Part shown: positions 1-64,000 of the stretch, in pieces | Numbering within the stretch: position 1 is the first letter of the stretch | How the letters are laid out: every line of letters begins with the position of its first letter | Assembly: GCA_016719295.1 (NCBI GenBank) | Contig: JADKAF010000002.1 | Location: 98,519-162,518, forward strand | DNA length: 64,000 bases | Reading direction: 5' to 3' | Source of the DNA: Planctomycetota bacterium | GTDB lineage: Bacteria; Planctomycetota; UBA1135; JADKAF01 | Notes under the pieces: generated by a model | The model's database searches: none | Seen by the model: only the letters and a program-made list of their open reading frames with translations | What the model was told of the DNA's origin: nothing | Translations under genes and position numbers: made by a program

Positions 1-186
1 TCGGCAGCAATCGGTAGAGCGGCATCTGGCCGCCCTCGAACGCTGCCTTGGCGGACCAACCCGAGCGGGCGCGCTGGCCCTTGTGGCCCTTGCCCGAGGT
101 CTTGCCGAGCCCCGAGCCGGGACCGCGGCCCACGCGCTTGCGGACAGCGTTCTTCTCGCCAGCGGCGCGAACGGTCTTCAGGTCCA
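1..186 (-). CDS. rplO: 50S ribosomal protein L15, N-terminal part (gene continues beyond the window start)
   Basis: Reverse complement of 1..186 reads [43 protein letters not shown]..., the Gly-rich L15 N-terminus. Its ATG (186..184) directly abuts the rpsE stop (189..187). Confidence 0.85.
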
Positions 187-705
187 TCAGAGCTTCACTC
201 CTCGCAGCTCTTCGACTTCGTCGCGGCTGCGCAGCTGAGCCAGGGCATCGAAGGTCGCCTTGGTCAGGTTGATCGGGTTGGTCGAACCGTACGCCTTGGT
301 GAGCACATCGCGGATACCCGCGAGCTCCAGCACCGCGCGCGTCGCAGCCCCGGCGATGATACCCGTACCGGGTGCCGCCGGGATGATACGCACGCGAGAG
401 GCTCCGAACTGCCCCTCCATCTGGTGCGGGATGGTCTTGTCGACGCGGCGGACGTGCATCAGATGCTTGCGCCCGTCCTTCACGGCCTTCTCGACCGCCG
501 ACGGTACGTCGCGGGCCTTGCCGTAGCCGATGCCGACGGTGCCGTTGCGATTGCCGACGACGACGAGCGCGGAGAAGGAGAAGCGGCGCCCGCCCTTGAC
601 CACCGCGGCGCTGCGGTTGATGCGCACGACGACCTGGGACTCGCGATCCCCCAGGTCGATCTCCTGGGCTTCGCGATGATCGAGGTATTGGATTTCGGTC
701 TTCAT
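187..705 (-). CDS. rpsE: 30S ribosomal protein S5
   Basis: ORF 187..723 carries S5 hallmarks ([25 protein letters not shown]). Start trimmed to ATG 705 (MKTEIQ), which is preceded by GAGGAA. Position in spc-operon order. Confidence 0.93.
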
Positions 706-757
706 CGAGGTTCCTCGGAGCACGCGCGGCGATCAGGCCGCTCGGGCTCGCGGCACA

Positions 758-1123
758 TCAGAACTGGAGCCCGCTCTTGCGTGCCCCGTCGGCCAGCGCC
801 TTGACGCGCCCGTGGTACTTGTAGGGTCCGCGGTCGAACACGACCTTGGTCACGCCGGCGTCCTTCGCGCGCTGCGCGACGAGCTCGCCGATGCGCGTCG
901 CACGCTCGGACTTCGTGCCTTTCGTGCCGCTGCGGAAGTCGGCTTCGCAAGTGGAGGCAGCAACCAGCGTACGGCCAGCGACATCGTCGATGACCTGGGC
1001 GCTGATGTGCTTGCACGAGCGGAAGACATGGAGGCGCGGCCTCTCGGCCGAGCCGCGGGTCCGACGACGCACGCGGAGCTTCCGGCGGAGGCGCGTGGCC
1101 TGCAGTCGCTTCAGTCTGTTCAT
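758..1123 (-). CDS. rplR: 50S ribosomal protein L18
   Basis: The last 121 aa of ORF 758..1600 ([20 protein letters not shown]...[20 protein letters not shown]) are L18. ATG at 1123. The upstream part of the ORF overlaps rplF in another frame. Confidence 0.92.
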
Positions 1124-1269
1124 GACTCTGGGTTCCGACTTCTTCAGGGCCGGGCGGATGTAGTCCGGCCGATGTGGTTCCGGGTAGGCACGCCGCCGAG
1201 CTGCCGGCAGCGATCGCTGGCGACTTCGTCGGCATCCGCGAGAGGAGGACGCGCGACGAAGCGAATGCG

Positions 1270-1812
1270 CTAGCTGCCGAAGGCCTTGCCGGACTTGCGG
1301 CGGATGATCTCTTCGGCGTACTTGATGCCCTTGCCCTTGTAGGGCTCGGGCGGGCGGACCTTGCGGATCCGGGCGGCGAACTGGCCGACCGCCTGCTTGT
1401 CGATGCCGGAGATCGTGATCGTGGTGTTCGTCGGGCAGACGACGTCGATGCCCTTCGGGGGAGCCACCTTCACGGTGTGCGCGAAGCCGACGCTCAGGAC
1501 GAGGGTCTTGCCTTCGAGCTTCACGTTCCAGCCGACCCCGTGGATCTCGAGCTTCTTCTCGAAGCCCTTGGTCACGCCGGCCACCATGTTCGCGAGGCAA
1601 GCGCGCGTCAGGCCGTGAATCGCGCTCACTTCGCGACCGCCTTCGCCCGAGGGCTCGACCAAGGCCTGGCCGCCCTCGACACGCAGCTTTACCTGCGGAT
1701 AGAGCGGGAAGTTGAGGGAGCCCTTGGGGCCCTTCACTTCGATGTTCTCGTTGCCGGAGGTCACCGAGACTCCGGTCGGGAGGGGAACGGGTTTCTTGCC
1801 GATGCGGGACAT
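1270..1812 (-). CDS. rplF: 50S ribosomal protein L6
   Basis: 180-aa ORF starting [12 protein letters not shown] with the ending ...[11 protein letters not shown]. Operon position between rpsH and rplR. Confidence 0.93.
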
Positions 1813-1921
1813 GATCGCGTCCTCAGGGGCCGACGCATCGAGCGTCCGGCCAGGGAATCTTCGCTGTTCTCATCGCTGATCGAGACGGCGCGCGCAGCCT
1901 GCTGGAGCGCGCCGCGCCCGA

Positions 1922-2314
1922 TCAGTACACCACGCAGAGCACCTCGCCGCCGACCTTCTGCTCGCGAGCCTTGCGGTCCGAGATGATGCCGTGCGGGGTG
2001 GAAAGGATGGCAATGCCGAGGCCGCCGAGCACCTTGGGCAGATCGCGGAAGCCGCTGTAGACGCGGCAGCCGGGCTTGCTCGTGCGGCGGATGCTCTGGA
2101 TCACGCGCTCCCCGTTGCGGCCGTACTTCAAGTGCACGCGGAGATTGCGCTCCTCGGGCTGCACGTCGTAGTCGGCGATGTAGCCCTCGTCCTTCAGGAT
2201 CGCGGCAACGCCGAGCTTGATCCTGGAGAGAGGGACGTCGACGGTCGGCTTCCGCACGTCATTGCCGTTGCGGATTCGCGTCAACATGTCCGCAATGGGA
2301 TCGGTCATGGTCAT
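1922..2314 (-). CDS. rpsH: 30S ribosomal protein S8
   Basis: 130-aa ORF with DPIADMLTRIRNG and a C-terminal GGEVLCVVY. GGAGGAG lies 7 nt upstream. Confidence 0.93.
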   Translation of the reverse strand: MTMTDPIADMLTRIRNGNDVRKPTVDVPLSRIKLGVAAILKDEGYIADYDVQPEERNLRVHLKYGRNGERVIQSIRRTSKPGCRVYSGFRDLPKVLGGLGIAILSTPHGIISDRKAREQKVGGEVLCVVY

Positions 2315-2620
2315 GGACGATGCTCCTCCAAAGCCCGGCTAGGCTCGATGCGCTCCGAGCGAGCCACGGGGCTGCGCTCGGCGATCGATCTCAGAGCCTT
2401 TGGACTTCGAGTGACGTTCCGATCTCTATCAGTCGGGTTCGGGTCGAGGAGAGGACCGAGTGGGTCGCCTGCATTCCGTGGAGCGCACGCTCCGAATCTC
2501 GGTGCAGGACCTTCACTCGTTCTCCGGGAGAGCTACAGCGGATCGGTTTCGGCAGCTCGCAACGGATCACCGATGCGTGGGGCCGGACGAAGCCGTTCCT
2601 GATCAGTTACGCGGCCCGGC

Positions 2621-3160
2621 TCAGCGCCGGAACGGGAAGCCGAAACCCTCGAGCAGGGCAACGCCCTCCTCGTCGGTCTCGGCGGTGGTGACCATGGTGA
2701 TGTTCATCCCTTGGGAGAACTCCACCTTGTCGAGGTCGATCTCGGGGAACACGGTCTGTTCCCCCAAGCCGACCGAGTAGTTGCCACGGCCGTCGAACTT
2801 CTTGGGCAAGCCACGGAAGTCGCGGATGCGCGGAGCGACGATGTGGATGAAGCGCTCGAGGAACTCGTACATCCGTTCCCCGCGCAGCGTCACGGAGACG
2901 CCGATCGGCTGGCCCTGGCGCAGCTTGAAACCGGCGACGGACTTCTTGGCTTTGCGGACCACCGGCTTTTGGCCGGCGATAGCGCCCAAGTCCTTCGCCG
3001 CCTTCTCGACGCGGCTCTTGTTCTCGATCGCCTTGCCGATACCCATGCTGATCACGATCTTCTCCAGCTTAGGCACCTGCATGGTGTTCTTGTAGCCGAA
3101 GCGCTGCGTGAGCTGCTTGTGGATTTCGGACTGGTATTTGGTCTGGAGAGTGGTGGCCAT
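2621..3160 (-). CDS. rplE: 50S ribosomal protein L5
   Basis: 179-aa ORF with [13 protein letters not shown] and RDFRGL motifs typical of L5. Confidence 0.93.
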
Positions 3161-3236
3161 CGTGGGGCCCTCTGGCGTTCGCAGAGGCGCTTGAGGAGAG
3201 AGAGCTCGGGGAGCGGACTACGGCGGACTCGCCTGA

Positions 3237-3500
3237 TCAGGCGTTGAGGTCCTTCCGCTTCTTCACGACCTTCTGGGCCTTCTCGTCCCAGAGCGCGACG
3301 TTGGAGACGTGGATCGGCGCTTCCTGCTCGATCTCGCCGCCCTTCGGGTTCTGCTGCGTCTTCTTCAGGCGCTTCTTGCGCACGTTGACGCCTTCGACAA
3401 CCACGCGGTCCTCGGCGCGCAAGATCTTGCTGATCTTGCCCGTCTTGCCCTTGTGGTTACCCGAGATGACCTTTACCAGGTCGCCGGATCGGACGTGCAT
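3237..3500 (-). CDS. rplX: 50S ribosomal protein L24
   Basis: KOW motif [18 protein letters not shown]. The ATG at 3500 overlaps the rplN stop (TGATG). The extra first codon in the ORF track is a GTG. Confidence 0.9.
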
Positions 3501-3868
3501 CACACCACCTCGGTCGCCAGCGAGACGATCTTCATGAAGCCCTTGTCGCGGAGCTCGCGGGCGACCGCACCGAAGATGCGGGTGCCACGCGGGTTCTTGC
3601 TGTCATCGACGAGCACCATGGCGTTCTTGTCGAAGCGCACGTAGGAGCCGTCCGAGCGGCGGATGTTGCGCGCGGTGCGGACCACGACGCCCTTCACCAC
3701 GGCGCCCTGCTTGATCTCGCTGCCGGCCTGCACCTTCTTCACGGAGGCCACGATGATGTCGCCGACCGACCCGTAGCGGCGCCTAGTGCCGCCCAGGACC
3801 TTGATGCACATCACCGTCTTGGCGCCGGTGTTGTCGGCAACCTCGAGGCGCGTCTGTTGCTGGATCAT
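3500..3868 (-). CDS. rplN: 50S ribosomal protein L14
   Basis: 122-aa [20 protein letters not shown]...[11 protein letters not shown], a canonical L14. Confidence 0.95.
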
Positions 3869-4008
3869 GGCTGGATCTCGTTCTGTTTCTCGGCCGTGAT
3901 CTCGGCTCCGCGGAGCCGAGGTTCAGGGCGTATTCGGTTGGTCGGGCCGGAGCTAGCGGGCGCGGGTCGGAGCTTCGCTCCGTCACCACGCATCCGCGCG
4001 GGCTCCGC

Positions 4009-4287
4009 TCAGGCCTGCTTCGGCGCGCTCTGGACGATGCGTACGAGGCGCCAGCGCTTCAGCTTGCTCAGCGGCCGGGTCTGCATGACCTCGACCATGT
4101 CGCCGGTGCGCGCTTCATTGTTCTCGTCGTGAGCGTGGAGACGCGTGTAACGACGGATGAACTTGCCGTACTTCGCGTGTCGCTCGAGCCGCGTCACCTG
4201 CACGGTGATGGACTTCTCCATCTTGTCGGAGGTGACTTGGCCGATCAGCGTTCGGCGCTGGGCGCGTTCTGAGGTCTGCTCGCTCAT
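4009..4287 (-). CDS. rpsQ: 30S ribosomal protein S17
   Basis: 92-aa ORF with [16 protein letters not shown] and [11 protein letters not shown], an S17 OB-fold pattern. Confidence 0.92.
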
Positions 4288-4549
4288 CGTTGGTCGTCAG
4301 GTTCGCCTCTGCGCGACTAGGTCGCCGAGGCTGCGGGATTCGTGGCTCAAGAGACCGGATCCTGAGGATCCGGTAGGTCGCTCGACGGTTTGGATCCTCA
4401 GAGTCGGCCCGTCGCGCTACGGGCCGGATCCTCGAGATCCGGTTCGTCGCTCGGCGGACCAGCTCGCCTGGATCCGATTCGGGGTCTGGTGCGCCGTGGG
4501 GCGAAGGCGACTGCGGCAGAGCCGCGAGGCGCCCAAGCCCCCCTCAGGC

Positions 4550-4765
4550 TCAGCTCCGCGGTTTCTCGCCGCGCACGCCGAGCTTGCGCTCCTGGAGGAT
4601 GGTGAGGATGCGCGCGATGGTCCGGCGGGTCTCCCCGACGGCCGAGGGATTCTGGTCCCCACCGACCGACTGCTTGAGGCGAAGGTCGAAGAGGCGCCGA
4701 CGCGCGTTGCGGAGGTCGAACTCGAGCTCCGCATCCGTCTTGGTCTTCAGTTCGGACGATCTCAT
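4550..4765 (-). CDS. rpmC: 50S ribosomal protein L29
   Basis: 71-aa ORF MRSSELKTKTDAELEFDLRNARRRLFDLRLKQ, an L29 helical hairpin pattern. Sits between rplP and rpsQ. Confidence 0.9.
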   Translation of the reverse strand: MRSSELKTKTDAELEFDLRNARRRLFDLRLKQSVGGDQNPSAVGETRRTIARILTILQERKLGVRGEKPRS

Positions 4766-4822
4766 GTTGGGTCTTCCTGTGTACCGGGGGCCGCTGAGCG
4801 ACCGCGTGGATCACCGGACTAG

Positions 4823-5242
4823 CTACTCGCCGAACTCGATGCGGCGCACGAAGCGCACGCGAACCGGCATCTTGTGGGCCACGCGGTTGAACGCGGCGCG
4901 AGCCGCAGCTTCCGTGCAACCACCCAGCTCGTACAGCATCGTTCCGGGCTTCACGACCGCGCACCAGTAGTCCACCTCTCCCTTGCCGGTACCCATGCGG
5001 GTCTCGGCCGGGCGAGCGGTCACCGACTTCTGCGGGAAGATGCGGATCCAGAGCCGGCTATCCGGCGCCGTACGGACGGCAGCGATGCGGCCCGCTTCGA
5101 TCTGTCGCGCGTCGATCCAACCCGGGTCCAGGGATTGGAGGCCGAACTCGCCGAAGGAAACGCGGTTGCCGCGGGTTGCTTTGCCGCGGATCTTGCCGCG
5201 CTGCATCTTGCGGAACTTGACCCTATTGGGCATCAGAGCCAC
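4823..5242 (-). CDS. rplP: 50S ribosomal protein L16
   Basis: 139-aa ORF (M)ALMPNRVKFRKMQRGKIRG. GTG at 5242 lies 3 nt after the rpsC stop. An alternative ATG is at 5233. Confidence 0.93.
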   Translation of the reverse strand: MALMPNRVKFRKMQRGKIRGKATRGNRVSFGEFGLQSLDPGWIDARQIEAGRIAAVRTAPDSRLWIRIFPQKSVTARPAETRMGTGKGEVDYWCAVVKPGTMLYELGGCTEAAARAAFNRVAHKMPVRVRFVRRIEFGE

Positions 5243-5245
5243 GGC

Positions 5246-5956
5246 TCACCTCCTCCCTTCGTTGCCGGGCCGCGGTCCGCGCGGACCGCCGGGTCCGAGA
5301 CGACGCTGCTGCACGGGCTGGCGCTCGGGATCGCCGTAGTTGCCCTTGTAGATCCAGACCTTGACGCCGATCGCGCCGTAGGTCGTGAAGGCCTGCGAGA
5401 AGCCGTAGTCGATCTGCGCCTGCAGCGTGTTCAGCGGGATACGGCCTTCGCGCGCCTTCTCGGTGCGGGACATCTCCGCGCCCCCGAGACGACCGGAAGC
5501 TTCGACCTTCACGCCGAGAGCGCCGGCCTGCATGGTCGTCTGGATGGCCTTCTTGATCGCCTTGCGGAACGCAGCGCGCTTCTCGAGCGCACCCGCGATC
5601 TCCTCGGCGACGAGGCCGGCCTCCATCTCGGGACGCTTGATGTCGCGCACGAAGAGATGAACGGTCCCCTTGGTGACCTGCTCGAGGGACTCCTTCAGCT
5701 TGTCGACGTTCGCCCCCTTGCGGCCGAGCAGGACGCCCGGACGCGCGGTGTGGATGAAGACGTTGACCGCTTCCGAAGTCCGCTCGATCTCGATGCGCGG
5801 GATCCCCGCCGAGCGGTAGTGTTTCTTGATGTGCGCGCGGATCGCGTGGTCCTGCTTCAGGAAGGACGCGTAGTCCTTCGCGGTCGCATACCAGCGGGAG
5901 CGCCAGTTCTCGGTGATCCCGATGCGGAACCCGAGCGGGTGAATCTTTTGGCCCAT
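5246..5956 (-). CDS. rpsC: 30S ribosomal protein S3
   Basis: 236-aa ORF MGQKIHPLGFRIGI with a KH domain, plus a Gly/Pro/Arg-rich C-terminal tail. Confidence 0.94.
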   Translation of the reverse strand: MGQKIHPLGFRIGITENWRSRWYATAKDYASFLKQDHAIRAHIKKHYRSAGIPRIEIERTSEAVNVFIHTARPGVLLGRKGANVDKLKESLEQVTKGTVHLFVRDIKRPEMEAGLVAEEIAGALEKRAAFRKAIKKAIQTTMQAGALGVKVEASGRLGGAEMSRTEKAREGRIPLNTLQAQIDYGFSQAFTTYGAIGVKVWIYKGNYGDPERQPVQQRRLGPGGPRGPRPGNEGRR

Positions 5957-5959
5957 GGG

Positions 5960-6361
5960 TTACACCTGCTCCTTCGCAGCGCCAGCGGCGGCCTTCTTGC
6001 CCTTGCTCTTGGCGGCGGCGTCCTCACCGAGCACCACGTGGATGTGGCACGTGCGCTTGCGGATCGGGTGAGCTCGTCCCATCGGACCCGGTCGGAAGCG
6101 GAGGCGCCCCTGGAGGAGCGGGCCGCTGTCGACGAAGGTCTCGCGCACGACCAGGCGGTTCACATTGACCTCGGGATCCTGCGCGGCGTTGGCCACCGCG
6201 GAACGGAGCACCTTCTCGACGAAGTATGCCGCGCGCTTCGGGCAGAAGCGGAGGATCTCGAAGGCCTTGTTCACGTCGGTGCCGCGGATCAGATCGACGA
6301 CCAGGCGCACCTTGCGCGGGCCGATCTGAGCGTAACGGTGAATGGCTTTGTGGGTCTGCAT
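5960..6361 (-). CDS. rplV: 50S ribosomal protein L22
   Basis: 133-aa ORF with IGPRKVRLVVDLIRG and GPMGRAHPIRKRTCHI, followed by a Lys/Ala-rich tail. Confidence 0.92.
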   Translation of the reverse strand: MQTHKAIHRYAQIGPRKVRLVVDLIRGTDVNKAFEILRFCPKRAAYFVEKVLRSAVANAAQDPEVNVNRLVVRETFVDSGPLLQGRLRFRPGPMGRAHPIRKRTCHIHVVLGEDAAAKSKGKKAAAGAAKEQV

Positions 6362-6435
6362 GGGAATGCGTGGTTGCTGGCTCGCTCGCTCATCGAGCCC
6401 GCTTCACAGCGGCCTCGTCGCTCGAGCGGCGCGCC

Positions 6436-6717
6436 TTACTTGGCTGCGACCGCCTTCTTGTTGCCGCTGTGACCGCGGAACGTGCGGGTCGGGGCGAACT
6501 CGCCCAGCTTGTGGCCCACCATCTCCTCGGAGACGTAGACCTTCACGTGCTTGCGGCCGTCGTGAACCATGAAGGTCAGGCCCACGAAGTCGGGCAGGAT
6601 CGTGCACGAGCGAGCCCAGGTGGTGATCGGCGAAGGGTTGGCTTCGCTGCGTGCGCGGACGACCTTGCGCATCACCTTGGCGTCGATGAACGGACCTTTC
6701 TTGACGCTGCGAGTCAC
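6436..6717 (-). CDS. rpsS: 30S ribosomal protein S19
   Basis: 93-aa [15 protein letters not shown]...[16 protein letters not shown]. Confidence 0.94.
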
Positions 6718-6914
6718 TCGAGGAGCTCCCGTGGTCTCCCGCCGCGTGCCCCTGAGGGAGACGCGGCGTTCGACGGCATTCGGTTCTAGAAGAGGCTGTC
6801 GGTCCTAGGAACGAGAGGCGTATCGGACCTGTCGGTGGTTCAGGAGTGCGACCGAGCGCAGCGCGCTCGGTCGTAGGTCGCGCTCGCGCTCGAGGGCGCG
6901 AGGCGCGCATCCGG

Positions 6915-7742
6915 TCACTTCTTGCGGCGACGCAGGATGAACGGATCCGAGCGGTTCTTGCGCTTGCGCGTCTTCCCGCCCTTCGAAAGCACACCCGTCG
7001 GCGAGCAGGGGTGACGGCCCCCGGCAGTTCGACCTTCGCCCCCACCCATCGGGTGAGCGACCGGGTTCTGCGCGGTGCCGCGAACCTTGGGCCGGAGCCC
7101 CATGTGACGCGAGCGACCAGCCTTGCCGAGGCTCACGTTCTGGTGATCGAGGTTGCCGATCTGCCCGATCGTCGCGCGGCAGCGCACATGGATGCGTCGC
7201 AGCTCGCCCGAGGGCATGATGATCGTCGCGTACTCGCCTTCGCGAGCCGAGAGCCGCGCGACGCAGCCGGCGCTGCGCGCGAGCTTGCCACCGGCCCCCG
7301 GTAGCATCTCGATGTTGTGCACTTCGAGACCGACCGGGATGTTGAGCAGCGGGAGGCAGTTGCCGAGCTTGGGCTCGACGCTTTCGCCCGAAGCGATCTC
7401 CTGTCCGACCTGCAGGCCGAGGGGCGCGAGGATGTAGCGCTTCTCGCCGTCAGCGTATTGGACGAGGGCGATGTTCGCCGTGCGGATCGGGTCGTACTCG
7501 ATCCCGACCACCTTGGCGGTGACGCCGTCCTTGTCGCGCTTGAAGTCGATCTTGCGGTAGTGCTTCTTCGCGCCACCACCACGACGGCGGATCGTGATCC
7601 GCCCTTGGTTGTTGCGTCCGCTGCAGCGAACCATCGGTTCGAGCAGGCTCTTCTCCGGCTCGTGCTTGGTGATCTCCTCGTACTCGAGCGAGGAGCCGAA
7701 GCGTCGGCCAGCCGAAGTCGGGTTGTATTTGCGAATGCCCAT
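6915..7742 (-). CDS. rplB: 50S ribosomal protein L2
   Basis: ORF 6915..7823 trimmed to ATG 7742 ([14 protein letters not shown]). The conserved [18 protein letters not shown] is present. Confidence 0.94.
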
Positions 7743-7768
7743 GTGAGTGGCTCCGTAGAGATCTGAGC

Positions 7769-8119
7769 TCAGACGAGCTCGATCTGCTGCCCCGGCTTGA
7801 GCGTGACGATGGCCTTCTTCCACTCGGGGGTGTTCCCCGCGTGATAGCCCCGCGCGTACGGCTTACCGTGCTTGGTGATCGTGTTCACGCGCTCGACCTG
7901 CACGTGGAACACCGTCTCGACCGCGCGGCGCACGTCGATCTTGTTGGCCCATTGCGGCACGCGGAAGTGGTACGCGCGGCGCTGCTCGGCGCCCTTGTTC
8001 ACCATGCGGACCGGCACCTTGCCTTCCGCTTCCTTGGTGCTCTTCTCGGTCGCCAGAGGCTGCCCGAGGATGCGGTACGCGCGCTCGAGCCACTGATCGG
8101 AGATCTGCTTGTCTACCAT
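7769..8119 (-). CDS. rplW: 50S ribosomal protein L23
   Basis: 116-aa ORF with L23-like [12 protein letters not shown] and [14 protein letters not shown]. Operon position between rplD and rplB. Confidence 0.88.
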
Positions 8120-8201
8120 GGTTCGTTGCTCCGGAGCGTTGCCGACCTCAGCGCCTCTCGGCGTAGCGATCGGGATCGTGCTCCGCTAGTGCGCTCGTGG
8201 A

Positions 8202-8846
8202 TCAGGCGCCCATCTTCTCGGCGGAGAGACCGACGCGCTCCCGCAGCTGCTCGAGCGCCTCGGAGGTCGCGAGCATGTGGCGGTAGAAGCAGACGTCGTA
8301 CGCGTTGAGGTCCTTGGCTTCACGCACGAGCACGCGCGGGAAGTTGCGGAACGACTTGTAGACTGCCTCGTCGGCGTGGTGCAGCACGATGAGGCAAGAG
8401 CCCGAAGCGCCGAGATCCGCGAGGACCTTGCGAGCCGCCTTGGCCGCGGGCGCGGCGAACGACAGCCCTTCGACGAGGCTGACCGCTCCGCCTTGGAGCT
8501 TGCCGGCGAGCGCAGCGCGAAGAGCCGCCAGACGCATCTTGCGTGGCATGCGCCAATCGTAGCTGCGAGGGTGCGGCCCGAAGACCGTGCCACCACCGCG
8601 CCAGATCGGCGACTTCTTCGAGCCCGCGCGGGCGCGGCCGGTGTGCTTCTGCTTCCAGGGCTTCTTGGTCGTGCCGGCGACGTCGCCGCGCTCCTTCGTC
8701 TGGGCGGTGCCCTGACGGAGATGCGCCTCGTACATCACGACGGCGTTCTTCAGGCTGCGCGCGAGCACGCGACCGAAAGGCTTCTCATCGACTTGCTTCG
8801 AGCCGACCTTGCCCGAGGCCACGCTGTAGTTCTTGATTTCGACCAT
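8202..8846 (-). CDS. rplD: 50S ribosomal protein L4
   Basis: 214-aa ORF with KPWKQKHTGRARAGSKKSPIWRGGGTVFGP. Confidence 0.93.
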   Translation of the reverse strand: MVEIKNYSVASGKVGSKQVDEKPFGRVLARSLKNAVVMYEAHLRQGTAQTKERGDVAGTTKKPWKQKHTGRARAGSKKSPIWRGGGTVFGPHPRSYDWRMPRKMRLAALRAALAGKLQGGAVSLVEGLSFAAPAAKAARKVLADLGASGSCLIVLHHADEAVYKSFRNFPRVLVREAKDLNAYDVCFYRHMLATSEALEQLRERVGLSAEKMGA

Positions 8847-8849
8847 GAC

Positions 8850-9554
8850 CTACTCCCCCTTCCCGGCGCCAGGGCCGAAAGAGAGCGCGAGGGTGGGAAC
8901 CTTGTCCGCGGACGGCGCTTTTCCGGTCTTCGCGGTGCGCACGTGGACGAGCGCGCCGTTGTAGCCGGGAACCGCACCGCGCACGAAGAGGAGATGGCGC
9001 TCGGCGTCGACCGCCACGAGCAGCAGGTTCTTCTGCGTGAAACGCGCGTCGCCGTAGTGCCCGCACATGCGACGGCCCTTCTGGACGCCCTTTGCCGGGT
9101 CGGCGGCAGCGCCGATCGAGCCGGGTCGGCGGTAGCTCATACCGCCGTGCGTCTTCGAGCCCGTCGTGAAGCCGTGGCGCTTCACCGTGCCGGCAAAGCC
9201 GCGCCCCTTCATCGTGCCGGTCACGTCGACCAGCATGCCGATCTTGAAGGTCTCGACGGTGACCTTGGACCCGACGGTCGGAGCGGCCTCGCCTTGCGCC
9301 AAGCGCTGCTCGCGCAGCACGCGCACCGGCTCGACGCCGACCTTCTTGAAGAAGGCGCTCTGCGGCTTGGCGAGGTGCTTCTCCTTCGCCGAGCCGAAGC
9401 CCATCTGGACAGCGCTGTAGCCGTCCTGCTCGATCGTGCGGACTTGCGTCACGACGCAAGGCCCCGCTTCGATCACCGTCACCGGCACGACATCGCCGCT
9501 CTCCGTGAAGAGCTGCGTCATGCCTTTCTTGCGACCCAGGATGTAACTCGTCAT
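8850..9554 (-). CDS. rplC: 50S ribosomal protein L3
   Basis: ORF 8850..9638 trimmed to ATG 9554 (MTSYILGRKKGMTQLF). FAGTVKRHGF is present. Confidence 0.93.
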   Translation of the reverse strand: MTSYILGRKKGMTQLFTESGDVVPVTVIEAGPCVVTQVRTIEQDGYSAVQMGFGSAKEKHLAKPQSAFFKKVGVEPVRVLREQRLAQGEAAPTVGSKVTVETFKIGMLVDVTGTMKGRGFAGTVKRHGFTTGSKTHGGMSYRRPGSIGAAADPAKGVQKGRRMCGHYGDARFTQKNLLLVAVDAERHLLFVRGAVPGYNGALVHVRTAKTGKAPSADKVPTLALSFGPGAGKGE

Positions 9555-10136
9555 CGCTCCCCCTCGGGGGCTTCCTCTTCTTCCGTGAGAGCTCTGGTTC
9601 GAGGAGAGCGGCTCTCGGCGGAGGACTTCCGGGAACACCCGCGGGCGCTAGACCCGCGAGCCCTGCGACACCGCGCGGGACCGTCCCGCACGCTTCGCAC
9701 CCGGCTCGGTGAAGGCTCGCTCGTAGCGTCGTGCGCGCGAAGCTTGCCTGCTAGCTCCGGTCCGTAGACCGACGAGCCAACGCAGCGGGCTCCGCCCTCC
9801 TCGGTTGCAAACCAACCGATGGAGACCGGAGCCCGTGACCTGACGCGATGATGCGGCGCGAAAGCGCACAGCTCACGAGGACGTGAGCCGCCACTGCGCA
9901 CCGCCGTATCGCGCAAGGCCTGAGGACCCCGGGACGTGCGGCACTCGAGTTGGAACCTCGAAAAGATCGGCGGTCGGGCCTCGCGCTCGACCGGGCCGCT
10001 CGCAGCGGCCGTCGGGATCAGCTCCCGACCTGGCTTCCCGGCCCGGCGCTCAGGCTTTGCTGCGCGCGGGCCATCGTGTTCGTTCCGCGCTGGCCAGCGT
10101 GCGCGGGTCGCCCCGCGCGCTCGGCCAGCTCGAGCA

Positions 10137-10442
<306 letters not shown>

Positions 10443-10665
10443 TCGTCACCTTGGGTTCGCGCGGCCCGCGCACCGGCGGGAAACGCCGTGGGCGAGCGGG
10501 GCGAGCCGTGTTCGAGTCGATTCTCCCCACCGGCCGACGCATGCGTTCTGCGTCGAGAAAGCCACCACAACCAGGGCACGCACCCCGATGCGAGCGCCCG
10601 CGAACAGGGGCGCTTCGAGATCGGCGGGCGGGGCTGAAGGTGCTCCGCGGAGGGAAAGGGCGAGG

Positions 10666-10716
10666 AGTCTAAGGAGCAAGCGCGGCAAGGTCAACGTCGT
10701 GCTCCGGTGTTTTTTT
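10666..10716 (-). promoter_or_regulatory. Candidate sigma-70-type promoter of the S10 operon with an upstream A-tract
   Basis: The minus strand reads AAAAAAA-N15-TTGACC-N17-TAGACT (-35 at 10694..10689, -10 at 10671..10666, A7 at 10716..10710). This is the only A/T-rich patch between fusA and rpsJ and would give a leader of about 215 nt. Confidence 0.4.
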
Positions 10717-10769
10717 GGAGAAGCGCTCCAGCCGAGCCCGGGATGGCCTCCCGAGCCTGACTCGTAGGC

Positions 10770-12836
10770 TCAATATCCGAGGTTCGGCATGCGATCCGCC
10801 GGCACGGGAGAGTAGCGATCCGGCTCCATGCCGAACGAGGCGCGGCCCTGGGAGAGCGAGCGCACCGCCGTCGAGTACCCGAACATCTCCCCGATGGGTA
10901 CGGTCCCCTTCAGGATGCGCAGGTCGCCTTCGACCACCATGTCCTGGATCACCGCGCGGCGAGAGTTGAGGTCCCCCTGGATCGAGCCGAGGTAATCGGC
11001 GGGGCTCTGGACCTCGAAGCGCATGATCGGCTCGAGAAGCACCGGGCCAGCCTCCTGCAGCGCTTCGCGGAGCGCCTGGATAGCCGCCTGGCAGTAAGCG
11101 CCTTCGTGGGACTCGCCCTCGCGGACGCTGCCCCCCTCCACCGCGATGCGCACGTTCACCACGGGGTAGCTGCAGATGGGGCCGCTCGAGGCCTCCGCTT
11201 TCAGCGCGTCGACGATCGCCTGCTGGTGCACTCGGGGGATCTGCTCCGCGGGCGCCATCCAGAGGACTTCCACGCGCGCGACCTCCGCCGCGGGCACGAC
11301 GCGCAGGCGCACATGGCCGTGGACGTTGCGGTTGCCCAGCGCGCGCTCGACGACCGACTCACGCGCAGCCGGGCGCGAGACGGTCTCGCGGTACGCGACG
11401 CGCGGCTTGCCCGAGCGCACCTCGACGCGGAAGTCGCGCGAGATGCGATTGCGGAGCACCTCGAGGTGGAGCTCCCCCATCCCCGACATCAGCAGCTCGC
11501 CGGTCTCCTCGTTCTCGCTCGAGCGAAACGTCGGGTCCTCGCGCTCCAGGCGCTTCAGCACGTCGAGGAGCTTGTCGCGATCGCCCGAGGAGACCGGCTC
11601 GACCGTCATCGAGATCACGGGCTCAGGGAAGGTCAGCGACTCCAAGCTCACGGGGCGCGACTTCTCGTAGAGGGTGTCGCCCGTACGCGTGTAGCGCAGG
11701 CCGGGGAGCGCGATGATGGCTCCGGCTCCGGCGGATTCGATCTGCTCACGAGCGTTGGCATGCATGCGCAGGATCTGCCCGACGCGCTCGACCTTCTTCT
11801 CGCGCGAGTTGTAGAGCTGATCCGAGCTGCGGAGGCTTCCTGCGTAGACGCGCACGAACGAGAGATCGCCGTGCTTGTCCGTCGCGATCTTGAACACGAG
11901 CCCGCAGAAGGGCATTTCGGGATCGGGCTCGATGCGCACGGTCTCGCCGTCCTTCTTGCCGCCGATCACCATCGCCTCGACCGGCGGGACCTCGATCGGC
12001 GAAGGCAGGTAATCGACGACGGCGTCGAGCAACGGCTGGATCCCGCGATTGCGCAGCGCGCTGCCGCACAGCACGGGCACGATCGCCCCGGAGATCGTGG
12101 CTTTGCGCAGGCCGGCGACGATCTCGTCATTCGGCAGCTCGGCGCCTTCGAGATAGCGCTCGAGCAGCGACTCATCGGCTTCGGCCGCCGCTTCGAGCAG
12201 GCGCCCGCGCGCGATCTCGATCTCGGTCTCCAGCTGCTCCGGAAGCGGGATCTCGATCGGATGCGCGCCTTGATCATCCTCGTCCCAGCGCCACGCTTTC
12301 AAGCGAACGAGGTCGACGACGCCGGAGAACTCCTTCTCCTGACCGATCGGCCACTGCAGCGGAACGACGCGCGCGCGCAGGCGCTTCTCGATGTCGCTCA
12401 CCACGCGCTCGAAGTCCGCGCCAGGACGATCGAGCTTGTTGACGAACACCAACCGCGGCACGCGGAACTTGTCGGCCTGCCGCCACACCGTCTCCGACTG
12501 CGCCTGCACGCCGGCGACGCCGCAGAAGACGACGACGCATCCGTCCAGCACGCGCATCGAGCGCTCGACCTCCGCGGTGAAGTCGACGTGCCCGGGCGTG
12601 TCGATGAGCTGCAGCTCGCAATCGCGCCACGGAACATAAGTCGCCGCGGCGGTGATGGTGATGCCGCGCTCTTGCTCCTCGGGCATCCAGTCCATGACCG
12701 CAGTGCCCTCGTGCACCTCACCCATCCGATGCTCGCGCCCGGAGTAGAAGAGGATGCGCTCGGAGACGGTGGTCTTGCCCGCGTCGATGTGGGCGACGAT
12801 GCCGAAGTTGCGCAGACGTTCGATCGGTACGGTCAC
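10770..12836 (-). CDS. fusA: Elongation factor G
   Basis: G motifs NFGIVAHIDAGKTT, DTPGHVDF and NKLD, plus the EF-G domain IV/V region. Start set at GTG 12836 (VTVPIERLRNFG), 8 nt after GGGAGAG. The Arg/Ala-rich N-terminal part of ORF 10770..13055 is discarded. Confidence 0.92.
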   Translation of the reverse strand: MTVPIERLRNFGIVAHIDAGKTTVSERILFYSGREHRMGEVHEGTAVMDWMPEEQERGITITAAATYVPWRDCELQLIDTPGHVDFTAEVERSMRVLDGCVVVFCGVAGVQAQSETVWRQADKFRVPRLVFVNKLDRPGADFERVVSDIEKRLRARVVPLQWPIGQEKEFSGVVDLVRLKAWRWDEDDQGAHPIEIPLPEQLETEIEIARGRLLEAAAEADESLLERYLEGAELPNDEIVAGLRKATISGAIVPVLCGSALRNRGIQPLLDAVVDYLPSPIEVPPVEAMVIGGKKDGETVRIEPDPEMPFCGLVFKIATDKHGDLSFVRVYAGSLRSSDQLYNSREKKVERVGQILRMHANAREQIESAGAGAIIALPGLRYTRTGDTLYEKSRPVSLESLTFPEPVISMTVEPVSSGDRDKLLDVLKRLEREDPTFRSSENEETGELLMSGMGELHLEVLRNRISRDFRVEVRSGKPRVAYRETVSRPAARESVVERALGNRNVHGHVRLRVVPAAEVARVEVLWMAPAEQIPRVHQQAIVDALKAEASSGPICSYPVVNVRIAVEGGSVREGESHEGAYCQAAIQALREALQEAGPVLLEPIMRFEVQSPADYLGSIQGDLNSRRAVIQDMVVEGDLRILKGTVPIGEMFGYSTAVRSLSQGRASFGMEPDRYSPVPADRMPNLGY

Positions 12837-12943
12837 GGGCGGGACTCTCCCAGGAGAGCAGTTCGAGCACGCGGGAATCGAGAGCGGCAGAGCCGGAGCG
12901 GGCCGGCTTGGACGAGCGCGGAGGAGTCTGGCAGGTGTTCCCC

Positions 12944-13477
12944 TCAGGCGCCATCGGCCGCCGGAGCCTGCGCTGGCGCGTGCTCGGCGAGCCGCGCGAT
13001 CCGCTCGGCGTTGAGGCGGAGGAACTCGTCCCTCCAGCGATAGGCGGCGAGCCAAGACTCGTCGCGCGAGCCCGTCGCGAGCAGCGCGAGATACAGCGCT
13101 TCGATGCTGGCGAGCCCCGCGCTCGGATCCTCGAAGGTCTTCGAACGTCGGGGATAAGCGGTCTCGAATCCGGGCGGGATGGAGCGCGCGACGAAGCGCC
13201 CGTCGAGGCGGCGCATCATCGTCTGCACGCGACGCCAGGCGCCATCGAGCACGAGGAGCGGGCGAGCGGCATCCTCGCGCGAGAGCGGCTCCCCATCGCA
13301 GTGCAGCAGCACGGCGCCTTCGACCGCATAGCGTCGATCGACGTCGAAGCTGAGAAAGCTCACGTCAGGACGCCCGCGCAGAGGGATCAACGTGCACTTC
13401 GCCGGCGCCTCCTTCGGATCGCGGAGGATCCAAACGCGCGCCAGGCGATCGAAGTGCAGAGGCTCACGATCGAGCAT
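12944..13477 (-). CDS. Tsr3/DTW-like (TDD superfamily) putative aminocarboxypropyl transferase
   Basis: The C-terminal 177 aa of ORF 12944..13696 carry RDPKEAPAKCT, VLDGAWRRV and LASIEALYLALLATG...YRWRDEFLRLN. These parallel archaeal Tsr3 motifs (DDPKxCT, D-x-SW, LSSLEAL...KWGHxFxELN). The start is uncertain (ATG 13477 or GTG 13486) and the SD is weak. Confidence 0.6.
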   Translation of the reverse strand: MLDREPLHFDRLARVWILRDPKEAPAKCTLIPLRGRPDVSFLSFDVDRRYAVEGAVLLHCDGEPLSREDAARPLLVLDGAWRRVQTMMRRLDGRFVARSIPPGFETAYPRRSKTFEDPSAGLASIEALYLALLATGSRDESWLAAYRWRDEFLRLNAERIARLAEHAPAQAPAADGA

Positions 13478-13501
13478 CCCGTCCACCGTCGTGCAGACCG
13501 T

Positions 13502-13535
13502 CCAGAAATGCGAAAGGCCTCGCGCGAGCGAGGCC
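13502..13535 (-). terminator. Terminator/attenuator-like hairpin between rpsG and the Tsr3-like gene
   Basis: The minus strand reads GGCCTCGC-tcgc-GCGAGGCC followed by TTTCGCATTTCT, an 8-bp GC stem plus a U-rich tail. Confidence 0.4.
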
Positions 13536-13632
13536 CTACCGTCGGTGCAGAACGAGCGGCGAGAGCTCGATCGGGCACCCTCAGATGCCTCCCGCGGTTC
13601 CACTGCGAAGACAGGCCCGCGAGAGCTGCGGA

Positions 13633-14112
13633 TCAGTATGCGAAGTGGCTGTATGCGCGGTTCGCGTCGGCCATCTTGTGCGTGTTCTCCTTCCACGTCA
13701 CCGAAGCGCCCTGATAGTTGTAGGCGTCGAAGAGCTCGTCGGCGAGGCGCAGGTGCATCGGCTTGCCCTTCTTCTTGCGGGCGTTGTCGATGATCACGCG
13801 GATCGCGAGCGACTGCTGGCGCGGCTTCTTCACCTCGTGGGGCACCTGATAATTGGCGCCGCCGACGCGCTTGCTGCGCACTTCGACCGTCGGCTTCACG
13901 TTCTCGACCGCGACTTCGAAGAGCTTCGCGCGCTCTTCTTCGGGCAGGCCGATGCGCTTCGAGGCCGCTTCGACGGCCTTGTAGAAGATCCGCTGGGCCA
14001 CCGTGCGCTTGCCGGTGAGCATGATCTTGTTGATGACCTTCGTGGCCAGGATCGAGCCGTAGATCGGATCCGGCTTCAGGAACTTGGCGGTCGATTCGTA
14101 GTTGCGAGGCAT
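13633..14112 (-). CDS. rpsG: 30S ribosomal protein S7
   Basis: 159-aa ORF MPRNYESTAKFLKPDPIYGS...GGANYQVP...NRAYSHFAY. Confidence 0.94.
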   Translation of the reverse strand: MPRNYESTAKFLKPDPIYGSILATKVINKIMLTGKRTVAQRIFYKAVEAASKRIGLPEEERAKLFEVAVENVKPTVEVRSKRVGGANYQVPHEVKKPRQQSLAIRVIIDNARKKKGKPMHLRLADELFDAYNYQGASVTWKENTHKMADANRAYSHFAY

Positions 14113-14238
14113 GCGAGTCGTTGAAGAGTGTGCGGGAGAGGAGGGAGAGGCGACCCTCCGGTGGTGGCTTCGGGGCGAGAACCCCTCGGCATCAGTAGCG
14201 CGGGCCTACGGGACTCGCTCGCGATCCCGGGAGCAATC

Positions 14239-14283
14239 CCAGGTCCGCGAGCGCCAGGTCCGCGTGCGCCAGGTACGCGTGCG
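14239..14283. repeat. 15-nt x3 tandem repeat in the rpsL-rpsG spacer
   Basis: ccaggtccgcgagcg / ccaggtccgcgtgcg / ccaggtacgcgtgcg, head to tail. Confidence 0.9.
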
Positions 14284-14315
14284 AACGTGCCGCCGACGCT
14301 AGCGCGCGCGTCAGC

Positions 14316-14687
<372 letters not shown>

Positions 14688-14905
14688 CGTTTGGATCTAA
14701 GCGGAAGCGGACTCGAGCACGCGGGAGACGGAGGCCCCCGCGGAAGTCCCGGTTGGCGGTGCGGGCCAGCGACCGACGCGAGGAATCTCGCCCATCGATC
14801 GCGGCGGTAAGCGCGTCGGGCAACCCTGCAGCGCGAGAAACACGCAGCGGACGCTCACGGCGCATCGCTCTCGGACGGAGCTCTGCCAGCCCGAGAGAGC
14901 GGAGC

Positions 14906-14933
14906 AGTATAGAGATCGATCCTCCGAGATCAA
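14906..14933 (-). promoter_or_regulatory. Candidate promoter of the str operon (rpsL)
   Basis: The minus strand reads TTGATC-N16-TATACT (-35 at 14933..14928, -10 at 14911..14906), about 220 nt upstream of rpsL. Confidence 0.35.
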
Positions 14934-15239
14934 GCCCCTGCGGCAACTCGCAGCCAGAAGAAAGTCCGCGAGACGCAGATGCTGCGCTCGCGCCCCCGGC
15001 TTCCGAGCCGGCTTTCTCCGGCGGGCAGGCAGCGCCGCGCAGTTTCTAGCCGTAATTCGGCCAGGAATTGCGCCCAAGAAGCAGCGGGGCGACACGTGCC
15101 GCGCCTACATCGTTGCGAGCTTTTCCGCGCGGCGCCGCGGAAGCGCTCGGGCGGCTTCCTCCTCCCCTCCCCCGCTCGTTCCCCCCCATCCGCGGCGTCC
15201 AGAAGCACCGCTCGGCCGCGGAGCTCGGCCGGAACGAGC

Positions 15240-15275
15240 GCGAGGTGCGCCGCGCTCGCGCGCGACGCACCTCGC
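15240..15275 (-). terminator. Long hairpin downstream of rpoC
   Basis: 15-nt arms gcgaggtgcgccgcg / cgcgacgcacctcgc with one mismatch and a 6-nt loop, about 50 nt after the rpoC stop. There is no U-tract. Confidence 0.3.
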
Positions 15276-15325
15276 GGTGCTCGATGCCGGGCTCCGGTGC
15301 TCGACGCCCCGGAGGAGACTCCGGC

Positions 15326-19521
<4,196 letters not shown>

Positions 19522-19570
19522 GGGGATCCTCTCGTCGCTCTAGCTGTCCAACTTGCCGTCGCCGCCGCCG

Positions 19571-19678
19571 CATCGCGACGCCGTCAGGCGCCGCGACCCA
19601 GCATTCCATCGCGACGCCGTCAGGCGCCGCGACCCAGCATCTCATCGCGACGCCGTCAGGCGTCGCGACCCAGCACTA
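19571..19678. repeat. 36-nt x3 tandem repeat, each unit a hairpin, filling the rpoB-rpoC spacer
   Basis: The units start at 19571, 19607 and 19643 (catcgcgacgccgtcaggcg[c/t]cgcgacccagca...). Each contains tcgcgacgcc-gtca-ggcg(c/t)cgcga. The third copy is a perfect 10-bp palindrome and overlaps the rpoB stop codon. Confidence 0.9.
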
Positions 19679-22600
19679 CCGCCCGCCCACCGCGCTCTCG
19701 AGCGCGTCGAGCGAGAGCTTCTTCTCGAGCTCCATGTTGAGCGCGAGGCCCTTGATCTCGTTCGTGAGCACCTCGAACGAAACCGGGGTTCCGGGCTCCA
19801 GGATGTTGGTGCCCTTCACCATCGACTCGTAGATCTTCGTGCGGCCGTCGACGTCGTCGGACTTCACGGTGAGCAGCTCCTGGAGGATGCTCGCCGCGCC
19901 GTAGGCCTCGAGCGCCCACACCTCCATCTCCCCGAAGCGCTGGCCGCCGAAGCGAGCCTTGCCACCGAGGGGCTGCTGCGTGATGAGCGAGTAGGGACCC
20001 GTCGCGCGAGCATGCACCTTGTCGTCGACGAGGTGGTGGAGCTTCAGCATGTAGATGTAGCCCACCGTGACGTCCTGCTCGAAGGGCTCGCCAGAGCGAC
20101 CGTCGAAGAGCTTCGACTTGCCGGTAGGCGGCAGCCCCGCCTGCAGCAGCAGCTTCTCGATCTCGTGCTCGGTGGCGCCGTCGAAGGGCGGCGTCGCCGC
20201 GCGGAAGCCGAGCGCCGCGGCGGCCCAGCCGAGGTGCGTCTCCAGGATCTGCCCGACGTTCATGCGCGAAGGCACGCCGAGCGGATTCAGAACGATGTCG
20301 ACCGTGGTGCCGTCCTCGAGGAACGGCATGTCCTCCAGAGGGAGGATCTTCGAGATGACGCCCTTGTTGCCGTGGCGTCCGGCCATCTTGTCGCCAACCG
20401 AGAGGTTGCGCTTGGTGGCGATGTAGACCTTCACCATCTCGAGCACGCCGGTGGGCAGCTCGTCACCGCGCGAGAGGCGGTTCACGAACTTCACCTTCTC
20501 GTTCTCGCGGTACTCGATCTTGTCGGAGAACTCGCGCACGATCTCGAGCGCGCGGTCCTTCTGCTTGCGGTCCTCGAGCCCATCGACCAGCGTGCGCAGC
20601 GCCTCGCGGGCACCCTTCAGCTCCTCGTAGTTCGGCGTATCGCCGATCTTGAGCGGCTTCCCGCCGACCTTGATCTTGTCGGCGAGCAGCTCTTCGAGGT
20701 CCCGCTGCATCGCGCGGATGTAGTCGCGGAAGAGCTCGAGGAACTCCTTCTCCGCCTTCTTGATGTCGTTCAGCGCCTTCATGCGCTCGGCGTCGGTCAA
20801 GTTCACCTTGCGGGAGAACTTCTGCGCTTCGAGCACGATGCCGTTCACGCCGGAGGGCACGTCGAGCGAGGCGTTCTTCACGTCCTCACCCGCGCGACCG
20901 AAGATCGCGTGCAGCAGCTTCTCTTCGGGCGTGAGCTCCGACTTCGACTTCGGGGCGACCTTGCCGACCAGGATGTCGCCGGCCTGCACGCGCGTGCCGG
21001 GGAGGACGATGCCGGTCTCGTCGAGATTCGCCAGCGCCTTCTCCCCGACGTTGGGGATGTCGCGCGTGAACTCCTCCTTGCCGAGCTTCGTCTCGCGGAT
21101 CTCGATGTCGTACTCGTCGATGTGGATCGACGTGTAGACGTCGTCGCGAACCAGGCGCTCCGACACGAGGATCGCGTCCTCGAAGTTGTAGCCGTCCCAG
21201 GTCATGAACGCGACGAGCAGGTTCTTGCCCAGGGCGAGCTCGCCGTTGTGCGTCGAAGCTCCGTCGGCGAGGACCTGCCCCTTCTTCACCTTGTCGCCGG
21301 GCTTCACCAGCGGCGTCTGGTTGAGGCAGGTGCGCTCGTTGAGGCCGCAGAACTTGCGGAGACGGTATTCGTCCTCGCCGATCACGATGCGACGAGAGTC
21401 GACGTACTTCACGACGCCGGCCTTCTCGGCCTTGACGAGCATGCCCGAGTTCTCGGCGACCACGCGCTCCATGCCGGTGCCGACCAGCGGCGGCTCGGTC
21501 TTGATGAGCGGCACGGCCTGGCGCTGCATGTTCGAGCCCATCAACGCGCGGTTCGCGTCGTCGTGCTCGAGGAACGGGATGAGCGCCGCGGACACGCCGA
21601 TGACCTGCTTCGGCGAGATGTCCATGTACTCGACTTCTTTCCCGTCCACGAGCGCGAAGTCGCCCTTCACGCGCGCCAGGATGCGCTCGCCGGAGAACTT
21701 GTGCTGCTCGTCGGTCTCGGTGTCCGCCGGCGCGATGATCGCGACCTGCTCCTGATCTGCGCGCAGCCACACGACGTGGTCCATCACGCGGCCCTTCTCG
21801 ATGGTGCGATAGGGCGTGGTGAGGAATCCGTATTCGTCGACGCCCGCGTAGATCGAGAGCGAGGAGATGAGGCCGATGTTCGTGCCTTCCGGCGTCTCGA
21901 TCGGGCAGAGCCGCCCGTAGTGGGAGATGTGCACGTCGCGGACTTCGAAGCCCGCGCGCTTGCGATTCAAACCACCCGGTCCGAGGGCCGAGAGACGGCG
22001 CTCGTGCGTGAGCTGCGAGAGCGGGTTCGTTTGGTCGACGACCTGCGAGAGCTCTCCGCGCCCGAAGAAGTAGTCGATCGCCGAGGAGAAGGTCTTCGAG
22101 TTGATGAGGTTTCTCGGGGTGACCGAGTCCTCCTGCTCGAGGTTCATGCGCTCCTGGGCGGTGCGACGGAGCTTGAGGAAGCCCTTGCGGAACTCATCGC
22201 CCGCGAGCTCCATCAGCGTGCGCACACGGCGGTTGCCGAGGTGGTCGATGTCGTCGAGCTCACCCTGCCCGGAGCGCAGCGTGAGCAGGTACTTGACCGC
22301 ATCGACCATGTCCTCGGCCTGCAGGCGCTGCTCGGTCTCGGGCGTCTGGCGACCGAACTTGCGGTTCAGGCGGAAGCGGCCGACGCGACCGAGGCGGTAG
22401 CGCTGCGGATCCCGGAACTTCTCCTCGAAGAGGGCGCGCGCCTTCTCCGGCGCGGCCGGATTCCCCGGGCGCAGCTTCGAGTAGATCTTGAGCAGCGCGT
22501 CCTCATGGCTCTCCGAGGGATCCTCGGCCAGCGAGTTCAGGATGAGGTGGTCGTCGATCGCATCGATGACCTCGACTTCCTTGATGTCGCTCTCGGAGAT

Positions 22601-23383
22601 CAGGTTCGCGAGCGCTTCTTCGATCAGCGCCCCTTCCTGGACGATGGGGTTGCCCTCGGCGTCCAGGATCTTCGTGACCGCGGTCTTGTTGCGGATCTTC
22701 TTCGCGAACGCGGCGCTGGTCTCGGCCTTCGCCTTCCTCAGCTTCGTCGTCTTGTAGAACTCGCGGATGATCGACTCGTTGGACGAGTACTTCTCGTCCA
22801 TCGCGCGGATCAGCGTCATCGCGGAGAACTTGCCACTCTGGTCGATGCGGACCTGCAGCGTGTCCTTCTTCGTGACGTTGACCTCGATCCACGAGCCGCG
22901 CTCGGGGATGATCCAGCAGGAGTGCAGCTTCTTGTCACCCGTGTGGATCTCGACCGAGAAATCGACCCCGGGCGAGCGGTGGAGCTGGGAGACGATGACG
23001 CGCTCGGCGCCGTTGATGATGAACTCCCCGCCCCCGATCATGATCGGGATCTCGCCGAGGTAGACGTCCTCCTCGACGGGCTCGGGCTTCACCAGACGGA
23101 CCCGGATCTTGAACGGGTACCCGTAGCTGAGTCGCAGCTTGCGGCATTCGTCCGGCGTGTAGCGCGGCTTGCCGAGCTCGTAGCCCAGGTACTCCAGGGT
23201 CATCTTCTGGTCGAAGCTCTGAATCGGGAAAACCTCCCGCAGCAGCGCTTCGAGACCGATGTCCTCGCGGCGATCCGCCCCCACATTGACCTGCAGGAAC
23301 TCCGCGTAGGAGCGAGTCTGCAGCTCGACGAGATCGGGGACTTGAGCGATCTCGCGGTAGCGGCCGAAGGTGCGGAGGGGCAT
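19676..23383 (-). CDS. rpoB: DNA-directed RNA polymerase subunit beta
   Basis: ORF 19676..23524 carries RpoB motifs throughout (for example [14 protein letters not shown] near the C-terminus). Start taken at ATG 23383 ([22 protein letters not shown]). Alternatives are GTG 23416 (8 nt after GGAG) or 23524. Confidence 0.92.
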
Positions 23384-23756
23384 CGAGCCCACCGCTTGAG
23401 TACCGTGCTTGTTCACAGGGTCCACTCCGTAGGTCTTCGCCGCGCGCAGGGGCTGGCGAGTCAGTCGGATCTCTGGATCGGATGGGAGAATGCGCCGCTG
23501 CGGAGCGGCGCTCCGAGCGACCACACGCGGCTCACCTCGTCAGGGGTCGCGCTCCGATCTGTTCCGTCGTCGTTCGGTCTGTCGTCGATCGTTTCGTCGG
23601 TCGACCCGAGGTCGTCGGGCTAGATGGCTCTTGTCGGTCCCGACATCTCGCCGTCTTCCGTCGCCGTGGCTTCAGCGGACGTCGCCGCGTCGGTCGTCGT
23701 AGCGTCGGTCGTGTTCGGTGCGTTCGTTCTAGCGTTCTAGGGATCGTCGATCCCGG

Positions 23757-23815
23757 GTCTCCCCCAAGTGCGACGTCTCCCCCCAGCGCGACGTCTCCCC
23801 CAAGTGCGACGTCCC
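23757..23815. repeat. 18-nt tandem repeat (about 3.3 copies)
   Basis: gtctcccccaagtgcgac / gtctccccccagcgcgac / gtctcccccaagtgcgac / gtccccc... Confidence 0.9.
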
Positions 23816-23871
23816 CCGCGAGGCGCCACGCCGTTCGCGGCAGCACCTGTTGGAAGTCGAGGATGCACTGC

Positions 23872-23943
23872 CAGGTAGGAGAAGACTGTCAGGTAGGAGA
23901 AGACGGTCAGGGAGGAGAGGAACGTCGGGGAGGGAAGGCGATG
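23872..23943. repeat. 18-nt purine-rich tandem repeat (4 progressively degenerate copies)
   Basis: caggtaggagaagactgt / caggtaggagaagacggt / cagggaggagaggaacgt / cggggagggaaggcgatg. Confidence 0.85.
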
Positions 23944-24087
23944 CGGGAAAGTAGCGAGGGTTCGAGATGGGCTCGAGCCCACCCACTCCCGCGTCGATCG
24001 TCTTCGCGCAGGAATCTGCGCGCTGCGGGATCGATGGCTCTCGCGGGAGCCGGCGCTCGCATCGTTCTCACCAGCCCGATTCGCAAT

Positions 24088-24170
24088 CGCGCGCTCTGGC
24101 CCAGTTCCCGCGCGCTCTTGCCCAGTTCCCGCGCGCTCTCGCCCAGCTCCGCAGTCTTGCCCAGCTCGCC
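24088..24170. repeat. 21-nt tandem repeat (about 4 copies)
   Basis: cgcgcgctctggcccagttcc / cgcgcgctcttgcccagttcc / cgcgcgctctcgcccagctcc / gcagtcttgcccagctcgcc. Confidence 0.85.
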
Positions 24171-24731
24171 GTTCCGACGCGCGGGGCGCGCCAGCCAGCG
24201 TGCACCTTGCCGGTGCGCCTCGAGCCGGTGAACGTCCAGCGGAGAAAGGCTCAGCGAAGAACGGTCCAGCCAATGCACAGACGGAGAGCCGCCCACCGCT
24301 CTCGCGTCGCAAGAGCTGGGAAGTCCTCCGTTGGCTGAGTTGCGCTCCGATGACTGGAATGCGCCGAGACCGGGGTTACGCCGAGCAGGAAGAGAAGGGG
24401 TGCGCCGAAGCGCTGCAGGCGGAGCCGTAGCGGCTCAGCTCAGGCGAGCGTCGCGAACACGGAGACGGAGCCCCTCTGGGAGGTACTCCGACACCGGGCG
24501 CTTCCCCCGCCGAAACCCCTCCCCGCCCTGGGGAGGCCGAGACCGAATGGGGCGTGATGATGCCCCGGGACAGGCAGAACCGCAAGCGCTGCGGCCGAAG
24601 CGCCGCGGCCGCCAGCTCCATCCGAGAGGAAGGAGGGCGGCCCCGACGAGCGCGGCGAGCGCAACGAGCGCGGTACGGCTGCGAGATCCAGGCCGGGGAA
24701 CTCGACGTGCGAGCCCCCCGAGCCTTCAGGA

Positions 24732-25142
24732 TCAGGCGACCTTGACCTTGCCGCCGGCGTCCTCGAGCTTCTTCTTGAGCTCGGCAGCCTCGTCCTTGGT
24801 CACGCCTTCCTTGACCGGCTTCGGCGCGCCTTCGACCAGGTCCTTCGCTTCCTTCAGGCCGAGGCCCGTGATCGCGCGGACTTCCTTGATGACGGCGACC
24901 TTCTTGGTCGAATCCGGCACGCCTTCGAGGATGACGTCGAATGCCGTCTTCTCCTCGGCGGCCGGAGCGGCAGCGCCACCGCCGCCAGCGGGCATCGCCA
25001 CCGCAGCAGCGGCGGCCGACACGCCCCAACGGGCTTCCATCGCCTTCACCAGCTTGGCCGCCTGGCCGAGCTGGAGGGAATCGATCTGCTTGAAGATCGC
25101 CTCGAGCTCGGGGGTGAGCTCGACCGTCGTGGTATCGGACAT
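24732..25142 (-). CDS. rplL: 50S ribosomal protein L7/L12
   Basis: 136-aa ORF with an Ala-rich hinge and a C-terminal domain [53 protein letters not shown]. Confidence 0.95.
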
Positions 25143-25269
25143 GGTTACAAACCTCGCAGCGTGAATGAGTGTGGTGTTGTTTCGGAGCAGGGATCACCGC
25201 GCTTTCCGCGTCGGCGCGGTCTCTCGACCGCAGGCCGATCGCATGCGAGCGACGGCGAGAGGAGATGAG

Positions 25270-25809
25270 CTAGCCGGCGGCGATCTCGCCCCCGGCCTTC
25301 TGGACCTTCTGGTCGATGCAGCGGGCCAGCCCGGCCAGGACAGCATTCACCGAAGCCGCGAGTCCGCGGGCCGGTGCGATGGTCGCAGTCGCGATCATCG
25401 CGCGCATGGTCTGGCGATCGGGCAGCTTGGCCAGGGCCGCCGCGTCCTTGCTACCGAGGACCGTCTTCTCGAAGACGGCTCCGCGGATCTTCAGCTTGGA
25501 CTTGGCGTTGGCCTTCAGAAGGTCCTCGAGGACCTTCGCGGCGTTGATGGCCTGCTCGACATCGCCGTAGGCGTAGCCGGTCGGGCCTTTCACCACACCC
25601 GTGACATCGAGGTTCTGCTTGGCGAACACGCGATGGGCGATGGTGTTCTTCAGGACGCGGAAGCGGACGTTCTTCTGGGCGAACTTGCCGCGCAGGTCGT
25701 TGACCTCGGCGACAGAGATGCCGGTGAAGTCCACGAACACTCCGCCGTCGTGCTGCTCGAGCTCGGACTCGAGATCGGCATAGAGGCAAGTGTTGATCAG
25801 GTTCGGCAT
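25270..25809 (-). CDS. rplJ: 50S ribosomal protein L10
   Basis: 179-aa ORF with the L10-like segment VFVDFTGISVAEVNDLRGKF...RVLKNT. Lies immediately upstream of rplL. Confidence 0.9.
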   Translation of the reverse strand: MPNLINTCLYADLESELEQHDGGVFVDFTGISVAEVNDLRGKFAQKNVRFRVLKNTIAHRVFAKQNLDVTGVVKGPTGYAYGDVEQAINAAKVLEDLLKANAKSKLKIRGAVFEKTVLGSKDAAALAKLPDRQTMRAMIATATIAPARGLAASVNAVLAGLARCIDQKVQKAGGEIAAG

Positions 25810-25960
25810 GGATTGTTCTCGGTGCGGTCAGCGCGCGGAGCTGAGCTCCGGAGCGCGTGGACCCGTGCTGGGATCGGAGAGGAGCTGCTGGTGAGCGCCG
25901 CTCGCGAACGAGCGGAACTCACCGCCGGAGCAGAGGAGCGCTCCGTCCGGCCGGCGTACC

Positions 25961-26647
25961 TCAGTTCTTCACGTTGAGGAGGATGCCCGGGCTCATCGTC
26001 GTCGAGATGGCGACCTTCAGGATGAAGTTGCCCTTCGTCGACGCGGGCCGGAGCGTGCGGACGTGGTTGAGGAACGCTTCGACGTTCTCCTTCAGCGCCC
26101 CGACCGAGAACGACTTCTTGCCGACGGGAGCGTGCAGATTGCCGCCCGCGTCGTTGCGGAACTCGATCTTGCCGGCCGCGAACTCCGACACGGCGGTCGC
26201 CACGTCGGCGGTCACCGTTCCGGCCTTCGGCGAAGGCATCTTGCCCTGGGGGCCGAGCACCTTACCGAGGCGCCCGACGTGCTTCATCATGTCCGGCGTC
26301 GCGATCGCGACGTCGAAGTCGAGCCAGCCGTCGAGGATCTTCTGGGCGAGATCGCCCGAGCCGACCTCGACCGCGCCGGCGGCCTTGGCCTTCACCGCGT
26401 TCTCGCCTTCGGCGAAGGCGATGACGCGAAGGCTCTTGCCGATGCCCTTCGGCAGCGACACGGCTCCACGGACCTGCTGATCCGAGCGCTTCGCCTCGAT
26501 ACCGAGGCATACCGCGATCTCGACGGTCTCGTCGAACTTGGCGCCCTTCAGGCTGGTCAAGATCTTGAGCGCGTCGTCGAGCTCGTAGGTGACCGAGGGG
26601 TCGATCTTCTTCGCGTTCTCTTCGTAACGCTTACTGCGGCGAACCAT
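25961..26647 (-). CDS. rplA: 50S ribosomal protein L1
   Basis: 228-aa ORF MVRRSKRYEE...FDETVEIAVCLGI...GKMPSPKAGTVT. Confidence 0.94.
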   Translation of the reverse strand: MVRRSKRYEENAKKIDPSVTYELDDALKILTSLKGAKFDETVEIAVCLGIEAKRSDQQVRGAVSLPKGIGKSLRVIAFAEGENAVKAKAAGAVEVGSGDLAQKILDGWLDFDVAIATPDMMKHVGRLGKVLGPQGKMPSPKAGTVTADVATAVSEFAAGKIEFRNDAGGNLHAPVGKKSFSVGALKENVEAFLNHVRTLRPASTKGNFILKVAISTTMSPGILLNVKN

Positions 26648-26657
26648 CGGAGACCTC

Positions 26658-27083
26658 CTAGTCCACCACCGTGATGCCCATGGAACGAGCGGTGCCCGCG
26701 ATCACGCGAGCGCCGGCATCGAGATCTCGCGCGTTGAGATCCTTCATCTTGATCTTCGCGATGTCGCGGCACTGGGCCATGGTGACCTTGCCGACGATCT
26801 GCGTGCCCGTGGTCTTCGCGCCGCTGGCGATGTTGATCGCCTTCTTGAGCAGCACGGAGGCCGGCGGAGACTTGTACGCGAGCTCGAAGCTGCGGTCCTT
26901 GAAGACCGTGATCTCGACGGGAATGATCATCCCCATCTGATCGCGCGTGGCATCGTTGAACTGCTTGACGAACGAGGCGATGTTCACGCCGTGCTGACCG
27001 AGCGCAGGTCCCACCGGGGGTGCCGGTGTAGCCTGGCCGGCCGGGCACTGCAACTTGATCTTTGCAGTGACTTCTTTGGCCAT
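26658..27083 (-). CDS. rplK: 50S ribosomal protein L11
   Basis: 141-aa [38 protein letters not shown]. Confidence 0.95.
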
Positions 27084-27336
27084 GGGCCCTCCTTGCTCCC
27101 TCCCACCGCGCGTTCGGCTCTCTCCGCTGGGTGCGGATCGACGGCCGAGGGCTAGTGCGCGGCGGTGATCGGGAGGAGTCGTGCTTGGCTCGGGTGAGCG
27201 CGGCGCGACTCGGTTGGTTGACTAGGGTTGGTGTTCTTGGTGCGAGAGTCGGATGGTCCGGGGTCGCGCGGCAGAGGTCTTGCGAGAGAGCGAGATCGCC
27301 ACGCGAGGACGGAACGAGATGGGACGTCGGCCCTGG

Positions 27337-27891
27337 TCAGGACAGCGTCTCCACCTCCCAATGGTCGAGCTCGACCGAGGTCGAGCGGCCGAGGACATTG
27401 ATGAGGACGCGGACCTTGCCCTTCTCGGCATCGATCTCCTCGATCGTGCCTTCGTAGCCGAGGAACGCGCCTTCCTTGATGCGAACCTGATCGCCGCGCT
27501 GGAAGCCGATCTCGACGCTGGGAGCGCGCTTGCTCTGCTCCATCTTGCCGAGGATCTGCTCGACTTCCTGATCGCTCATCGGATCAGGCTTGCCGTGGGA
27601 GCCGACGAAGTCTCCGAAGCCCGGAGTCTCGCGGATGCAGAACCAGACATCCTCGGCGCGCGGATCTTCGTCGCCGTCGATGTCGGCCTCCACCATGAGG
27701 TAGCCAGGGAAGATCTTCCGAGCGACCGTGCGCTTCTTCCCGGCGCGGACTTCCGTCACGCGCTCGGTGGGCACGAGAGCTTGCGTCACCTTGTCGCTCA
27801 AGCCATGCGTGTAGATGCGCTTCAGGATCGACTCCTTCACGCGCTCTTCCTTGCCGGCTTGGACTCGAATCACATACCAGTGCAGCGTCAT
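27337..27891 (-). CDS. nusG: Transcription termination/antitermination factor NusG
   Basis: 184-aa ORF. It has an NGN domain (WYVIRVQAGKEERV, FPGYLMVE) and a KOW motif (GDQVRIKEGAFLGYEGTIEEID). Confidence 0.93.
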   Translation of the reverse strand: MTLHWYVIRVQAGKEERVKESILKRIYTHGLSDKVTQALVPTERVTEVRAGKKRTVARKIFPGYLMVEADIDGDEDPRAEDVWFCIRETPGFGDFVGSHGKPDPMSDQEVEQILGKMEQSKRAPSVEIGFQRGDQVRIKEGAFLGYEGTIEEIDAEKGKVRVLINVLGRSTSVELDHWEVETLS

Positions 27892-27927
27892 CGACTGAAC
27901 CTCATGATCAGCTGAGCGAAGGGTGGA

Positions 27928-28461
27928 TCAGTTGAAGATGAGGAAGTTGACGACCCGCGCGAGCAGCCAATCGGCCGCCGCGAGGAACGCCATGAAGAAG
28001 ATCACCGTGCCGATGACCACGAGCGTGGAGTTCCACGTCTCGGGCCAGGTCGGCCAGGTGACCTTGTTCATCTCGGCTTCGGTATCGATCAGCAGCTCTG
28101 CACGACGCGGCTGCGTGAGGAATCGGTGCCACCACCAGAGGAACACGAGCAGCAACCCGAACACCAAGATGTTGGCGTAGCTGAGCTGGAAGCCGAGGAT
28201 GGGCAGCCGCTCTCCCTGGCCGAGCAGGTTGATGTCGAAGACGTTGTTGGCGCCTTCGACGCTGGTCTTCAGCCAGCCCCATTCCTTGCCGCGGAGCCAG
28301 GGCGCGAAGCGGTACGCACCGTAGATCGCGAGCAGTCCTACGGACCAGAACGCGAACATGCGGGCGATGCGCCCCTGGTCCGGCTTGTAGCTCGGCCAGA
28401 AGCCGCCCAAGTGCGCCTCTTCGGGCGTCTTCGGCGTGGCTTTCGGCGGGTTGGTGGTCAT
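27928..28461 (-). CDS. secE: Preprotein translocase subunit SecE (long, multi-TM form)
   Basis: The C-terminus EMNKVTWPTWPETWNSTLVVIGTVIFFMAFLAAADWLL is the SecE signature. Start trimmed to ATG 28461 (MTTNPPK). Two further hydrophobic segments lie upstream. Confidence 0.85.
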   Translation of the reverse strand: MTTNPPKATPKTPEEAHLGGFWPSYKPDQGRIARMFAFWSVGLLAIYGAYRFAPWLRGKEWGWLKTSVEGANNVFDINLLGQGERLPILGFQLSYANILVFGLLLVFLWWWHRFLTQPRRAELLIDTEAEMNKVTWPTWPETWNSTLVVIGTVIFFMAFLAAADWLLARVVNFLIFN

Positions 28462-28581
28462 GGATCCGTGGGATGGGTGCGAGAAGCTCGAGCGAAGTGC
28501 TGGCGCGGGTCGAATCCAGCGCCCGAGGGCCGTCCGCGCGAGGAGTGGAGGAACGAGCCTCCTCCTCGCGCAGCGCAACGA

Positions 28582-28746
28582 TCAGAGCTTCTTCTCTTTG
28601 TGCGTCGTGTGCTTCCGGCAGAACTTGCAGTACTTGCTCTTCTCGAGCTTGTACGCGGCCTTCAGCTTCTTCCACGTCGTGTAGTGGCGGCGATCGCACT
28701 CACCGCAGACCAGCCAGACGTAGTGTTCTTTGTTCTTCAGTCCCAT
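28582..28746 (-). CDS. rpmG: 50S ribosomal protein L33
   Basis: Zinc-ribbon pattern CGEC...CKFC with a KHTTHKE ending. Start probably at ATG 28746 (MGLKNKE). Confidence 0.88.
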   Translation of the reverse strand: MGLKNKEHYVWLVCGECDRRHYTTWKKLKAAYKLEKSKYCKFCRKHTTHKEKKL

Positions 28747-28893
28747 CGATGCCTCCGAGGACGACACGAGGCTCGTCCGAGCTCCTCTCGCAGAGGAAGC
28801 TGCTCGCGACGAACCCCTGCGGCCGAGCGCTCACGCTACCCAGCGTGCGCCCCGCGGCTCCAGTTTGATGTCGCCCCAGTTTGATTCGGTGCG

Positions 28894-28920
28894 CGCGGGA
28901 GAGCGTTCGGCTCTCCCGCG
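28894..28920 (-). terminator. 11-bp GC hairpin downstream of tuf
   Basis: cgcgggagagc-gttcg-gctctcccgcg, about 80 nt after the tuf stop. There is no U-tract. Confidence 0.25.
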
Positions 28921-29000
28921 GCACAGCCAAGACTCGGCGTTGCCAAGAGTCGCCGCCGGTCCCGCCCGTTGCCGAGCGAAGCACCAGCGGCGAGCGGCGA

Positions 29001-30221
29001 TCAGAGCAGGATCTTCGAAACGACCCCTGCGCCGACCGTGCGGCCACCTTCGCGGATCGCGAAGCGCTGCTGCTCGTCCATCGCGATCGGCGTGACGAGC
29101 TCGACCATGAGCTTCACGTTGTCGCCGGGCATGACCATCTCGGCTTGGCCGAGCAGGGTCACCGAGCCGGTGACGTCCGTCGTGCGGAAGTAAAACTGCG
29201 GGCGGTAGCCCTTGAAGAACGGGCTGTGACGGCCGCCTTCTTCCTTCGAGAGGATGTAGACCTCCGCCTCGAACTTCGTGTGCGGCTTCACCGAGCCCGG
29301 CTTGGCGAGAACCATGCCGCGCTTGAGATCGTCCTTCTCCACCCCGCGCAGGAGGACGCCGATGTTGTCACCGGCGATGCCCTTGTCGAGGATCTTCTGG
29401 AACATCTCGACGCCGGTGCACGTGGTCTTCAGCGGGTCCGGACGCAGACCGACGACCTCGAGGTTGTCGTTCACGTTGACCACGCCGCGCTCAACGCGAC
29501 CGGTGCCGACCGTACCGCGCCCCTTGATCGAGAACACGTCTTCGATCGGCATGAGGAAGGGCTTGTCTTCCTCACGGGCGGGCGTCGGGATGTAGGCGTC
29601 GATCGCGTCGAGGAGGTTCAGAACGCTCTTCGTCCACTGGTTGTTCTCGACGTCGGTCTTGCCGCCGCGAACGTAGTTCAGAGCGCCGAGAGCCGAGCCC
29701 TTGACGATCGGGACTTCATCGCCCGGGAAGTTGTACTTCGTGAGCAGCTCGCGGAGCTCGAGCTCGACGAGGTCCTGCAGCTCGGGGTCGTCGACGACGT
29801 CGATCTTGTTCAGGAAGACGACCATCGCCGGCACGCCGACCTGACGAGCGAGAAGAATGTGCTCGCGCGTCTGGGGCATCGGACCGTCGTCCGCCGCGCA
29901 GACGAGGATCGCGCCGTCCATCTGGGCGGCGCCCGTGATCATGTTCTTGATGAAGTCGACGTGGCCCGGGCAGTCGACGTGCGCGTAGTGGCGCTTGTCC
30001 GAGGCGTACTCGACGTGCGCCGCGGCGATCGTGACGATCTTGGAGTCGTCGCGGACCGTGCCGCCCTTCGCGATGTCGGCGTATTCCTTCACCTTGGCAT
30101 TGCCCTTCGCCGCGCAGACGTAGGTCAGGGCGCAAGTCAGGGTGGTCTTGCCGTGAGAGATGTGACCGATGGTGCCGACATTGACGTGCGGCTTGTCGCG
30201 AACGAAGGTTTCCTTAGCCAT
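29001..30221 (-). CDS. tuf: Elongation factor Tu
   Basis: 406-aa [23 protein letters not shown]...DCPGHVDF...NKID. GAGGAG lies upstream. Note the P-loop GHISHGKT. Confidence 0.95.
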
Positions 30222-30374
30222 CTCAACTCCTCGTGACGCCGAGCGGCGCCGTCAAAGCACTCGCCGCCGGAAAGCCATCCTCCCGTGCACCGGTCACGAG
30301 GACCGTCTTCGCGGTGCGGCCCAACAGCAGGCCAGCTCCGAAGGTGCGCAGTGTCGGCTTCGCGGTCTTGAATC

Positions 30375-30450
<76 letters not shown>

Positions 30451-30566
30451 GAAGTCTGGTCGTCGTCGGGTGTGGTCGTCTTGTCGTTGGCGATCCGATG
30501 CGGATCGCCCAGAGGCCCTCAGCTGGGAGCTCGATCGCGGTCGAGCTCCATGCACGAGTGCCGCTT

Positions 30567-30623
30567 CTCCTGGGAGCTTCATGGTCTCCTGGGAGCTTCA
30601 CGGCCTCCTGGGAGCTTCACAGC
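30567..30623. repeat. 19-nt x3 tandem repeat between tRNA-Gly and tRNA-Thr
   Basis: ctcctgggagcttcatggt / ctcctgggagcttcacggc / ctcctgggagcttcacagc. The units start at 30567, 30586 and 30605. Confidence 0.9.
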
Positions 30624-30702
30624 CCCGACGCCCGCGCACAGGAGAGCACGCGGAAGCAGGGCAGCACCAGCCCCAGTCGAGAAGCAGGCACCGCAGTCGC
30701 GA

Positions 30703-30774
<72 letters not shown>

Positions 30775-31051
30775 GGAGCTACGCCCGCAGGAGCAACGTC
30801 CACCGCTGCTCCACCCTCCGGCATCGAGCCCGAAGGATCGAAACCCGCGGGCCAGAACCTGCGGAGGAGCCGAGACCTGCGGAGGTGCCGATCGCAGCCC
30901 GTCGCGAGCGAGCTCGCAGACGAGCGGGCGCTCGGCGCCCGCGACGATCCCACCCCGCCCCACCTCGTCGGCGCTACGGGCCCCCGGCGCGAGCGCCGGC
31001 GATCAAGCCAGGCCCACGGGAGCCGCGCATCGATCGACGAGACGAGCCGTA

Positions 31052-31134
31052 TGGGGAGAGCAGGATTCGAACCTGCGAAGGCGTAAGCCACCAGATTTAC
31101 AGTCTGGCCCATTTGGCCACTCTGGAATCTCCCC
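31052..31134 (-). tRNA. tRNA-Tyr (anticodon GUA), long variable arm
   Basis: Acceptor GGGGAGA/TCTCCCC, anticodon stem CCAGA/TCTGG with loop CTGTAAA, a 14-nt variable arm, T loop GGTTCGAATCC. Confidence 0.9.
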
Positions 31135-31517
31135 GAGAGTTCCCGGCGAATCGCGGAGCCCGGCGAACCTTGAGTTCGGGCCTCGTGGATTCACGGGCTC
31201 GAGGAAGCACTGGCTCGTGGATCAGGTGTGCGATCGGGACTCGCGGAGGGTTGCTCGCGCAACCTCCTCGAACAAAACGTCCCCGACGTCAAAGATCAGC
31301 CGAGCGTCTCCGCTCGGTCCATCGAGCACCTCCCCGGCCCAAAGGCCCGGGAGACTCGCTTCACCGCCGCCTGCGAGACCCGCTCGCTGCTGCCCCGGGC
31401 ACCGCGGCGTCGAAGCGACGCAGCAGCGCGAGGAACGCCAGCTCACATGGCACGCGGAGCCGTTCGCCCTTCACTCGTTGACGGAAGGGCATCGACCCTC
31501 TGCGCGCCAGCGCCAAA

Positions 31518-31592
31518 TGGAGCTAGCGGAGGGAATCGAACCCACAACCACCCGCTTACAAGGCGGGGGCTCTACCGTTGAGCTACGCTAGC
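31518..31592 (-). tRNA. tRNA-Thr (anticodon UGU), CCA encoded
   Basis: Acceptor GCTAGCG/CGCTAGC, anticodon stem CCCGC/GCGGG with loop CTTGTAA, T loop GGGTTCGATTCCC with one U-U mismatch in the T stem. Confidence 0.85.
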
Positions 31593-31635
31593 GAACGCTG
31601 GCCCAGGAAGGGGGCCGGTGAAAAAAGGAGCGCCA

Positions 31636-31663
31636 ATGGTAGCGAGGCGCCCCGATCGGTCAA
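31636..31663 (-). promoter_or_regulatory. Candidate promoter of the tRNA-tuf transcription unit
   Basis: The minus strand reads TTGACC-N16-TACCAT (-35 at 31663..31658, -10 at 31641..31636), about 45 nt upstream of tRNA-Thr(UGU). Confidence 0.45.
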
Positions 31664-31711
31664 GGCCCCCCTGGGGAAGAAATCCCCCACCGCGACGCGC
31701 CCGCTCCGGGC

Positions 31712-33784
31712 TCAGAGCGTCTCGAACCAGGTCACCTCCTCGAAGGAAAGCGTGACCTGCATGCCCTTCGCGAGGAGCGTCAGCTCCTCTCGTTTCGGAT
31801 CCACGCGGCGCACCGCGCAGCGCTGCCTCAAGCGCGGCACGTAGACCCAGTCGCCTTGCTTCAAGCTCTCCAGGAACTCGCGCCGTCGGACACCGAGCGG
31901 CGTCGCGCGCATGGCGACCCGCAGCGCGGCGAGGAGCTGCTCGATGCGCTCGCGCTCCGCGGGACGGAAGCTGCCGAGGTGAGGAACGAAGCGCTCGAGC
32001 TCGTCGAGCACGCGCCGGAAGCTCTCCTCCACCACGCGATCGGCTTCGGCGGAGACGATGCGGCGCAGCTCCTCCGCTTCACGCCGCGCGCCTGCGGCAG
32101 CATCGAGCTCAAGCTCGCGGCGCCCTTCCAAGTCCTTGGCGCGCGAGCGCGCCGACTCGGCCTCGGTGCGCGCGACGCGCACTTCCTCCAGCACCTCGGA
32201 GAGCCCATCCTCGCGCCGCTCGAGGAGCGCCGCGGCGCGACGCAGGACGTTCTCGTCGAGTCCCAGGCGGCGCGCGATGCGCAGCGCATTCGATTCCCCC
32301 GGCAGGCCGATCACGAGGCGGTAGAGCGGCATCAGGCTGGCGGCATCGAACTCGACGGAGGCGTTCTCCGCTCGCGGATGGCGGTAGGCGCAGGCCTTGA
32401 GCGCGCCGAGATGCGTCGAGGCGAGAGTCGGGATCCGGCGCTCGAGGAGCACCTCGAGCAGAGCGCCGCCGAGAGCCGCGCCTTCGTGCGGATCGGTGCC
32501 GGCCCCTAGCTCGTCCAGCAGCAGCAGCGTGCGCGGAGAAGCGCCGTCGAGCGCGGTCTGGATACGCGCGAGGTGGGACGAGAAGGTCGAGAGGTTCTGG
32601 GCGATGCCCTGCTCGTCACCGATGTCGGCGAAGATCGCCTCGTAGAACGGAACGCTCGAGCCTTCGTTGGCGGGAATCGGCAATCCGCTCGCGGCGAGCA
32701 GCGCGCAGAGGCCCGCCGTCTTCATCGCGACGGTCTTGCCGCCGGTGTTGGGCCCCGTGATCAGCAGCAGGTCGAAGTCCTGTCCGAGGTGGAGGTCGAG
32801 CGGGACCAGCGCGTCGAGGCGCCCCTCCTCGCGCAAGCGCTCCTCGAGCAGCGGATGACGCGCGCGACGGAGATCGAGGTGCATATCCTCGGAGAGCCGC
32901 GGGATCACCGCGGCGCCGGCGGCGACGTGGGCTGCGCTGACGTGCGCGAGCTCGATCTCGGCGGCGATCTCAAGGTCGCGCAGCAGCGTCGCCTGATGGC
33001 GGAACAGCCGCTGGGTGAAGGCGACGAGGATGCGCGAGATCTCGCGCTGCTCCTCGAGCACGACGCGGCGCAAGCGATCGCCGAGCTCGATCGCCTCCTC
33101 GGGCTCGACGAACGCCGTGTTGCCGGTGTGCGAGTAATCGTGCACGACGCCGGGAACGGAGCCACGCCGATCGCGCTTCACCGCGAGCAACGGTCGACCG
33201 TCGCGAAAGCGCACGCGATCCTCTTGCAGCGCGCGCCGGACGTCGGGGCGCTGCAGCACGGCGTGCACCTTGGCGTCGATCTCGCGGCGCAGCTCGCGAG
33301 CGTCGCGGCGGAGCGAGGAGAGATGCGTGCTCGCCTCGTCGCGCACGCGACCGTGCTCGTCGATGCTCTCGTCGAGATCGTCGCGCAGCCCCGACAGAGG
33401 ATCGAGCTCCGCGATCAGGGCCAGGAACTCGTGGGCCTCGCGTCCCGGCTCCTCGAACCACTGCACCAGGGTCTGCACCGTGTCGAGGAAGTCGCGCACC
33501 GCAGCGAGCTCCTCGGGATCGAAGGGCGCCCCTCCGCGGCGCGCCCGCGCGAAGGGCTCGGCGAGATCGCGCGTCGCCCCGAGCGGCGCGCTCTCGCCGC
33601 GCCGCAGGAGCGCCAGCAAGCGCGCGGCGCGCGCTTGCGCCGCGCGCGACGCGGCGCCGTCCGGATAGGGCTGCGCGCGCGCGAGGCGAACGCGACCGAG
33701 CGGCGTCACCGCGCGCTCGACCCAGCGCTCGAGAACGGCGGCGAACTCGAGGGTCTCGGAGGCGTAGCGCGTAGCGAGGTTCAT
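31712..33784 (-). CDS. mutS2: MutS2-family protein (no Smr domain)
   Basis: ORF 31712..34150 trimmed to ATG 33784 (MNLATRYASE). Walker A GPNTGGKT, LLLDELGAGTDP and STHLGALK are present. It ends in a KOW-like segment GDWVYVPRLRQRCAVRRV...VTLSFEEV. Confidence 0.85.
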   Translation of the reverse strand: MNLATRYASETLEFAAVLERWVERAVTPLGRVRLARAQPYPDGAASRAAQARAARLLALLRRGESAPLGATRDLAEPFARARRGGAPFDPEELAAVRDFLDTVQTLVQWFEEPGREAHEFLALIAELDPLSGLRDDLDESIDEHGRVRDEASTHLSSLRRDARELRREIDAKVHAVLQRPDVRRALQEDRVRFRDGRPLLAVKRDRRGSVPGVVHDYSHTGNTAFVEPEEAIELGDRLRRVVLEEQREISRILVAFTQRLFRHQATLLRDLEIAAEIELAHVSAAHVAAGAAVIPRLSEDMHLDLRRARHPLLEERLREEGRLDALVPLDLHLGQDFDLLLITGPNTGGKTVAMKTAGLCALLAASGLPIPANEGSSVPFYEAIFADIGDEQGIAQNLSTFSSHLARIQTALDGASPRTLLLLDELGAGTDPHEGAALGGALLEVLLERRIPTLASTHLGALKACAYRHPRAENASVEFDAASLMPLYRLVIGLPGESNALRIARRLGLDENVLRRAAALLERREDGLSEVLEEVRVARTEAESARSRAKDLEGRRELELDAAAGARREAEELRRIVSAEADRVVEESFRRVLDELERFVPHLGSFRPAERERIEQLLAALRVAMRATPLGVRRREFLESLKQGDWVYVPRLRQRCAVRRVDPKREELTLLAKGMQVTLSFEEVTWFETL

Positions 33785-35544
33785 TCGGCGTGCGAGGCGC
33801 GGATCCACAATTCGACCGCGACGGTATCGCGGCGCCGCGAGAATGCGAAACCCGGCTCCTGCCATGCCAAGCGAAAGCCGGCGGGCAGGAGCTCCGCGCG
33901 CAACGCATCGCGCCAGGCTGCAGCGAAGTGCGCGTCCTCCAGGCGGAAGGCGTGCTGCGAGCCCGCGCCCGGATCGAGGAGCAGCAGCGCGCTCGCGGAC
34001 CCGAGCCACTGGCGTGCGAGCGCGGAGATCTCGCTCGCCGGAACGGAGGGCGCGGTACCCAGGCGCTGCAGGTCGAAGCGCTCGTAGTCGGCGCGCGTCA
34101 GCGGCCTCGCGTCGCTTTCCTCCGCGGCTCGCGCGCAATGGAGCGCCCACGCCAGCGCCGCATCGGAGAGCTCATGTCCCGTGCGCGCGACGCGCAGTCC
34201 GCGGTCGCGCTCCGCGGGCAGCCGCGCGGCGAGGCGCTCGGCCAACGCCGGCAAGCCCTCCGGTCCCGAGGCCTCGATGCCGCGCGAGGCGTAGAGCTCG
34301 CGCCATCCGGCGAGCACGGTCTCCGAAGCCGGACGGAGCCCGAGCCGCTCGGGCGAGAGCAGCCCTGCGCTGGCGGAGAGCAACGCGAGGAATGCCGCCG
34401 AGAGAACGCCGAAGGCCTTGAGCGGAGTGCGCCAGCGCTGCGTCGCGGCGTGGAAGCCCACGCCGGCCAAGATCCACAGGCAGACCAGCCCGGGCAGCAG
34501 CAAGCGCGAGAGCTTGAACGGATGCGCGATCGCCGAGCCGAGCAGCAGCGCGGCGAGCAGCGCCACGAAGCGCAGACCCGAGCGCGCGCGATGCGCGGCA
34601 GCGCCCATCGAGAGGCCGCAGACGCCGGCGAGAACCGCCGGCGAGAGGTGGTGATGCCAGCCGGCGTAGAGCGCGAGCCCCTCGAGGTCGACACCTGGCG
34701 CGCGCGCTTCGCCGAGGTAGCTCACCCACGCGAAGCGATGCGCCCGAGCGACGGCTGAGAGCTCCCCCGGCCAGGGCCAGACGAACCACCACAGCGCGCC
34801 GAGCACGAGGGGCGCCAAGAGCCAGGCGCTCGCGCCGAGCGAGCGCCGCGGCGCCGCGCGCGCGACCCACATCGCCGCGCCGCGCTCGAGCAGCAGCGCC
34901 GCGCCGAGGAGCGCTCCATAGCTCCACTTGGTGAAGCACGCCCAAGCGAAGAAGAGCCCCGGCAGAAGATAGACGAGGGTGCGCCGCGGCCGGCCCGGCG
35001 GCAGCCCCTCGAGCTCGCGGCGCTCGAGCTTCACATACAGCAGCATGCCCACCGCGGCGATCACGGCGAAGGGCACCTCGAGGAAGAGGCTGCGCCCCAG
35101 AGCGACCGCGGCGGGAGAGGCGAGCACCAGGCCCTGCGCGATCCACCCGGCGCGCGTCGTCTCGCGCGAGCCGGCGAGGTGATCGGCGATCGCGCCCACC
35201 AGCAGCGAGAGCAGACCGAAGAGCAGCACCACGCCGGCGCGTGCGCCCGCCGGGTCCGTTCCCGCCACGGCGAGCACCGGCAGGATGGCCAGCGAGGCGC
35301 CGGGGGGATACTGCTCTTGCCCCAGCAGCGCGTGCGCCGCCGCGGCGAGCTCGCCCCGGCGCAGATGCTCCCAGAGGATCACCGCGGGCAGACCCAGGTG
35401 CTCCGCCTCGTCCCAGCCCGGCGGCGGCAGGTCCGGGAGCGCGCGCCAGCTCAGCAGCAGCGCGGCGAGAGCGATCGCGATCCGCGGGAGCTGGCGGCGG
35501 AAAGCGGCGGCGAGGCTGATGCGAAGCGTGGGCATCGACGGCAT
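33781..35544 (-). CDS. Polytopic membrane protein, GT-C fold glycosyltransferase-like (family 39/83, PMT/ArnT-like)
   Basis: 587 aa from ATG 35544 (MPSMPTLRISL) with many hydrophobic segments. The first loop motif PPPGWDEAEHLG resembles the DE motif of PMT/ArnT enzymes. Its stop overlaps the mutS2 start (ATGA). The longer ORF (to 36567) is an antisense shadow of the PLP-enzyme gene. Confidence 0.55.
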   Translation of the reverse strand: MPSMPTLRISLAAAFRRQLPRIAIALAALLLSWRALPDLPPPGWDEAEHLGLPAVILWEHLRRGELAAAAHALLGQEQYPPGASLAILPVLAVAGTDPAGARAGVVLLFGLLSLLVGAIADHLAGSRETTRAGWIAQGLVLASPAAVALGRSLFLEVPFAVIAAVGMLLYVKLERRELEGLPPGRPRRTLVYLLPGLFFAWACFTKWSYGALLGAALLLERGAAMWVARAAPRRSLGASAWLLAPLVLGALWWFVWPWPGELSAVARAHRFAWVSYLGEARAPGVDLEGLALYAGWHHHLSPAVLAGVCGLSMGAAAHRARSGLRFVALLAALLLGSAIAHPFKLSRLLLPGLVCLWILAGVGFHAATQRWRTPLKAFGVLSAAFLALLSASAGLLSPERLGLRPASETVLAGWRELYASRGIEASGPEGLPALAERLAARLPAERDRGLRVARTGHELSDAALAWALHCARAAEESDARPLTRADYERFDLQRLGTAPSVPASEISALARQWLGSASALLLLDPGAGSQHAFRLEDAHFAAAWRDALRAELLPAGFRLAWQEPGFAFSRRRDTVAVELWIRASHAE

Positions 35545-35715
35545 CGCACGGCTGGCCGCGCGAGGACGCGCATGATCGAGGCCCGAGCGAGCGACGGCAA
35601 GGCGAGAGCGGCCGTGTTCCTCGGGCGGCCTCTTCCCGCGCCGCGCCGAACGCCAGCATGGCGCGCTCGCGCGGGCACGAAGCACGCCGCGCCTCCCGAA
35701 GGGAAACCCTCGTCC

Positions 35716-36852
35716 ATGCACTTCGACACGCTCGCCATCCACGCCGGCCAGAAGCCGGACCCCTCCACCGGCGCGATCATGACGCCGGTCTACCTCACGT
35801 CGACCTACGTGCAGCCGGCGCCCGCGGAGCCCATCGCGGGCTACGAGTACTCGCGCACGCGGAATCCCACGCGCGACGCGCTGCAGGAGAACCTCGCCGC
35901 GCTCGAGGGCGGCACGAACGGCCTCTGCTTCTCCTCGGGTCTCGGCGCGATCCACGCGATCACCAGCCTCTTCTCGTCCGGCGATCACGTCATCGCGGGG
36001 AACGACCTCTACGGCGGCACCTACCGCCTGTTCCGCAAGGTCTTCGAGCGCTTCGGCATGCGCTTCGACTTCGTCGACATGACGGATCCGCGCAACGTCG
36101 AGAAGGCGCTGCGCAAGGAGACCAAGATGGTCTTCCTCGAGACGCCGACGAATCCGCTGCTGCGCCTCACCGACATCGCCGCGGTGGCTGCGATCGCGAA
36201 GCGCCACGGCGCGCTGGCCGTGGCAGACAATACGTTTGCGACTCCGTACCTGCAGCGCCCACTGGAGATGGGCTGCGACCTCGTCGTGCACTCGATGACG
36301 AAGTACTTGGGCGGCCACTCCGACGTGGTCGGCGGCGCGATCGTCACGAAGACGACGGAGCTCGCGGAGCGCCTGGCGTTCCTGCAGAACGCGATCGGCG
36401 CCGTGCCGGGCCCGCTCGACTGCTTCCTCGTGCTGCGAGGCACGAAGACGCTGCATCTGCGCATGGATCGCCACTGCGCGAACGCGCAGAAGATCGCCGC
36501 TTGGCTCGAGCAGCAGCCGAAGGTCGAGCGGGTCTACTTCCCCGGCTCGAAGTCGCATCCGCAGCACGCGCTGGCGCAGCGCCAGATGCGCGCTCCGGGC
36601 GGCATGATCAGCTTCGAGCTGAAGGGCAGCGTCGAAGACGGCAAGCGCTTCGCTTCGCGCACCAAGCTCTTCGCGCTAGCCGAGAGCCTCGGCGGCGTGG
36701 AGTCCCTGATCGATCACCCGGCGACGATGACCCACGCCTCGATCCCGGCGTCCGAGCGCCGCGCCGCGGGGCTCAACGACGGCTTGCTCCGCCTGTCCGT
36801 CGGCGTCGAGGACGCGGACGACCTGATCCGCGACCTGGAGCAGGCGTTCTAG
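35716..36852 (+). CDS. Cys/Met-metabolism PLP-dependent enzyme (cystathionine gamma-synthase / beta- or gamma-lyase family)
   Basis: 378 aa from ATG 35716 (MHFDTLAIHAGQ). The PLP-lysine motif VHSMTKYLGGHSDVVGG and the ending ...LLRLSVGVEDADDLIRDLEQA are present. Confidence 0.88.
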   Translation: MHFDTLAIHAGQKPDPSTGAIMTPVYLTSTYVQPAPAEPIAGYEYSRTRNPTRDALQENLAALEGGTNGLCFSSGLGAIHAITSLFSSGDHVIAGNDLYGGTYRLFRKVFERFGMRFDFVDMTDPRNVEKALRKETKMVFLETPTNPLLRLTDIAAVAAIAKRHGALAVADNTFATPYLQRPLEMGCDLVVHSMTKYLGGHSDVVGGAIVTKTTELAERLAFLQNAIGAVPGPLDCFLVLRGTKTLHLRMDRHCANAQKIAAWLEQQPKVERVYFPGSKSHPQHALAQRQMRAPGGMISFELKGSVEDGKRFASRTKLFALAESLGGVESLIDHPATMTHASIPASERRAAGLNDGLLRLSVGVEDADDLIRDLEQAF

Positions 36853-36871
36853 GAGCCGCTTGCGCGAGCGC

Positions 36872-37252
36872 TCAGCGCCGCCCCGTCGATCCGCCGGCCG
36901 GCTTCGCCGCGACCGGCGGCGCGAACTCCTCGCCATCGCCGTCGACTTCGCCATCGACGTCGTCGTCGCAGGAGACGCGCTCGCGCATCAGGCGGCCGAC
37001 CTTGAACTTCACGACGCGCTTGGCGGGCACGCTCACCTTCTCCATGGTGCGCGGGTTCTGGGCCCGGCGAGCGGCGCGCTCCTTGATCTCGAAAACGCCG
37101 AACTCGCGGAACTCCAAGCGGTTGCCGCGGCCGAGCTCATCGATGATGTGCTCGAGAAAGCGCTGAAGGATGTCCTTCACGACCACCTTGGTCTGCGAGG
37201 TCTCGGCGGAGATCCGGTTGACCAGGTCTTTCTTCGTGATGGTCTCGATCAT
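36872..37252 (-). CDS. HU/IHF-family DNA-binding protein with an acidic C-terminal extension
   Basis: MIETITKKDLVNRISAETS...FGVFEIKERAARRAQNPRTMEKVSVPAKRVVKFK, followed by CDDDVDGEVDGDGEE... Start trimmed to ATG 37252. Confidence 0.85.
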   Translation of the reverse strand: MIETITKKDLVNRISAETSQTKVVVKDILQRFLEHIIDELGRGNRLEFREFGVFEIKERAARRAQNPRTMEKVSVPAKRVVKFKVGRLMRERVSCDDDVDGEVDGDGEEFAPPVAAKPAGGSTGRR

Positions 37253-37483
37253 CGGTCGAGCAGCCCGGGAAGGAGGGTGCGGAGGCAGGTGCGGGCAGGC
37301 GGGCGAACGCGGAACGCGTCCGGGGCAGCGCGCCGCGGGGCCGGCGGCCCCCGCGCGGAGGATGTCCCGTACCTCCTCGGTCGCCAGCCTTCTCGACCCT
37401 AACACCTTTGTCAAGTCGGCACTTCCGACGCTCGCTGTACCTCGCGCGCAGCGGTCGCGGAGCGGTCGCGGAAGCGCCGGCGA

Positions 37484-37921
37484 TCAGGACTCGAGCAAGA
37501 AGGTCGCCGGTCCGTCGTTGACGATTTCAACCGTCATGTGGGCGCCGAAGCTCCCGGTCGCGATCTCGCGGACCTGCTCTCGAGCGCGCTGGACGAAGCG
37601 CTCGTAGAGCTCCCTCGCGCGGGCCGGAGGCGCCGCTGCGTCGAACGATGGCCTGCGCCCTTTGCGCCCGTCGGCGGCGAGCGTGAACTGCGACACCACG
37701 AGGAGCGCTCCCTCGACCTCCCCCAGCGCGAGGTTCATCTTGCCCGCCGCGTCGGCGAAGACGCGGTAGCCGAGCACGCGCTCGAGCAGGCGATCACCGG
37801 CGGCCTCGTCATCGCCTTCGAGGACCCCGAGGAAGACGAGGAGCCCGGTCCCGATGCGCCCGACCTCGGCGCCTTCGACCCGCACGCAAGCCGAGCTCAC
37901 GCGCTGGAGCACGGCCTTCAT
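37484..37921 (-). CDS. dtd: D-aminoacyl-tRNA deacylase
   Basis: The last 145 aa of ORF 37484..38947 read MKAVLQRV...LLVVSQFTLAADGRKGRRPSF...IVNDGPATFLLE. Its ATG overlaps the upstream stop (ATGA). Confidence 0.9.
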   Translation of the reverse strand: MKAVLQRVSSACVRVEGAEVGRIGTGLLVFLGVLEGDDEAAGDRLLERVLGYRVFADAAGKMNLALGEVEGALLVVSQFTLAADGRKGRRPSFDAAAPPARARELYERFVQRAREQVREIATGSFGAHMTVEIVNDGPATFLLES

Positions 37922-38967
37922 CGCGCACCTCGATCGCGCTCGATATCGGCGAGATAGGTGAGCGCCGCCCGATGGTTCGGCGAGGACGCCCCGTTGGCCT
38001 CGAGCGCGGCGAGAAACGCGCGGTAGTGGCGCTCGGAGCGCGCGCGATCCCGCAGCGGCCCATCGAAGTAGAGCCCGCCGAGCGAGAAATGCACCTCGAG
38101 ATCGGCGGGGAAGCGCTCGAGCATCGCGAGGTAGATGCGCTCGGCCTCGCGCTCCTGGCTCCCGCGCACGAAGGCCGCTCCGCGCGCGTGCCACGCGTCG
38201 GCGCGCGCGGGATCCTCGCTCTGCACGCGGCGGAACTCCATCTCGGCCTCGCGCCATTCGCCGAGCGCGAGCAGCGCGAGGCCCAGGTTCACCCGCACGT
38301 CGCGGTCGGCGGGATCGCGCTGCAGCAGCTCGCGATAGACCGGCAGCGCTCCGGCGGGATCCAGGCGCCGCTCGTGAGCTTCGGCGAGCGCGCGCAGGAG
38401 CTCGCGATCCTCGGGGAACGAGCGCTGTGCGGCCTCGAGGTCGCGTATCGCTCGTCCGAGACGGCCCTCGCTCGAGCCGAGCTCCAGCAAGCCGCGCAGC
38501 GCGCGCGCGTGCGGGAAGTCCGGATCGAGCTCCAGAGCAGCGTCGAGATGCGTGCGGGCCTCGACCGGATCGGCCGCCGTGCGCGCCTCGAGGTAGCGCT
38601 CCACCTGCGGGGCGCACGGCTGACAGGCGAGATCCTCGAGGCGTTGGTTCGGGAGATCGCCGCAGCGGCGCACGTCGAGCAGCGCGCGCAGCACGCCCAG
38701 ATGGCAGGGATGCCTGCGGAGGACATCGAGCAGAACGTCCTCCAAGGCCAGGGCCTGCGGCGCGGGCAAGGGCTGCTCGCGGTCGAAGCGCACGCGGACC
38801 TGGTTCAGCAAGCGCTCGTCCTCGGCGTTGCTCTCGAAATCCTCGTAGCGACGGCGGAGCTCGACGGGATCCACCGCGGTGCTGCCGCACCCGACGAAGA
38901 AGGCGCAGCACCAGCTCCCGCCCGCGGCGAGCGCGCGCGAGCGCCACGCGGGCCGCGCGGAGCTCAA
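37918..38967 (-). CDS. TPR-repeat putative lipoprotein
   Basis: The frame of ORF 37918..39945 shows a signal/lipobox ...RSRALAAGGSWCCAFFVGC, then TPR-like helices (ARTHLDAALELDPDF..., AEAHERRLDPAGALPVYRELLQRDP...). No ATG is available. A TTG at 38967 overlaps the stop of the upstream gene (TTGA). Confidence 0.6.
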   Translation of the reverse strand: MSSARPAWRSRALAAGGSWCCAFFVGCGSTAVDPVELRRRYEDFESNAEDERLLNQVRVRFDREQPLPAPQALALEDVLLDVLRRHPCHLGVLRALLDVRRCGDLPNQRLEDLACQPCAPQVERYLEARTAADPVEARTHLDAALELDPDFPHARALRGLLELGSSEGRLGRAIRDLEAAQRSFPEDRELLRALAEAHERRLDPAGALPVYRELLQRDPADRDVRVNLGLALLALGEWREAEMEFRRVQSEDPARADAWHARGAAFVRGSQEREAERIYLAMLERFPADLEVHFSLGGLYFDGPLRDRARSERHYRAFLAALEANGASSPNHRAALTYLADIERDRGAR

Positions 38968-39491
38968 GAGCCCCCTGAGCTCGGCGGCAGAACGAGCCTC
39001 ATGGCCCCTCCGCGCTGGCGCTGGGACGGAGCGTCGATCCACCAGACGGCGCCGCCGCTCCCGCGCACCGAGATCTCCGTCGCCGACTCGGCGAAGACGA
39101 TGCGCAGCTTGCGCAGAGCGGCGAACTCCACTTTCCCGATCAAACAGCGCGCGGCCATCATGTTCGGCGTCTGGGCCTCGAGGACCGTCTGGAGCACGAG
39201 CTCGCTGCGCCCCGCTGTGGTGTCGCGCATCTGGCGCGAGTCGACGCGCTTGAACAGCTCTCCGCGCGTGTCGAAGGTGCAGAGCTCGCGCAGGTCCGCG
39301 GGCATCTCGACCTCGACCGCGTCGGCGAAGCAGCCGACGCTGTGCTCCTGCACCCAGGTGCGCGTCCGCTCGATGCGCGCCTCGACCACCGGATCGCGCG
39401 AAATCGGCGGCGGCGGCGGCGCTTCCTCCGGCGCCGTGCAGGAAACCGCGGCGAGAGCGAGAGCGAAGCTGAGCAGAGCGAAGGTGCGCAT
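38964..39491 (-). CDS. Putative lipoprotein, unknown function
   Basis: 175-aa ORF with signal peptide and lipobox MRTFALLSFALALAAVSC, then a Pro-rich linker and a globular-looking sequence of balanced composition. Confidence 0.6.
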   Translation of the reverse strand: MRTFALLSFALALAAVSCTAPEEAPPPPPISRDPVVEARIERTRTWVQEHSVGCFADAVEVEMPADLRELCTFDTRGELFKRVDSRQMRDTTAGRSELVLQTVLEAQTPNMMAARCLIGKVEFAALRKLRIVFAESATEISVRGSGGAVWWIDAPSQRQRGGAMRLVLPPSSGGS

Positions 39492-39544
39492 GGCGAGGCA
39501 TCGGCGGCCGCGCGAGAGCGCTCGAGGCGGTGCGCGGAAAAGCC

Positions 39545-39573
39545 GTGACCCCTGAAGCTAGCGGTCGTATGTT
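39545..39573 (+). promoter_or_regulatory. Candidate promoter of the MCE operon (would give a leaderless or near-leaderless mRNA)
   Basis: GTGACC-N17-TATGTT. The -10 ends 9 nt before the ATG at 39583 and there is no SD in between. Confidence 0.3.
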
Positions 39574-39582
39574 CCGCCCGCC

Positions 39583-41139
39583 ATGGACATGCCGCGCGGG
39601 ACCGAAGAGCGCCCCCACCTTCGATGCATCGCGCGCCCCTCGCTCGTGGAGCGGACGACTCGCATCGGTGCGCTCATCGCCGGCGCGTGGCTGGCCGGCT
39701 CTTGCGCGCTCCCCCCCGCCGACATCAACCTGGCCCCGCTCTTCGCTCACGAGACCTACTCCGTGAGCGAGGGCGAGCACGTCTACGAGGTCCTGGGCGG
39801 CATCGCCAGCTCCGGCCGGCGCGACGGACGGGAGCACGTGGCCCTGCGCCCGCTGTTCCACCACCGCGAGACCTTCGCCGACGAAGCGCAGGCGATCCGC
39901 GCCACCACCTCGCTCGACTTCCTCTTCCCCCTCGGCCACTCCCACACGGGGGAGGGCGAGGCGCGCACCTACCTCTTCCCGTTCTTCTTCCGCACCGCGC
40001 GCTTCGACGTGGAGGATCGGCGCGACATCGATTGGATGGTGCTGCCGTTCCTCTTCGGCGGCAGCGCGGACGATGGCGCGGAGAGCTACTTCGCGTTCTT
40101 TCCCTTCTACGGGGAGATCCGGAACTTCCTCTCCTACGAGCGCGTGCGCTTCGCGCTCTTCCCTCTATGGGCGCAGAGCTGGAAGGACGAGCGCGAGGCC
40201 TGGTTCGTGCTGTGGCCCTTCTTCGGCGCGGCGACGGGCGAGGACTACGACATGCTGCGGATCCTGCCCTTCTACGCGCACTCGCGCGTCGCGGGCCGCG
40301 AGGAGTCGCTCGCGATCCTCTGGCCCTTCTATACGCAGGAGAAGCGCTGGCTCGACTCCGATCAGCCGCTCGAGACGAGCATGCTCCTGCCCTTCTACGG
40401 GCGGCAGGTGATGGGCAGCTTCGAGTCGACGACGGTGCTGCCGCCCTTCGTCGGGTGGGCGCACGATGACGACGATTTCAGCAGCTTCCAGATCTGGCCG
40501 ATCTTCCTCACGCTGAGCGGCGGCGATGGCGAGAACCGGCCCTTCGAGCGCTTCTACTTCCGGCCCTTCTACGCGCGCTACCGCTCGAAGGAGATCGACC
40601 AGCACGTCTACCTCTGGCCGCTGATCTGGGACCGCAGCGAGCGCTTTCCCGAGGACGGCGAGCCGATCACGACGGCGCGGCGCTTCATGGTCTTGCCGTT
40701 CTGGCAATCTTGGACGACGACGCACGGGGAGAAGCGCGGCAGCTACTTCCAGCTCTGGCCGCTGGTGCACTCCGATCATCCCGCGGACGGCGGCTCCGAG
40801 GTGCAGATCTTCTCGCCTTGGCCCTACCATCCCCACCAGGACTACATCCAACGCAACCTGGAGCCGTTCCTCACGCTTTACCGCAGCGAGAGCCGGACCG
40901 AAGATCTGAGCACCACACGCGGTCCGCTGGGCATCTTCCGCATGATCGAGACGAACGACGACTGGCGCTTCTCGCTACCGCTGCTGGGCGGTCTGCGCAC
41001 GACGACGCGCGGCCGCGTCGAATTCTCGCTGCTCGCCGGGCTGCTGCGTTTTCGCACCGACGACGGGCTCTCCTTCCTGCCTCCGGCCTTTCCCGGTCCG
41101 GGGTTCGCTCCGCTCGATCCCGAGGAGGAGCTGCGTTGA
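39583..41139 (+). CDS. Repeat-rich putative lipoprotein (about 17 aromatic-Pro repeats), unknown family
   Basis: 518-aa ORF. The N-terminus ...RIGALIAGAWLAGSC is signal/lipobox-like. The motif h-h-P-[FL]-[FYW] (LWPFFG, ILPFYA, LLPFYG, FRPFYA, VLPFWQ ...) recurs every 17-30 aa. Its stop overlaps the next gene. Confidence 0.7.
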   Translation: MDMPRGTEERPHLRCIARPSLVERTTRIGALIAGAWLAGSCALPPADINLAPLFAHETYSVSEGEHVYEVLGGIASSGRRDGREHVALRPLFHHRETFADEAQAIRATTSLDFLFPLGHSHTGEGEARTYLFPFFFRTARFDVEDRRDIDWMVLPFLFGGSADDGAESYFAFFPFYGEIRNFLSYERVRFALFPLWAQSWKDEREAWFVLWPFFGAATGEDYDMLRILPFYAHSRVAGREESLAILWPFYTQEKRWLDSDQPLETSMLLPFYGRQVMGSFESTTVLPPFVGWAHDDDDFSSFQIWPIFLTLSGGDGENRPFERFYFRPFYARYRSKEIDQHVYLWPLIWDRSERFPEDGEPITTARRFMVLPFWQSWTTTHGEKRGSYFQLWPLVHSDHPADGGSEVQIFSPWPYHPHQDYIQRNLEPFLTLYRSESRTEDLSTTRGPLGIFRMIETNDDWRFSLPLLGGLRTTTRGRVEFSLLAGLLRFRTDDGLSFLPPAFPGPGFAPLDPEEELR

Positions 41140-41918
41140 ACCTCCTCCGGACGGGGCGCGAGATGCTCGAGGGCACGAGCTACACCCTCGGCATCGCCGG
41201 CCGCACCGCGCTCGCGTTGCCGCAGCTCTGGCGTCGGCGCCGCGAGACCACCGAGCAGTGCTATGCCGCCAGCGTGAAGCTGATCCACGTGATCGTCCTG
41301 GTCGGCGCGTTCGCGGGCATGATCCTCTCGCTGCAGACCGGTCTCGCCCTGGCGGATTTCGGCCAAGAGGGTTCGATCGGCTCGATCGTCGCCGCGGCGA
41401 TGGTGCGCGAGATGGGCCCCTTCATCACTGCGGTGATCCTCGCGGCCGCCGTGGGCTCGGCGCTCGCCGCGGAGCTCGGCACGATGAAGGTCTCCGACGA
41501 GATCACGGCGCTGGAGGTGATGTCGATCGACCCGGTGCCCTTCCTCGTGCTGCCGCGCGTGGTGGCGCTCACCGTCGCTTGCCCCCTGCTCGCGATCGTC
41601 GCGAACGTGGTCGGCATCTACGGCGGCTCGATCGTCGCCGAGAGCCTGCTGCGCGTCGATCCGCTCGCGTATCGCGAGACGGTGCTCGACGTGCTCTCGC
41701 GCCCCGCCGAGATCTTCCCGGTCCCGAAGGACATCTATGCCGGGCTCTTCAAGGCCACGGTGTACGGCTTCCTCATCGCCGTGATCGGATGCTCGCACGG
41801 CCTGCGCGCCTCGAATGGCGCGCTCGGCGTCGGCGAAGCCGCGCGCACCGCGGTGCGCAACTCGATCATCCTCGTGCTGGTCATGAACTTCATCCTGACC
41901 CGGGTGATGTACACATGA
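41136..41918 (+). CDS. mlaE: MlaE/YrbE-family ABC transporter permease
   Basis: About 260 aa with EMGPFITAVILAAAVGSALAAELGTMKVSDEITALEVMSIDP. The start is TTG 41136 (TTGA overlap) or ATG 41163. Confidence 0.85.
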   Translation: MNLLRTGREMLEGTSYTLGIAGRTALALPQLWRRRRETTEQCYAASVKLIHVIVLVGAFAGMILSLQTGLALADFGQEGSIGSIVAAAMVREMGPFITAVILAAAVGSALAAELGTMKVSDEITALEVMSIDPVPFLVLPRVVALTVACPLLAIVANVVGIYGGSIVAESLLRVDPLAYRETVLDVLSRPAEIFPVPKDIYAGLFKATVYGFLIAVIGCSHGLRASNGALGVGEAARTAVRNSIILVLVMNFILTRVMYT

Positions 41919-42733
41919 GCAGCGCTGCGAGCGACGCGGACATCGCCGTGCGCTTCGAGGCCGTGGAGAAGCACCTCGGGGGCAAGCAGATCCTCCGCGG
42001 CCTCTCCTTCGAGGTGCCGCGCGGCACGAGCTTCGTGATCATGGGGCCCTCTGGCTCCGGGAAGAGCGTCACGCTGAAGCACATCGTGGGCATCCTCGCG
42101 CCGGACGCGGGGCGCGTGCTCGTCTTCGGCCGCGAGCCCGGCAAGCTCTCGCGCAGCGAGCTCGCCTCGCTGCGCAGCCGCATCGGCCTGCTCTTCCAGG
42201 ACGGCGCGCTCATCAATTGGATGAACCTCGAGGACAACGTGGCGCTCCCGCTGCGCGAAGTGCAGCGCCTGCCTGAACGCGAGGTGCGCCCGCGCGTGGA
42301 GGAAGCGCTCGAGCGCGTGCATCTCGCCGACGCCGCGCGGAAGATGCCCTCCGAGATCTCGGGCGGCATGCGCAAGCGCGCGGCGCTGGCGCGCGCGATC
42401 ATCTCGCGCCCCGAGCTGCTCCTCTACGACGAACCCGACGCGGGCCTCGACCCCGCGACCGGTGGCTCGATCAACCGCTTGATCCGCCGCGTGCAGCGCG
42501 AGCTCGGCGCCACGGGTGTCATCGTGACGCACAGCCGCTCCTGCGCGCTGACCGTCGGCGATCGGATCGGCATCTTCGAGCAAGGGCACATGGCCTCGGA
42601 AGGAACGGCCGAGGAGATGGCAGCGAGCCGCGATCCGCGCGTGCGGATCTACCTCGGGATCGATGGTGAGGTGACCGCGGAGCGCAGCGACTCGCGCGGT
42701 GCGGAGCACGGCACAGGAGCGACGGGACGATGA
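41915..42733 (+). CDS. mlaF: MlaF-like ABC transporter ATP-binding protein
   Basis: Walker A GPSGSGKS, signature SGGMRKR, Walker B LLLYDEPDAGLD. ATGA overlap with mlaE. Confidence 0.88.
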   Translation: MSSAASDADIAVRFEAVEKHLGGKQILRGLSFEVPRGTSFVIMGPSGSGKSVTLKHIVGILAPDAGRVLVFGREPGKLSRSELASLRSRIGLLFQDGALINWMNLEDNVALPLREVQRLPEREVRPRVEEALERVHLADAARKMPSEISGGMRKRAALARAIISRPELLLYDEPDAGLDPATGGSINRLIRRVQRELGATGVIVTHSRSCALTVGDRIGIFEQGHMASEGTAEEMAASRDPRVRIYLGIDGEVTAERSDSRGAEHGTGATGR

Positions 42734-43920
42734 GATCGATGGCCTTCGGCGCGCTCTTCCTCCTCGGGCTGGGCGTGCTCGTCTATTACACGATCTTCCT
42801 CTCGGCGTTCTCGTTCGGTGGACGAGTGACGCTCGACGTGCGCTTCCCCGACGGAAAGTGGCTCACCTCCGGCGACAAGATCCTCGTCGCGGGCACGCGC
42901 ATCGGCCGCGTCGGCCGCGTGGAGTACCTGGAGGAAGAGGTCGACGAGGGCTTTCCCGTGCGCGCGTACCTCGAGCTCGACCGCGATCTCAAGCTCTTCG
43001 AGGACGCGCGCGTGCGCATCGTGAGCTCGACGCTGCTCGGCGGTCGCATGATCACGATCGCCCCGGGCCAAAAGGGCCAAGCGCGTCGCGTGAGCGAGAT
43101 CGAGTTCCTGCGCGGCGACGTGCAAGGCGACCTCGCCGAGGCCGTCGAGAGCGTCGTCTCCGAGAATCGCGAGGCGCTGAAGCGCACCATCGACAGCGTC
43201 GCCCAGGCCAGCGCGGATCTCGCGAAGCTCCTGCGCGCGCTCGAGGAGGGCCAGGGCTCGGCGGGCCGTCTGCTGCGCGACGAAGCGCTCCATCGCGAGG
43301 TCCTCGGCATGATCGAGGACGCGCGCGGGCTCCTGCAGTCGATCCGCTCGCGAGAGAGCAGCTTCGGCCGCCTGCTCGCCGACGACACGCTCTACGAGGA
43401 GATCGAGGGCATCGCGAAGGCGCTGCGCGAGATCGCCGAAGGGGCGTCGCGAGGCGAAGGCCTGGCCGGGCTCTTGCTCCGCGACAGCGAGATGCGCGCG
43501 CGCATCGATCGCATCGTCGCGCGCCTGGACGACGCCACGGCCGCCATCGAGACGCAGCAAGGCCTGGTCGGCGCGCTGATCTACGACGGCGGCGTGAAGA
43601 GCGCGCTGCAGGAGCTGTCGAGGAACGTGGAGACGATCAGTGCGGAGATCGCGAGCGGGCGCAGCCTTGCCGGCGAGATCCTCGTCGGCCGCCGCCTCGT
43701 GAGCTCGATCGTCGAGCCGCTAGAGGTGATCATGGCCGACGCACGCGCGCTCGTGCAGAACACGCGCGAAGGCCGCGGGATCGCCGGCATGCTGCTCAGC
43801 GACAACGAGTCCGCCGCCCTCGTTCGCAGCATTCTCCGAAACTTCGCACGTAGCCTTGAAGATGCCCGTGAAGCCGCACCGATCGGCACGTTGGTCGGTG
43901 TCCTCATCGGGATCTGCTGA
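42730..43920 (+). CDS. MCE-domain (MlaD-like) protein with a long helical repeat extension
   Basis: N-terminal TM (FGALFLLGLGVLVYYTIFL), an MCE beta-barrel-like segment (VRFPDGKWLTSGDKILVAGTRIGRVGRVEY), about 6 repeats of G-x-x-G-x-LL-x-D, and a hydrophobic C-terminus. ATGA overlap with mlaF. Confidence 0.8.
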   Translation: MRSMAFGALFLLGLGVLVYYTIFLSAFSFGGRVTLDVRFPDGKWLTSGDKILVAGTRIGRVGRVEYLEEEVDEGFPVRAYLELDRDLKLFEDARVRIVSSTLLGGRMITIAPGQKGQARRVSEIEFLRGDVQGDLAEAVESVVSENREALKRTIDSVAQASADLAKLLRALEEGQGSAGRLLRDEALHREVLGMIEDARGLLQSIRSRESSFGRLLADDTLYEEIEGIAKALREIAEGASRGEGLAGLLLRDSEMRARIDRIVARLDDATAAIETQQGLVGALIYDGGVKSALQELSRNVETISAEIASGRSLAGEILVGRRLVSSIVEPLEVIMADARALVQNTREGRGIAGMLLSDNESAALVRSILRNFARSLEDAREAAPIGTLVGVLIGIC

Positions 43921-45074
43921 TGTCGCTGCTCCGCTGCTCTCTCGCGGCTCCTCTCTTCCTCTCTCTCGCCCTCGCCGGCGCCCTCGCGCAGGAGCGGCCC
44001 GACGCGGCCCTCCCGAAGGCACCTTCGCTGCGGATCGCGTTCGCCGGCCCCGCGGGCACGTGGACCAGCGAGCTGCCGAGGCTCGCGGCGCGCTTGGAGC
44101 TCTTGCTCGGAGCCCAGGGCTTCGCGGTGCGCTCGCGCGAGCTGCTCGCGCCCGGCGTCCTCACGCTCCACGGCGAGTGCCGTTCCCCGCAGAAGCTGAC
44201 GCGCCGCGCCCTGCAGTCCCTGCTCCAGCAGCCGCAGCTCGCGCCTTGGCCGAAGCTGCGCGTGCTGCTGAGCGACGCCGATCCGGAGCCGCAGGGCTGG
44301 TGCCTCGAAGGCGAGCTGGCCTTCACGCTGGTGAAGCCCGAGGCCGTGACCCGCGAGACCATCGATCTCGCACGCGAGCTCGCGCGGCGCCATCTGCTGC
44401 AGCGAGGCACCCCCGAGGCCGCTCTCGACGAGATGCTGCGCCACCTCGAGCTGCGCCGGCTCTACGAGCGTCCGAGCGCGGCCGATCCGAAGCGCCTCGA
44501 CGTGCGCTTCGCGCTGCGCGCGGCGATGAAGACGCCCGATACCCTCGAGGTCTCCCGCTGGCTCGCGCTCTTCGCGCCTCGCACCAGCGTCGACCTCCGT
44601 CCGGCCATCGCGGCGGACGAGCCGCTGAAGGACGCGCTGCGCGCGACACCCGCTGCCGCGAGCGCGGCCGAGCTCGCCGCCGTGGTCCGCGAAGCGAGCG
44701 CCGGGGCCTGCGAAGCGCGCGTCGTCCGTGGCGCAGCGGCGCCTTTCCGCCGCGTCGAAGACCTGCGCTTCCTCGCCGCGACCTCGCCTTTGGGACCGGA
44801 GCCCTGCGCGACCCTCGTCGCTCAGCGCGATGCGCTCGGCGGCACGGCGTTGCGCTGGACGCTGAGCGCCGCGGCGAGCGAGCGCGCCGCCGCGCTCGCT
44901 CCGGAGGAGCGCTTCCAGCTCCTGGTGAACGGCGAGGCCTGGGGCGAGGTGCGCCCGCGCGACCTCGCTGCGGGAGAGGGCATCCTCTTCGGCGAGTTCG
45001 CGAGCAGCGACGTCGAGCTGGCCTCCCGCGCGTTCGCTCCGCTCGATCCGCCGGCGCTCTGGATCGCGCGCTGA
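43920..45074 (+). CDS. Secreted protein of unknown function (last gene of the MCE operon)
   Basis: 384-aa ORF with signal peptide MSLLRCSLAAPLFLSLALAGALA-QE. Its start overlaps the MCE gene stop (TGATG). Confidence 0.6.
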   Translation: MSLLRCSLAAPLFLSLALAGALAQERPDAALPKAPSLRIAFAGPAGTWTSELPRLAARLELLLGAQGFAVRSRELLAPGVLTLHGECRSPQKLTRRALQSLLQQPQLAPWPKLRVLLSDADPEPQGWCLEGELAFTLVKPEAVTRETIDLARELARRHLLQRGTPEAALDEMLRHLELRRLYERPSAADPKRLDVRFALRAAMKTPDTLEVSRWLALFAPRTSVDLRPAIAADEPLKDALRATPAAASAAELAAVVREASAGACEARVVRGAAAPFRRVEDLRFLAATSPLGPEPCATLVAQRDALGGTALRWTLSAAASERAAALAPEERFQLLVNGEAWGEVRPRDLAAGEGILFGEFASSDVELASRAFAPLDPPALWIAR

Positions 45075-45111
45075 AGCGCGCGTACGTCGGCACCCGCCGA
45101 CGCCGGCCCGC

Positions 45112-45771
45112 TCAGCGCGGCTCCTCGTCCAGGTAGCCGCCGCGCCGCAGCAGCTCGTCGAGCCCGGGGCGCGGTCCGCCTCCGCCGCCCGGAAGCAGCT
45201 TCTCGATCCACTTGGCGACGAGGTCGGCCTCGACGTGCACGGCCTCGCCCACGGCGAGCTCGCCCAAGTTCGTCTCGCGCAGCGTGTGCGGCACGACCCA
45301 GACGTCGAAGCGCGCGCCGCGCGGCGCGACGACGGTGAGGCTCACCCCGTCGAGCGCGATCGAGCCCTTGTCGATCAGGTAGCGCCCGAGCTCCGCAGGC
45401 AGCTCGAAGCTCAGCGTCTCGCCCGCTCCGGAGCCCTGGCGCCCCACCAGGCGACCGAGGCCGTCGACGTGCCCCGAGACGAGGTGACCACCCAGGCGAT
45501 CGGAGAGCCGCAGGGCTCGCTCCAGGTTCAGGCGCCGCCCGGGCTCTACCGCACCGAGTCGCGTGCGAGCCAAGGTCTCAGCCGAGAGATCGAAGCGCGC
45601 GAGCTCCCCCACCCGAGCCGAAACGGTGAGGCAAGCGCCGTTCACCGCGATGCTCTCCCCCAGGGCGAGATCAGCGGACCAGGGAGCGAGATCGATCCAG
45701 AGCACCTGCTCGCGACCGCTCTTCTCGCGCCGGAGAAGGGGGCGCACGAGGCTGATGATGCCGGTGAACAT
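45112..45771 (-). CDS. ribE: Riboflavin synthase (alpha chain)
   Basis: MFTGII start with two lumazine-binding repeats (ESIAVNGACLTV / GSIALDGVSLTV). Confidence 0.9.
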   Translation of the reverse strand: MFTGIISLVRPLLRREKSGREQVLWIDLAPWSADLALGESIAVNGACLTVSARVGELARFDLSAETLARTRLGAVEPGRRLNLERALRLSDRLGGHLVSGHVDGLGRLVGRQGSGAGETLSFELPAELGRYLIDKGSIALDGVSLTVVAPRGARFDVWVVPHTLRETNLGELAVGEAVHVEADLVAKWIEKLLPGGGGGPRPGLDELLRRGGYLDEEPR

Positions 45772-45849
45772 GAGGGGCGGAGCTGCGAGGGAGGCCGAAG
45801 GAGAACCGCGCGGAACGGCGCTCGAGAGCCGCGGGGGGTGGGAGCGCGC

Positions 45850-45878
45850 TTGACGACCGACAGGCCCTTCCCTAACCT
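45850..45878 (+). promoter_or_regulatory. Candidate promoter of trmD-rplS
   Basis: TTGACG-N17-TAACCT, about 30 nt upstream of the trmD GTG. Confidence 0.4.
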
Positions 45879-45908
45879 GCTGGGCCTTTCTCCGCGGCGG
45901 GTCGGTCC

Positions 45909-46952
45909 GTGCGGATCTTCATCCTGACCCTCTTTCCGGCTGCCGTCGAGGCTTATCTCGCTGCTGGCATCCTCGGGATCGCCCGCCGTAAGCGCTTGAT
46001 CGACGCGACCTTGGTGAACTTCCGCCAGTACGGGCGGGGGCGTCACCGGGCCGTCGACGATCGCCCATTCGGCGGAGGTGCCGGGATGGTCCTGAAGCCC
46101 GAGCCCGTGTTCGACTGCATCGAGCAGATCGAGCGCGAGCACGGTGTTTGCCGAAGGATCCTGCTCTGCCCGGGCGGAACGACGTTCCGCCAGGCGACGG
46201 CGGGCCAACTCGCGAGCGAAGAGCGCCTGCTCTTCCTCTGCGGGCGCTACGAAGGCTTCGACGAGCGCATTCGGCAAGGGCTCGAGTGGACGGAGATCTC
46301 GCTCGGGGACTTCGTCCTCTGCGGTGGCGAGCTCGCGGCCTTGGCCGTGATCGAAGCCACGGTGCGGCTGCTCCCGGGCGTGCTCGGGGACGCGGCTTCG
46401 CCGGCGGAAGAGAGCTTCTCCGCGTGGGAGCCGCTCTCCGTCGAGGCCTCCGGTGCTGCCGGAAGGCGCATGACGCAGGATCCCCGCACGAAAGCCGACA
46501 CCAACCCCACCGCACGCAACCGAGAACTCCGCACACCAACTCCGCCCCCGCCCCCAACTCAGCTTCACCCCCCAACTCAGCGTCAACCCTACGACCCGCC
46601 GCTCGCGAGAGCCGCCGAGCCACTTCCGCTAGAGGACCCCGAGACGGGCCTCGAGTATCCGCAGTACACACGCCCCCGGGTGTACCGCGACATGGAAGTG
46701 CCCCCCGTGCTGCTCTCGGGAGACCACCAGGCGATCCGGGCATGGCGGCGGAGAGAAGCCCGAGAACGAACCGAGCGATCCCGACCCGACTTGTTGCTCG
46801 GCCGCCCGAAGGCGTCCGCGGGGCAGGGCGAATCCGACGAACCATCCCCGCCGCGAGGCGGCGGACTACCATCGCCGCCGCGAGGCGGCGGACCCTCATC
46901 GCTGCCGCAGGGCGGCGCCGAATCATTGCCGCCACAGGGCGGCGCGACCTGA
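45909..46952 (+). CDS. trmD: tRNA (guanine37-N1)-methyltransferase TrmD with a linker insertion and a repeat tail
   Basis: GTG start. RAVDDRPFGGGAGMVLKPEP, CGRYEGFDERI, SLGDFVLCGGELAALAVIEA and LEYPQYTRP are present. About 75 extra residues sit between EESF and LEYPQYTRP. The C-terminal tail has PPRGGG-type repeats. Confidence 0.88.
   Translation: MRIFILTLFPAAVEAYLAAGILGIARRKRLIDATLVNFRQYGRGRHRAVDDRPFGGGAGMVLKPEPVFDCIEQIEREHGVCRRILLCPGGTTFRQATAGQLASEERLLFLCGRYEGFDERIRQGLEWTEISLGDFVLCGGELAALAVIEATVRLLPGVLGDAASPAEESFSAWEPLSVEASGAAGRRMTQDPRTKADTNPTARNRELRTPTPPPPPTQLHPPTQRQPYDPPLARAAEPLPLEDPETGLEYPQYTRPRVYRDMEVPPVLLSGDHQAIRAWRRREARERTERSRPDLLLGRPKASAGQGESDEPSPPRGGGLPSPPRGGGPSSLPQGGAESLPPQGGAT
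46848..46945 (+). repeat. About 27-nt tandem repeats encoding the TrmD C-terminal tail
   Basis: The unit ccgccgcgaggcggcgga... recurs at 46848 and 46875, followed by degenerate copies (ccgcagggcggcg, ccgccacagggcggcg). Confidence 0.75.
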
Positions 46953-47002
46953 CATAAGCACGCTGGGCTCGCGATGAGCCTCAGCCGAGGAGCAAGACGG
47001 CC

Positions 47003-47420
47003 ATGGGCCTGATCCAGGACATCGAGAAGGCGAGCAGCAGGACGGAGACTTTCGACTTCAACGTCGGGGACTCCGTCGAGGTCGGCTATCGGATCAAGGA
47101 GGGCGACAAGGAGCGCATCCAGATCTTTGCCGGCACCGTCATCGCCATCAAAGGCGCGGGCGTGCAAGACCTTCATCGTGCGCCGCATCGTCCAGGGCGG
47201 CGGTGTGGAGCGCACCTTCATCCTCCACTCGCCGCGCGTCGCGAGCATCGAGGTCACCCGCCGCGGAACGGTCCGCCGGGCGAAGCTCTACTACCTGCGC
47301 GATCGCGTGGGCAAGGCGACGAAGGTGAAGGAGAAGATCGTCGCCAGCTCCGAGAAGAAGGCCGCCGCGGAGAAGAAGTCCGCCAAGAGCGCCGCCAAGG
47401 CGGCTGCAGCCAAGGCCTGA
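47003..47420 (+). CDS. rplS: 50S ribosomal protein L19, interrupted by an apparent 1-nt insertion near 47162-47165
   Basis: The frame of ORF 47003 gives MGLIQDIEK...[32 protein letters not shown]. The frame of ORF 47127 continues [50 protein letters not shown], plus a Lys/Ala-rich tail. Confidence 0.88.
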
Positions 47421-47565
47421 GTCGCGCGCCGAGGCTCACCGCCCCGTCGATGCCCTCGTCGTTTCGTGGCTTGATCGCCGGCGCGCCCAAGGGCGCCCGC
47501 GCGGTCGCGCGCGGAGCTCGAGGGCGCGTCGTTTCCGTCGCACACCACACCCACGGTTGACGTAG

Positions 47566-50500
47566 ATGGTCCCCAACATCGGCCGCAAGGTCACTCTCGT
47601 CCTGACCCTCCTCGGGCTGAGCTTGCTCGCGCTGCTCATCCCGCCGCTGGCAGGCGAGTTCCCGATCAAGCTCGGTCTCGACCTGCAAGGCGGCACGCGC
47701 CTCGTGTACCAGGTCGACACGGAGCGCCTGAACGCTCAGCAGGGCACCGACGACTCGATGCAGCGCGATCTCGCGACGCTCATCGACGAGACGATCGGCA
47801 TCATCCGCAACCGCATCGACCCGACCGGCGTGCTCAGCATCACGCTGCAGCGACAGGGCGCGGACCGCATCCTGATCGAGCTGCCGGGCATGTCGCCTGC
47901 CGAGGCGGGCGCCGTGGAGCGCTTGATCACGGAGCTCGGCAAGCTGGAGTTCCGCATCGTCGCCTACAAGGGCGCGGGCTCCGGCGGTGAGCGCAAGGGC
48001 GAGGACGTCGACGTCGACGCCGCGAAGAAGAAGCTGAACGACTGGTGGAGCGCCGAGCTCGCGCGCGGCGGCGACGTCTACGTCGACGAGTACGCGCTGC
48101 GCCGCTACAACGCGCTGCCCGAGAGCGCCGGCGGCCCGCCGACCGGCTTCTTCTGGGCCGGCCTGCAGAACCCGCCCGAGCCGCGCGAGATGGACGGCCG
48201 GGCCCTCTTCCTCGAAGCCTTCTACAAGGCCGCGAAGAAGGAGTGGGCGGAGCGCCTCTCCGACGGCTCGGTCGTGATCCACAACCGTGTGTACGGCGGC
48301 GAGCGTCAGGCGCCTGGGCCGATCTCGGTCGGCGATCAGAGCCCGGTGCCGCTGAAGCTGCGCCGCTCGCCTGGCACCACGCCGATGGTGCACGGCGAAT
48401 GGCTCGACGTGGCGCTGCTGCGCGACGAGCGCGTGCTGACCACGGGCAAGAACTGGGTCTTCACCGGCGAGGATCTCTATCAGACCTTCCCGGACCAGGA
48501 CCAGAACGGCTATCCCTGCGTGCGCTTCATCTGCCAGGCGTCCCGCAGCGATGCCTTCGCGGATTTCACCGAGGCGTACACCAATCGCCCGATGGCGATC
48601 CTGCTGAACGACTATATCTCCGGCAACCCGCCGGTGATCCAGGGCCGTCTGCCCGGCGCCGGCATCATCACCGGCAACTTCAGCTCGGCCGAGGTGAAGC
48701 ACCTGCAGAACGTGCTCCGCTCGGGCAGCTTGAAGATCCCGCTCGAGCTGATGTCGCGCGATCTCATGGGCCCGACCCTCGGTGAGGAAGCGATCCGCCT
48801 GGGCTCGATCTCGGCGCTGATCGGCCTCGCGCTCGTCATCTGGTTCATGACCTACTACTACAGGCGGGTCGGCATCGTGGCGGCGTGGTCGCTCGGCGCG
48901 AACATGCTGCTCCTGCTCGGCGCGATGGCCCTCTTCCGGGTGAACCTGAACCTCCCCGGCATCGCGGGCCTGATCCTGACCGTCGGCATGGCGCTTGACG
49001 CCAACATCCTGATCTACGAGCGCATCCGCGAAGAGCGCGCGAAGCAGCGCACGCTGCTGCAGTCGGCCAAGAACGGCTTCGATCGCGCGTTCCTCACGAT
49101 CTTCGACTCGAACCTTACCACGCTGATCACCTCGGTGGTCCTGATGTGGCTCGGCACCGGCCCCGTGCGCGGCTTCGCGGTCGTGCTCGCGATCGGCATC
49201 CTAACCACGATGTTCGCGGCCCTGGTGGTCACCAAGGTCCTGATCCACTTCCTGCTGCAGAAGCCGAACTTCCGCGAGTTCGAGATGCGCTCGTGGGTGC
49301 CGAAGACCCACTACAACTTCACGAAGTACATGGGCCAGTGCGTCGCGGGCTCGCTGATCGCGATCCTGCTCGGCCTGGTCGTCGTCACGGTGAAGGGCCG
49401 GGAGCTCCTCGGCATCGACTTCACCGGTGGTGGCACCTTCCGCGTCGCGCTGAAGGAGGACATGGAGATCAGCACCGTCCGCGAGAAGATGGAGCAGATC
49501 TTCGAGTCGGTGCAGGTCTCGACCCTCGGTGACAGCAAGCGCGTCTACAGCATCAAGGTGAAGCTCGACCCCGAGGACAACCGCGGGCTCCAGCAGGACA
49601 TCGCCTCGCGGCCGGGCATCTCGCGCCGCGCCGAAGGCGCCGTCGATCGCTCCGCGGCGAAGGGAGCCGGGCTCCGCGACGACCGTCGCTTCGAGCCGAT
49701 CGATCTCGTGCTCCGCTTCGCCCACCCCGTGGTCGAGTCCGACCTCGAGGACATTCGCGAGCGCCTCTTCCGCCAGGGCTTCGTCTCCTTCCCCACCCAG
49801 CCGTGGATGGAAGTCGAGGCCGATGACGCGCGTGCCGTTCGCCGCGCGAACGAAGAAGCCGGTCGCTTCGTGAAGGCGAACTTCCACTCGGCCGACTCCG
49901 GCGACCAGGAGAAGGGCACTCCCAAGCTCGTGGGCGCCGAGGGTACGAGCGGCATCGTCGCGAAGCCGCAGGTGCAGCTCGAACCCACCGATCCCACGGA
50001 GCGCACGGTGGTGCTGCGCAACACGCGCCTCCTCTTCGAGCGCCTGCGCGAGCACGGCGACATGAATCTCGTGCGCCGCGCGCTCCTGCCGCGCTATGAG
50101 CTCGGCATCCAGGGCCTCGAGGCCCAGATCCGCGCGCTGCTGGGCGACCAGCTCGCGCCGGACTTCCTGATCAGCGATCGCGGGATCTCCGATCTCGCGC
50201 TCGAGCAGGTGCGGGTCTCGTTCGAGCTCGGCTTCCCGAAGGCCGTCGACGTCGAGCTGGTGCGCCAGCTCCTGCGCCAGGCGGGCCTCGTTCCCGAGCA
50301 CCTGAAGAGCGAGGGCAAGGAAGTCGAGCCGGGGAGCAGCGCGAGCCGCTTCACCGTCGAGAACGCCTACTCTCGCTACATCGCCGAGGCAGGCACGCTC
50401 TCCACGGAGCTCGCGGCCGAGGCCGCGCGCATCGAGCGCAATCCCGCCGTCGGCGGCGTCTTCGGGCAGGTTTCGGCTACGAACGCGAGCTTCCGCGGCA

Positions 50501-51612
50501 CCGACCGCCGCTGCTCCTTCAATCTGGCCCTGCGCGGCAAGGCTCCGTCGAAGGAAGAGCTGCTCCCGGCGCTGCGAGCGATCGGCCTGCGCTTCGATCC
50601 CGCGAAGCTCACCCAGGTCGAAGGGGATGCCAGCGGCTTGCGCTGGCGCCTCAACGACGCTCGCTCGCTCTGGCTCGACGATCCCGCGCAGCTCCGTGAG
50701 GCGCTGGCAGCGGAGGTCGCGCGCGGCGAAGGAGCGCAGCTCGTCCTCGCCGAGGAAGTGACCCTGAACCTCGTCGGCAAGCCCTCGAGCGGCGATCCGG
50801 TGAAAGCGGTCGAGGAGATGCTGCGCGGCGCGGGCCTCGCCTTCAGCGAGGCGGCGCGCGTGGAGGCGCTGAGCGATGTCTCGTATCGCTTCCGCCCCGA
50901 TGGTCCGTCGACCATGCCGCTCGGACGCATGCAGGACGCGATCACCGGCCAGCTGAACCGGATGGAGGAGAAGGGCCAGGAGCGCCTCGCGGTCGCCTCG
51001 CCGTTCGGCGATGCGTCGCAGATCTCGGCTCAAGCGTCGACCGACCTGCGCGATGCCGCGGTGCTGGCGTTGATCGTGTCGCTGTTCGCGATCACGCTCT
51101 ACATCCGCGCGCGCTTCCACGAGTACCGCTACGCCTTCGGGGCCGTGCTCGCGCTCTTCCACGACGTGCTGATCACGATCGGAGCCGTGGCTCTCGCGGC
51201 CTCTCTCGGCATCATCGACGCGGAGATCGACCTCAACCTGATCGCGGCGCTGCTCACGATCATCGGCTACTCGCTGAACGACACGATCGTGATCTACGAC
51301 CGAATCCGTGAGAACCTGCCGCGCGTGAAGGGCAGCTTCGAGGAGATCGTGAACACCAGCATCAACGAGACCCTCGCCCGCACCTTGCTCACCGGCTTGA
51401 CGACGATCTTCATGATCACCGTCCTGCTGCTGGTGAACTATGGCCGCGGCAACGCGATCGAGGGCTTCGCGTTCGCGATCCTGGTCGGCGTGCTGGCCGG
51501 AACCTACTCCACGATGTACATCGCCTCGCCCTTCCTCATCTGGGTCGAGAAGCGCCGCCTCGCCGCCGATGCGCGTCGCGATGCGCTGAAGGGACGCGCC
51601 GCGGCTCATTGA
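47566..51612 (+). CDS. secDF: Fused protein-export membrane protein SecDF with a greatly expanded SecF periplasmic domain
   Basis: 1348-aa ORF. The SecD part has LGLDLQGGTRLVY and the TM block ...GMALDANILIYERIREE. The SecF part has GIDFTGGGTF and ...IGYSLNDTIVIYDRIREN. About 475 additional residues lie between the two SecF landmarks. Confidence 0.9.
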   Translation: MVPNIGRKVTLVLTLLGLSLLALLIPPLAGEFPIKLGLDLQGGTRLVYQVDTERLNAQQGTDDSMQRDLATLIDETIGIIRNRIDPTGVLSITLQRQGADRILIELPGMSPAEAGAVERLITELGKLEFRIVAYKGAGSGGERKGEDVDVDAAKKKLNDWWSAELARGGDVYVDEYALRRYNALPESAGGPPTGFFWAGLQNPPEPREMDGRALFLEAFYKAAKKEWAERLSDGSVVIHNRVYGGERQAPGPISVGDQSPVPLKLRRSPGTTPMVHGEWLDVALLRDERVLTTGKNWVFTGEDLYQTFPDQDQNGYPCVRFICQASRSDAFADFTEAYTNRPMAILLNDYISGNPPVIQGRLPGAGIITGNFSSAEVKHLQNVLRSGSLKIPLELMSRDLMGPTLGEEAIRLGSISALIGLALVIWFMTYYYRRVGIVAAWSLGANMLLLLGAMALFRVNLNLPGIAGLILTVGMALDANILIYERIREERAKQRTLLQSAKNGFDRAFLTIFDSNLTTLITSVVLMWLGTGPVRGFAVVLAIGILTTMFAALVVTKVLIHFLLQKPNFREFEMRSWVPKTHYNFTKYMGQCVAGSLIAILLGLVVVTVKGRELLGIDFTGGGTFRVALKEDMEISTVREKMEQIFESVQVSTLGDSKRVYSIKVKLDPEDNRGLQQDIASRPGISRRAEGAVDRSAAKGAGLRDDRRFEPIDLVLRFAHPVVESDLEDIRERLFRQGFVSFPTQPWMEVEADDARAVRRANEEAGRFVKANFHSADSGDQEKGTPKLVGAEGTSGIVAKPQVQLEPTDPTERTVVLRNTRLLFERLREHGDMNLVRRALLPRYELGIQGLEAQIRALLGDQLAPDFLISDRGISDLALEQVRVSFELGFPKAVDVELVRQLLRQAGLVPEHLKSEGKEVEPGSSASRFTVENAYSRYIAEAGTLSTELAAEAARIERNPAVGGVFGQVSATNASFRGTDRRCSFNLALRGKAPSKEELLPALRAIGLRFDPAKLTQVEGDASGLRWRLNDARSLWLDDPAQLREALAAEVARGEGAQLVLAEEVTLNLVGKPSSGDPVKAVEEMLRGAGLAFSEAARVEALSDVSYRFRPDGPSTMPLGRMQDAITGQLNRMEEKGQERLAVASPFGDASQISAQASTDLRDAAVLALIVSLFAITLYIRARFHEYRYAFGAVLALFHDVLITIGAVALAASLGIIDAEIDLNLIAALLTIIGYSLNDTIVIYDRIRENLPRVKGSFEEIVNTSINETLARTLLTGLTTIFMITVLLLVNYGRGNAIEGFAFAILVGVLAGTYSTMYIASPFLIWVEKRRLAADARRDALKGRAAAH

Positions 51613-51665
51613 TCCGCCGGCGGCGCTCGGCCAATAAGCGAGCGTACGGTAAGCCAGCGCAAGAG

Positions 51666-51713
51666 AGAGGGCCCTCGGAGGCGCGGAACGATCCGCGCCT
51701 CCGAGGGCCCTCT
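51666..51713. terminator. Perfect 22-bp hairpin between convergent secDF and hflX (bidirectional terminator candidate)
   Basis: agagggccctcggaggcgcgga-acga-tccgcgcctccgagggccctct. Confidence 0.6.
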
Positions 51714-51776
51714 GCTTTCGATCCTCTCGCGATCCTCTTTCGATCCTCGGCGAGGATCCTCGGCGAGGGTCGCGCG

Positions 51777-53108
51777 CTAGCGGGGCGGGTGCTCGCTCTC
51801 GACCGGCAGCACCTCGAGACGCCCGCCGCGCAGCTCGGAGCGCAAGCGCTCGAGCTCGCGCGTGGCCAGCCGGACGCGCACATGGAAGTGCTCGCCGAGG
51901 TACTCCTCGCCCAGCTTCACGCCGACCTCGCGCAAGACGCTGAGCGCGCGGCCGTCTCCCGCATGCACGCGGAGCACGCATTCCTCCGCGTCGCGATCGA
52001 CGATCGCCCCCACCTCGGCCTCGAGCTCCTGGAGCCCCTCGCCGGTGCGCGCGGAGACCGCCACGGTCCGCGCGAAGCGGTTCCGCAGCACGGCGAGCTC
52101 GAGGCGATCGGTGACGCGGTCGATCTGGTTCAGCACGACGAGCCGCGGGATCGAGCCGAGCTCGAGCTCGCCCAGGACCTGCTCCACGGCATCGGCTTGC
52201 CGCAGCGCCTCGGGACTCCCTGCATCGATCACCTCGAGCAGGAGATCCGCGGAGCGCGCTTCCTCCAGCGTCGCGTGGAAGGAGGCGACCAAGTGGTGCG
52301 GCAGTTCGCGGACGAAGCCGACGGTATCGGAGAGCAGCACGACGCGGCCATCACCGAGGCGCCACTGGCGCGTACGTGTATCGAGCGTCGCGAAGAGCTG
52401 ATCGGCGACGTACTCCTCCGCTCCGGTCAGCCGATTGAGCAGCGTCGACTTGCCCGCGTTGGTGTAGCCGACGAGGCAGATGCGGAAGTGCCCGCGTCGC
52501 GCTTCGCCTTCGCGCTGCCGGCGCTCCTCGATCACCTGAAGCTCGGCGCGGAGGTCGCGGATCTTCTTCTGGATCAGGCGGCGGTCGGTCTCGAGCTGCG
52601 TCTCGCCCGGACCGCGCGCGCCGATCGCGCCTTCGGTTCTCTCGAGGTGCGTCCACATGCGCCGCAGCCGCGGCATCGTGTACTGGAGCTGCGCGAGCTC
52701 GACCTGCGCCTTCGCCTGACGCGTGCGCGCGCGCCGCGCGAAGATGTCGAGGATGAGCTCGCTGCGATCGACGACCCGACGCTCGAGATCGCTCTCTAGG
52801 TTGCGCACCTGCCCTGGCGAGAGGTCGCAGTCGAAGACGACGAGATCGGCGTCGAGCGCCGCGGCGAGCTCCTTCGCCTCCGCGACCTTGCCCTTGCCGA
52901 TGTAGGTGCGCGAATCGGGCTTCTCGCGGCGCTGAACGAGGCCTCCGATGGGCTCGCCCCCCGCGGCTTCGACGAGCGAGCCGATCTCGGCGAGAGGATC
53001 CGCGGTGTCGACCGAGTCCTTCTCGCTGCTCAGGATCACACCGACGAGGAGCGCGCGCTCCTTGGCGTGGGAATCGACGCCCCGAGAAGTTGAGATGCGT
53101 TCTTCCAT
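51777..53108 (-). CDS. hflX: GTPase HflX
   Basis: 443-aa ORF. It has the HflX N-domain (IGKGKVAEAKE, ELILDIFARRARTRQAKAQVELAQL) and G motifs GYTNAGKSTLLN, DTVGF and NQID. Confidence 0.92.
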   Translation of the reverse strand: MEERISTSRGVDSHAKERALLVGVILSSEKDSVDTADPLAEIGSLVEAAGGEPIGGLVQRREKPDSRTYIGKGKVAEAKELAAALDADLVVFDCDLSPGQVRNLESDLERRVVDRSELILDIFARRARTRQAKAQVELAQLQYTMPRLRRMWTHLERTEGAIGARGPGETQLETDRRLIQKKIRDLRAELQVIEERRQREGEARRGHFRICLVGYTNAGKSTLLNRLTGAEEYVADQLFATLDTRTRQWRLGDGRVVLLSDTVGFVRELPHHLVASFHATLEEARSADLLLEVIDAGSPEALRQADAVEQVLGELELGSIPRLVVLNQIDRVTDRLELAVLRNRFARTVAVSARTGEGLQELEAEVGAIVDRDAEECVLRVHAGDGRALSVLREVGVKLGEEYLGEHFHVRVRLATRELERLRSELRGGRLEVLPVESEHPPR

Positions 53109-53113
53109 GAAGT

Positions 53114-54835
53114 CTACGTGGTTCTCCCGAACGCGCTCGCGAGCGCGGCAGCCGGCGCGACGCGATGGATCGCGAGGCCGAGGATCGATGCGTCTTCACC
53201 GGCCGGAGCGCTCGCGCGCATCTCGACGTGATACGGAGCAGGCGCGAGCTGCGGAAAGTCGCTGCGCGCATGCACGCCGCGGGACTCTTCGCGCTCCATC
53301 GCGCCGTGCGCGACCAGCGCCGCGGCGGTGAGCACGTTGGCGACTTCGACCGCGCGCGAGGGCTCCACGGGGGTGCGGAAGAAGTAGCGCGCCCAAAAGG
53401 CGAGGCGCTGACACGCCTCGACCATCAACTCGGGCTCGCGCTCGATGCCGACGTTGCGCCACATCAGCGACTTCAAGGAGTAGAGCATGTCGTCGAGGTG
53501 GAACTCCACGCGCTCGTCTCCGGGCCAGATGAGCGGTCCGCTCGACCGCTCGCGCGCCTCGATCGGACGCCCGGTGACTTGATCCGCCGCGTGGCGACCC
53601 GCGGAGGAGCCCAGCACCAGGCCCTCGAGCAGCGAATTAGAGCCCAGGCGATTCGCGCCGTGCAGACCGCACGAGGCGACCTCGCCGCACGCGTAGAGCC
53701 GCGCCACGGACGTGCGCCCGAGCAGGTCGACCTTGACGCCACCCACCATGTAGTGCGCGCCGGGACGCACCGGAATCGGATCCTTGCGGATGTCGATGTC
53801 GAAGTAGCCGCACACGCGCGCGATTCCCGGGAACTGCTCCCGGACGTCGCCGGGCAATCCGCTGAGGTCGAGATAGACGCTCGTGTCCCGCGTCTCGACC
53901 ATGCGCCGAAAGATCGCGCGCGAGACGACATCGCGTGGCGAGAGCTCCCCTTCCGGCAGGTCATTCTCGAGGAAACGCACGCCGTCGCGGTCGATCAGCC
54001 GCGCGCCCGCGCCGCGCACGATCTCGGAGATCAGCACGCGGGCCGCACCGGCGATGTAGAGCAGCGTCGGATGGAACTGCACGAGCTCGGGATCGCGCAC
54101 GATCGCGCCAGCGCGTAGCGCCATCGCGAGCCCGTCGCCCGTGGCGGACGGAGGGTTCGTCGTCTCGCGGTAGATCTGACCTCCGCCGCCCGTCGCGAGG
54201 ATCGTCGCCTCGGCGAGGAAGGAGACCCAGCCGTGCTGCTGCGACCAGGCGAGGACTCCTTGGGCCGCGCCGCTCTCGTCCGTGAGCACGTCGACGGCCT
54301 GCACGCCTTCGAAGCAGGTGATGCGCGGATGCGCGATCAAGCGCTCCTTCAGCACTCGCTGCACTTCGCGCCCCGTGCGATCGCCGAGCGCGTGGATGAC
54401 GCGTGCATGGCTGTGCCCGCCTTCTCGCGAGAGCTCGAGGCCCGTCTCACCGGCATCGAAGCGCGCGCCCCAATGCAAGAGCTGCTCGATCGCGCCGCGT
54501 CCGCCGCTCACCACCGCGCGCACCGCTGTGGGATCGCAGAGCCCCCCACCGACGGTGAGCGTGTCGGAGATGTGCGCATCGAGCGAGTCCGCGTCCGACC
54601 ACACGGCGGCGATGCCGCCGCGGGCCCACGAGGTCGCGGTGAGCTCGAGCTTCTCTTTCGCCAGAACGACGACATCGCGTGACGCGGCCGCGGCGAGCGC
54701 GGCGCTCGCGCCGGCGACGCCGCTGCCGATGACCAGCACATCGCAGCGATAGCTCGGCAACCGTCGGAGATCGAAGCCGACCAGGTGTCGGGGAAGAGAG
54801 ACCGGCGCTCCGAGGCCGAGGTGGGGTTCGCTCAT
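53114..54835 (-). CDS. nadB: L-aspartate oxidase
   Basis: Start trimmed to ATG 54835 (MSEPHLG). FAD motif DVLVIGSGVAGASAA, the NadB-type ARGGIAAV...DSLDAHISDTL, and a C-terminal ESRGVHARSDFP are present. Confidence 0.85.
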   Translation of the reverse strand: MSEPHLGLGAPVSLPRHLVGFDLRRLPSYRCDVLVIGSGVAGASAALAAAASRDVVVLAKEKLELTATSWARGGIAAVWSDADSLDAHISDTLTVGGGLCDPTAVRAVVSGGRGAIEQLLHWGARFDAGETGLELSREGGHSHARVIHALGDRTGREVQRVLKERLIAHPRITCFEGVQAVDVLTDESGAAQGVLAWSQQHGWVSFLAEATILATGGGGQIYRETTNPPSATGDGLAMALRAGAIVRDPELVQFHPTLLYIAGAARVLISEIVRGAGARLIDRDGVRFLENDLPEGELSPRDVVSRAIFRRMVETRDTSVYLDLSGLPGDVREQFPGIARVCGYFDIDIRKDPIPVRPGAHYMVGGVKVDLLGRTSVARLYACGEVASCGLHGANRLGSNSLLEGLVLGSSAGRHAADQVTGRPIEARERSSGPLIWPGDERVEFHLDDMLYSLKSLMWRNVGIEREPELMVEACQRLAFWARYFFRTPVEPSRAVEVANVLTAAALVAHGAMEREESRGVHARSDFPQLAPAPYHVEMRASAPAGEDASILGLAIHRVAPAAALASAFGRTT

Positions 54836-54988
54836 GCGGTGCGGCGAGGAAGGTTGCTGCAGCCCGGGGAAAGGGGCGCGGATTCTACTCGGGTTCGCCG
54901 GGAGCACTCGCGGGTCGCTCGCCAGGGGAAGCGGCGCGTGCCCCCCCCACGCTAGGGGCAGGCCCCCCAACAAGCCCTAACAAAAGCC

Positions 54989-55017
54989 TTGCTCGGTAAG
55001 GGTCCTGTTCGTACCCT
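54989..55017 (+). promoter_or_regulatory. Candidate plus-strand promoter in the nadB-lexA intergenic region
   Basis: TTGCTC-N17-TACCCT within a relatively A/T-richer patch. Confidence 0.25.
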
Positions 55018-55023
55018 CCTGCT

Positions 55024-55310
55024 CGTTCGCCTTCCGTAAGGCTACGGCGGCTGCTCGCGCAGTCGCTCGGCCCGGCGTGAGGCGGATGCGCTCGCGCCGC
55101 TCCCCCGACGGGGAGCGGAGCGGTGGGAAGGCTGTGCGGCTCGAGCCGAGCTCGGTGCCGGCACAGCTCGATGTGACGGAAGGCGGCGCGAGTGCGAGCT
55201 GCGCGCCGCAGTCCTTCGGGCCCGCCGACGGGCCCCGCCAACTGGCCCCGCCGACGGGTCCCGCCGACGGGGCCCGGGCCCTTCCAGAGGCCCTTTTCAA
55301 AGGGCCTTTT
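55024..55310 (+). ncRNA. Candidate structured small RNA (promoter-like element to intrinsic terminator)
   Basis: Bounded by the 54989 promoter-like element and the 55288 terminator. The interior is packed with hairpins: cgctcccc-gac-ggggagcg at 55095, gctgtgc...gcacagc at 55130/55161, and three cccg-ccga-cggg units. No convincing ORF. Confidence 0.2.
55288..55310 (+). terminator. Intrinsic terminator (plus-strand orientation)
   Basis: aggcccttt-tc-aaagggcct followed by ttt(c). A U-tract is present only in the plus orientation. Confidence 0.5.
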
Positions 55311-55343
55311 CGACGGGTCGAGCCAGCGGGACGGCGGGCCCGA

Positions 55344-55856
55344 TCACCTCCCACGCGCGAGCAGCAAGACCCTCTTCCGGCGAGCACAGGAGCTCGCCGC
55401 TCGAGCCTGAACTTCGGATGAACTTCGGAGGAGATCCATGGCGAGCGCAGTGCTGACTTCGGTTCCGGGACTCCGGGATCCGCTGCTGAGTTTCCGGCCT
55501 CGCACCACCTCGCGGAGCGGTCCCGCTTCCGTGCTCTCGCGCCGCGCGCCCAGCGTCACGCACGCAGGGAGCGCCGGCGCTGTGAGCTTCGTCGCGTCCA
55601 GCGCCACCACCTGCCGACCGGCGCGACGAGAGGCCTCGGCGTCGGCGCAGCTCGCCGGGATCTCCTCCTCTTCTCCTTCTGTGGCGTCTGCGGCTTCCTT
55701 GGCGTCTGCGGCTTCCTTGGCGTCTGGGGCTTCCGCGGCGTCTGGGGCAGCCGCGGCGTCTGGGGCAGCCGCATCTTCGGACACCGCGAGAGCGCTGATC
55801 GGGGGTCCGCACGCGGCGAGCACGCGCGAGACCTTCGCGCTGGTCGCCGCGCTCAT
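55344..55856 (-). CDS. Hypothetical acidic repeat lipoprotein (uncertain; antisense to the ORF below)
   Basis: GGAGGAG lies 10 nt upstream of ATG 55856. The N-terminus MSAATSAKVSRVLAAC is lipobox-like. It carries APDAA/EAADAK repeats from the 18-nt array. Confidence 0.3.
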   Translation of the reverse strand: MSAATSAKVSRVLAACGPPISALAVSEDAAAPDAAAAPDAAEAPDAKEAADAKEAADATEGEEEEIPASCADAEASRRAGRQVVALDATKLTAPALPACVTLGARRESTEAGPLREVVRGRKLSSGSRSPGTEVSTALAMDLLRSSSEVQARAASSCARRKRVLLLARGR

Positions 55857-55878
55857 CGTGCTGGGGCTCCTCCTGTGA
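55438..55878 (+). CDS. Hypothetical Ser/Ala-rich protein with a C-terminal hydrophobic anchor (uncertain; antisense to the ORF above)
   Basis: GGAGGAG lies 4 nt upstream of ATG 55438. It has ASAASL repeats and ends ...TFALVAALIVLGLLL. Confidence 0.25.
   Translation: MASAVLTSVPGLRDPLLSFRPRTTSRSGPASVLSRRAPSVTHAGSAGAVSFVASSATTCRPARREASASAQLAGISSSSPSVASAASLASAASLASGASAASGAAAASGAAASSDTARALIGGPHAASTRETFALVAALIVLGLLL
55683..55772. repeat. 18-nt x5 tandem repeat
   Basis: ggcgtctgcggcttcctt x2, ggcgtctggggcttccgc, ggcgtctggggcagccgc x2. The units start at 55683, 55701, 55719, 55737 and 55755. Confidence 0.9.
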
Positions 55879-55927
55879 GCTGCGCCCCCTCGGCACGCGG
55901 CAGATGGTCGTTCGGCGCGCGACGGGA

Positions 55928-56008
55928 ATCCGGCGCGTTCGACGCGCGACTGGCATCCGGCGCGTTCGACGCGCTACTGGCCTCCAGCGCGTTCGTCGCT
56001 ATGCTGCT
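55928..56008. repeat. 27-nt tandem repeat (2 good copies plus degenerate flanks) upstream of lexA
   Basis: atccggcgcgttcgacgcgcgactggc / atccggcgcgttcgacgcgctactggc / ctccagcgcgttcgtcgc..., with a partial copy from about 55906. Confidence 0.85.
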
Positions 56009-56212
56009 GCACCCGCCTCGGCGTTCCGCGCTGCGCTCGCAGCGCCCTGGATCGTTGCGCTTCCGTCCAGCGCCACGCGCCAGATGCCGCGGCGGGTCGC
56101 TCCTTTTTCCCAGTCTGGGTTGTGCCCCCGATCCTGCGCTTCGCGCGAGCTTCCCTCCGCCACCTGGGAAGCAGCGCGCGCTCCGCGGACTGCCCGCCGA
56201 GGAGGAGATGCG

Positions 56213-56884
56213 ATGAACGATCTGCGCCTGACACCGAAGCAACTGAGCATCCTGCGTTTCATCCAGGACTATTGCGACGAGCGCGGCATGGCCCCGACGC
56301 TCGACGAGATCGCCGAGCACTGCGGCGTGAACAAGGTGACCATCCACGGTCACCTCGTCGAACTCCAGAAGAAGGGCGCGGTGCAGCGCGAGCCGCGCAT
56401 GGCCCGCTCGATCCGCGTCGTCCAGGCTCCGCCCGAGGCGAAGCGGCAGCGCAACGCGGACGCGCGCGCCAGCGATCCGAGCTCGGGGAACGCGCGCAGG
56501 GAAGCTTCGCGGACCCTGGTTCCGATCGCCGGCGCCATCGCCGCGGGCCAGCCGATCGAGGCGCTCGAGCGCGAGGAGATGTTCGACCTGAGCGAGCTGC
56601 TACCCGAAGGCCGGGACATGTATCTGCTCGAGGTGCAGGGCGACTCGATGATCGAGGACCAGATCAAGGACGGCGACCTCGTCTTGGTGGAGCGGCGCAA
56701 CACGGCGCGGAACGGCGAGATCGTCGTCGCCGTGGTCGAGGGCAATGAAGCCACCCTGAAGCGCTTCTACCGCGAGAAGGACCGCGTCCGGCTCCAGCCG
56801 TCGAACGCAAAGCTCCAGCCGATCTATGCCGACCACGTGGAGATCCGCGGCGTGGTGAGCGCGGTGATCCGGCGTATCCAGTAG
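56213..56884 (+). CDS. lexA: LexA repressor
   Basis: ATG 56213 follows GGAGGAG. It has a winged-helix N-domain (LTPKQLSILRFIQDY...LDEIAEHCGV) and an A-G cleavage site (PIAGAIAAGQPIEA). The S24 peptidase Ser (VQGDSM) and Lys (EATLKRF) are present. Confidence 0.9.
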   Translation: MNDLRLTPKQLSILRFIQDYCDERGMAPTLDEIAEHCGVNKVTIHGHLVELQKKGAVQREPRMARSIRVVQAPPEAKRQRNADARASDPSSGNARREASRTLVPIAGAIAAGQPIEALEREEMFDLSELLPEGRDMYLLEVQGDSMIEDQIKDGDLVLVERRNTARNGEIVVAVVEGNEATLKRFYREKDRVRLQPSNAKLQPIYADHVEIRGVVSAVIRRIQ

Positions 56885-56944
56885 CTGCGGGCGCGGAGCG
56901 CGATGCGAGCTGGGCGCGGTGCAAACCGAGAGCGAATCGCGAAC

Positions 56945-56989
56945 GCAGCGAGCCTCTCTTCCGCGGGACGCGGAAGAGAGGCTCGCTGC
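56945..56989. terminator. Perfect 21-bp hairpin between convergent lexA and speA (bidirectional terminator candidate)
   Basis: gcagcgagcctctcttccgcg-gga-cgcggaagagaggctcgctgc. Confidence 0.6.
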
Positions 56990-57021
56990 ATTCCAAGCCG
57001 TCGAGAGCGCTCGACAGTCGG

Positions 57022-58947
57022 CTAGGACTCGAGGTAGGTGTAGCCCGAGAGCCCTTCTTCGTAGCGGCGGAGCAGACGCCCCCATTCCTCGGGCGTGATC
57101 CGGTCTTCGTCGAGCGCCTCTTCCGCCGCGCTGCGCATGCGCTGCTTCAGCTCGGAGCAGTCGAACTGCACGTAGCCGAGCACCTCGTCGACGCGATCGC
57201 CCTCGACGAGGTGGTGGACGCGATAGCGACCGCGCGCATCGACGTCGACGTGCACGGCGTTCGTATCGCCGAAGAGATTGTGGAGGTCTCCGAGGATCTC
57301 CTGATAGGCGCCGACGAGGAAGATGCCGAGCAGGTAGTCCTCGCCGTTCGTCTCGTGGAGGTCGAGATAGGGCTTCACATCGCGCAGGTCGACGAAGCGC
57401 TCCATCTTGCCGTCGCTGTCACAAGTGATGTCGGCGAGCACTCCGCGGCGGGAGGGTTTCTCCTCCAAGCGATGGATCGGCAGCACGGGGAAGAGGTGCT
57501 GGATCGCCCAGTGGTCCGGCAGCGACTGGAAGACGCTGAAGTTGCAGAAGTAGGTATCGCGCAGGATCTTCTCGAGATCGGTGAGCTCTTCCGGGACGTA
57601 GGTGAGCTCGCGCATGTGCTTCAGGATGCGGTGGCAAGCGCTCCAGTAGATCTCCTCGGCGCGAGCACGGCCCCGAAGATCGATGAGGCCGACGTTGAAG
57701 CGCGTCAGGATCTCCTCGCGGAGCTGGGTGAGATCGTGGAACGCCTCCTGGACGTTCTTCGGCGAGATGCCGGCCGCGATCTCGATCAGCTCCTGTACCG
57801 GCTCACTGTCGCCCTCGGGTGGTGCCGCGCTCTCGCCATTGCCCGGGCGTCGCGAGGTAGGCATGCCCATCGTCCCGACGCCGAGCACGTTCACGACCAG
57901 CACGGCGTGATGCGCGACGAGCGCACGCCCCGACTCGGTGACGATGTCGGGATGCGGGACCTCGTTCTCTTCGCACGCCTGGAGCATCATCCAGACGATG
58001 TCGTTGGCGTACTCCTGAAGCGTGTAGTTCATCGAGGAGTCGAACGAGGTGCGGGAGCCGTCGTAGTCGACTCCCAGGCCCCCGCCGACATCCAGGATGC
58101 GCACGGGCGCGCCCATGCGGTGCAGCTCGACGTAGAGCCGCGCAGCTTCTTTCAGCGCGCGCTTGAAGCTCGTGATCTGGGTGATCTGCGAGCCCAGATG
58201 GAAGTGCAGGAGCTCCAGGCAATCGAGCTTGTCACGCCGACGGAGCTCCTCCACGAGATCCACGATCTCGGAAGCGCCGAGACCGAACTTCGAACGATCG
58301 CCGCCCGAGGCTTCCCACTTGCCGGATCCGCGGGCCGCGAGCTTCGCGCGAACGCCGATGCGAGGGCGGATGCCGAGGCGCTGCGATACGTCGAGGATCA
58401 GCAGCAGCTCGCTGAACTTCTCGACGACCAGGATCGGGTTGCGGCCGAGACGCGTGGCGAGCAACGCGATCTCGATGTAGGCGACGTCCTTGTAGCCGTT
58501 GCAGATCAGCAGCGCTTGCGGATCGTCGAGGATCGGGATCACCGCGAGCAGCTCGGGCTTGCTCCCGACCTCGAGCCCCATGCCGTACTTCTTGCCCTCA
58601 TCGACGAGGGTCTGCACGACTTGGCGCTGCTGGTTCACCTTCACGGGATAGACGCCGCGATAGCGGCCCTTGTACCCGTGCTCGCGAATGGCTTCGTTGA
58701 ACGTGGTCGCGATCTCGCGCACTCGCCGCCTCAAGATGGCGTCGAAGCGGATCAGCACCGGCAGCGCGATGCCCCGCAAGCGCAGGGTATCGACGAGCTC
58801 TTTCAAGTCGATGGCCGGGCTCTCCCCCGGGCCAGTGCCGTCCGGGGTCACCTCGAGGTGCCCCGCGCCGTTCGCGCGGAAGTACCCCTTGCCCCAGTGA
58901 TCGATGCCGTAGAGGTCTATGCTCTCTTGGGTGGTCCAGGCGCTCAA
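57022..58947 (-). CDS. speA: Biosynthetic arginine decarboxylase
   Basis: 641-aa ORF with the SpeA-type N-terminus (ESIDLYGIDHWGKGYF), the PLP-lysine region GVYPVKVNQQRQVV, and the full-length fold-type III pattern. Confidence 0.9.
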   Translation of the reverse strand: MSAWTTQESIDLYGIDHWGKGYFRANGAGHLEVTPDGTGPGESPAIDLKELVDTLRLRGIALPVLIRFDAILRRRVREIATTFNEAIREHGYKGRYRGVYPVKVNQQRQVVQTLVDEGKKYGMGLEVGSKPELLAVIPILDDPQALLICNGYKDVAYIEIALLATRLGRNPILVVEKFSELLLILDVSQRLGIRPRIGVRAKLAARGSGKWEASGGDRSKFGLGASEIVDLVEELRRRDKLDCLELLHFHLGSQITQITSFKRALKEAARLYVELHRMGAPVRILDVGGGLGVDYDGSRTSFDSSMNYTLQEYANDIVWMMLQACEENEVPHPDIVTESGRALVAHHAVLVVNVLGVGTMGMPTSRRPGNGESAAPPEGDSEPVQELIEIAAGISPKNVQEAFHDLTQLREEILTRFNVGLIDLRGRARAEEIYWSACHRILKHMRELTYVPEELTDLEKILRDTYFCNFSVFQSLPDHWAIQHLFPVLPIHRLEEKPSRRGVLADITCDSDGKMERFVDLRDVKPYLDLHETNGEDYLLGIFLVGAYQEILGDLHNLFGDTNAVHVDVDARGRYRVHHLVEGDRVDEVLGYVQFDCSELKQRMRSAAEEALDEDRITPEEWGRLLRRYEEGLSGYTYLES

Positions 58948-59021
58948 TGTCGCTCGACGATCTGCGCGGCCCGCCCCCGCCTGCCCGTGTCACCGGTCAG
59001 GTACGGTCCGCGGCCGCTCGG

Positions 59022-60332
59022 TCAGTGGATCGTGACCTGGGTCCCCTTCGGAGCCACCCAGGCCATCAGCTCGACGATGGCCGCATTGTACAGACGAACG
59101 CAACCTTCCGAAGCCTCTTCACCGATCGAGCCCTCGTCGTTCGTCCCGTGGATGCCGTAGCCCGTCGCCTTGGGCTGATCGAGGAACCCGAGCCAGCCTT
59201 CGCCGAGCGGGTTCTGAGGATCGGCATAGGCGACTGGACCACGCGGCCCGTGCCAGACGGGACGCTCGATCTTCTCGCCGATCTCGAAGCTGCCGACGGG
59301 TGTCGGCTTGTCCGTCCGCCCGATCGCGCAGCCGTGAACGCGGACCAGGTACTCGCCGCAGTAGACGAGCACCAGGCGCGAGCCGCGGTAGACCTGGATC
59401 GCGAGATCGCCGGCGGGAACCACCAGCTCGCGCCCGGCCTGCACGCGGCCCGGGTCCGCGATGCCGTTCACCCAGGCGAGGAAGTGCGCATCGAAGCGCC
59501 CCGCCTGGTTCTCCTTGCGGAGGCGCGTGACGAGGCGCACCAGCGGCTCACCGGCGCCGACCTTCGCGCGATTCGTCCAGACCGTCGAGCGCCGATCGAA
59601 GAGCACTGCCTTCTCGGCCTTCTCCAGGCTGGAGGCGAGGCCGCGGACGCGCGCGAAAGCAGGCTGGCCTTGCAAGCTGCGGGCGACCTGCTCGATCGCC
59701 GCCTGAGCGAGACGAACGCCCTCGACTCCAGCGCTGTCCGCGACGCAGCGGTCGACGAGGTCCTGGAGGAAGAGCCGCCCCGAGGGGCTGTTCGCGAGAT
59801 CCCCGAGACGCGCGCGCGCTTGGTCGAGCGCAGAGAGCCGCGTCAGGCCACCTTCGCGGAGATCGCAGTGGAGCTTCAGGGCCTCGCCCTCGATCCTCCA
59901 GCTCGCGGGCTCTCCTTCGGCGGCCGCGCGAGCGGCGGCATCGCGCGCGGTGGCGAAGTCGCCGCTCTCGAGCGCTGCGGCAGCGAGGAAGACGCGGCTG
60001 CCGGGGAGACCGACTCCGCGCCCGACCAGCGGAGCGAGGAGGCGCGCCGCCTCGGCGTGCTTGCCCTGGCGGTAGACGGCGAGCGCGGCATCGAGCTCGG
60101 CGGAGCGCGGCTCTTCGGTCGGCTTGCTTAGAGGCTCGCTACCGCCCGGCGTCAGCTCAGGCGTCACGCTGCTCAGGATCGGCATCACCGACTCCGGATC
60201 CGAGCCCTCGGAGCCCTGACCGCCGGCAGCACCAGCGCCGCTATCCGCCCCAGCTTCGGGCGCGGGCATCCACAGGCGCAACCCGCAGATCACCGCCGCC
60301 ACCAACGTCGCCGCCACCACCCAGTTCTTCAT
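59022..60332 (-). CDS. L,D-transpeptidase (YkuD domain) with a LysM-like segment and an N-terminal membrane anchor
   Basis: Start trimmed to ATG 60332 (MKNWVVAATLVAAVICGL). The C-terminal catalytic motif is YGIHGTN...SEGCVRL. There is a LysM-like WVNGIADPGRVQAGRELVVP. Confidence 0.85.
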   Translation of the reverse strand: MKNWVVAATLVAAVICGLRLWMPAPEAGADSGAGAAGGQGSEGSDPESVMPILSSVTPELTPGGSEPLSKPTEEPRSAELDAALAVYRQGKHAEAARLLAPLVGRGVGLPGSRVFLAAAALESGDFATARDAAARAAAEGEPASWRIEGEALKLHCDLREGGLTRLSALDQARARLGDLANSPSGRLFLQDLVDRCVADSAGVEGVRLAQAAIEQVARSLQGQPAFARVRGLASSLEKAEKAVLFDRRSTVWTNRAKVGAGEPLVRLVTRLRKENQAGRFDAHFLAWVNGIADPGRVQAGRELVVPAGDLAIQVYRGSRLVLVYCGEYLVRVHGCAIGRTDKPTPVGSFEIGEKIERPVWHGPRGPVAYADPQNPLGEGWLGFLDQPKATGYGIHGTNDEGSIGEEASEGCVRLYNAAIVELMAWVAPKGTQVTIH

Positions 60333-60406
60333 CGCCGCGCCCTCGACCACCACCGCATCGCGGATCGCGGCCTGCCGTTCGGGCGGCGCGCTCCGTCGAG
60401 GCGCGG

Positions 60407-60435
60407 ATGGTAGCTCAGCGCGAACGCAGCAACAA
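60407..60435 (-). promoter_or_regulatory. Candidate promoter of the L,D-transpeptidase gene
   Basis: The minus strand reads TTGTTG-N17-TACCAT, about 70 nt upstream of the ATG. Confidence 0.3.
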
Positions 60436-60839
60436 CAATCTGTCGCGGCCGAGGCGCTTATCTCCACAAGATGTGGTGCTCACCTGGGGGTCGAGAGCGA
60501 ACGGGCTCAGCGCGAGAGGCGCGCGTTCGATTCAGCGCAGCTGAGCGAGCGGCGAATACGAGAGAGATAGAGAGAGCAAGCGACCTCCACCTGTGCCGTG
60601 TCGATGCGGAGCGATCAGGAATCCTTGAAGCTCCAAGTGGGCACCTCCCGTGCGTTGGCGAGCTTCTGCGGCCGAAGCCGAGCCTCACCTGCGCGCCGTG
60701 GATCGGTTCCCGTGCGGATTCGTATCGAATCGCCGATGCGCTCCCGATCACGAACACCGCAGAGGTCGAGGCGAATGATAGCTCTCGATCCCGACCTCGG
60801 CACGCGGGGAATCGCGCCCGCGGACGCGGCGAGCTCAGC

Positions 60840-61928
60840 TCAGCGCGCGTTCTCCGCTCGAGCTCGCGCCGCGAGCGAGCCGGCCAAGCTCTCCACGATG
60901 CGCACTGCCGTCTCGAGCGCCGCCCGTCCATCGGCTCCGCTCACGCGGGGCGGGGTCCCTTCGCGCACGCAGCGCAGGAACGCGCGCAGCTCCTCGCGAA
61001 GCGGCTCGCGAGCCTCGAAGCGGAACTCCTGCACGCTCAGCAATCCGTTGAACACGAACTCGCGCAGGCGATCGCGATCGTTCATGAGCTCGGGATCGAC
61101 CGCGCGTGGATCGATGGCGCGCGCGTCCCAGCTCGGGCCCTTCGTCACCATCAGCGCGTGCCTCTCTCCGAGATCCAGAGAGAGGTAGGAGTCCTCGCTG
61201 AACACGCGGAAGCGCCGCATCGGCTTGATCGAGACGCGCGAGGCCGTGACGTTCGCGGCGGCGCCGCCGGCGAAGCCGAGACGCGCGGAGACCACGTCCT
61301 CGCTGCGGGTGAAGATCCGACCGCCTACGGCGTCCACGCGCTCGAGCGGCGCGCGCACCATCGCGAGGACGAGGTCGAGGTCGTGGATCATGAGATCCTG
61401 CACGACGCCGACGTCGGTCGAGCGAAAGGTGAACGGCGCCAGGCGATGCGCCTCGATGAAGAGGGGCAAGCGCTGCTGCGCGACCAGCGCCTCGAACGCC
61501 GGATTGAAGCGCTCGACGTGGCCGACCTGGAGGAGCGCGCCGTGCTCGGCCGCGACGGCGATCATACGATCGGCCTCCTCGAGTGTGACCGCGATCGGCT
61601 TCTCGACGAGGCAGGCGATCCCGCGCTCCAGGAAGGGCTCGGCCGCCGCGAGATGCGCCACCGTCGGCACCACGATGCTCACCGCATCGACGCCTTCGTC
61701 GAGGAGCTGCTGTAGATCGCTGCCGTGCGGCACGCCGAGGTCGGCAGCGACTCGCTCGGCGGCCGCGGCGTCGCGATCGATCACGCGCACGAGCTGGACC
61801 AGGCCGAGCCCACCCGCCTCCGATCCGCTCTTCTCCAGATCGCGGTAGATGCGCGCGTGGTGCCGCCCAAGATGCCCAACGCCCACGACGCCGACGCGCA
61901 GCGGGCGCTCAGCGAGAGGCTCAGGCAT
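60840..61928 (-). CDS. Gfo/Idh/MocA-family NAD(P)-dependent oxidoreductase
   Basis: 362-aa ORF with Rossmann motif RVGVVGVGHLGRHH and an EKP motif (CLVEKPIA). It overlaps the lpxC-fabZ stop by 8 nt. Confidence 0.85.
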   Translation of the reverse strand: MPEPLAERPLRVGVVGVGHLGRHHARIYRDLEKSGSEAGGLGLVQLVRVIDRDAAAAERVAADLGVPHGSDLQQLLDEGVDAVSIVVPTVAHLAAAEPFLERGIACLVEKPIAVTLEEADRMIAVAAEHGALLQVGHVERFNPAFEALVAQQRLPLFIEAHRLAPFTFRSTDVGVVQDLMIHDLDLVLAMVRAPLERVDAVGGRIFTRSEDVVSARLGFAGGAAANVTASRVSIKPMRRFRVFSEDSYLSLDLGERHALMVTKGPSWDARAIDPRAVDPELMNDRDRLREFVFNGLLSVQEFRFEAREPLREELRAFLRCVREGTPPRVSGADGRAALETAVRIVESLAGSLAARARAENAR

Positions 61929-63285
61929 CGACGAGCGTGAACATCAAGGTCGCCTCGGAGACCAGGCGGCCGCCGACCTTGCAGCGCCCGGTGACCTGCC
62001 CCAGGCTGGGCTTCACCTTGATCGTCTCGACCTCGATGCGGAGCTGGTCGCCCGGGATCACCGTGCCGCGGAGCTTCACCTTGTCGATCGACCAGAGCAC
62101 GGCGAGCTTGCCGGTGTTCTCGAGCTTGCGGAGCAGCAGGACCCCCGAGAGCTGAGCCATGGCTTCGAGCTGGAGCACGCCGGGCATGATCGGCGATTCC
62201 GGCCAGTGCCCCTGGAAGAAGGGCTCGTTGAAGGTGACGTTCTTGATCCCGACCGCGCGCCGATAGCCCTCGAGCTCGACGACGCGGTCGATGAGCAGGA
62301 ACGGATAGCGGTGCGGCAGGAGACGCATGATCTCCTGGATGTTCAGCCCCGACTCGCGCGGCAGCTCGCCGCGCATCTCCTGCGCCTCGATGCGGTCGCG
62401 GAGCTGCTTCACGAGCTTCGCATTCGCCGCGTGGCCGGTCTTGTTGGCGATGATGTGGCCGACCAAATCGGCGCCCAGCAGGCTCAGGTCCCCGAGGAAG
62501 TCGAGGATCTTGTGGCGCACCGGCTCGTCGACGAAGCGCCATTCCTGGCCTTCGCGTCCGATCACCACGGTGTTCTCGAGCGTGGCCCCCTTGCCCAGGC
62601 CCGCCGCCTGCAGCTTCTCGACCTCCTCCGCCATGCAGAAGGTGCGCGCGGGCGCGATGGCCTCGCGGAAGGTCTGCCGATCGAGCTGGTAGCGGTAGGT
62701 CTGCGAGCGCGGGAACGCCTGCGTGATCGAGAGGGACACGCCCCCGGCGACGCCCGCGGCTCCGCCTTGCCCGTTCATGGAAGGCCGACCGAACTCGGCG
62801 TGGTACTGAACGGTCAGCCCTTCGGCGGGATCCGCGCAGGGCAGGGCGACCAAGCTGGCATCGCCTTCGCGCACATAGATTGGCTCGTCCAGCACATAGA
62901 CCTTGCGGGTCGCCTTCTGATCGACGATCCCCGCGCTCTCGAGGAGCTGCGCGAGCGGAAGCGCGCTGCCGTCGGACGCGGGGATCTCCGCGCCGTCGAT
63001 CTCGATCTCGAGGTTGTCGACACCGAGCCCGAGGCAGGCGGCGAGCAGATGCTCGATCGTCTCGACCTCGGCCTTGCCATTCCGGAGCGCAGTGCGGCGC
63101 GATGCCGGCGAGAGATATTCGATGGACGCCGGGATCGAGGGCTCGTCGGGGAGGTCCGTGCGCGTGAAGACCACTCCGTGACCTGCCGGCGCAGGCTTCA
63201 GGCGCAGCTTGACCTCGGCTCCGGTGTGCAGGCCTCGGCCGGTGAACTCCACCGCCGACTTGATGGTTCGCTCAGATCGTCTCAC
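61921..63285 (-). CDS. lpxC/fabZ: Bifunctional UDP-3-O-acyl-GlcNAc deacetylase / 3-hydroxyacyl-ACP dehydratase (LpxC-FabZ fusion)
   Basis: The N-terminal LpxC part has [22 protein letters not shown] and HAANAKLV. The C-terminal FabZ hot-dog part has [13 protein letters not shown] and [16 protein letters not shown]. Confidence 0.9.
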
Positions 63286-63399
63286 GCGTCGCGACTGTCC
63301 ATGGGGAGGGCGCGCGGTGACCCGAGGATGCGGGACGGAGCGCTCCGGACGCCGAGGAGGGTACTCCCATGAGGGAGCGCGTCAAGACCGCGTCGCGAC

Positions 63400-63993
63400 C
63401 TACTTCAGCGCCGCGGCGATCTCCTGGCTGATGTCGAGGGCAGGATCGAGGTGCGCCGCGGAGCGATAGAGGATCCGGCGGTAGCGCTCCTCGAGGCCGA
63501 GGCCTTCCTCGGCTTCGCTCGCCGCGGCCCAGTTCTGCAGCACGACGTCGATGCCGTTCGCCTTGGCGTAGACCGAGATCGCGATGTCCACATCGTCGCT
63601 CCACTTCAGGATCGCCTGGGTCTGCTCCAGGTTCTTCTGCTCCTGGAAGCGCTCCTTCTTCTTCCCGGCGCGGTAGCTCAGGACCTCGAGCTCCTCGAGC
63701 ATCTGGCGGTACTCGGGGCTCGATTTGAGGCCGGTGAACGAGCTCAGGTTCTTCTCGATCGACTGGCCCTGCTTCATCAGCTCGCCGAGCTCGCCGTTCC
63801 AGCCCTCCCAGCGCTTGGTCATGGCCTCGCGCTCCTCGCGGAAGCGCTCGGCGCTCTCGAAGATCTTGTTCATGTTCACGTAGCGCACGACGCTCGGGCG
63901 CAGCGGCTCCGAGTGCTCGCGCGCGCCGGGACCGAGAGCGAGGCCGAAGGCGGCCGTCGTGCCGAGGACGGCGAGGGCGAAGAGGGTCTTCAC
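63400..63993 (-). CDS. skp: OmpH/Skp-family periplasmic chaperone
   Basis: 197-aa ORF with a signal peptide (MKTLFALAVLGTTAAFGLALG), then a Glu/Lys-rich coiled-coil region. It sits upstream of the lipid A genes, as in the usual skp-lpx clusters. Confidence 0.7.
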   Translation of the reverse strand: MKTLFALAVLGTTAAFGLALGPGAREHSEPLRPSVVRYVNMNKIFESAERFREEREAMTKRWEGWNGELGELMKQGQSIEKNLSSFTGLKSSPEYRQMLEELEVLSYRAGKKKERFQEQKNLEQTQAILKWSDDVDIAISVYAKANGIDVVLQNWAAASEAEEGLGLEERYRRILYRSAAHLDPALDISQEIAAALK

Positions 63994-64000
63994 GAGGGAC

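Follow-up and report, generated by a model that had tools for sequence, protein, structure and literature searches.

The str operon of the analysed planctomycete DNA (hereafter the window, a stretch of 64,000 nucleotides) contains, between rpsG and fusA, a gene whose product is, by sequence comparisons and structure modelling, a genuine Tsr3-type protein. The same comparisons assign it to pc1599, an already named family of the TDD superfamily with a predicted SPOUT-type fold; of the bacterial families, it is the one nearest to the Tsr3 of archaea and eukaryotes. The comparisons further indicate that the gene product is neither an ortholog of archaeal/eukaryotic Tsr3 nor a TapT-type DTW protein. 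Purifying selection on the gene is strong, and in a large planctomycete lineage the gene has long been part of the str operon. Tentatively, the protein may be a transferase of the 3-amino-3-carboxypropyl (acp) group that depends on S-adenosylmethionine (SAM) and acts on RNA, most likely on tRNA or pre-tRNA.

The gene and its locus

The Tsr3-like coding sequence occupies 12944..13477 of the minus strand (stop codon included). It runs from an ATG at 13477 to a stop codon at 12944-12946 and encodes exactly 177 residues, in agreement with the original prediction, which had placed a gene of about this size between rpsG and fusA. The longest form of the reading frame extends to 13696, and the additional part overlaps rpsG. 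The Shine-Dalgarno-like sequence GGTGGA (13482..13487, minus strand) is located 4 nt ahead of the ATG and corresponds, in spacer alignments, to GGAGGA in the relatives L211 and L003.

The upstream neighbour on the minus strand is rpsG (ribosomal protein S7; 13633..14112), which is preceded by rpsL (ribosomal protein S12; 14316..14687, minus strand). The downstream neighbour, assigned from its Pfam domains, is fusA (elongation factor G, 688 aa; 10770..12836, minus strand), which lies 107 nt past the stop codon of the Tsr3-like gene and for which the gene call in L211 is equally long. Further downstream, rpsJ (ribosomal protein S10) maps to 10137..10442 of the same strand. In the window, tuf is absent between fusA and rpsJ and is located at 29001-30221. 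The minus-strand run of translation genes in the window comprises four tRNA genes, tuf, nusG, rplA, rplJ, rpoB, rpoC, rpsL, rpsG, the Tsr3-like gene, fusA, rpsJ and rplC.

For the Tsr3-like gene and an ortholog with 93% identity, the dN/dS ratio is 0.06, and for a second ortholog, with 82% identity, it is 0.16; the gene calls of both orthologs have the same length as the gene in the window. Because these ratios are low and homologs are many, the reading frame is a real gene and not a chance ORF in DNA with a G+C content of 68%.

Conservation of the position within the str operon

The survey of synteny across relatives was carried out on 80 species representatives, the best 80 of the 590 or more species that carry the gene. 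An upstream rpsG on the same strand is seen in 64 of these 80, and 54 of them have it at a distance of 400 nt or less; fusA comes next, no more than 400 nt away, in 49 of 57. The usual full order is rpsL-rpsG-X-fusA-rpsJ-rplC, where X is the Tsr3-like gene. Since different Planctomycetota species repeat the order rpsL-rpsG-X-fusA-rpsJ, a local insertion is dismissed; the earlier description of it as "inserted" into the str operon is to be replaced by that of an arrangement conserved in many Planctomycetota. Some str loci are interrupted by genes encoding a TPR protein, a GH20 hydrolase or a FAD oxidoreductase. These insertions are unrelated to each other, and the idea of a second partner gene was rejected on this ground. 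In L076, the Tsr3-like gene is inverted within the same slot.

The Verrucomicrobiota loci showed neither ribosomal-protein neighbours nor a conserved context, the genes nearby encoding PIN, thiazole kinase, heparinase and MurJ proteins. No RnpA or nucleotidyltransferase neighbours were found in the Planctomycetota and Verrucomicrobiota loci. Neither the str-operon position nor the RnpA fusions described below were found in the text of the paper that named the family or in part of its supplement (PMC4275035); the contents of the supplement, as far as available, list neighbourhoods only for archaeal Tsr3 and DTWD2. The synteny in Planctomycetota was thus not found reported, for a family that is itself already known and uncharacterised.

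A hairpin downstream of rpsG

The spacer between rpsG and the Tsr3-like gene folds into a G+C-rich hairpin (13504..13537, minus strand), consisting of the stem GGCCUCGC/GCGAGGCC and the loop UCGC and followed by UUUCGCAUUUCU. The stem spans 13535-13516, may be extended to 13537-13514 and includes 8-10 bp, and the UUUCGCAUUUCU tail reaches 13504. A hairpin with a U-rich tract had been predicted at this place, and it is indeed found and recurs in relatives, although its U tract is weak. No terminator was called at the hairpin by a simple, consensus-based terminator scan of the window, because of the weakness of this tract. In L211 and L003 (the 93% and 82% relatives), the stem is kept and the loop is different, in a flanking spacer that has diverged.

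Similar structures are frequent at this place. In 51 species, the best hairpin in the rpsG-to-X spacer is at or below -20 kcal/mol in 59% (median -22.5 kcal/mol). Hairpins of -20 kcal/mol or stronger occur in 6% of rpsL-to-rpsG spacers, 13% of X-to-fusA spacers and 29% of fusA-to-rpsJ spacers. The U tracts that follow the rpsG-X hairpins are weak, and the hairpin sequences vary between lineages; hence the structure recurs, and the sequence does not. A terminator, an attenuator and a 3'-end or transcript-stabilising stem are all reasonable readings of this candidate element, and its recurrence would fit the proposed attenuation of read-through from rpsG.

Family membership and distribution

The TDD superfamily has been split into Tsr3, DTWD1, DTWD2, AT1G03687 and the bacterial pc1599 family (Burroughs & Aravind 2014, PMC4275035), the last being found mostly in Planctomycetes, Verrucomicrobia and Chlamydiae (PMC4275035). 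The published members have 148-235 aa and come from Planctomyces brasiliensis, P. maris, Schlesneria, Coraliomargarita, Protochlamydia, Parachlamydia, Waddlia and Simkania (PMC4275035). The relatives of the Tsr3-like protein that we identified belong to the same phyla and have the same size, being single-domain proteins of ~150-180 aa. Moreover, when the Planctomycetota set was compared with 28 Chlamydiota members by hhalign, a match with a probability of 100% and an E value of 1.5e-48 was obtained over 150 aligned columns. Because phyla, protein size and profile-profile match agree, the gene was assigned to pc1599, an assignment made through the Chlamydiota profile and the published taxa and lengths. 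No experimental characterisation of this family was found in the literature.

The family is large. A word-indexed search returned 1021 homologs, most with PF04034 and most named "DUF367 domain-containing protein" or "pre-rRNA-processing protein TSR3" in the source records, and a full scan of 1.84 billion representative proteins yielded 585 clusters at 50% identity. When one genome per GTDB species was scanned, at least 590 species were found to carry the gene. The best 80 of these are almost all Planctomycetota MAGs, together with the isolate Saltatorellus ferox Poly30 and a few Opitutales/Puniceicoccales. Cultured carriers include Saltatorellus ferox, Gimesia maris, Rubinisphaera brasiliensis and Coraliomargarita akajimensis. 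Fusions to a glycosyltransferase-9 domain (P0126) and to TonB_C (P0218) were each seen once; they were taken as gene-call or assembly artefacts and given no weight.

Similarity to Tsr3 and DTW proteins and predicted fold

Taken alone, the protein matches Tsr3 models at scores below the curated cut-offs. For instance, the match to PF04034 has an E value of 3.2e-5 and 24.1 bits (cut-off 29.9), and that to the NCBIfam DUF367 model, with an E value of 3.5e-9, is below its curated cut-off as well. The Vulcanisaeta Tsr3 model gave an E value of 3.9e-7, and the scores of PRK02287 (36.7, cut-off 152) and TSR3Vulc0418 (30.1, cut-off 300) are both under threshold. Because these curated cut-offs are missed, the protein was filed as a non-ortholog of Tsr3. 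The DTW model PF03942 is also matched below its cut-off (E 0.0074; 16.5 bits, cut-off 33.7).

The relationship to Tsr3 is evident from direct and profile comparisons, as had been proposed as a check. A phmmer search with the single protein aligned it over its full length with the Tsr3 structure of Vulcanisaeta distributa (5apg, E 2.5e-5). With a profile of 47 relatives, the E value for 5apg improved to 1.1e-13 and Sulfolobus Tsr3 (5ap8) was matched at 2e-5; no TapT match at E<1 was obtained with this profile. PF04034 is matched by 46 of the 47 aligned relatives at E<=0.01 (best 4.8e-13).

Structure prediction, the other check proposed, points in the same direction. The AlphaFold2 model of the protein (pLDDT 90.8, pTM 0.86) superposes on Tsr3, and the only significant Foldseek match in the PDB is 5apg (E 3.2e-9, TM 0.66), as expected for a TDD fold. 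The next matches, TrmD, TapT and Trm10, have E values above 0.03, those of TapT (9kyt/9kz5) being 0.05-0.09. Of the Tsr3/DTW-like identity first proposed, the Tsr3 half is upheld by the profile and fold matches to 5apg, whereas the TapT-type DTW half, for which both the Pfam score and the structural match fall short, is not.

Motifs and active-site residues

All four motifs cited in the original prediction, namely RDPKEAPAKCT, VLDGAWRRV, LASIEALYLALLATG and YRWRDEFLRLN, are present, and the phmmer alignment to 5apg places them in the framework of V. distributa Tsr3. The N-terminal RDPKEAPAKCT (residues 19-29; 13391..13423, minus strand) aligns R19, K27 and T29 with R9, K17 and T19 of V. distributa Tsr3. 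In 47 aligned sequences, E23 and C28 are invariant and R19, D20 and K27 are at least 90% conserved. The role of T19 in V. distributa Tsr3 is to hold SAM by its acp carboxylate (Meyer 2016, PMC4872110).

VLDGAWRRV (residues 76-84) contains the central D/E-x-T/S-W motif that defines the TDD superfamily (PMC12630136, PMC7026641). In the protein, this motif is represented by D78-G-A-W81 (13235..13246, minus strand), in which D78 would be the catalytic base and W81 would bury the SAM methyl group. The counterpart of D78-G-A-W81 in the 5apg alignment is D70-C-S-W73. Family members have S, T or A at the third position, which is Ala here. Loss of the catalytic Asp and Trp would have told against a Tsr3 identity; both D78 and W81 are invariant in the 47 sequences. 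In Tsr3, D70 is the proposed base and L110, T112 and A115 contact SAM (PMC4872110, Wang 2025 PMC12630136), and W73 buries the SAM methyl group, with the result that the moiety transferred is acp instead of methyl (PMC4872110, PMC12630136).

Downstream, alignments define the family signature TAYPRRSKTFEDPSAGLASIEAL (residues 106-128; 13094..13162, minus strand), which is also present in the Chlamydiota branch. It overlaps LASIEALYLALLATG (residues 122-136), in which L122, S124 and A127 are aligned to three residues of V. distributa Tsr3 that contact SAM, namely L110, T112 and A115. YRWRDEFLRLN (residues 146-156; 13010..13042, minus strand), the motif of the C-terminal helix, is the counterpart of Y/KWG..F..LN in Tsr3. 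In the alignments, the catalytic Asp, the methyl-hiding Trp and the SAM-contact residues of Tsr3 are all retained. Basic residues of the RNA-binding surface are also shared, as R19, K27, R82, R83 and R98 correspond to R9, K17, K74, R75 and R91 of V. distributa Tsr3. TapT/YfiP lacks these basic RNA-binding residues of Tsr3 (PMC7026641).

Fusions and neighbours in Chlamydiota

At least two, and probably three, sequences of Chlamydiota carry the Tsr3-like domain as a fusion with the RNase P protein. P0163 and P0195 combine the RNase P protein (PF00825) and the Tsr3-like domain in one ORF, as checked with Pfam; P0274 features the same two families according to precomputed annotation only. In L204 and L203, the fusion gene directly follows rpmH and therefore occupies the canonical rnpA locus. 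Such fusions are rare: of more than 2000 relatives, three have one.

Standalone chlamydial genes are found a few kb downstream of rnpA in L205 and L207-L210. In three loci, a gene encoding a PolyA_pol-family nucleotidyltransferase (a CCA-adding enzyme or a poly(A) polymerase) is located downstream of the chlamydial gene, at ~40 nt in the closely related L206 and L207 and at ~1.5 kb in L210. The proximity to rnpA and to the nucleotidyltransferase gene is weak evidence, because gene order is generally conserved in Chlamydiota. Taken together, the RnpA fusions and the nucleotidyltransferase neighbourhood would favour tRNA over rRNA as the substrate.

Position 966 of 16S rRNA

The tip of helix 31 in bacterial 16S rRNA normally carries m2G966. 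If the Tsr3-like protein acted at helix 31, a U would be predicted at position 966 in carriers. When metagenomes were scanned for the target of the PLA886 probe, most of the sequences obtained were eukaryotic 18S, and ~25 were planctomycete-type 16S sequences. Most of the latter have G966 and read GAGGCUACG or GAGGCAACG, and some of them (GAGGCAACG) are devoid of any U in the helix-31 loop. U966 was observed only in L175 and L201, two 1.5-kb records that contain the 16S gene only and have no link to a carrier.

In contrast, L060, a locus of an Opitutales MAG, is a verified carrier, in which the Tsr3-like gene is located 870 nt upstream of a complete rRNA operon. The 16S sequence of this operon reads UUCGAUGCAACGCG, that is U965-G966-C967, as in E. 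coli. Since L060 has both the gene and G966, the U966 hypothesis was rejected for this carrier, and the Tsr3 site is excluded in at least one verified carrier. The substrate base of Tsr3 is thus replaced by G in L060. Proximity to an rRNA operon, as seen in L060, is absent from five other Verrucomicrobiota loci.

Expression data were of little help. Metatranscriptome contigs on planctomycete 16S were ~60-nt unitigs from mixed taxa with no site-specific signal, and the runs matched to the L060 16S share only conserved words with it. No public sequencing runs with a useful share of the window's organism or of S. ferox were found.

Discussion

We tentatively favour an acp transferase with tRNA or pre-tRNA as its substrate. 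In SAM bound to the enzyme, Trp81 would cover the methyl group and leave the acp arm accessible. Asp78 would serve as the base, and the acp group would be passed to a uridine at its N3, so that acp3U would form in an RNA of the translation machinery. In the TDD superfamily, acp is moved from SAM to N3 of U or pseudouridine. The substrate would be a tRNA or pre-tRNA rather than the helix-31 site of 16S rRNA used by Tsr3. Placement between rpsG and fusA may tie expression of the gene to the translation machinery, and the hairpin after rpsG would probably lower its transcription or separate it from that of the S12 and S7 genes.

In E. coli, trmD, which encodes a SPOUT-fold tRNA enzyme, lies inside the ribosomal-protein operon rpsP-rimM-trmD-rplS; a location within such an operon consequently does not imply an rRNA substrate. 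The context of S12, S7 and EF-G fits an rRNA enzyme equally well, and so does the rRNA-operon locus of L060. Against tRNA, the protein is closer to Tsr3 than to TapT and keeps basic residues of the Tsr3 type. The characterised bacterial TDD enzymes all act on tRNA (PMC6895100, PMC7026641).

The main competitor, which we consider rather unlikely, is an rRNA acp transferase whose target would be a 16S or 23S rRNA uridine other than 966, modified in the course of 30S assembly, and which would be co-expressed with S12, S7 and EF-G. In its favour, archaeal Tsr3 genes lie close to the ribosomal super-operon as well (PMC4275035). Both in sequence and in fold, the protein has its nearest relatives in the Tsr3 enzymes of rRNA, and the RNA-binding basic residues of Tsr3 are conserved. 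In Planctomycetota the gene keeps one position in the str operon, and in L060 it adjoins an rRNA operon. As an alternative site we would consider a uridine of the P site or decoding centre, for which the position of m3U1498 in E. coli is presumably an example. However, none of the other five Verrucomicrobiota loci shares the L060 arrangement, tRNA is indicated by the RnpA fusions and by the PolyA_pol-family neighbour, and tRNA enzymes, such as that encoded by trmD in E. coli, occur in ribosomal-protein operons as well. Moreover, acp modification of bacterial rRNA is not known (PMC7026641). That the substrate is the Tsr3 site itself, position 966 of 16S rRNA, is highly improbable. Homology to Tsr3 would suggest this site and U966 does occur in L175 and L201, but these two 16S-only records are not linked to a carrier, L060 has G966, and so have most of the planctomycete-type 16S sequences recovered, some of which offer no U in the helix-31 loop at all.

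It is unlikely that the protein is no acp transferase and is instead a methyltransferase of the SPOUT type, a nuclease, or a factor that binds RNA or assists assembly without catalysis. The motif is DGAW instead of D-x-T/S-W, and the scores are under the curated family cut-offs; in addition, an RNase role was proposed for the TDD domain in 2014 (PMC4275035). The nuclease idea has, however, been superseded for Tsr3 and YfiP by direct experiments (PMC4872110, PMC7026641). The Trp that forces acp over methyl transfer is invariant, the Asp and the SAM-contact positions are retained too, and strong purifying selection acts on exactly these motifs. Least credible of all, by analogy with diphthamide synthesis on EF-2, is an acp modification of one of the neighbouring proteins, EF-G, S7 or S12. 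The position directly upstream of fusA is all that would suggest it, whereas acp transfer in diphthamide synthesis is carried out by an unrelated radical-SAM enzyme (PMC4872110). Furthermore, the characterised TDD enzymes all modify RNA, and in Verrucomicrobiota and Chlamydiota members of the family are also found at places remote from fusA.

Descriptions of Tsr3 usually present it as an archaeal/eukaryotic enzyme. In line with this, one survey reported that Tsr3 orthologs are absent from bacteria (PMC6895100). PVC bacteria might use a Tsr3-type enzyme for an acp modification new to bacteria, a proposal that we regard as possible and still doubtful. It could be the first acp in bacterial rRNA, placed somewhere other than 966, or, at a new tRNA position, an acp3U formed on RNase P-bound pre-tRNA, a timing proposed because the RnpA fusions suggest it. 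Given the fixed place of the Tsr3-like family between the S7 and EF-G genes in many Planctomycetota and its fusion to the RNase P protein in some Chlamydiota, PVC bacteria probably carry an RNA modification in their translation machinery for which nobody has yet searched. Because cultured carriers exist, the question is directly testable, and the answer would show how the choice of substrate, rRNA or tRNA, evolved in the acp-transferase superfamily.

Among known systems, the gene is alike to the published pc1599 family (PMC4275035) in size, taxa and motif set, with no structural difference. With Tsr3 (5apg, 5ap8, PF04034), the protein shares the predicted SPOUT-type fold, the D-x-x-W motif, the SAM-contact residues, several basic surface residues and a C-terminal helical domain with LxSxEA and (Y/K)W..F..LN motifs. 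It differs from Tsr3 in that identity is only ~27%, the curated Tsr3 thresholds are missed and the ANP..YG loop is replaced by TAYPRxS, which is invariant in the family. TapT/TuaA (E. coli YfiP) and DTWD1/DTWD2 (PF03942, 9kyt) belong to the same superfamily and share the D-x-T/S-W logic and the predicted acp3U chemistry; Chlamydiota-branch members match the DTW model, and the substrate class that we favour, tRNA, is the same. In contrast to TapT, the Tsr3-like protein has no zinc ribbon or N-terminal extension, its basic patches differ, and similarity in sequence and structure is weak. The trmD gene of E. coli likewise encodes a SPOUT-fold enzyme within a ribosomal-protein operon, but it belongs to another family, is located in another operon and serves m1G37 methylation.

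Fusion of the Tsr3-like domain to the RNase P protein

Genes encoding the RNase P protein (RnpA) fused to a pc1599/Tsr3-like domain were identified at the canonical rpmH-rnpA locus of two Chlamydiota-like metagenome contigs, at positions 4867-5792 of L204 and 5014-5927 of L203. A third RnpA-Tsr3-like fusion protein, P0274, shows 56% identity to the fusion protein P0163. As called, the initial ~55 residues of the fusion protein P0195 overlap rpmH in a different frame, and this NH2-terminal stretch is probably not translated.

Variant settings of the Tsr3-like gene

In one Planctomycetota MAG (L076, 2733-6537), the Tsr3-like gene keeps its slot between rpsG and fusA, but its orientation is reversed, being on the strand opposite to the rest of the operon. 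In an Opitutales MAG (L060, 5001-10420), an rRNA operon is found 870 nt downstream of the Tsr3-like gene and features, in order, the 16S, tRNA-Ala, tRNA-Ile and 23S genes. The two spacer tRNAs are in the inverse of the usual Ile-Ala order.

Position 966 of 16S rRNA, the helix-31 base corresponding to the Tsr3 target, is seldom variable in bacteria. In planctomycete-type 16S sequences, this position is usually G. The exceptions are L175 and L201, with U, and L196, with A; all three are 1.5-kb 16S-only records in which the non-G base may reflect a sequencing error or a chimera. A search with the 19-nt target of PLA886, a "Planctomycetes-specific" FISH probe, returned 120 metagenome contigs (L083-L202), most of which carry the exact match in eukaryotic 18S rRNA.

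Other genes of the window

In S10 operons, rpsJ and rplC usually abut. In contrast, the two genes are separated in the window by ~580 nt (9555-10136), the likely start of rplC being at ~9554 (MTSYILG...). In relatives, the median length of this spacer is 225 nt, and in 70% of the loci it contains a hairpin at least as strong as -20 kcal/mol. The window spacer (9555-10136) matched no Rfam family.

SecD and SecF domains occur in a single 1348-residue ORF (47566-51612), which therefore encodes a fused SecDF. The tuf gene is not located downstream of fusA. It adjoins a cluster of tRNA-Thr(UGU), tRNA-Tyr, tRNA-Gly and tRNA-Thr(GGU) genes (29001-31592, including tuf), with nusG-rplKAJL-rpoBC downstream, surroundings that resemble the tufB arrangement of E. 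coli.

Follow-up and report, generated by a model that had tools for sequence, protein, structure and literature searches.

Minimal MlaEFD systems of the V. parvula type are encoded by an mlaE-mlaF-mlaD operon without MlaA, MlaB and MlaC, as described in the sections of Grasekamp et al. (2023, PMC10665443) drawn on here. In those sections, MlaD has about 370-420 aa and combines a membrane anchor with a single MCE domain and a long helical region, which is proposed to connect the inner and outer membranes; the C-terminus of V. parvula MlaD is a fused outer-membrane beta-barrel. According to the same source, PVC bacteria (Planctomycetes, Verrucomicrobia and Chlamydia) have only the MlaEFD core, and their MlaD is long and has no barrel. 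Barrel-less long MlaDs are the majority, and the same sections invoke "as yet unidentified proteins". They also cite work on mycobacterial Mce1, in which a tiny barrel at the terminus is built from one C-terminal strand per MCE subunit. In PA3211-14 and PqiBC, the C-terminal peptides of the MCE needle dock onto rings of outer-membrane lipoproteins (PMC13631591).

The locus described here lies in a window of 64,000 nucleotides from a Planctomycetota bacterium (GenBank assembly GCA_016719295.1, contig JADKAF010000002.1, positions 98,519 to 162,518). It resembles the V. parvula type in operon content and in the architecture of its long MCE protein. However, the MCE protein ends in a 12-residue hydrophobic tail instead of a barrel, and the operon encodes a separate, conserved exported repeat protein of about 500 aa (gene 1), a partner that does not appear in the cited sections on the V. 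parvula type. The MlaE, MlaF and MCE-domain subunits of E. coli MlaFEDB-MlaC-MlaA are homologous to those of the window, but E. coli MlaD has just 183 aa, and the window's operon is without STAS, MlaC and MlaA genes. PA3211-PA3214 of Pseudomonas aeruginosa, Brucella Mpc and E. coli PqiABC share with the locus an inner-membrane engine, a putative MCE helical needle and a lipoprotein gene in the same operon (PMC13631591, PMC12436622, PMC10897342). The lipoprotein gene is last in those operons, whereas gene 1 is first, and binding of gene 1 to the MCE protein is putative, by analogy with them. PqiC-like proteins are small and form octameric rings (PMC13631591), whereas gene 1 encodes a single hairpin-repeat chain. 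In mycobacterial Mce1-4, six different Mce proteins assemble into a heterohexamer, with other accessory subunits and in a different envelope, whereas the system described here has one MCE gene. Among solved structures, mycobacterial Mce proteins (e.g. PDB 8FED) come nearest to the MCE protein in sequence, a weak match (E 0.005).

Operon organization and the ABC engine

Five plus-strand ORFs span positions 39583-45074 of the window in the order gene 1, mlaE, mlaF, mce and gene 5. An ORF check placed all five where a preliminary description, made from the sequence alone, had put them. Neighboring genes overlap at all four junctions (TTGA, ATGA, ATGA and TGATG), and a Shine-Dalgarno-like run, GAGGAGGAG, is located at 41122-41130, 5 nt upstream of the mlaE TTG. 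The 4-nt overlaps among gene 1, mlaE and mlaF are also found in five other Planctomycetota loci (L001, L002, L004, L005 and L007). All five genes belong to a single, tightly coupled operon with MlaE, MlaF and MCE as its core. The preliminary description had taken the overlaps as evidence of a stoichiometric unit, which overlapping stop and start codons do not imply. The wider neighborhood is kept as a whole in Planctomycetota, including genes for cystathionine synthase, HU and a TPR protein, as well as dtd, trpS, ribE, trmD, rplS and secDF. The dtd gene stays close to the operon in other phyla too.

The mlaE gene (41136..41918, plus strand) begins with a TTG that overlaps the gene 1 TGA and encodes 260 aa. 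By sequence, its product is a member of the MlaE permease family: PF02405 matches at profile positions 2-211 of 212 (E 1.3e-66, 224.7 bits versus a cut-off of 22.5), the TIGR00056 score (210.1 bits) is slightly below the cut-off of 212.2, and several hydrophobic segments are seen by hydropathy. The mlaF gene (41915..42733, plus strand) overlaps mlaE by ATGA and encodes a 272-aa ABC ATPase (ABC_tran, E 3.8e-30). The top NCBIfam match of this ATPase is MlaF, NF008809 (E 5.6e-57), at 193 bits versus an equivalog cut-off of 441; it is called the MlaF-like partner because it adjoins mlaE. As judged from these family assignments, MlaE (permease) and MlaF (ATPase) are the ABC engine of the system. 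None of the five operon products has a Pfam or NCBIfam match to MlaA/VacJ, MlaC or MlaB (STAS) at E up to 0.1. The preliminary description was correct in recognizing MlaE, MlaF and a long MCE protein in the middle of the operon, and in recognizing none of these three canonical partners.

The MCE protein and its C-terminal tail

The mce gene (42730..43920, plus strand) overlaps mlaF by ATGA and encodes a long, single-domain protein of 396 aa. An N-terminal membrane helix at aa 4-28 (hydrophobic segment aa 1-28 by hydropathy) precedes a PF02470 (MlaD/MCE) domain at aa 33-113 (nt 42826-43068; E 7.8e-11, 42.5 bits versus a cut-off of 25.1), and an anchor followed by this domain identifies the product as an MCE protein. 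The helical region contains six GxGxxGxLLxD repeats of about 35 aa (aa 176-384), and their number differs between MCE homologues (alignment A8). The called homologues have faint or weak matches to PF28544 (Helical_needle). The protein is not MlaD proper: it scores 42.4 bits against TIGR04430, versus an equivalog cut-off of 135, and has 396 rather than about 180 aa, with a helical extension of about 250 aa. Nor is it a V. parvula-type long MlaD with a barrel, since 12 hydrophobic residues alone trail the last helical repeat. This tail, APIGTLVGVLIGIC, is encoded at 43882..43917 (plus strand), directly before the stop codon, and is conserved across phyla. Its family consensus is ..P(L/I)..hG...G..(T)(L)F-stop, with the terminal Phe in nearly all members.

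Gene 1 encodes a member of an undescribed family

Gene 1 (39583..41139, plus strand) encodes 518 aa and is an exported beta-hairpin-repeat lipoprotein as read from its ORF, homologues, synteny and predicted structure. The public gene call (P0001) starts at GTG 39646 and gives 497 aa. A predicted lipoprotein signal peptide and lipobox (..AWLAGS-C, with Cys41) at 39646..39705 (plus strand) passes a PROSITE-type rule. Cys41 is kept in about 50 of 56 aligned homologues (at least 90% conservation in alignment A1), where it follows a hydrophobic stretch and a small residue. In other phyla, some homologues have a lipobox and others an ordinary signal peptide. Several clades have the latter, so outer-membrane anchoring cannot depend on lipidation alone.

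Prolines and the hydrophobicity profile define 16 Pro-anchored hairpin repeats (39820..40812, plus strand) with a mean spacing of 20.2 aa, bearing out the label "repeat lipoprotein" in the preliminary description. The loop motif is hydrophobic-aromatic-Pro-hydrophobic-aromatic, for example LWPFF or ILPFY. Ten of the prolines are invariant, and six are nearly invariant or window-specific. The hydrophobic fraction is 0.87-0.97 at positions -2, -1, +1 and +2 from the proline and at most 0.25 at -9 to -6 and +5 to +10. By this profile the repeats are amphipathic: polar residues predominate in the strands, and the loops supply a single hydrophobic edge.

The AlphaFold2 model of gene 1 is confident (pLDDT 91, pTM 0.80) and all-beta, with about 45 short strands, most of 5-7 residues. 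The predicted fold is unmatched among solved structures: the best query-normalized TM-score in Foldseek is at most 0.19. Weak local likeness was found to extended single-layer sheets (OspA, the TCP10 G-box and MORN-repeat proteins), and VDAC and LptD are only marginal matches. The overall shape, which may be a ring, a spiral or a ribbon, and the position of the hydrophobic edge are predicted from sequence and secondary structure. Several known classes were considered and rejected. MORN, Kelch, WD40 and YD/RHS repeats would be expected to give a Pfam repeat match, and none was found in gene 1 or its homologues; the query-normalized TM-score is at most 0.19 for propellers, teneurin YD shells and MORN proteins. 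An integral outer-membrane beta-barrel would need membrane-spanning strands of about 9 or more residues in which lipid-facing hydrophobic residues alternate; most strands predicted here are shorter, and they are mostly polar. A PqiC-like protein is also rejected, as gene 1 has no Pfam match, none of the 50 best PDB matches listed is PqiC-like, and the product is all-beta with 518 aa.

Neither Pfam nor NCBIfam has a match to gene 1, and 64 homologues are likewise without any Pfam match. One search returned 379 homologue clusters and another 529, every one labeled "hypothetical", and all family members found are MAG or metagenome sequences. Both gene 1 and gene 5 are considered real genes because each has conserved homologues. 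By sequence comparison gene 1 belongs to an undescribed family, and a literature search found no published description of this partner family.

Synteny of gene 1 with MCE operons

Of 45 gene-1-seeded loci with enough downstream DNA, 44 continue from the gene-1 homologue into mlaE, mlaF and mce. These loci span Planctomycetota, Thermodesulfobacteriota/Deltaproteobacteria, Dadabacteria, Spirochaetia, Ignavibacteriales, Verrucomicrobia and Lentisphaerae. No mlaEFD lies within 7 kb of one Leptospirales homologue (L039). The genes on either side vary outside Planctomycetota, while gene 1 remains beside mlaEFD. Gene 1 accompanies Mla/MCE-type transporters in at least seven bacterial phyla, well past close relatives, and passes the synteny test that the preliminary description had proposed for related genomes.

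An independent synteny test was seeded on the MCE protein and covered 80 metagenome loci, sorted by MCE tail type. A gene-1 homologue is adjacent in 37 of the 41 informative loci with the hydrophobic P..G...G..F-stop tail, as the first gene of the operon in 21 and directly after mce in 16. Four informative loci with this tail (L077, L086, L088 and L089) have no adjoining homologue. With MCE genes that end in a DPKKYLNVKVSIF tail, adjacency was seen in none of the three informative loci. The association of tail type with adjacency has a Fisher p of 0.0026, a value that ignores shared ancestry and for which the negative class is these three loci. The gene-1 family is genetically tied to MCE operons of this kind in many phyla and in two gene orders, and gene 1 is a conserved fourth component of the module.

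Gene 5 is confined to one lineage

Gene 5 (43920..45074, plus strand) overlaps mce by TGATG and encodes a 384-aa protein that is predicted to be secreted. An N-terminal hydrophobic segment followed by ALA-QE reads as a signal peptide, as the preliminary description had noted. The gene was found in the window, L009 and L001 only. In L009, a MAG contig, gene 1 is 91% and gene 5 is 78% identical to those of the window; in L001, gene 5 is 26% identical. It lies after mce in both. Gene 5 is missing in syntenic relatives where the remaining four genes and the flanking genes are kept (L002, L004-L008, L010-L014, L016 and L046), and ribE is directly 3' of mce in L002 and L006. In other phyla the slot after mce is taken by an unrelated, cytoplasmic ParB_N-like gene. 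Two very large searches returned four close homologues, P0127 and the 146-aa P0126, and no more; a search of 1.84 billion representatives gave 3 matches. The proposal that all five genes form one unit fails at gene 5: the conserved unit is gene 1, mlaE, mlaF and mce. Gene 5 is probably a lineage-specific add-on outside this core.

No Pfam or NCBIfam match was found for gene 5. Its AlphaFold2 model is poor (pLDDT 64), and the top Foldseek matches of that model are SecDF P1 structures (3AQO, 5YHF and 5XAN; E 4e-6 to 2.5e-5, probability 1.0), with TM-scores of 0.25-0.45. By hhalign, gene 5 aligns to SecD N-termini in a matching register at E 0.0014 and a probability of just 18%, and this register fits the P1 head of the SecDF encoded in the window (aa 289-390). 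The P1-head-like part of gene 5 is aa 291-369 (44790..45026, plus strand). The homologue P0127 matches PF22599 at E 1e-4 (22.6 bits versus a cut-off of 27), and BLASTP gave no significant match between gene 5 and the SecDF of the window (E 0.33). These comparisons consistently, if weakly, suggest a resemblance to the SecD P1 periplasmic domain (PDB 3AQO; PF22599, PF21760), but gene 5 would be secreted as a free protein and lacks the transmembrane domains of SecDF. The two outer genes had been described as unplaceable. For gene 1 this holds in both family and structure searches, whereas gene 5 can be given a tentative, SecD-P1-like placement from a low-confidence model.

A proposed role for gene 1

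It is proposed, at a probability of roughly 0.55, that the locus encodes a four-component, envelope-spanning lipid transporter of the MCE/Mla type with gene 1 at its outer-membrane end, accompanied by the lineage-specific accessory gene 5. By analogy with solved MCE systems, the MCE protein would form a hexameric ring and a helical tube across the periplasm. The six C-terminal tails may form a small terminal strand bundle or barrel, for which the terminal barrel of Mce1 is a model and which is predicted for other barrel-less long MlaDs. The repeat protein would act at the distal, outer-membrane end of this bridge, where its lipid anchor, together with the unbroken hydrophobic, aromatic edge formed by the 16 repeat loops, would keep it in place. 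It may dock onto or cap the MCE tip and connect that tip with the outer membrane's inner leaflet, as the counterpart of PqiC-like rings, of MlaA with MlaC, or of the fused beta-barrel elsewhere. The putative substrate is probably a glycerophospholipid. Gene 5 would contribute a secreted SecD-P1-like protein whose co-translation with the operon is confined to this lineage.

It is possible, though unlikely, that gene 1 is instead a periplasmic lipid-handling partner, such as an MlaC- or LptA-like carrier or rail along the bridge, with no outer-membrane dock. The 16 aligned hydrophobic, aromatic loops could make a continuous stripe, the local likeness to single-layer sheets would suit a rail, and the lipid anchor varies across the family. 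However, long MCE bridges generally replace shuttles, according to the cited sections of PMC10665443; the pTM of 0.80 suggests a compact, defined fold and no free ribbon; and the link to a particular MCE C-terminal tail points to contact at the tip.

It seems improbable that gene 5 works beside gene 1 as a fifth, integral subunit of the machine, a new partner in the periplasm or on the outer side. Its overlap with mce, its predicted secretion and its place after mce in L009 and L001 are in favor. Some RND transporters carry lipids, and the porter domains of RND transporters are relatives of the SecD-P1-like ferredoxin-like fold modeled for gene 5. Yet relatives that keep the other four genes lack gene 5, a search of 1.84 billion representatives found so few matches, an unrelated gene fills its slot in other phyla, and the structure model is of low confidence.

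Also improbable is a gene 1 product that is tied to the system but off the transport path, as an assembly, stability or regulatory factor or as an envelope tether. Kept synteny denotes functional linkage and says nothing on mechanism, and four loci of the same MCE type have no adjoining copy. Mycobacterial Mce systems include accessory non-transport proteins. Nonetheless, linkage in two gene orders and at least seven phyla is more typical of a structural subunit, as is the 4-nt translational coupling of gene 1 to mlaE in Planctomycetota loci. Incidental adjacency of an unrelated envelope protein inside a conserved housekeeping block was already disfavored and is very improbable: the neighborhood is kept in Planctomycetota and dtd is near the operon elsewhere, but gene 1 stays with mlaEFD where the flanks differ, remains adjoining when it shifts from first to last position, and is not beside MCE genes of the other tail type.

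The proposed outer-membrane role makes gene 1 a candidate for the missing outer-end partner of such MCE transporters. More speculatively, and with the odds somewhat against it, the gene-1 family as a whole may be a new, widespread class of outer-end components for MCE bridges, a single-chain hairpin array that receives six Phe-terminated tails. The aromatic-loop rim, with a lipid anchor in some lineages, would then lie in the outer membrane's inner leaflet. The preliminary description had suggested an undescribed variant machine. The MlaEFD core with a long, barrel-less MlaD is already published in the cited sections of PMC10665443; what is new here, as far as was found, is the conserved repeat-protein partner family. 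If the proposal is correct, gene 1 would be the "as yet unidentified protein" that gives the majority MlaEFD type access to the outer membrane, and it would represent a fourth solution beside MlaA with MlaC, PqiC rings and fused barrels.

Organization of the operon

The window has a G+C content of approximately 68%, and its segment 39583–45074 is filled by five plus-strand open reading frames, as the preliminary description had claimed; all four junction sequences (TTGA at 41136, ATGA at 41915, ATGA at 42730, and TGATG at 43918) were confirmed. Since every junction overlaps, there is no intergenic DNA within the five-gene run. A GAGGAGGAG run lies 5 nt upstream of the TTG start of the second gene. 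In a simple scan of 38900–45900, promoter-like sites were absent and a single terminator-like site turned up, within gene 1, against a chance expectation of 1.9; separate promoters or terminators between the genes, which would speak against a single unit, were thus not seen. A scan of this kind carries little weight in a genome of 68–70% G+C, and the result is a weak indication that the operon has no internal promoter or terminator signals.

The identities proposed for the three middle genes also hold. The second gene (41136–41918) encodes MlaE (PF02405, E 1.3e-66), and the third (41915–42733) encodes an MlaF-like ABC ATPase (ABC_tran, E 3.8e-30) whose best NCBIfam match is MlaF, with a score under the equivalog cut-off. 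The fourth (42730–43920) encodes a 396-aa MCE protein (PF02470 at aa 33–113, E 7.8e-11). A second MCE system was not found elsewhere in the window. Identification of the MCE protein as an MlaD equivalog was rejected (42.4 bits versus a cut-off of 135), and the nearest solved sequences, the mycobacterial Mce1 subunits, match it weakly (E 0.005). Genes 1 and 5 have no Pfam or NCBIfam match.

The MCE protein consists of an N-terminal hydrophobic helix, the MCE domain, a helical region of approximately 250 residues, and a 12-residue hydrophobic C-terminal tail. The helical region comprises six units of approximately 35 residues, each with a GxGxxGxLLxD motif, and the number of units varies among the homologues in an alignment of MCE proteins (A8), as though the helical part were lengthened or shortened module by module. 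The tail pattern, ..(E/D)..P(L/I)..hG...G..(T)(L)F*, is kept across phyla, and the terminal residue is almost always Phe. The window protein itself ends in Cys (43915–43917); its relative in L009, a MAG contig with a 91% identical gene 1, and nearly all other homologues end in Phe.

Gene 1 encodes an exported hairpin-repeat protein

The product of gene 1 (39583–41139) has a lipoprotein signal peptide, with the lipobox Cys kept in approximately 50 of 56 aligned homologues. The mature protein is composed of 16 Pro-anchored repeats with a mean spacing of 20.2 residues, and ten of the prolines are invariant in the alignment of gene-1 homologues (A1). Across the family, hydrophobic residues, mostly aromatic, occupy the two positions flanking the Pro on each side in 87–97% of cases, compared with at most 25% at positions away from the Pro loop. 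An AlphaFold2 model built from 56 sequences (pLDDT 91, pTM 0.80) contains approximately 45 strands, most of 5–7 residues, with the Pro motif in every second loop. One end of each hairpin is thus a greasy loop and the other a polar turn, and according to the model the greasy loops should be aligned along one edge of the sheet.

The preliminary description could not place this protein in any family, and the Pfam, NCBIfam, PDB-profile, and structure searches agree. No Pfam model matched any of the 65 family members scanned, and the sequence profile found only a chance match in the PDB (E 0.033). No global structural relative was found in the PDB or BFVD, where TM-scores normalized to the query did not exceed 0.19; locally convincing matches were confined to OspA, the TCP10 G-box, and MORN proteins, whose sheets are single-layered or built of hairpin repeats. 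Membership tests led to the rejection of a beta-propeller, an outer-membrane barrel, a YD/RHS shell, and a MORN array, as well as PqiC, MlaA, and MlaC. Every database name for a family member is "hypothetical protein".

Gene 1 is linked to one type of MCE transporter

The order gene-1 homologue-mlaE-mlaF-mce is present in all eight loci retrieved by protein lookup, at identities down to 25%, and the 4-nt overlaps recur in five of them. A one-genome-per-species scan seeded on gene 1 added 41 loci, for a total of 49; the locus scans used narrower alignments of gene 1 (A5) and of the MCE protein (A9). Synteny with mlaEFD in relatives was the test that the preliminary description had set for itself, and gene 1 passes it: mlaE lies directly downstream of the gene-1 homologue in 44 of the 45 loci with enough downstream DNA, and mlaE, mlaF, and mce are all present in 40. 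The genomes that hold the loci bear the labels Planctomycetota, Thermodesulfobacteriota/Deltaproteobacteria, Dadabacteria, Spirochaetia, Ignavibacteriales, Verrucomicrobia, and Lentisphaerae. Outside Planctomycetota the flanks are different, the operon being preceded by alanine racemase and followed by a ParB_N-like gene, indicating that the linkage is more than a frozen block of neighbors.

Because these loci had been picked via gene 1, a second scan, of metagenomes, was seeded on the MCE protein. It yielded 80 MCE relatives with two classes of tail. Where the tail is of the hydrophobic P..G...G..F* class, a gene-1 homologue adjoins the mce operon in 37 loci and is absent from 4 informative loci. 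In 21 of the 37 it opens the operon, and in the other 16 it directly follows mce (mlaE-mlaF-mce-gene 1). None of the three informative loci of the DPKKYLNVKVSIF* tail class has a gene-1 homologue. The association of tail class with gene-1 adjacency gives a Fisher p of 0.0026 for loci that are phylogenetically non-independent and a negative class that is small. Functional coupling of gene 1 to the hydrophobic-tail type of MCE protein is well supported, with a probability of roughly 85%.

Gene 5 lies outside the conserved core

Gene 5 (43920–45074) is a real gene, since homologues at 65–90% identity have a normal pattern of substitution, and its product has an N-terminal signal peptide. It is rare: among 5.8 billion proteins a word-indexed search recovered four relatives, and among 1.84 billion representatives full HMMER recovered three. 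Gene 5 was seen behind mce in three places only: the window, L009 (78% identical), and the homologous locus L001 (26%). In syntenic relatives with the same flanks, mce is followed by ribE or another gene. The ParB_N-like gene was rejected as a counterpart of gene 5; it lacks a signal peptide and is unrelated.

The view that gene 5 could not be placed is correct as far as Pfam, NCBIfam, and the PDB are concerned, the last of which gave no match by sequence, but a weak resemblance to the SecD P1 domain qualifies it. Three weak, independent lines agree on this likeness. The best Foldseek matches of the gene-5 AlphaFold2 model, itself poor (pLDDT 64), are all SecDF P1 domains (3AQO, 5YHF, and 5XAN; E 4e-6 to 2.5e-5). 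By hhalign, aa 291–369 align with aa 299–381 of the window SecD (E 0.0014), a region that is the P1 head by Pfam, and the L001 homologue matches PF22599 (E 1e-4) under the gathering score. Gene 5 has no significant BLASTP match to the SecDF of the window (E 0.33), which makes an origin by recent secD duplication improbable. Gene 5 is read as encoding a secreted protein with a SecD-P1-like fold that joined the operon in one lineage, and it is outside the conserved core of the transporter.

Neighboring features

The fused SecDF gene of the window (47566–51612, plus strand) encodes 1348 aa versus 837 aa in the syntenic locus L002. Approximately 500 additional residues, none matched by Pfam, separate the first SecD_SecF_C-type membrane domain from the last (aa 1150–1329), and the P1 domain carries an insertion relative to L002. 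The trmD open reading frame (45909–46952, plus strand) is likewise long (347 aa versus 229–232 aa in relatives), with a Pro-rich stretch inserted internally and a tail of PPRGGG-type repeats at the C-terminus; its start codon or true length may differ from the open reading frame.

A gene for D-aminoacyl-tRNA deacylase (dtd) is near the operon in 25 loci; in the window it is at 37484–37930 (minus strand). It is upstream and divergent in Planctomycetota loci and 0.04–2 kb downstream, past mce, in loci of the Dadabacteria/Thermodesulfobacteriota type (L024–L047), which have alanine racemase immediately 5' of the gene-1 homologue. In non-Planctomycetota loci a cytoplasmic ParB_N-like protein of approximately 315 aa is encoded after mce, often overlapping it or just 1 nt away (L003, 12061–12990; also L024, L027, L028, L031, L037, and L042; alignment A6). 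One Leptospirales gene-1 homologue (L039, 6893–8281) is isolated: neither flank contains mlaE, mlaF, or mce within 7 kb.

Upstream of gene 1, a predicted 175-aa lipoprotein (..LAAVS|C) is encoded at 38964–39491 (minus strand); it has no Pfam match and is divergent from gene 1, and loci L005 and L006 encode 176-aa proteins without a Pfam match at the equivalent position. Four tRNA genes are clustered at 30378–31592 (minus strand). The G+C content of the window peaks (0.72–0.74) at 32000–36000, and a 928-aa open reading frame at 33781–36567 (minus strand) resembles a multi-pass membrane protein over its C-terminal two thirds; its start is provisional because it overlaps a plus-strand cystathionine synthase-type open reading frame.

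Proposed mechanism and relationship to known systems

The operon encodes an engine of MlaE and MlaF, a long MCE protein that is anchored in the membrane and has a conserved tail, and a co-travelling exported repeat protein. By analogy with solved MCE systems, the MCE protein would form a hexameric ring continued by a helical tube, through which lipid would be carried across the periplasm. The six tails may come together in a small terminal bundle or barrel of strands, as in Mce1 and in the published predictions for long MlaDs without a barrel (PMC10665443). The gene-1 protein would be the distal partner that receives the MCE tip, on the model of PA3213–PA3214 and PqiB–PqiC, with its lipid anchor and aromatic loop edge keeping it at the outer membrane.

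A repeat protein with a predicted greasy edge could instead serve in the periplasm as a rail or carrier for lipid, a role considered unlikely. Somewhat less probable still is the machine of five subunits originally envisaged: gene 1, mlaE, mlaF, and mce are indeed kept together, but gene 5 is absent from syntenic relatives. That gene 1 encodes an accessory factor without a role in transport is the least probable of the three.

Gene 1 as the distal partner is the preferred reading. Much of the system is familiar. Phylogenomics indicates that a core of MlaEFD only, with a long MlaD, is common and probably ancestral (PMC10665443). The same study found that approximately 90% of long MlaDs have no predicted C-terminal barrel and left their engagement with the outer membrane unexplained; PVC MlaDs also lack the barrel, and unidentified helper proteins were raised as a possibility. 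An MCE needle with a dedicated PqiC-like lipoprotein is already known (PMC13631591, PMC12436622, PMC10897342), and in PA3213–PA3214 and PqiB–PqiC a lipoprotein ring is the docking site for the C-terminal needle peptides (PMC13631591); that study puts the MCE needle at roughly 32 Å. Full-text literature searches found no description of the gene-1 family. The core of the operon is therefore known, and the gene-1 partner family, with no Pfam or NCBIfam model, is apparently the undescribed part; no relative of its confidently predicted fold has been solved.

[quoted passage not shown] The MlaEFD core would come as no surprise to a specialist; a fourth component conserved in the majority Mla type would be of real interest and is directly testable. 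Since the family comes only from uncultured bacteria, its function is approachable through heterologous expression and structural work, for which the operon is compact enough, as was the case with PA3211–14. An exported fourth gene product that tracks one type of MlaD across many phyla and two gene orders is a concrete candidate for how such transporters engage the outer membrane.
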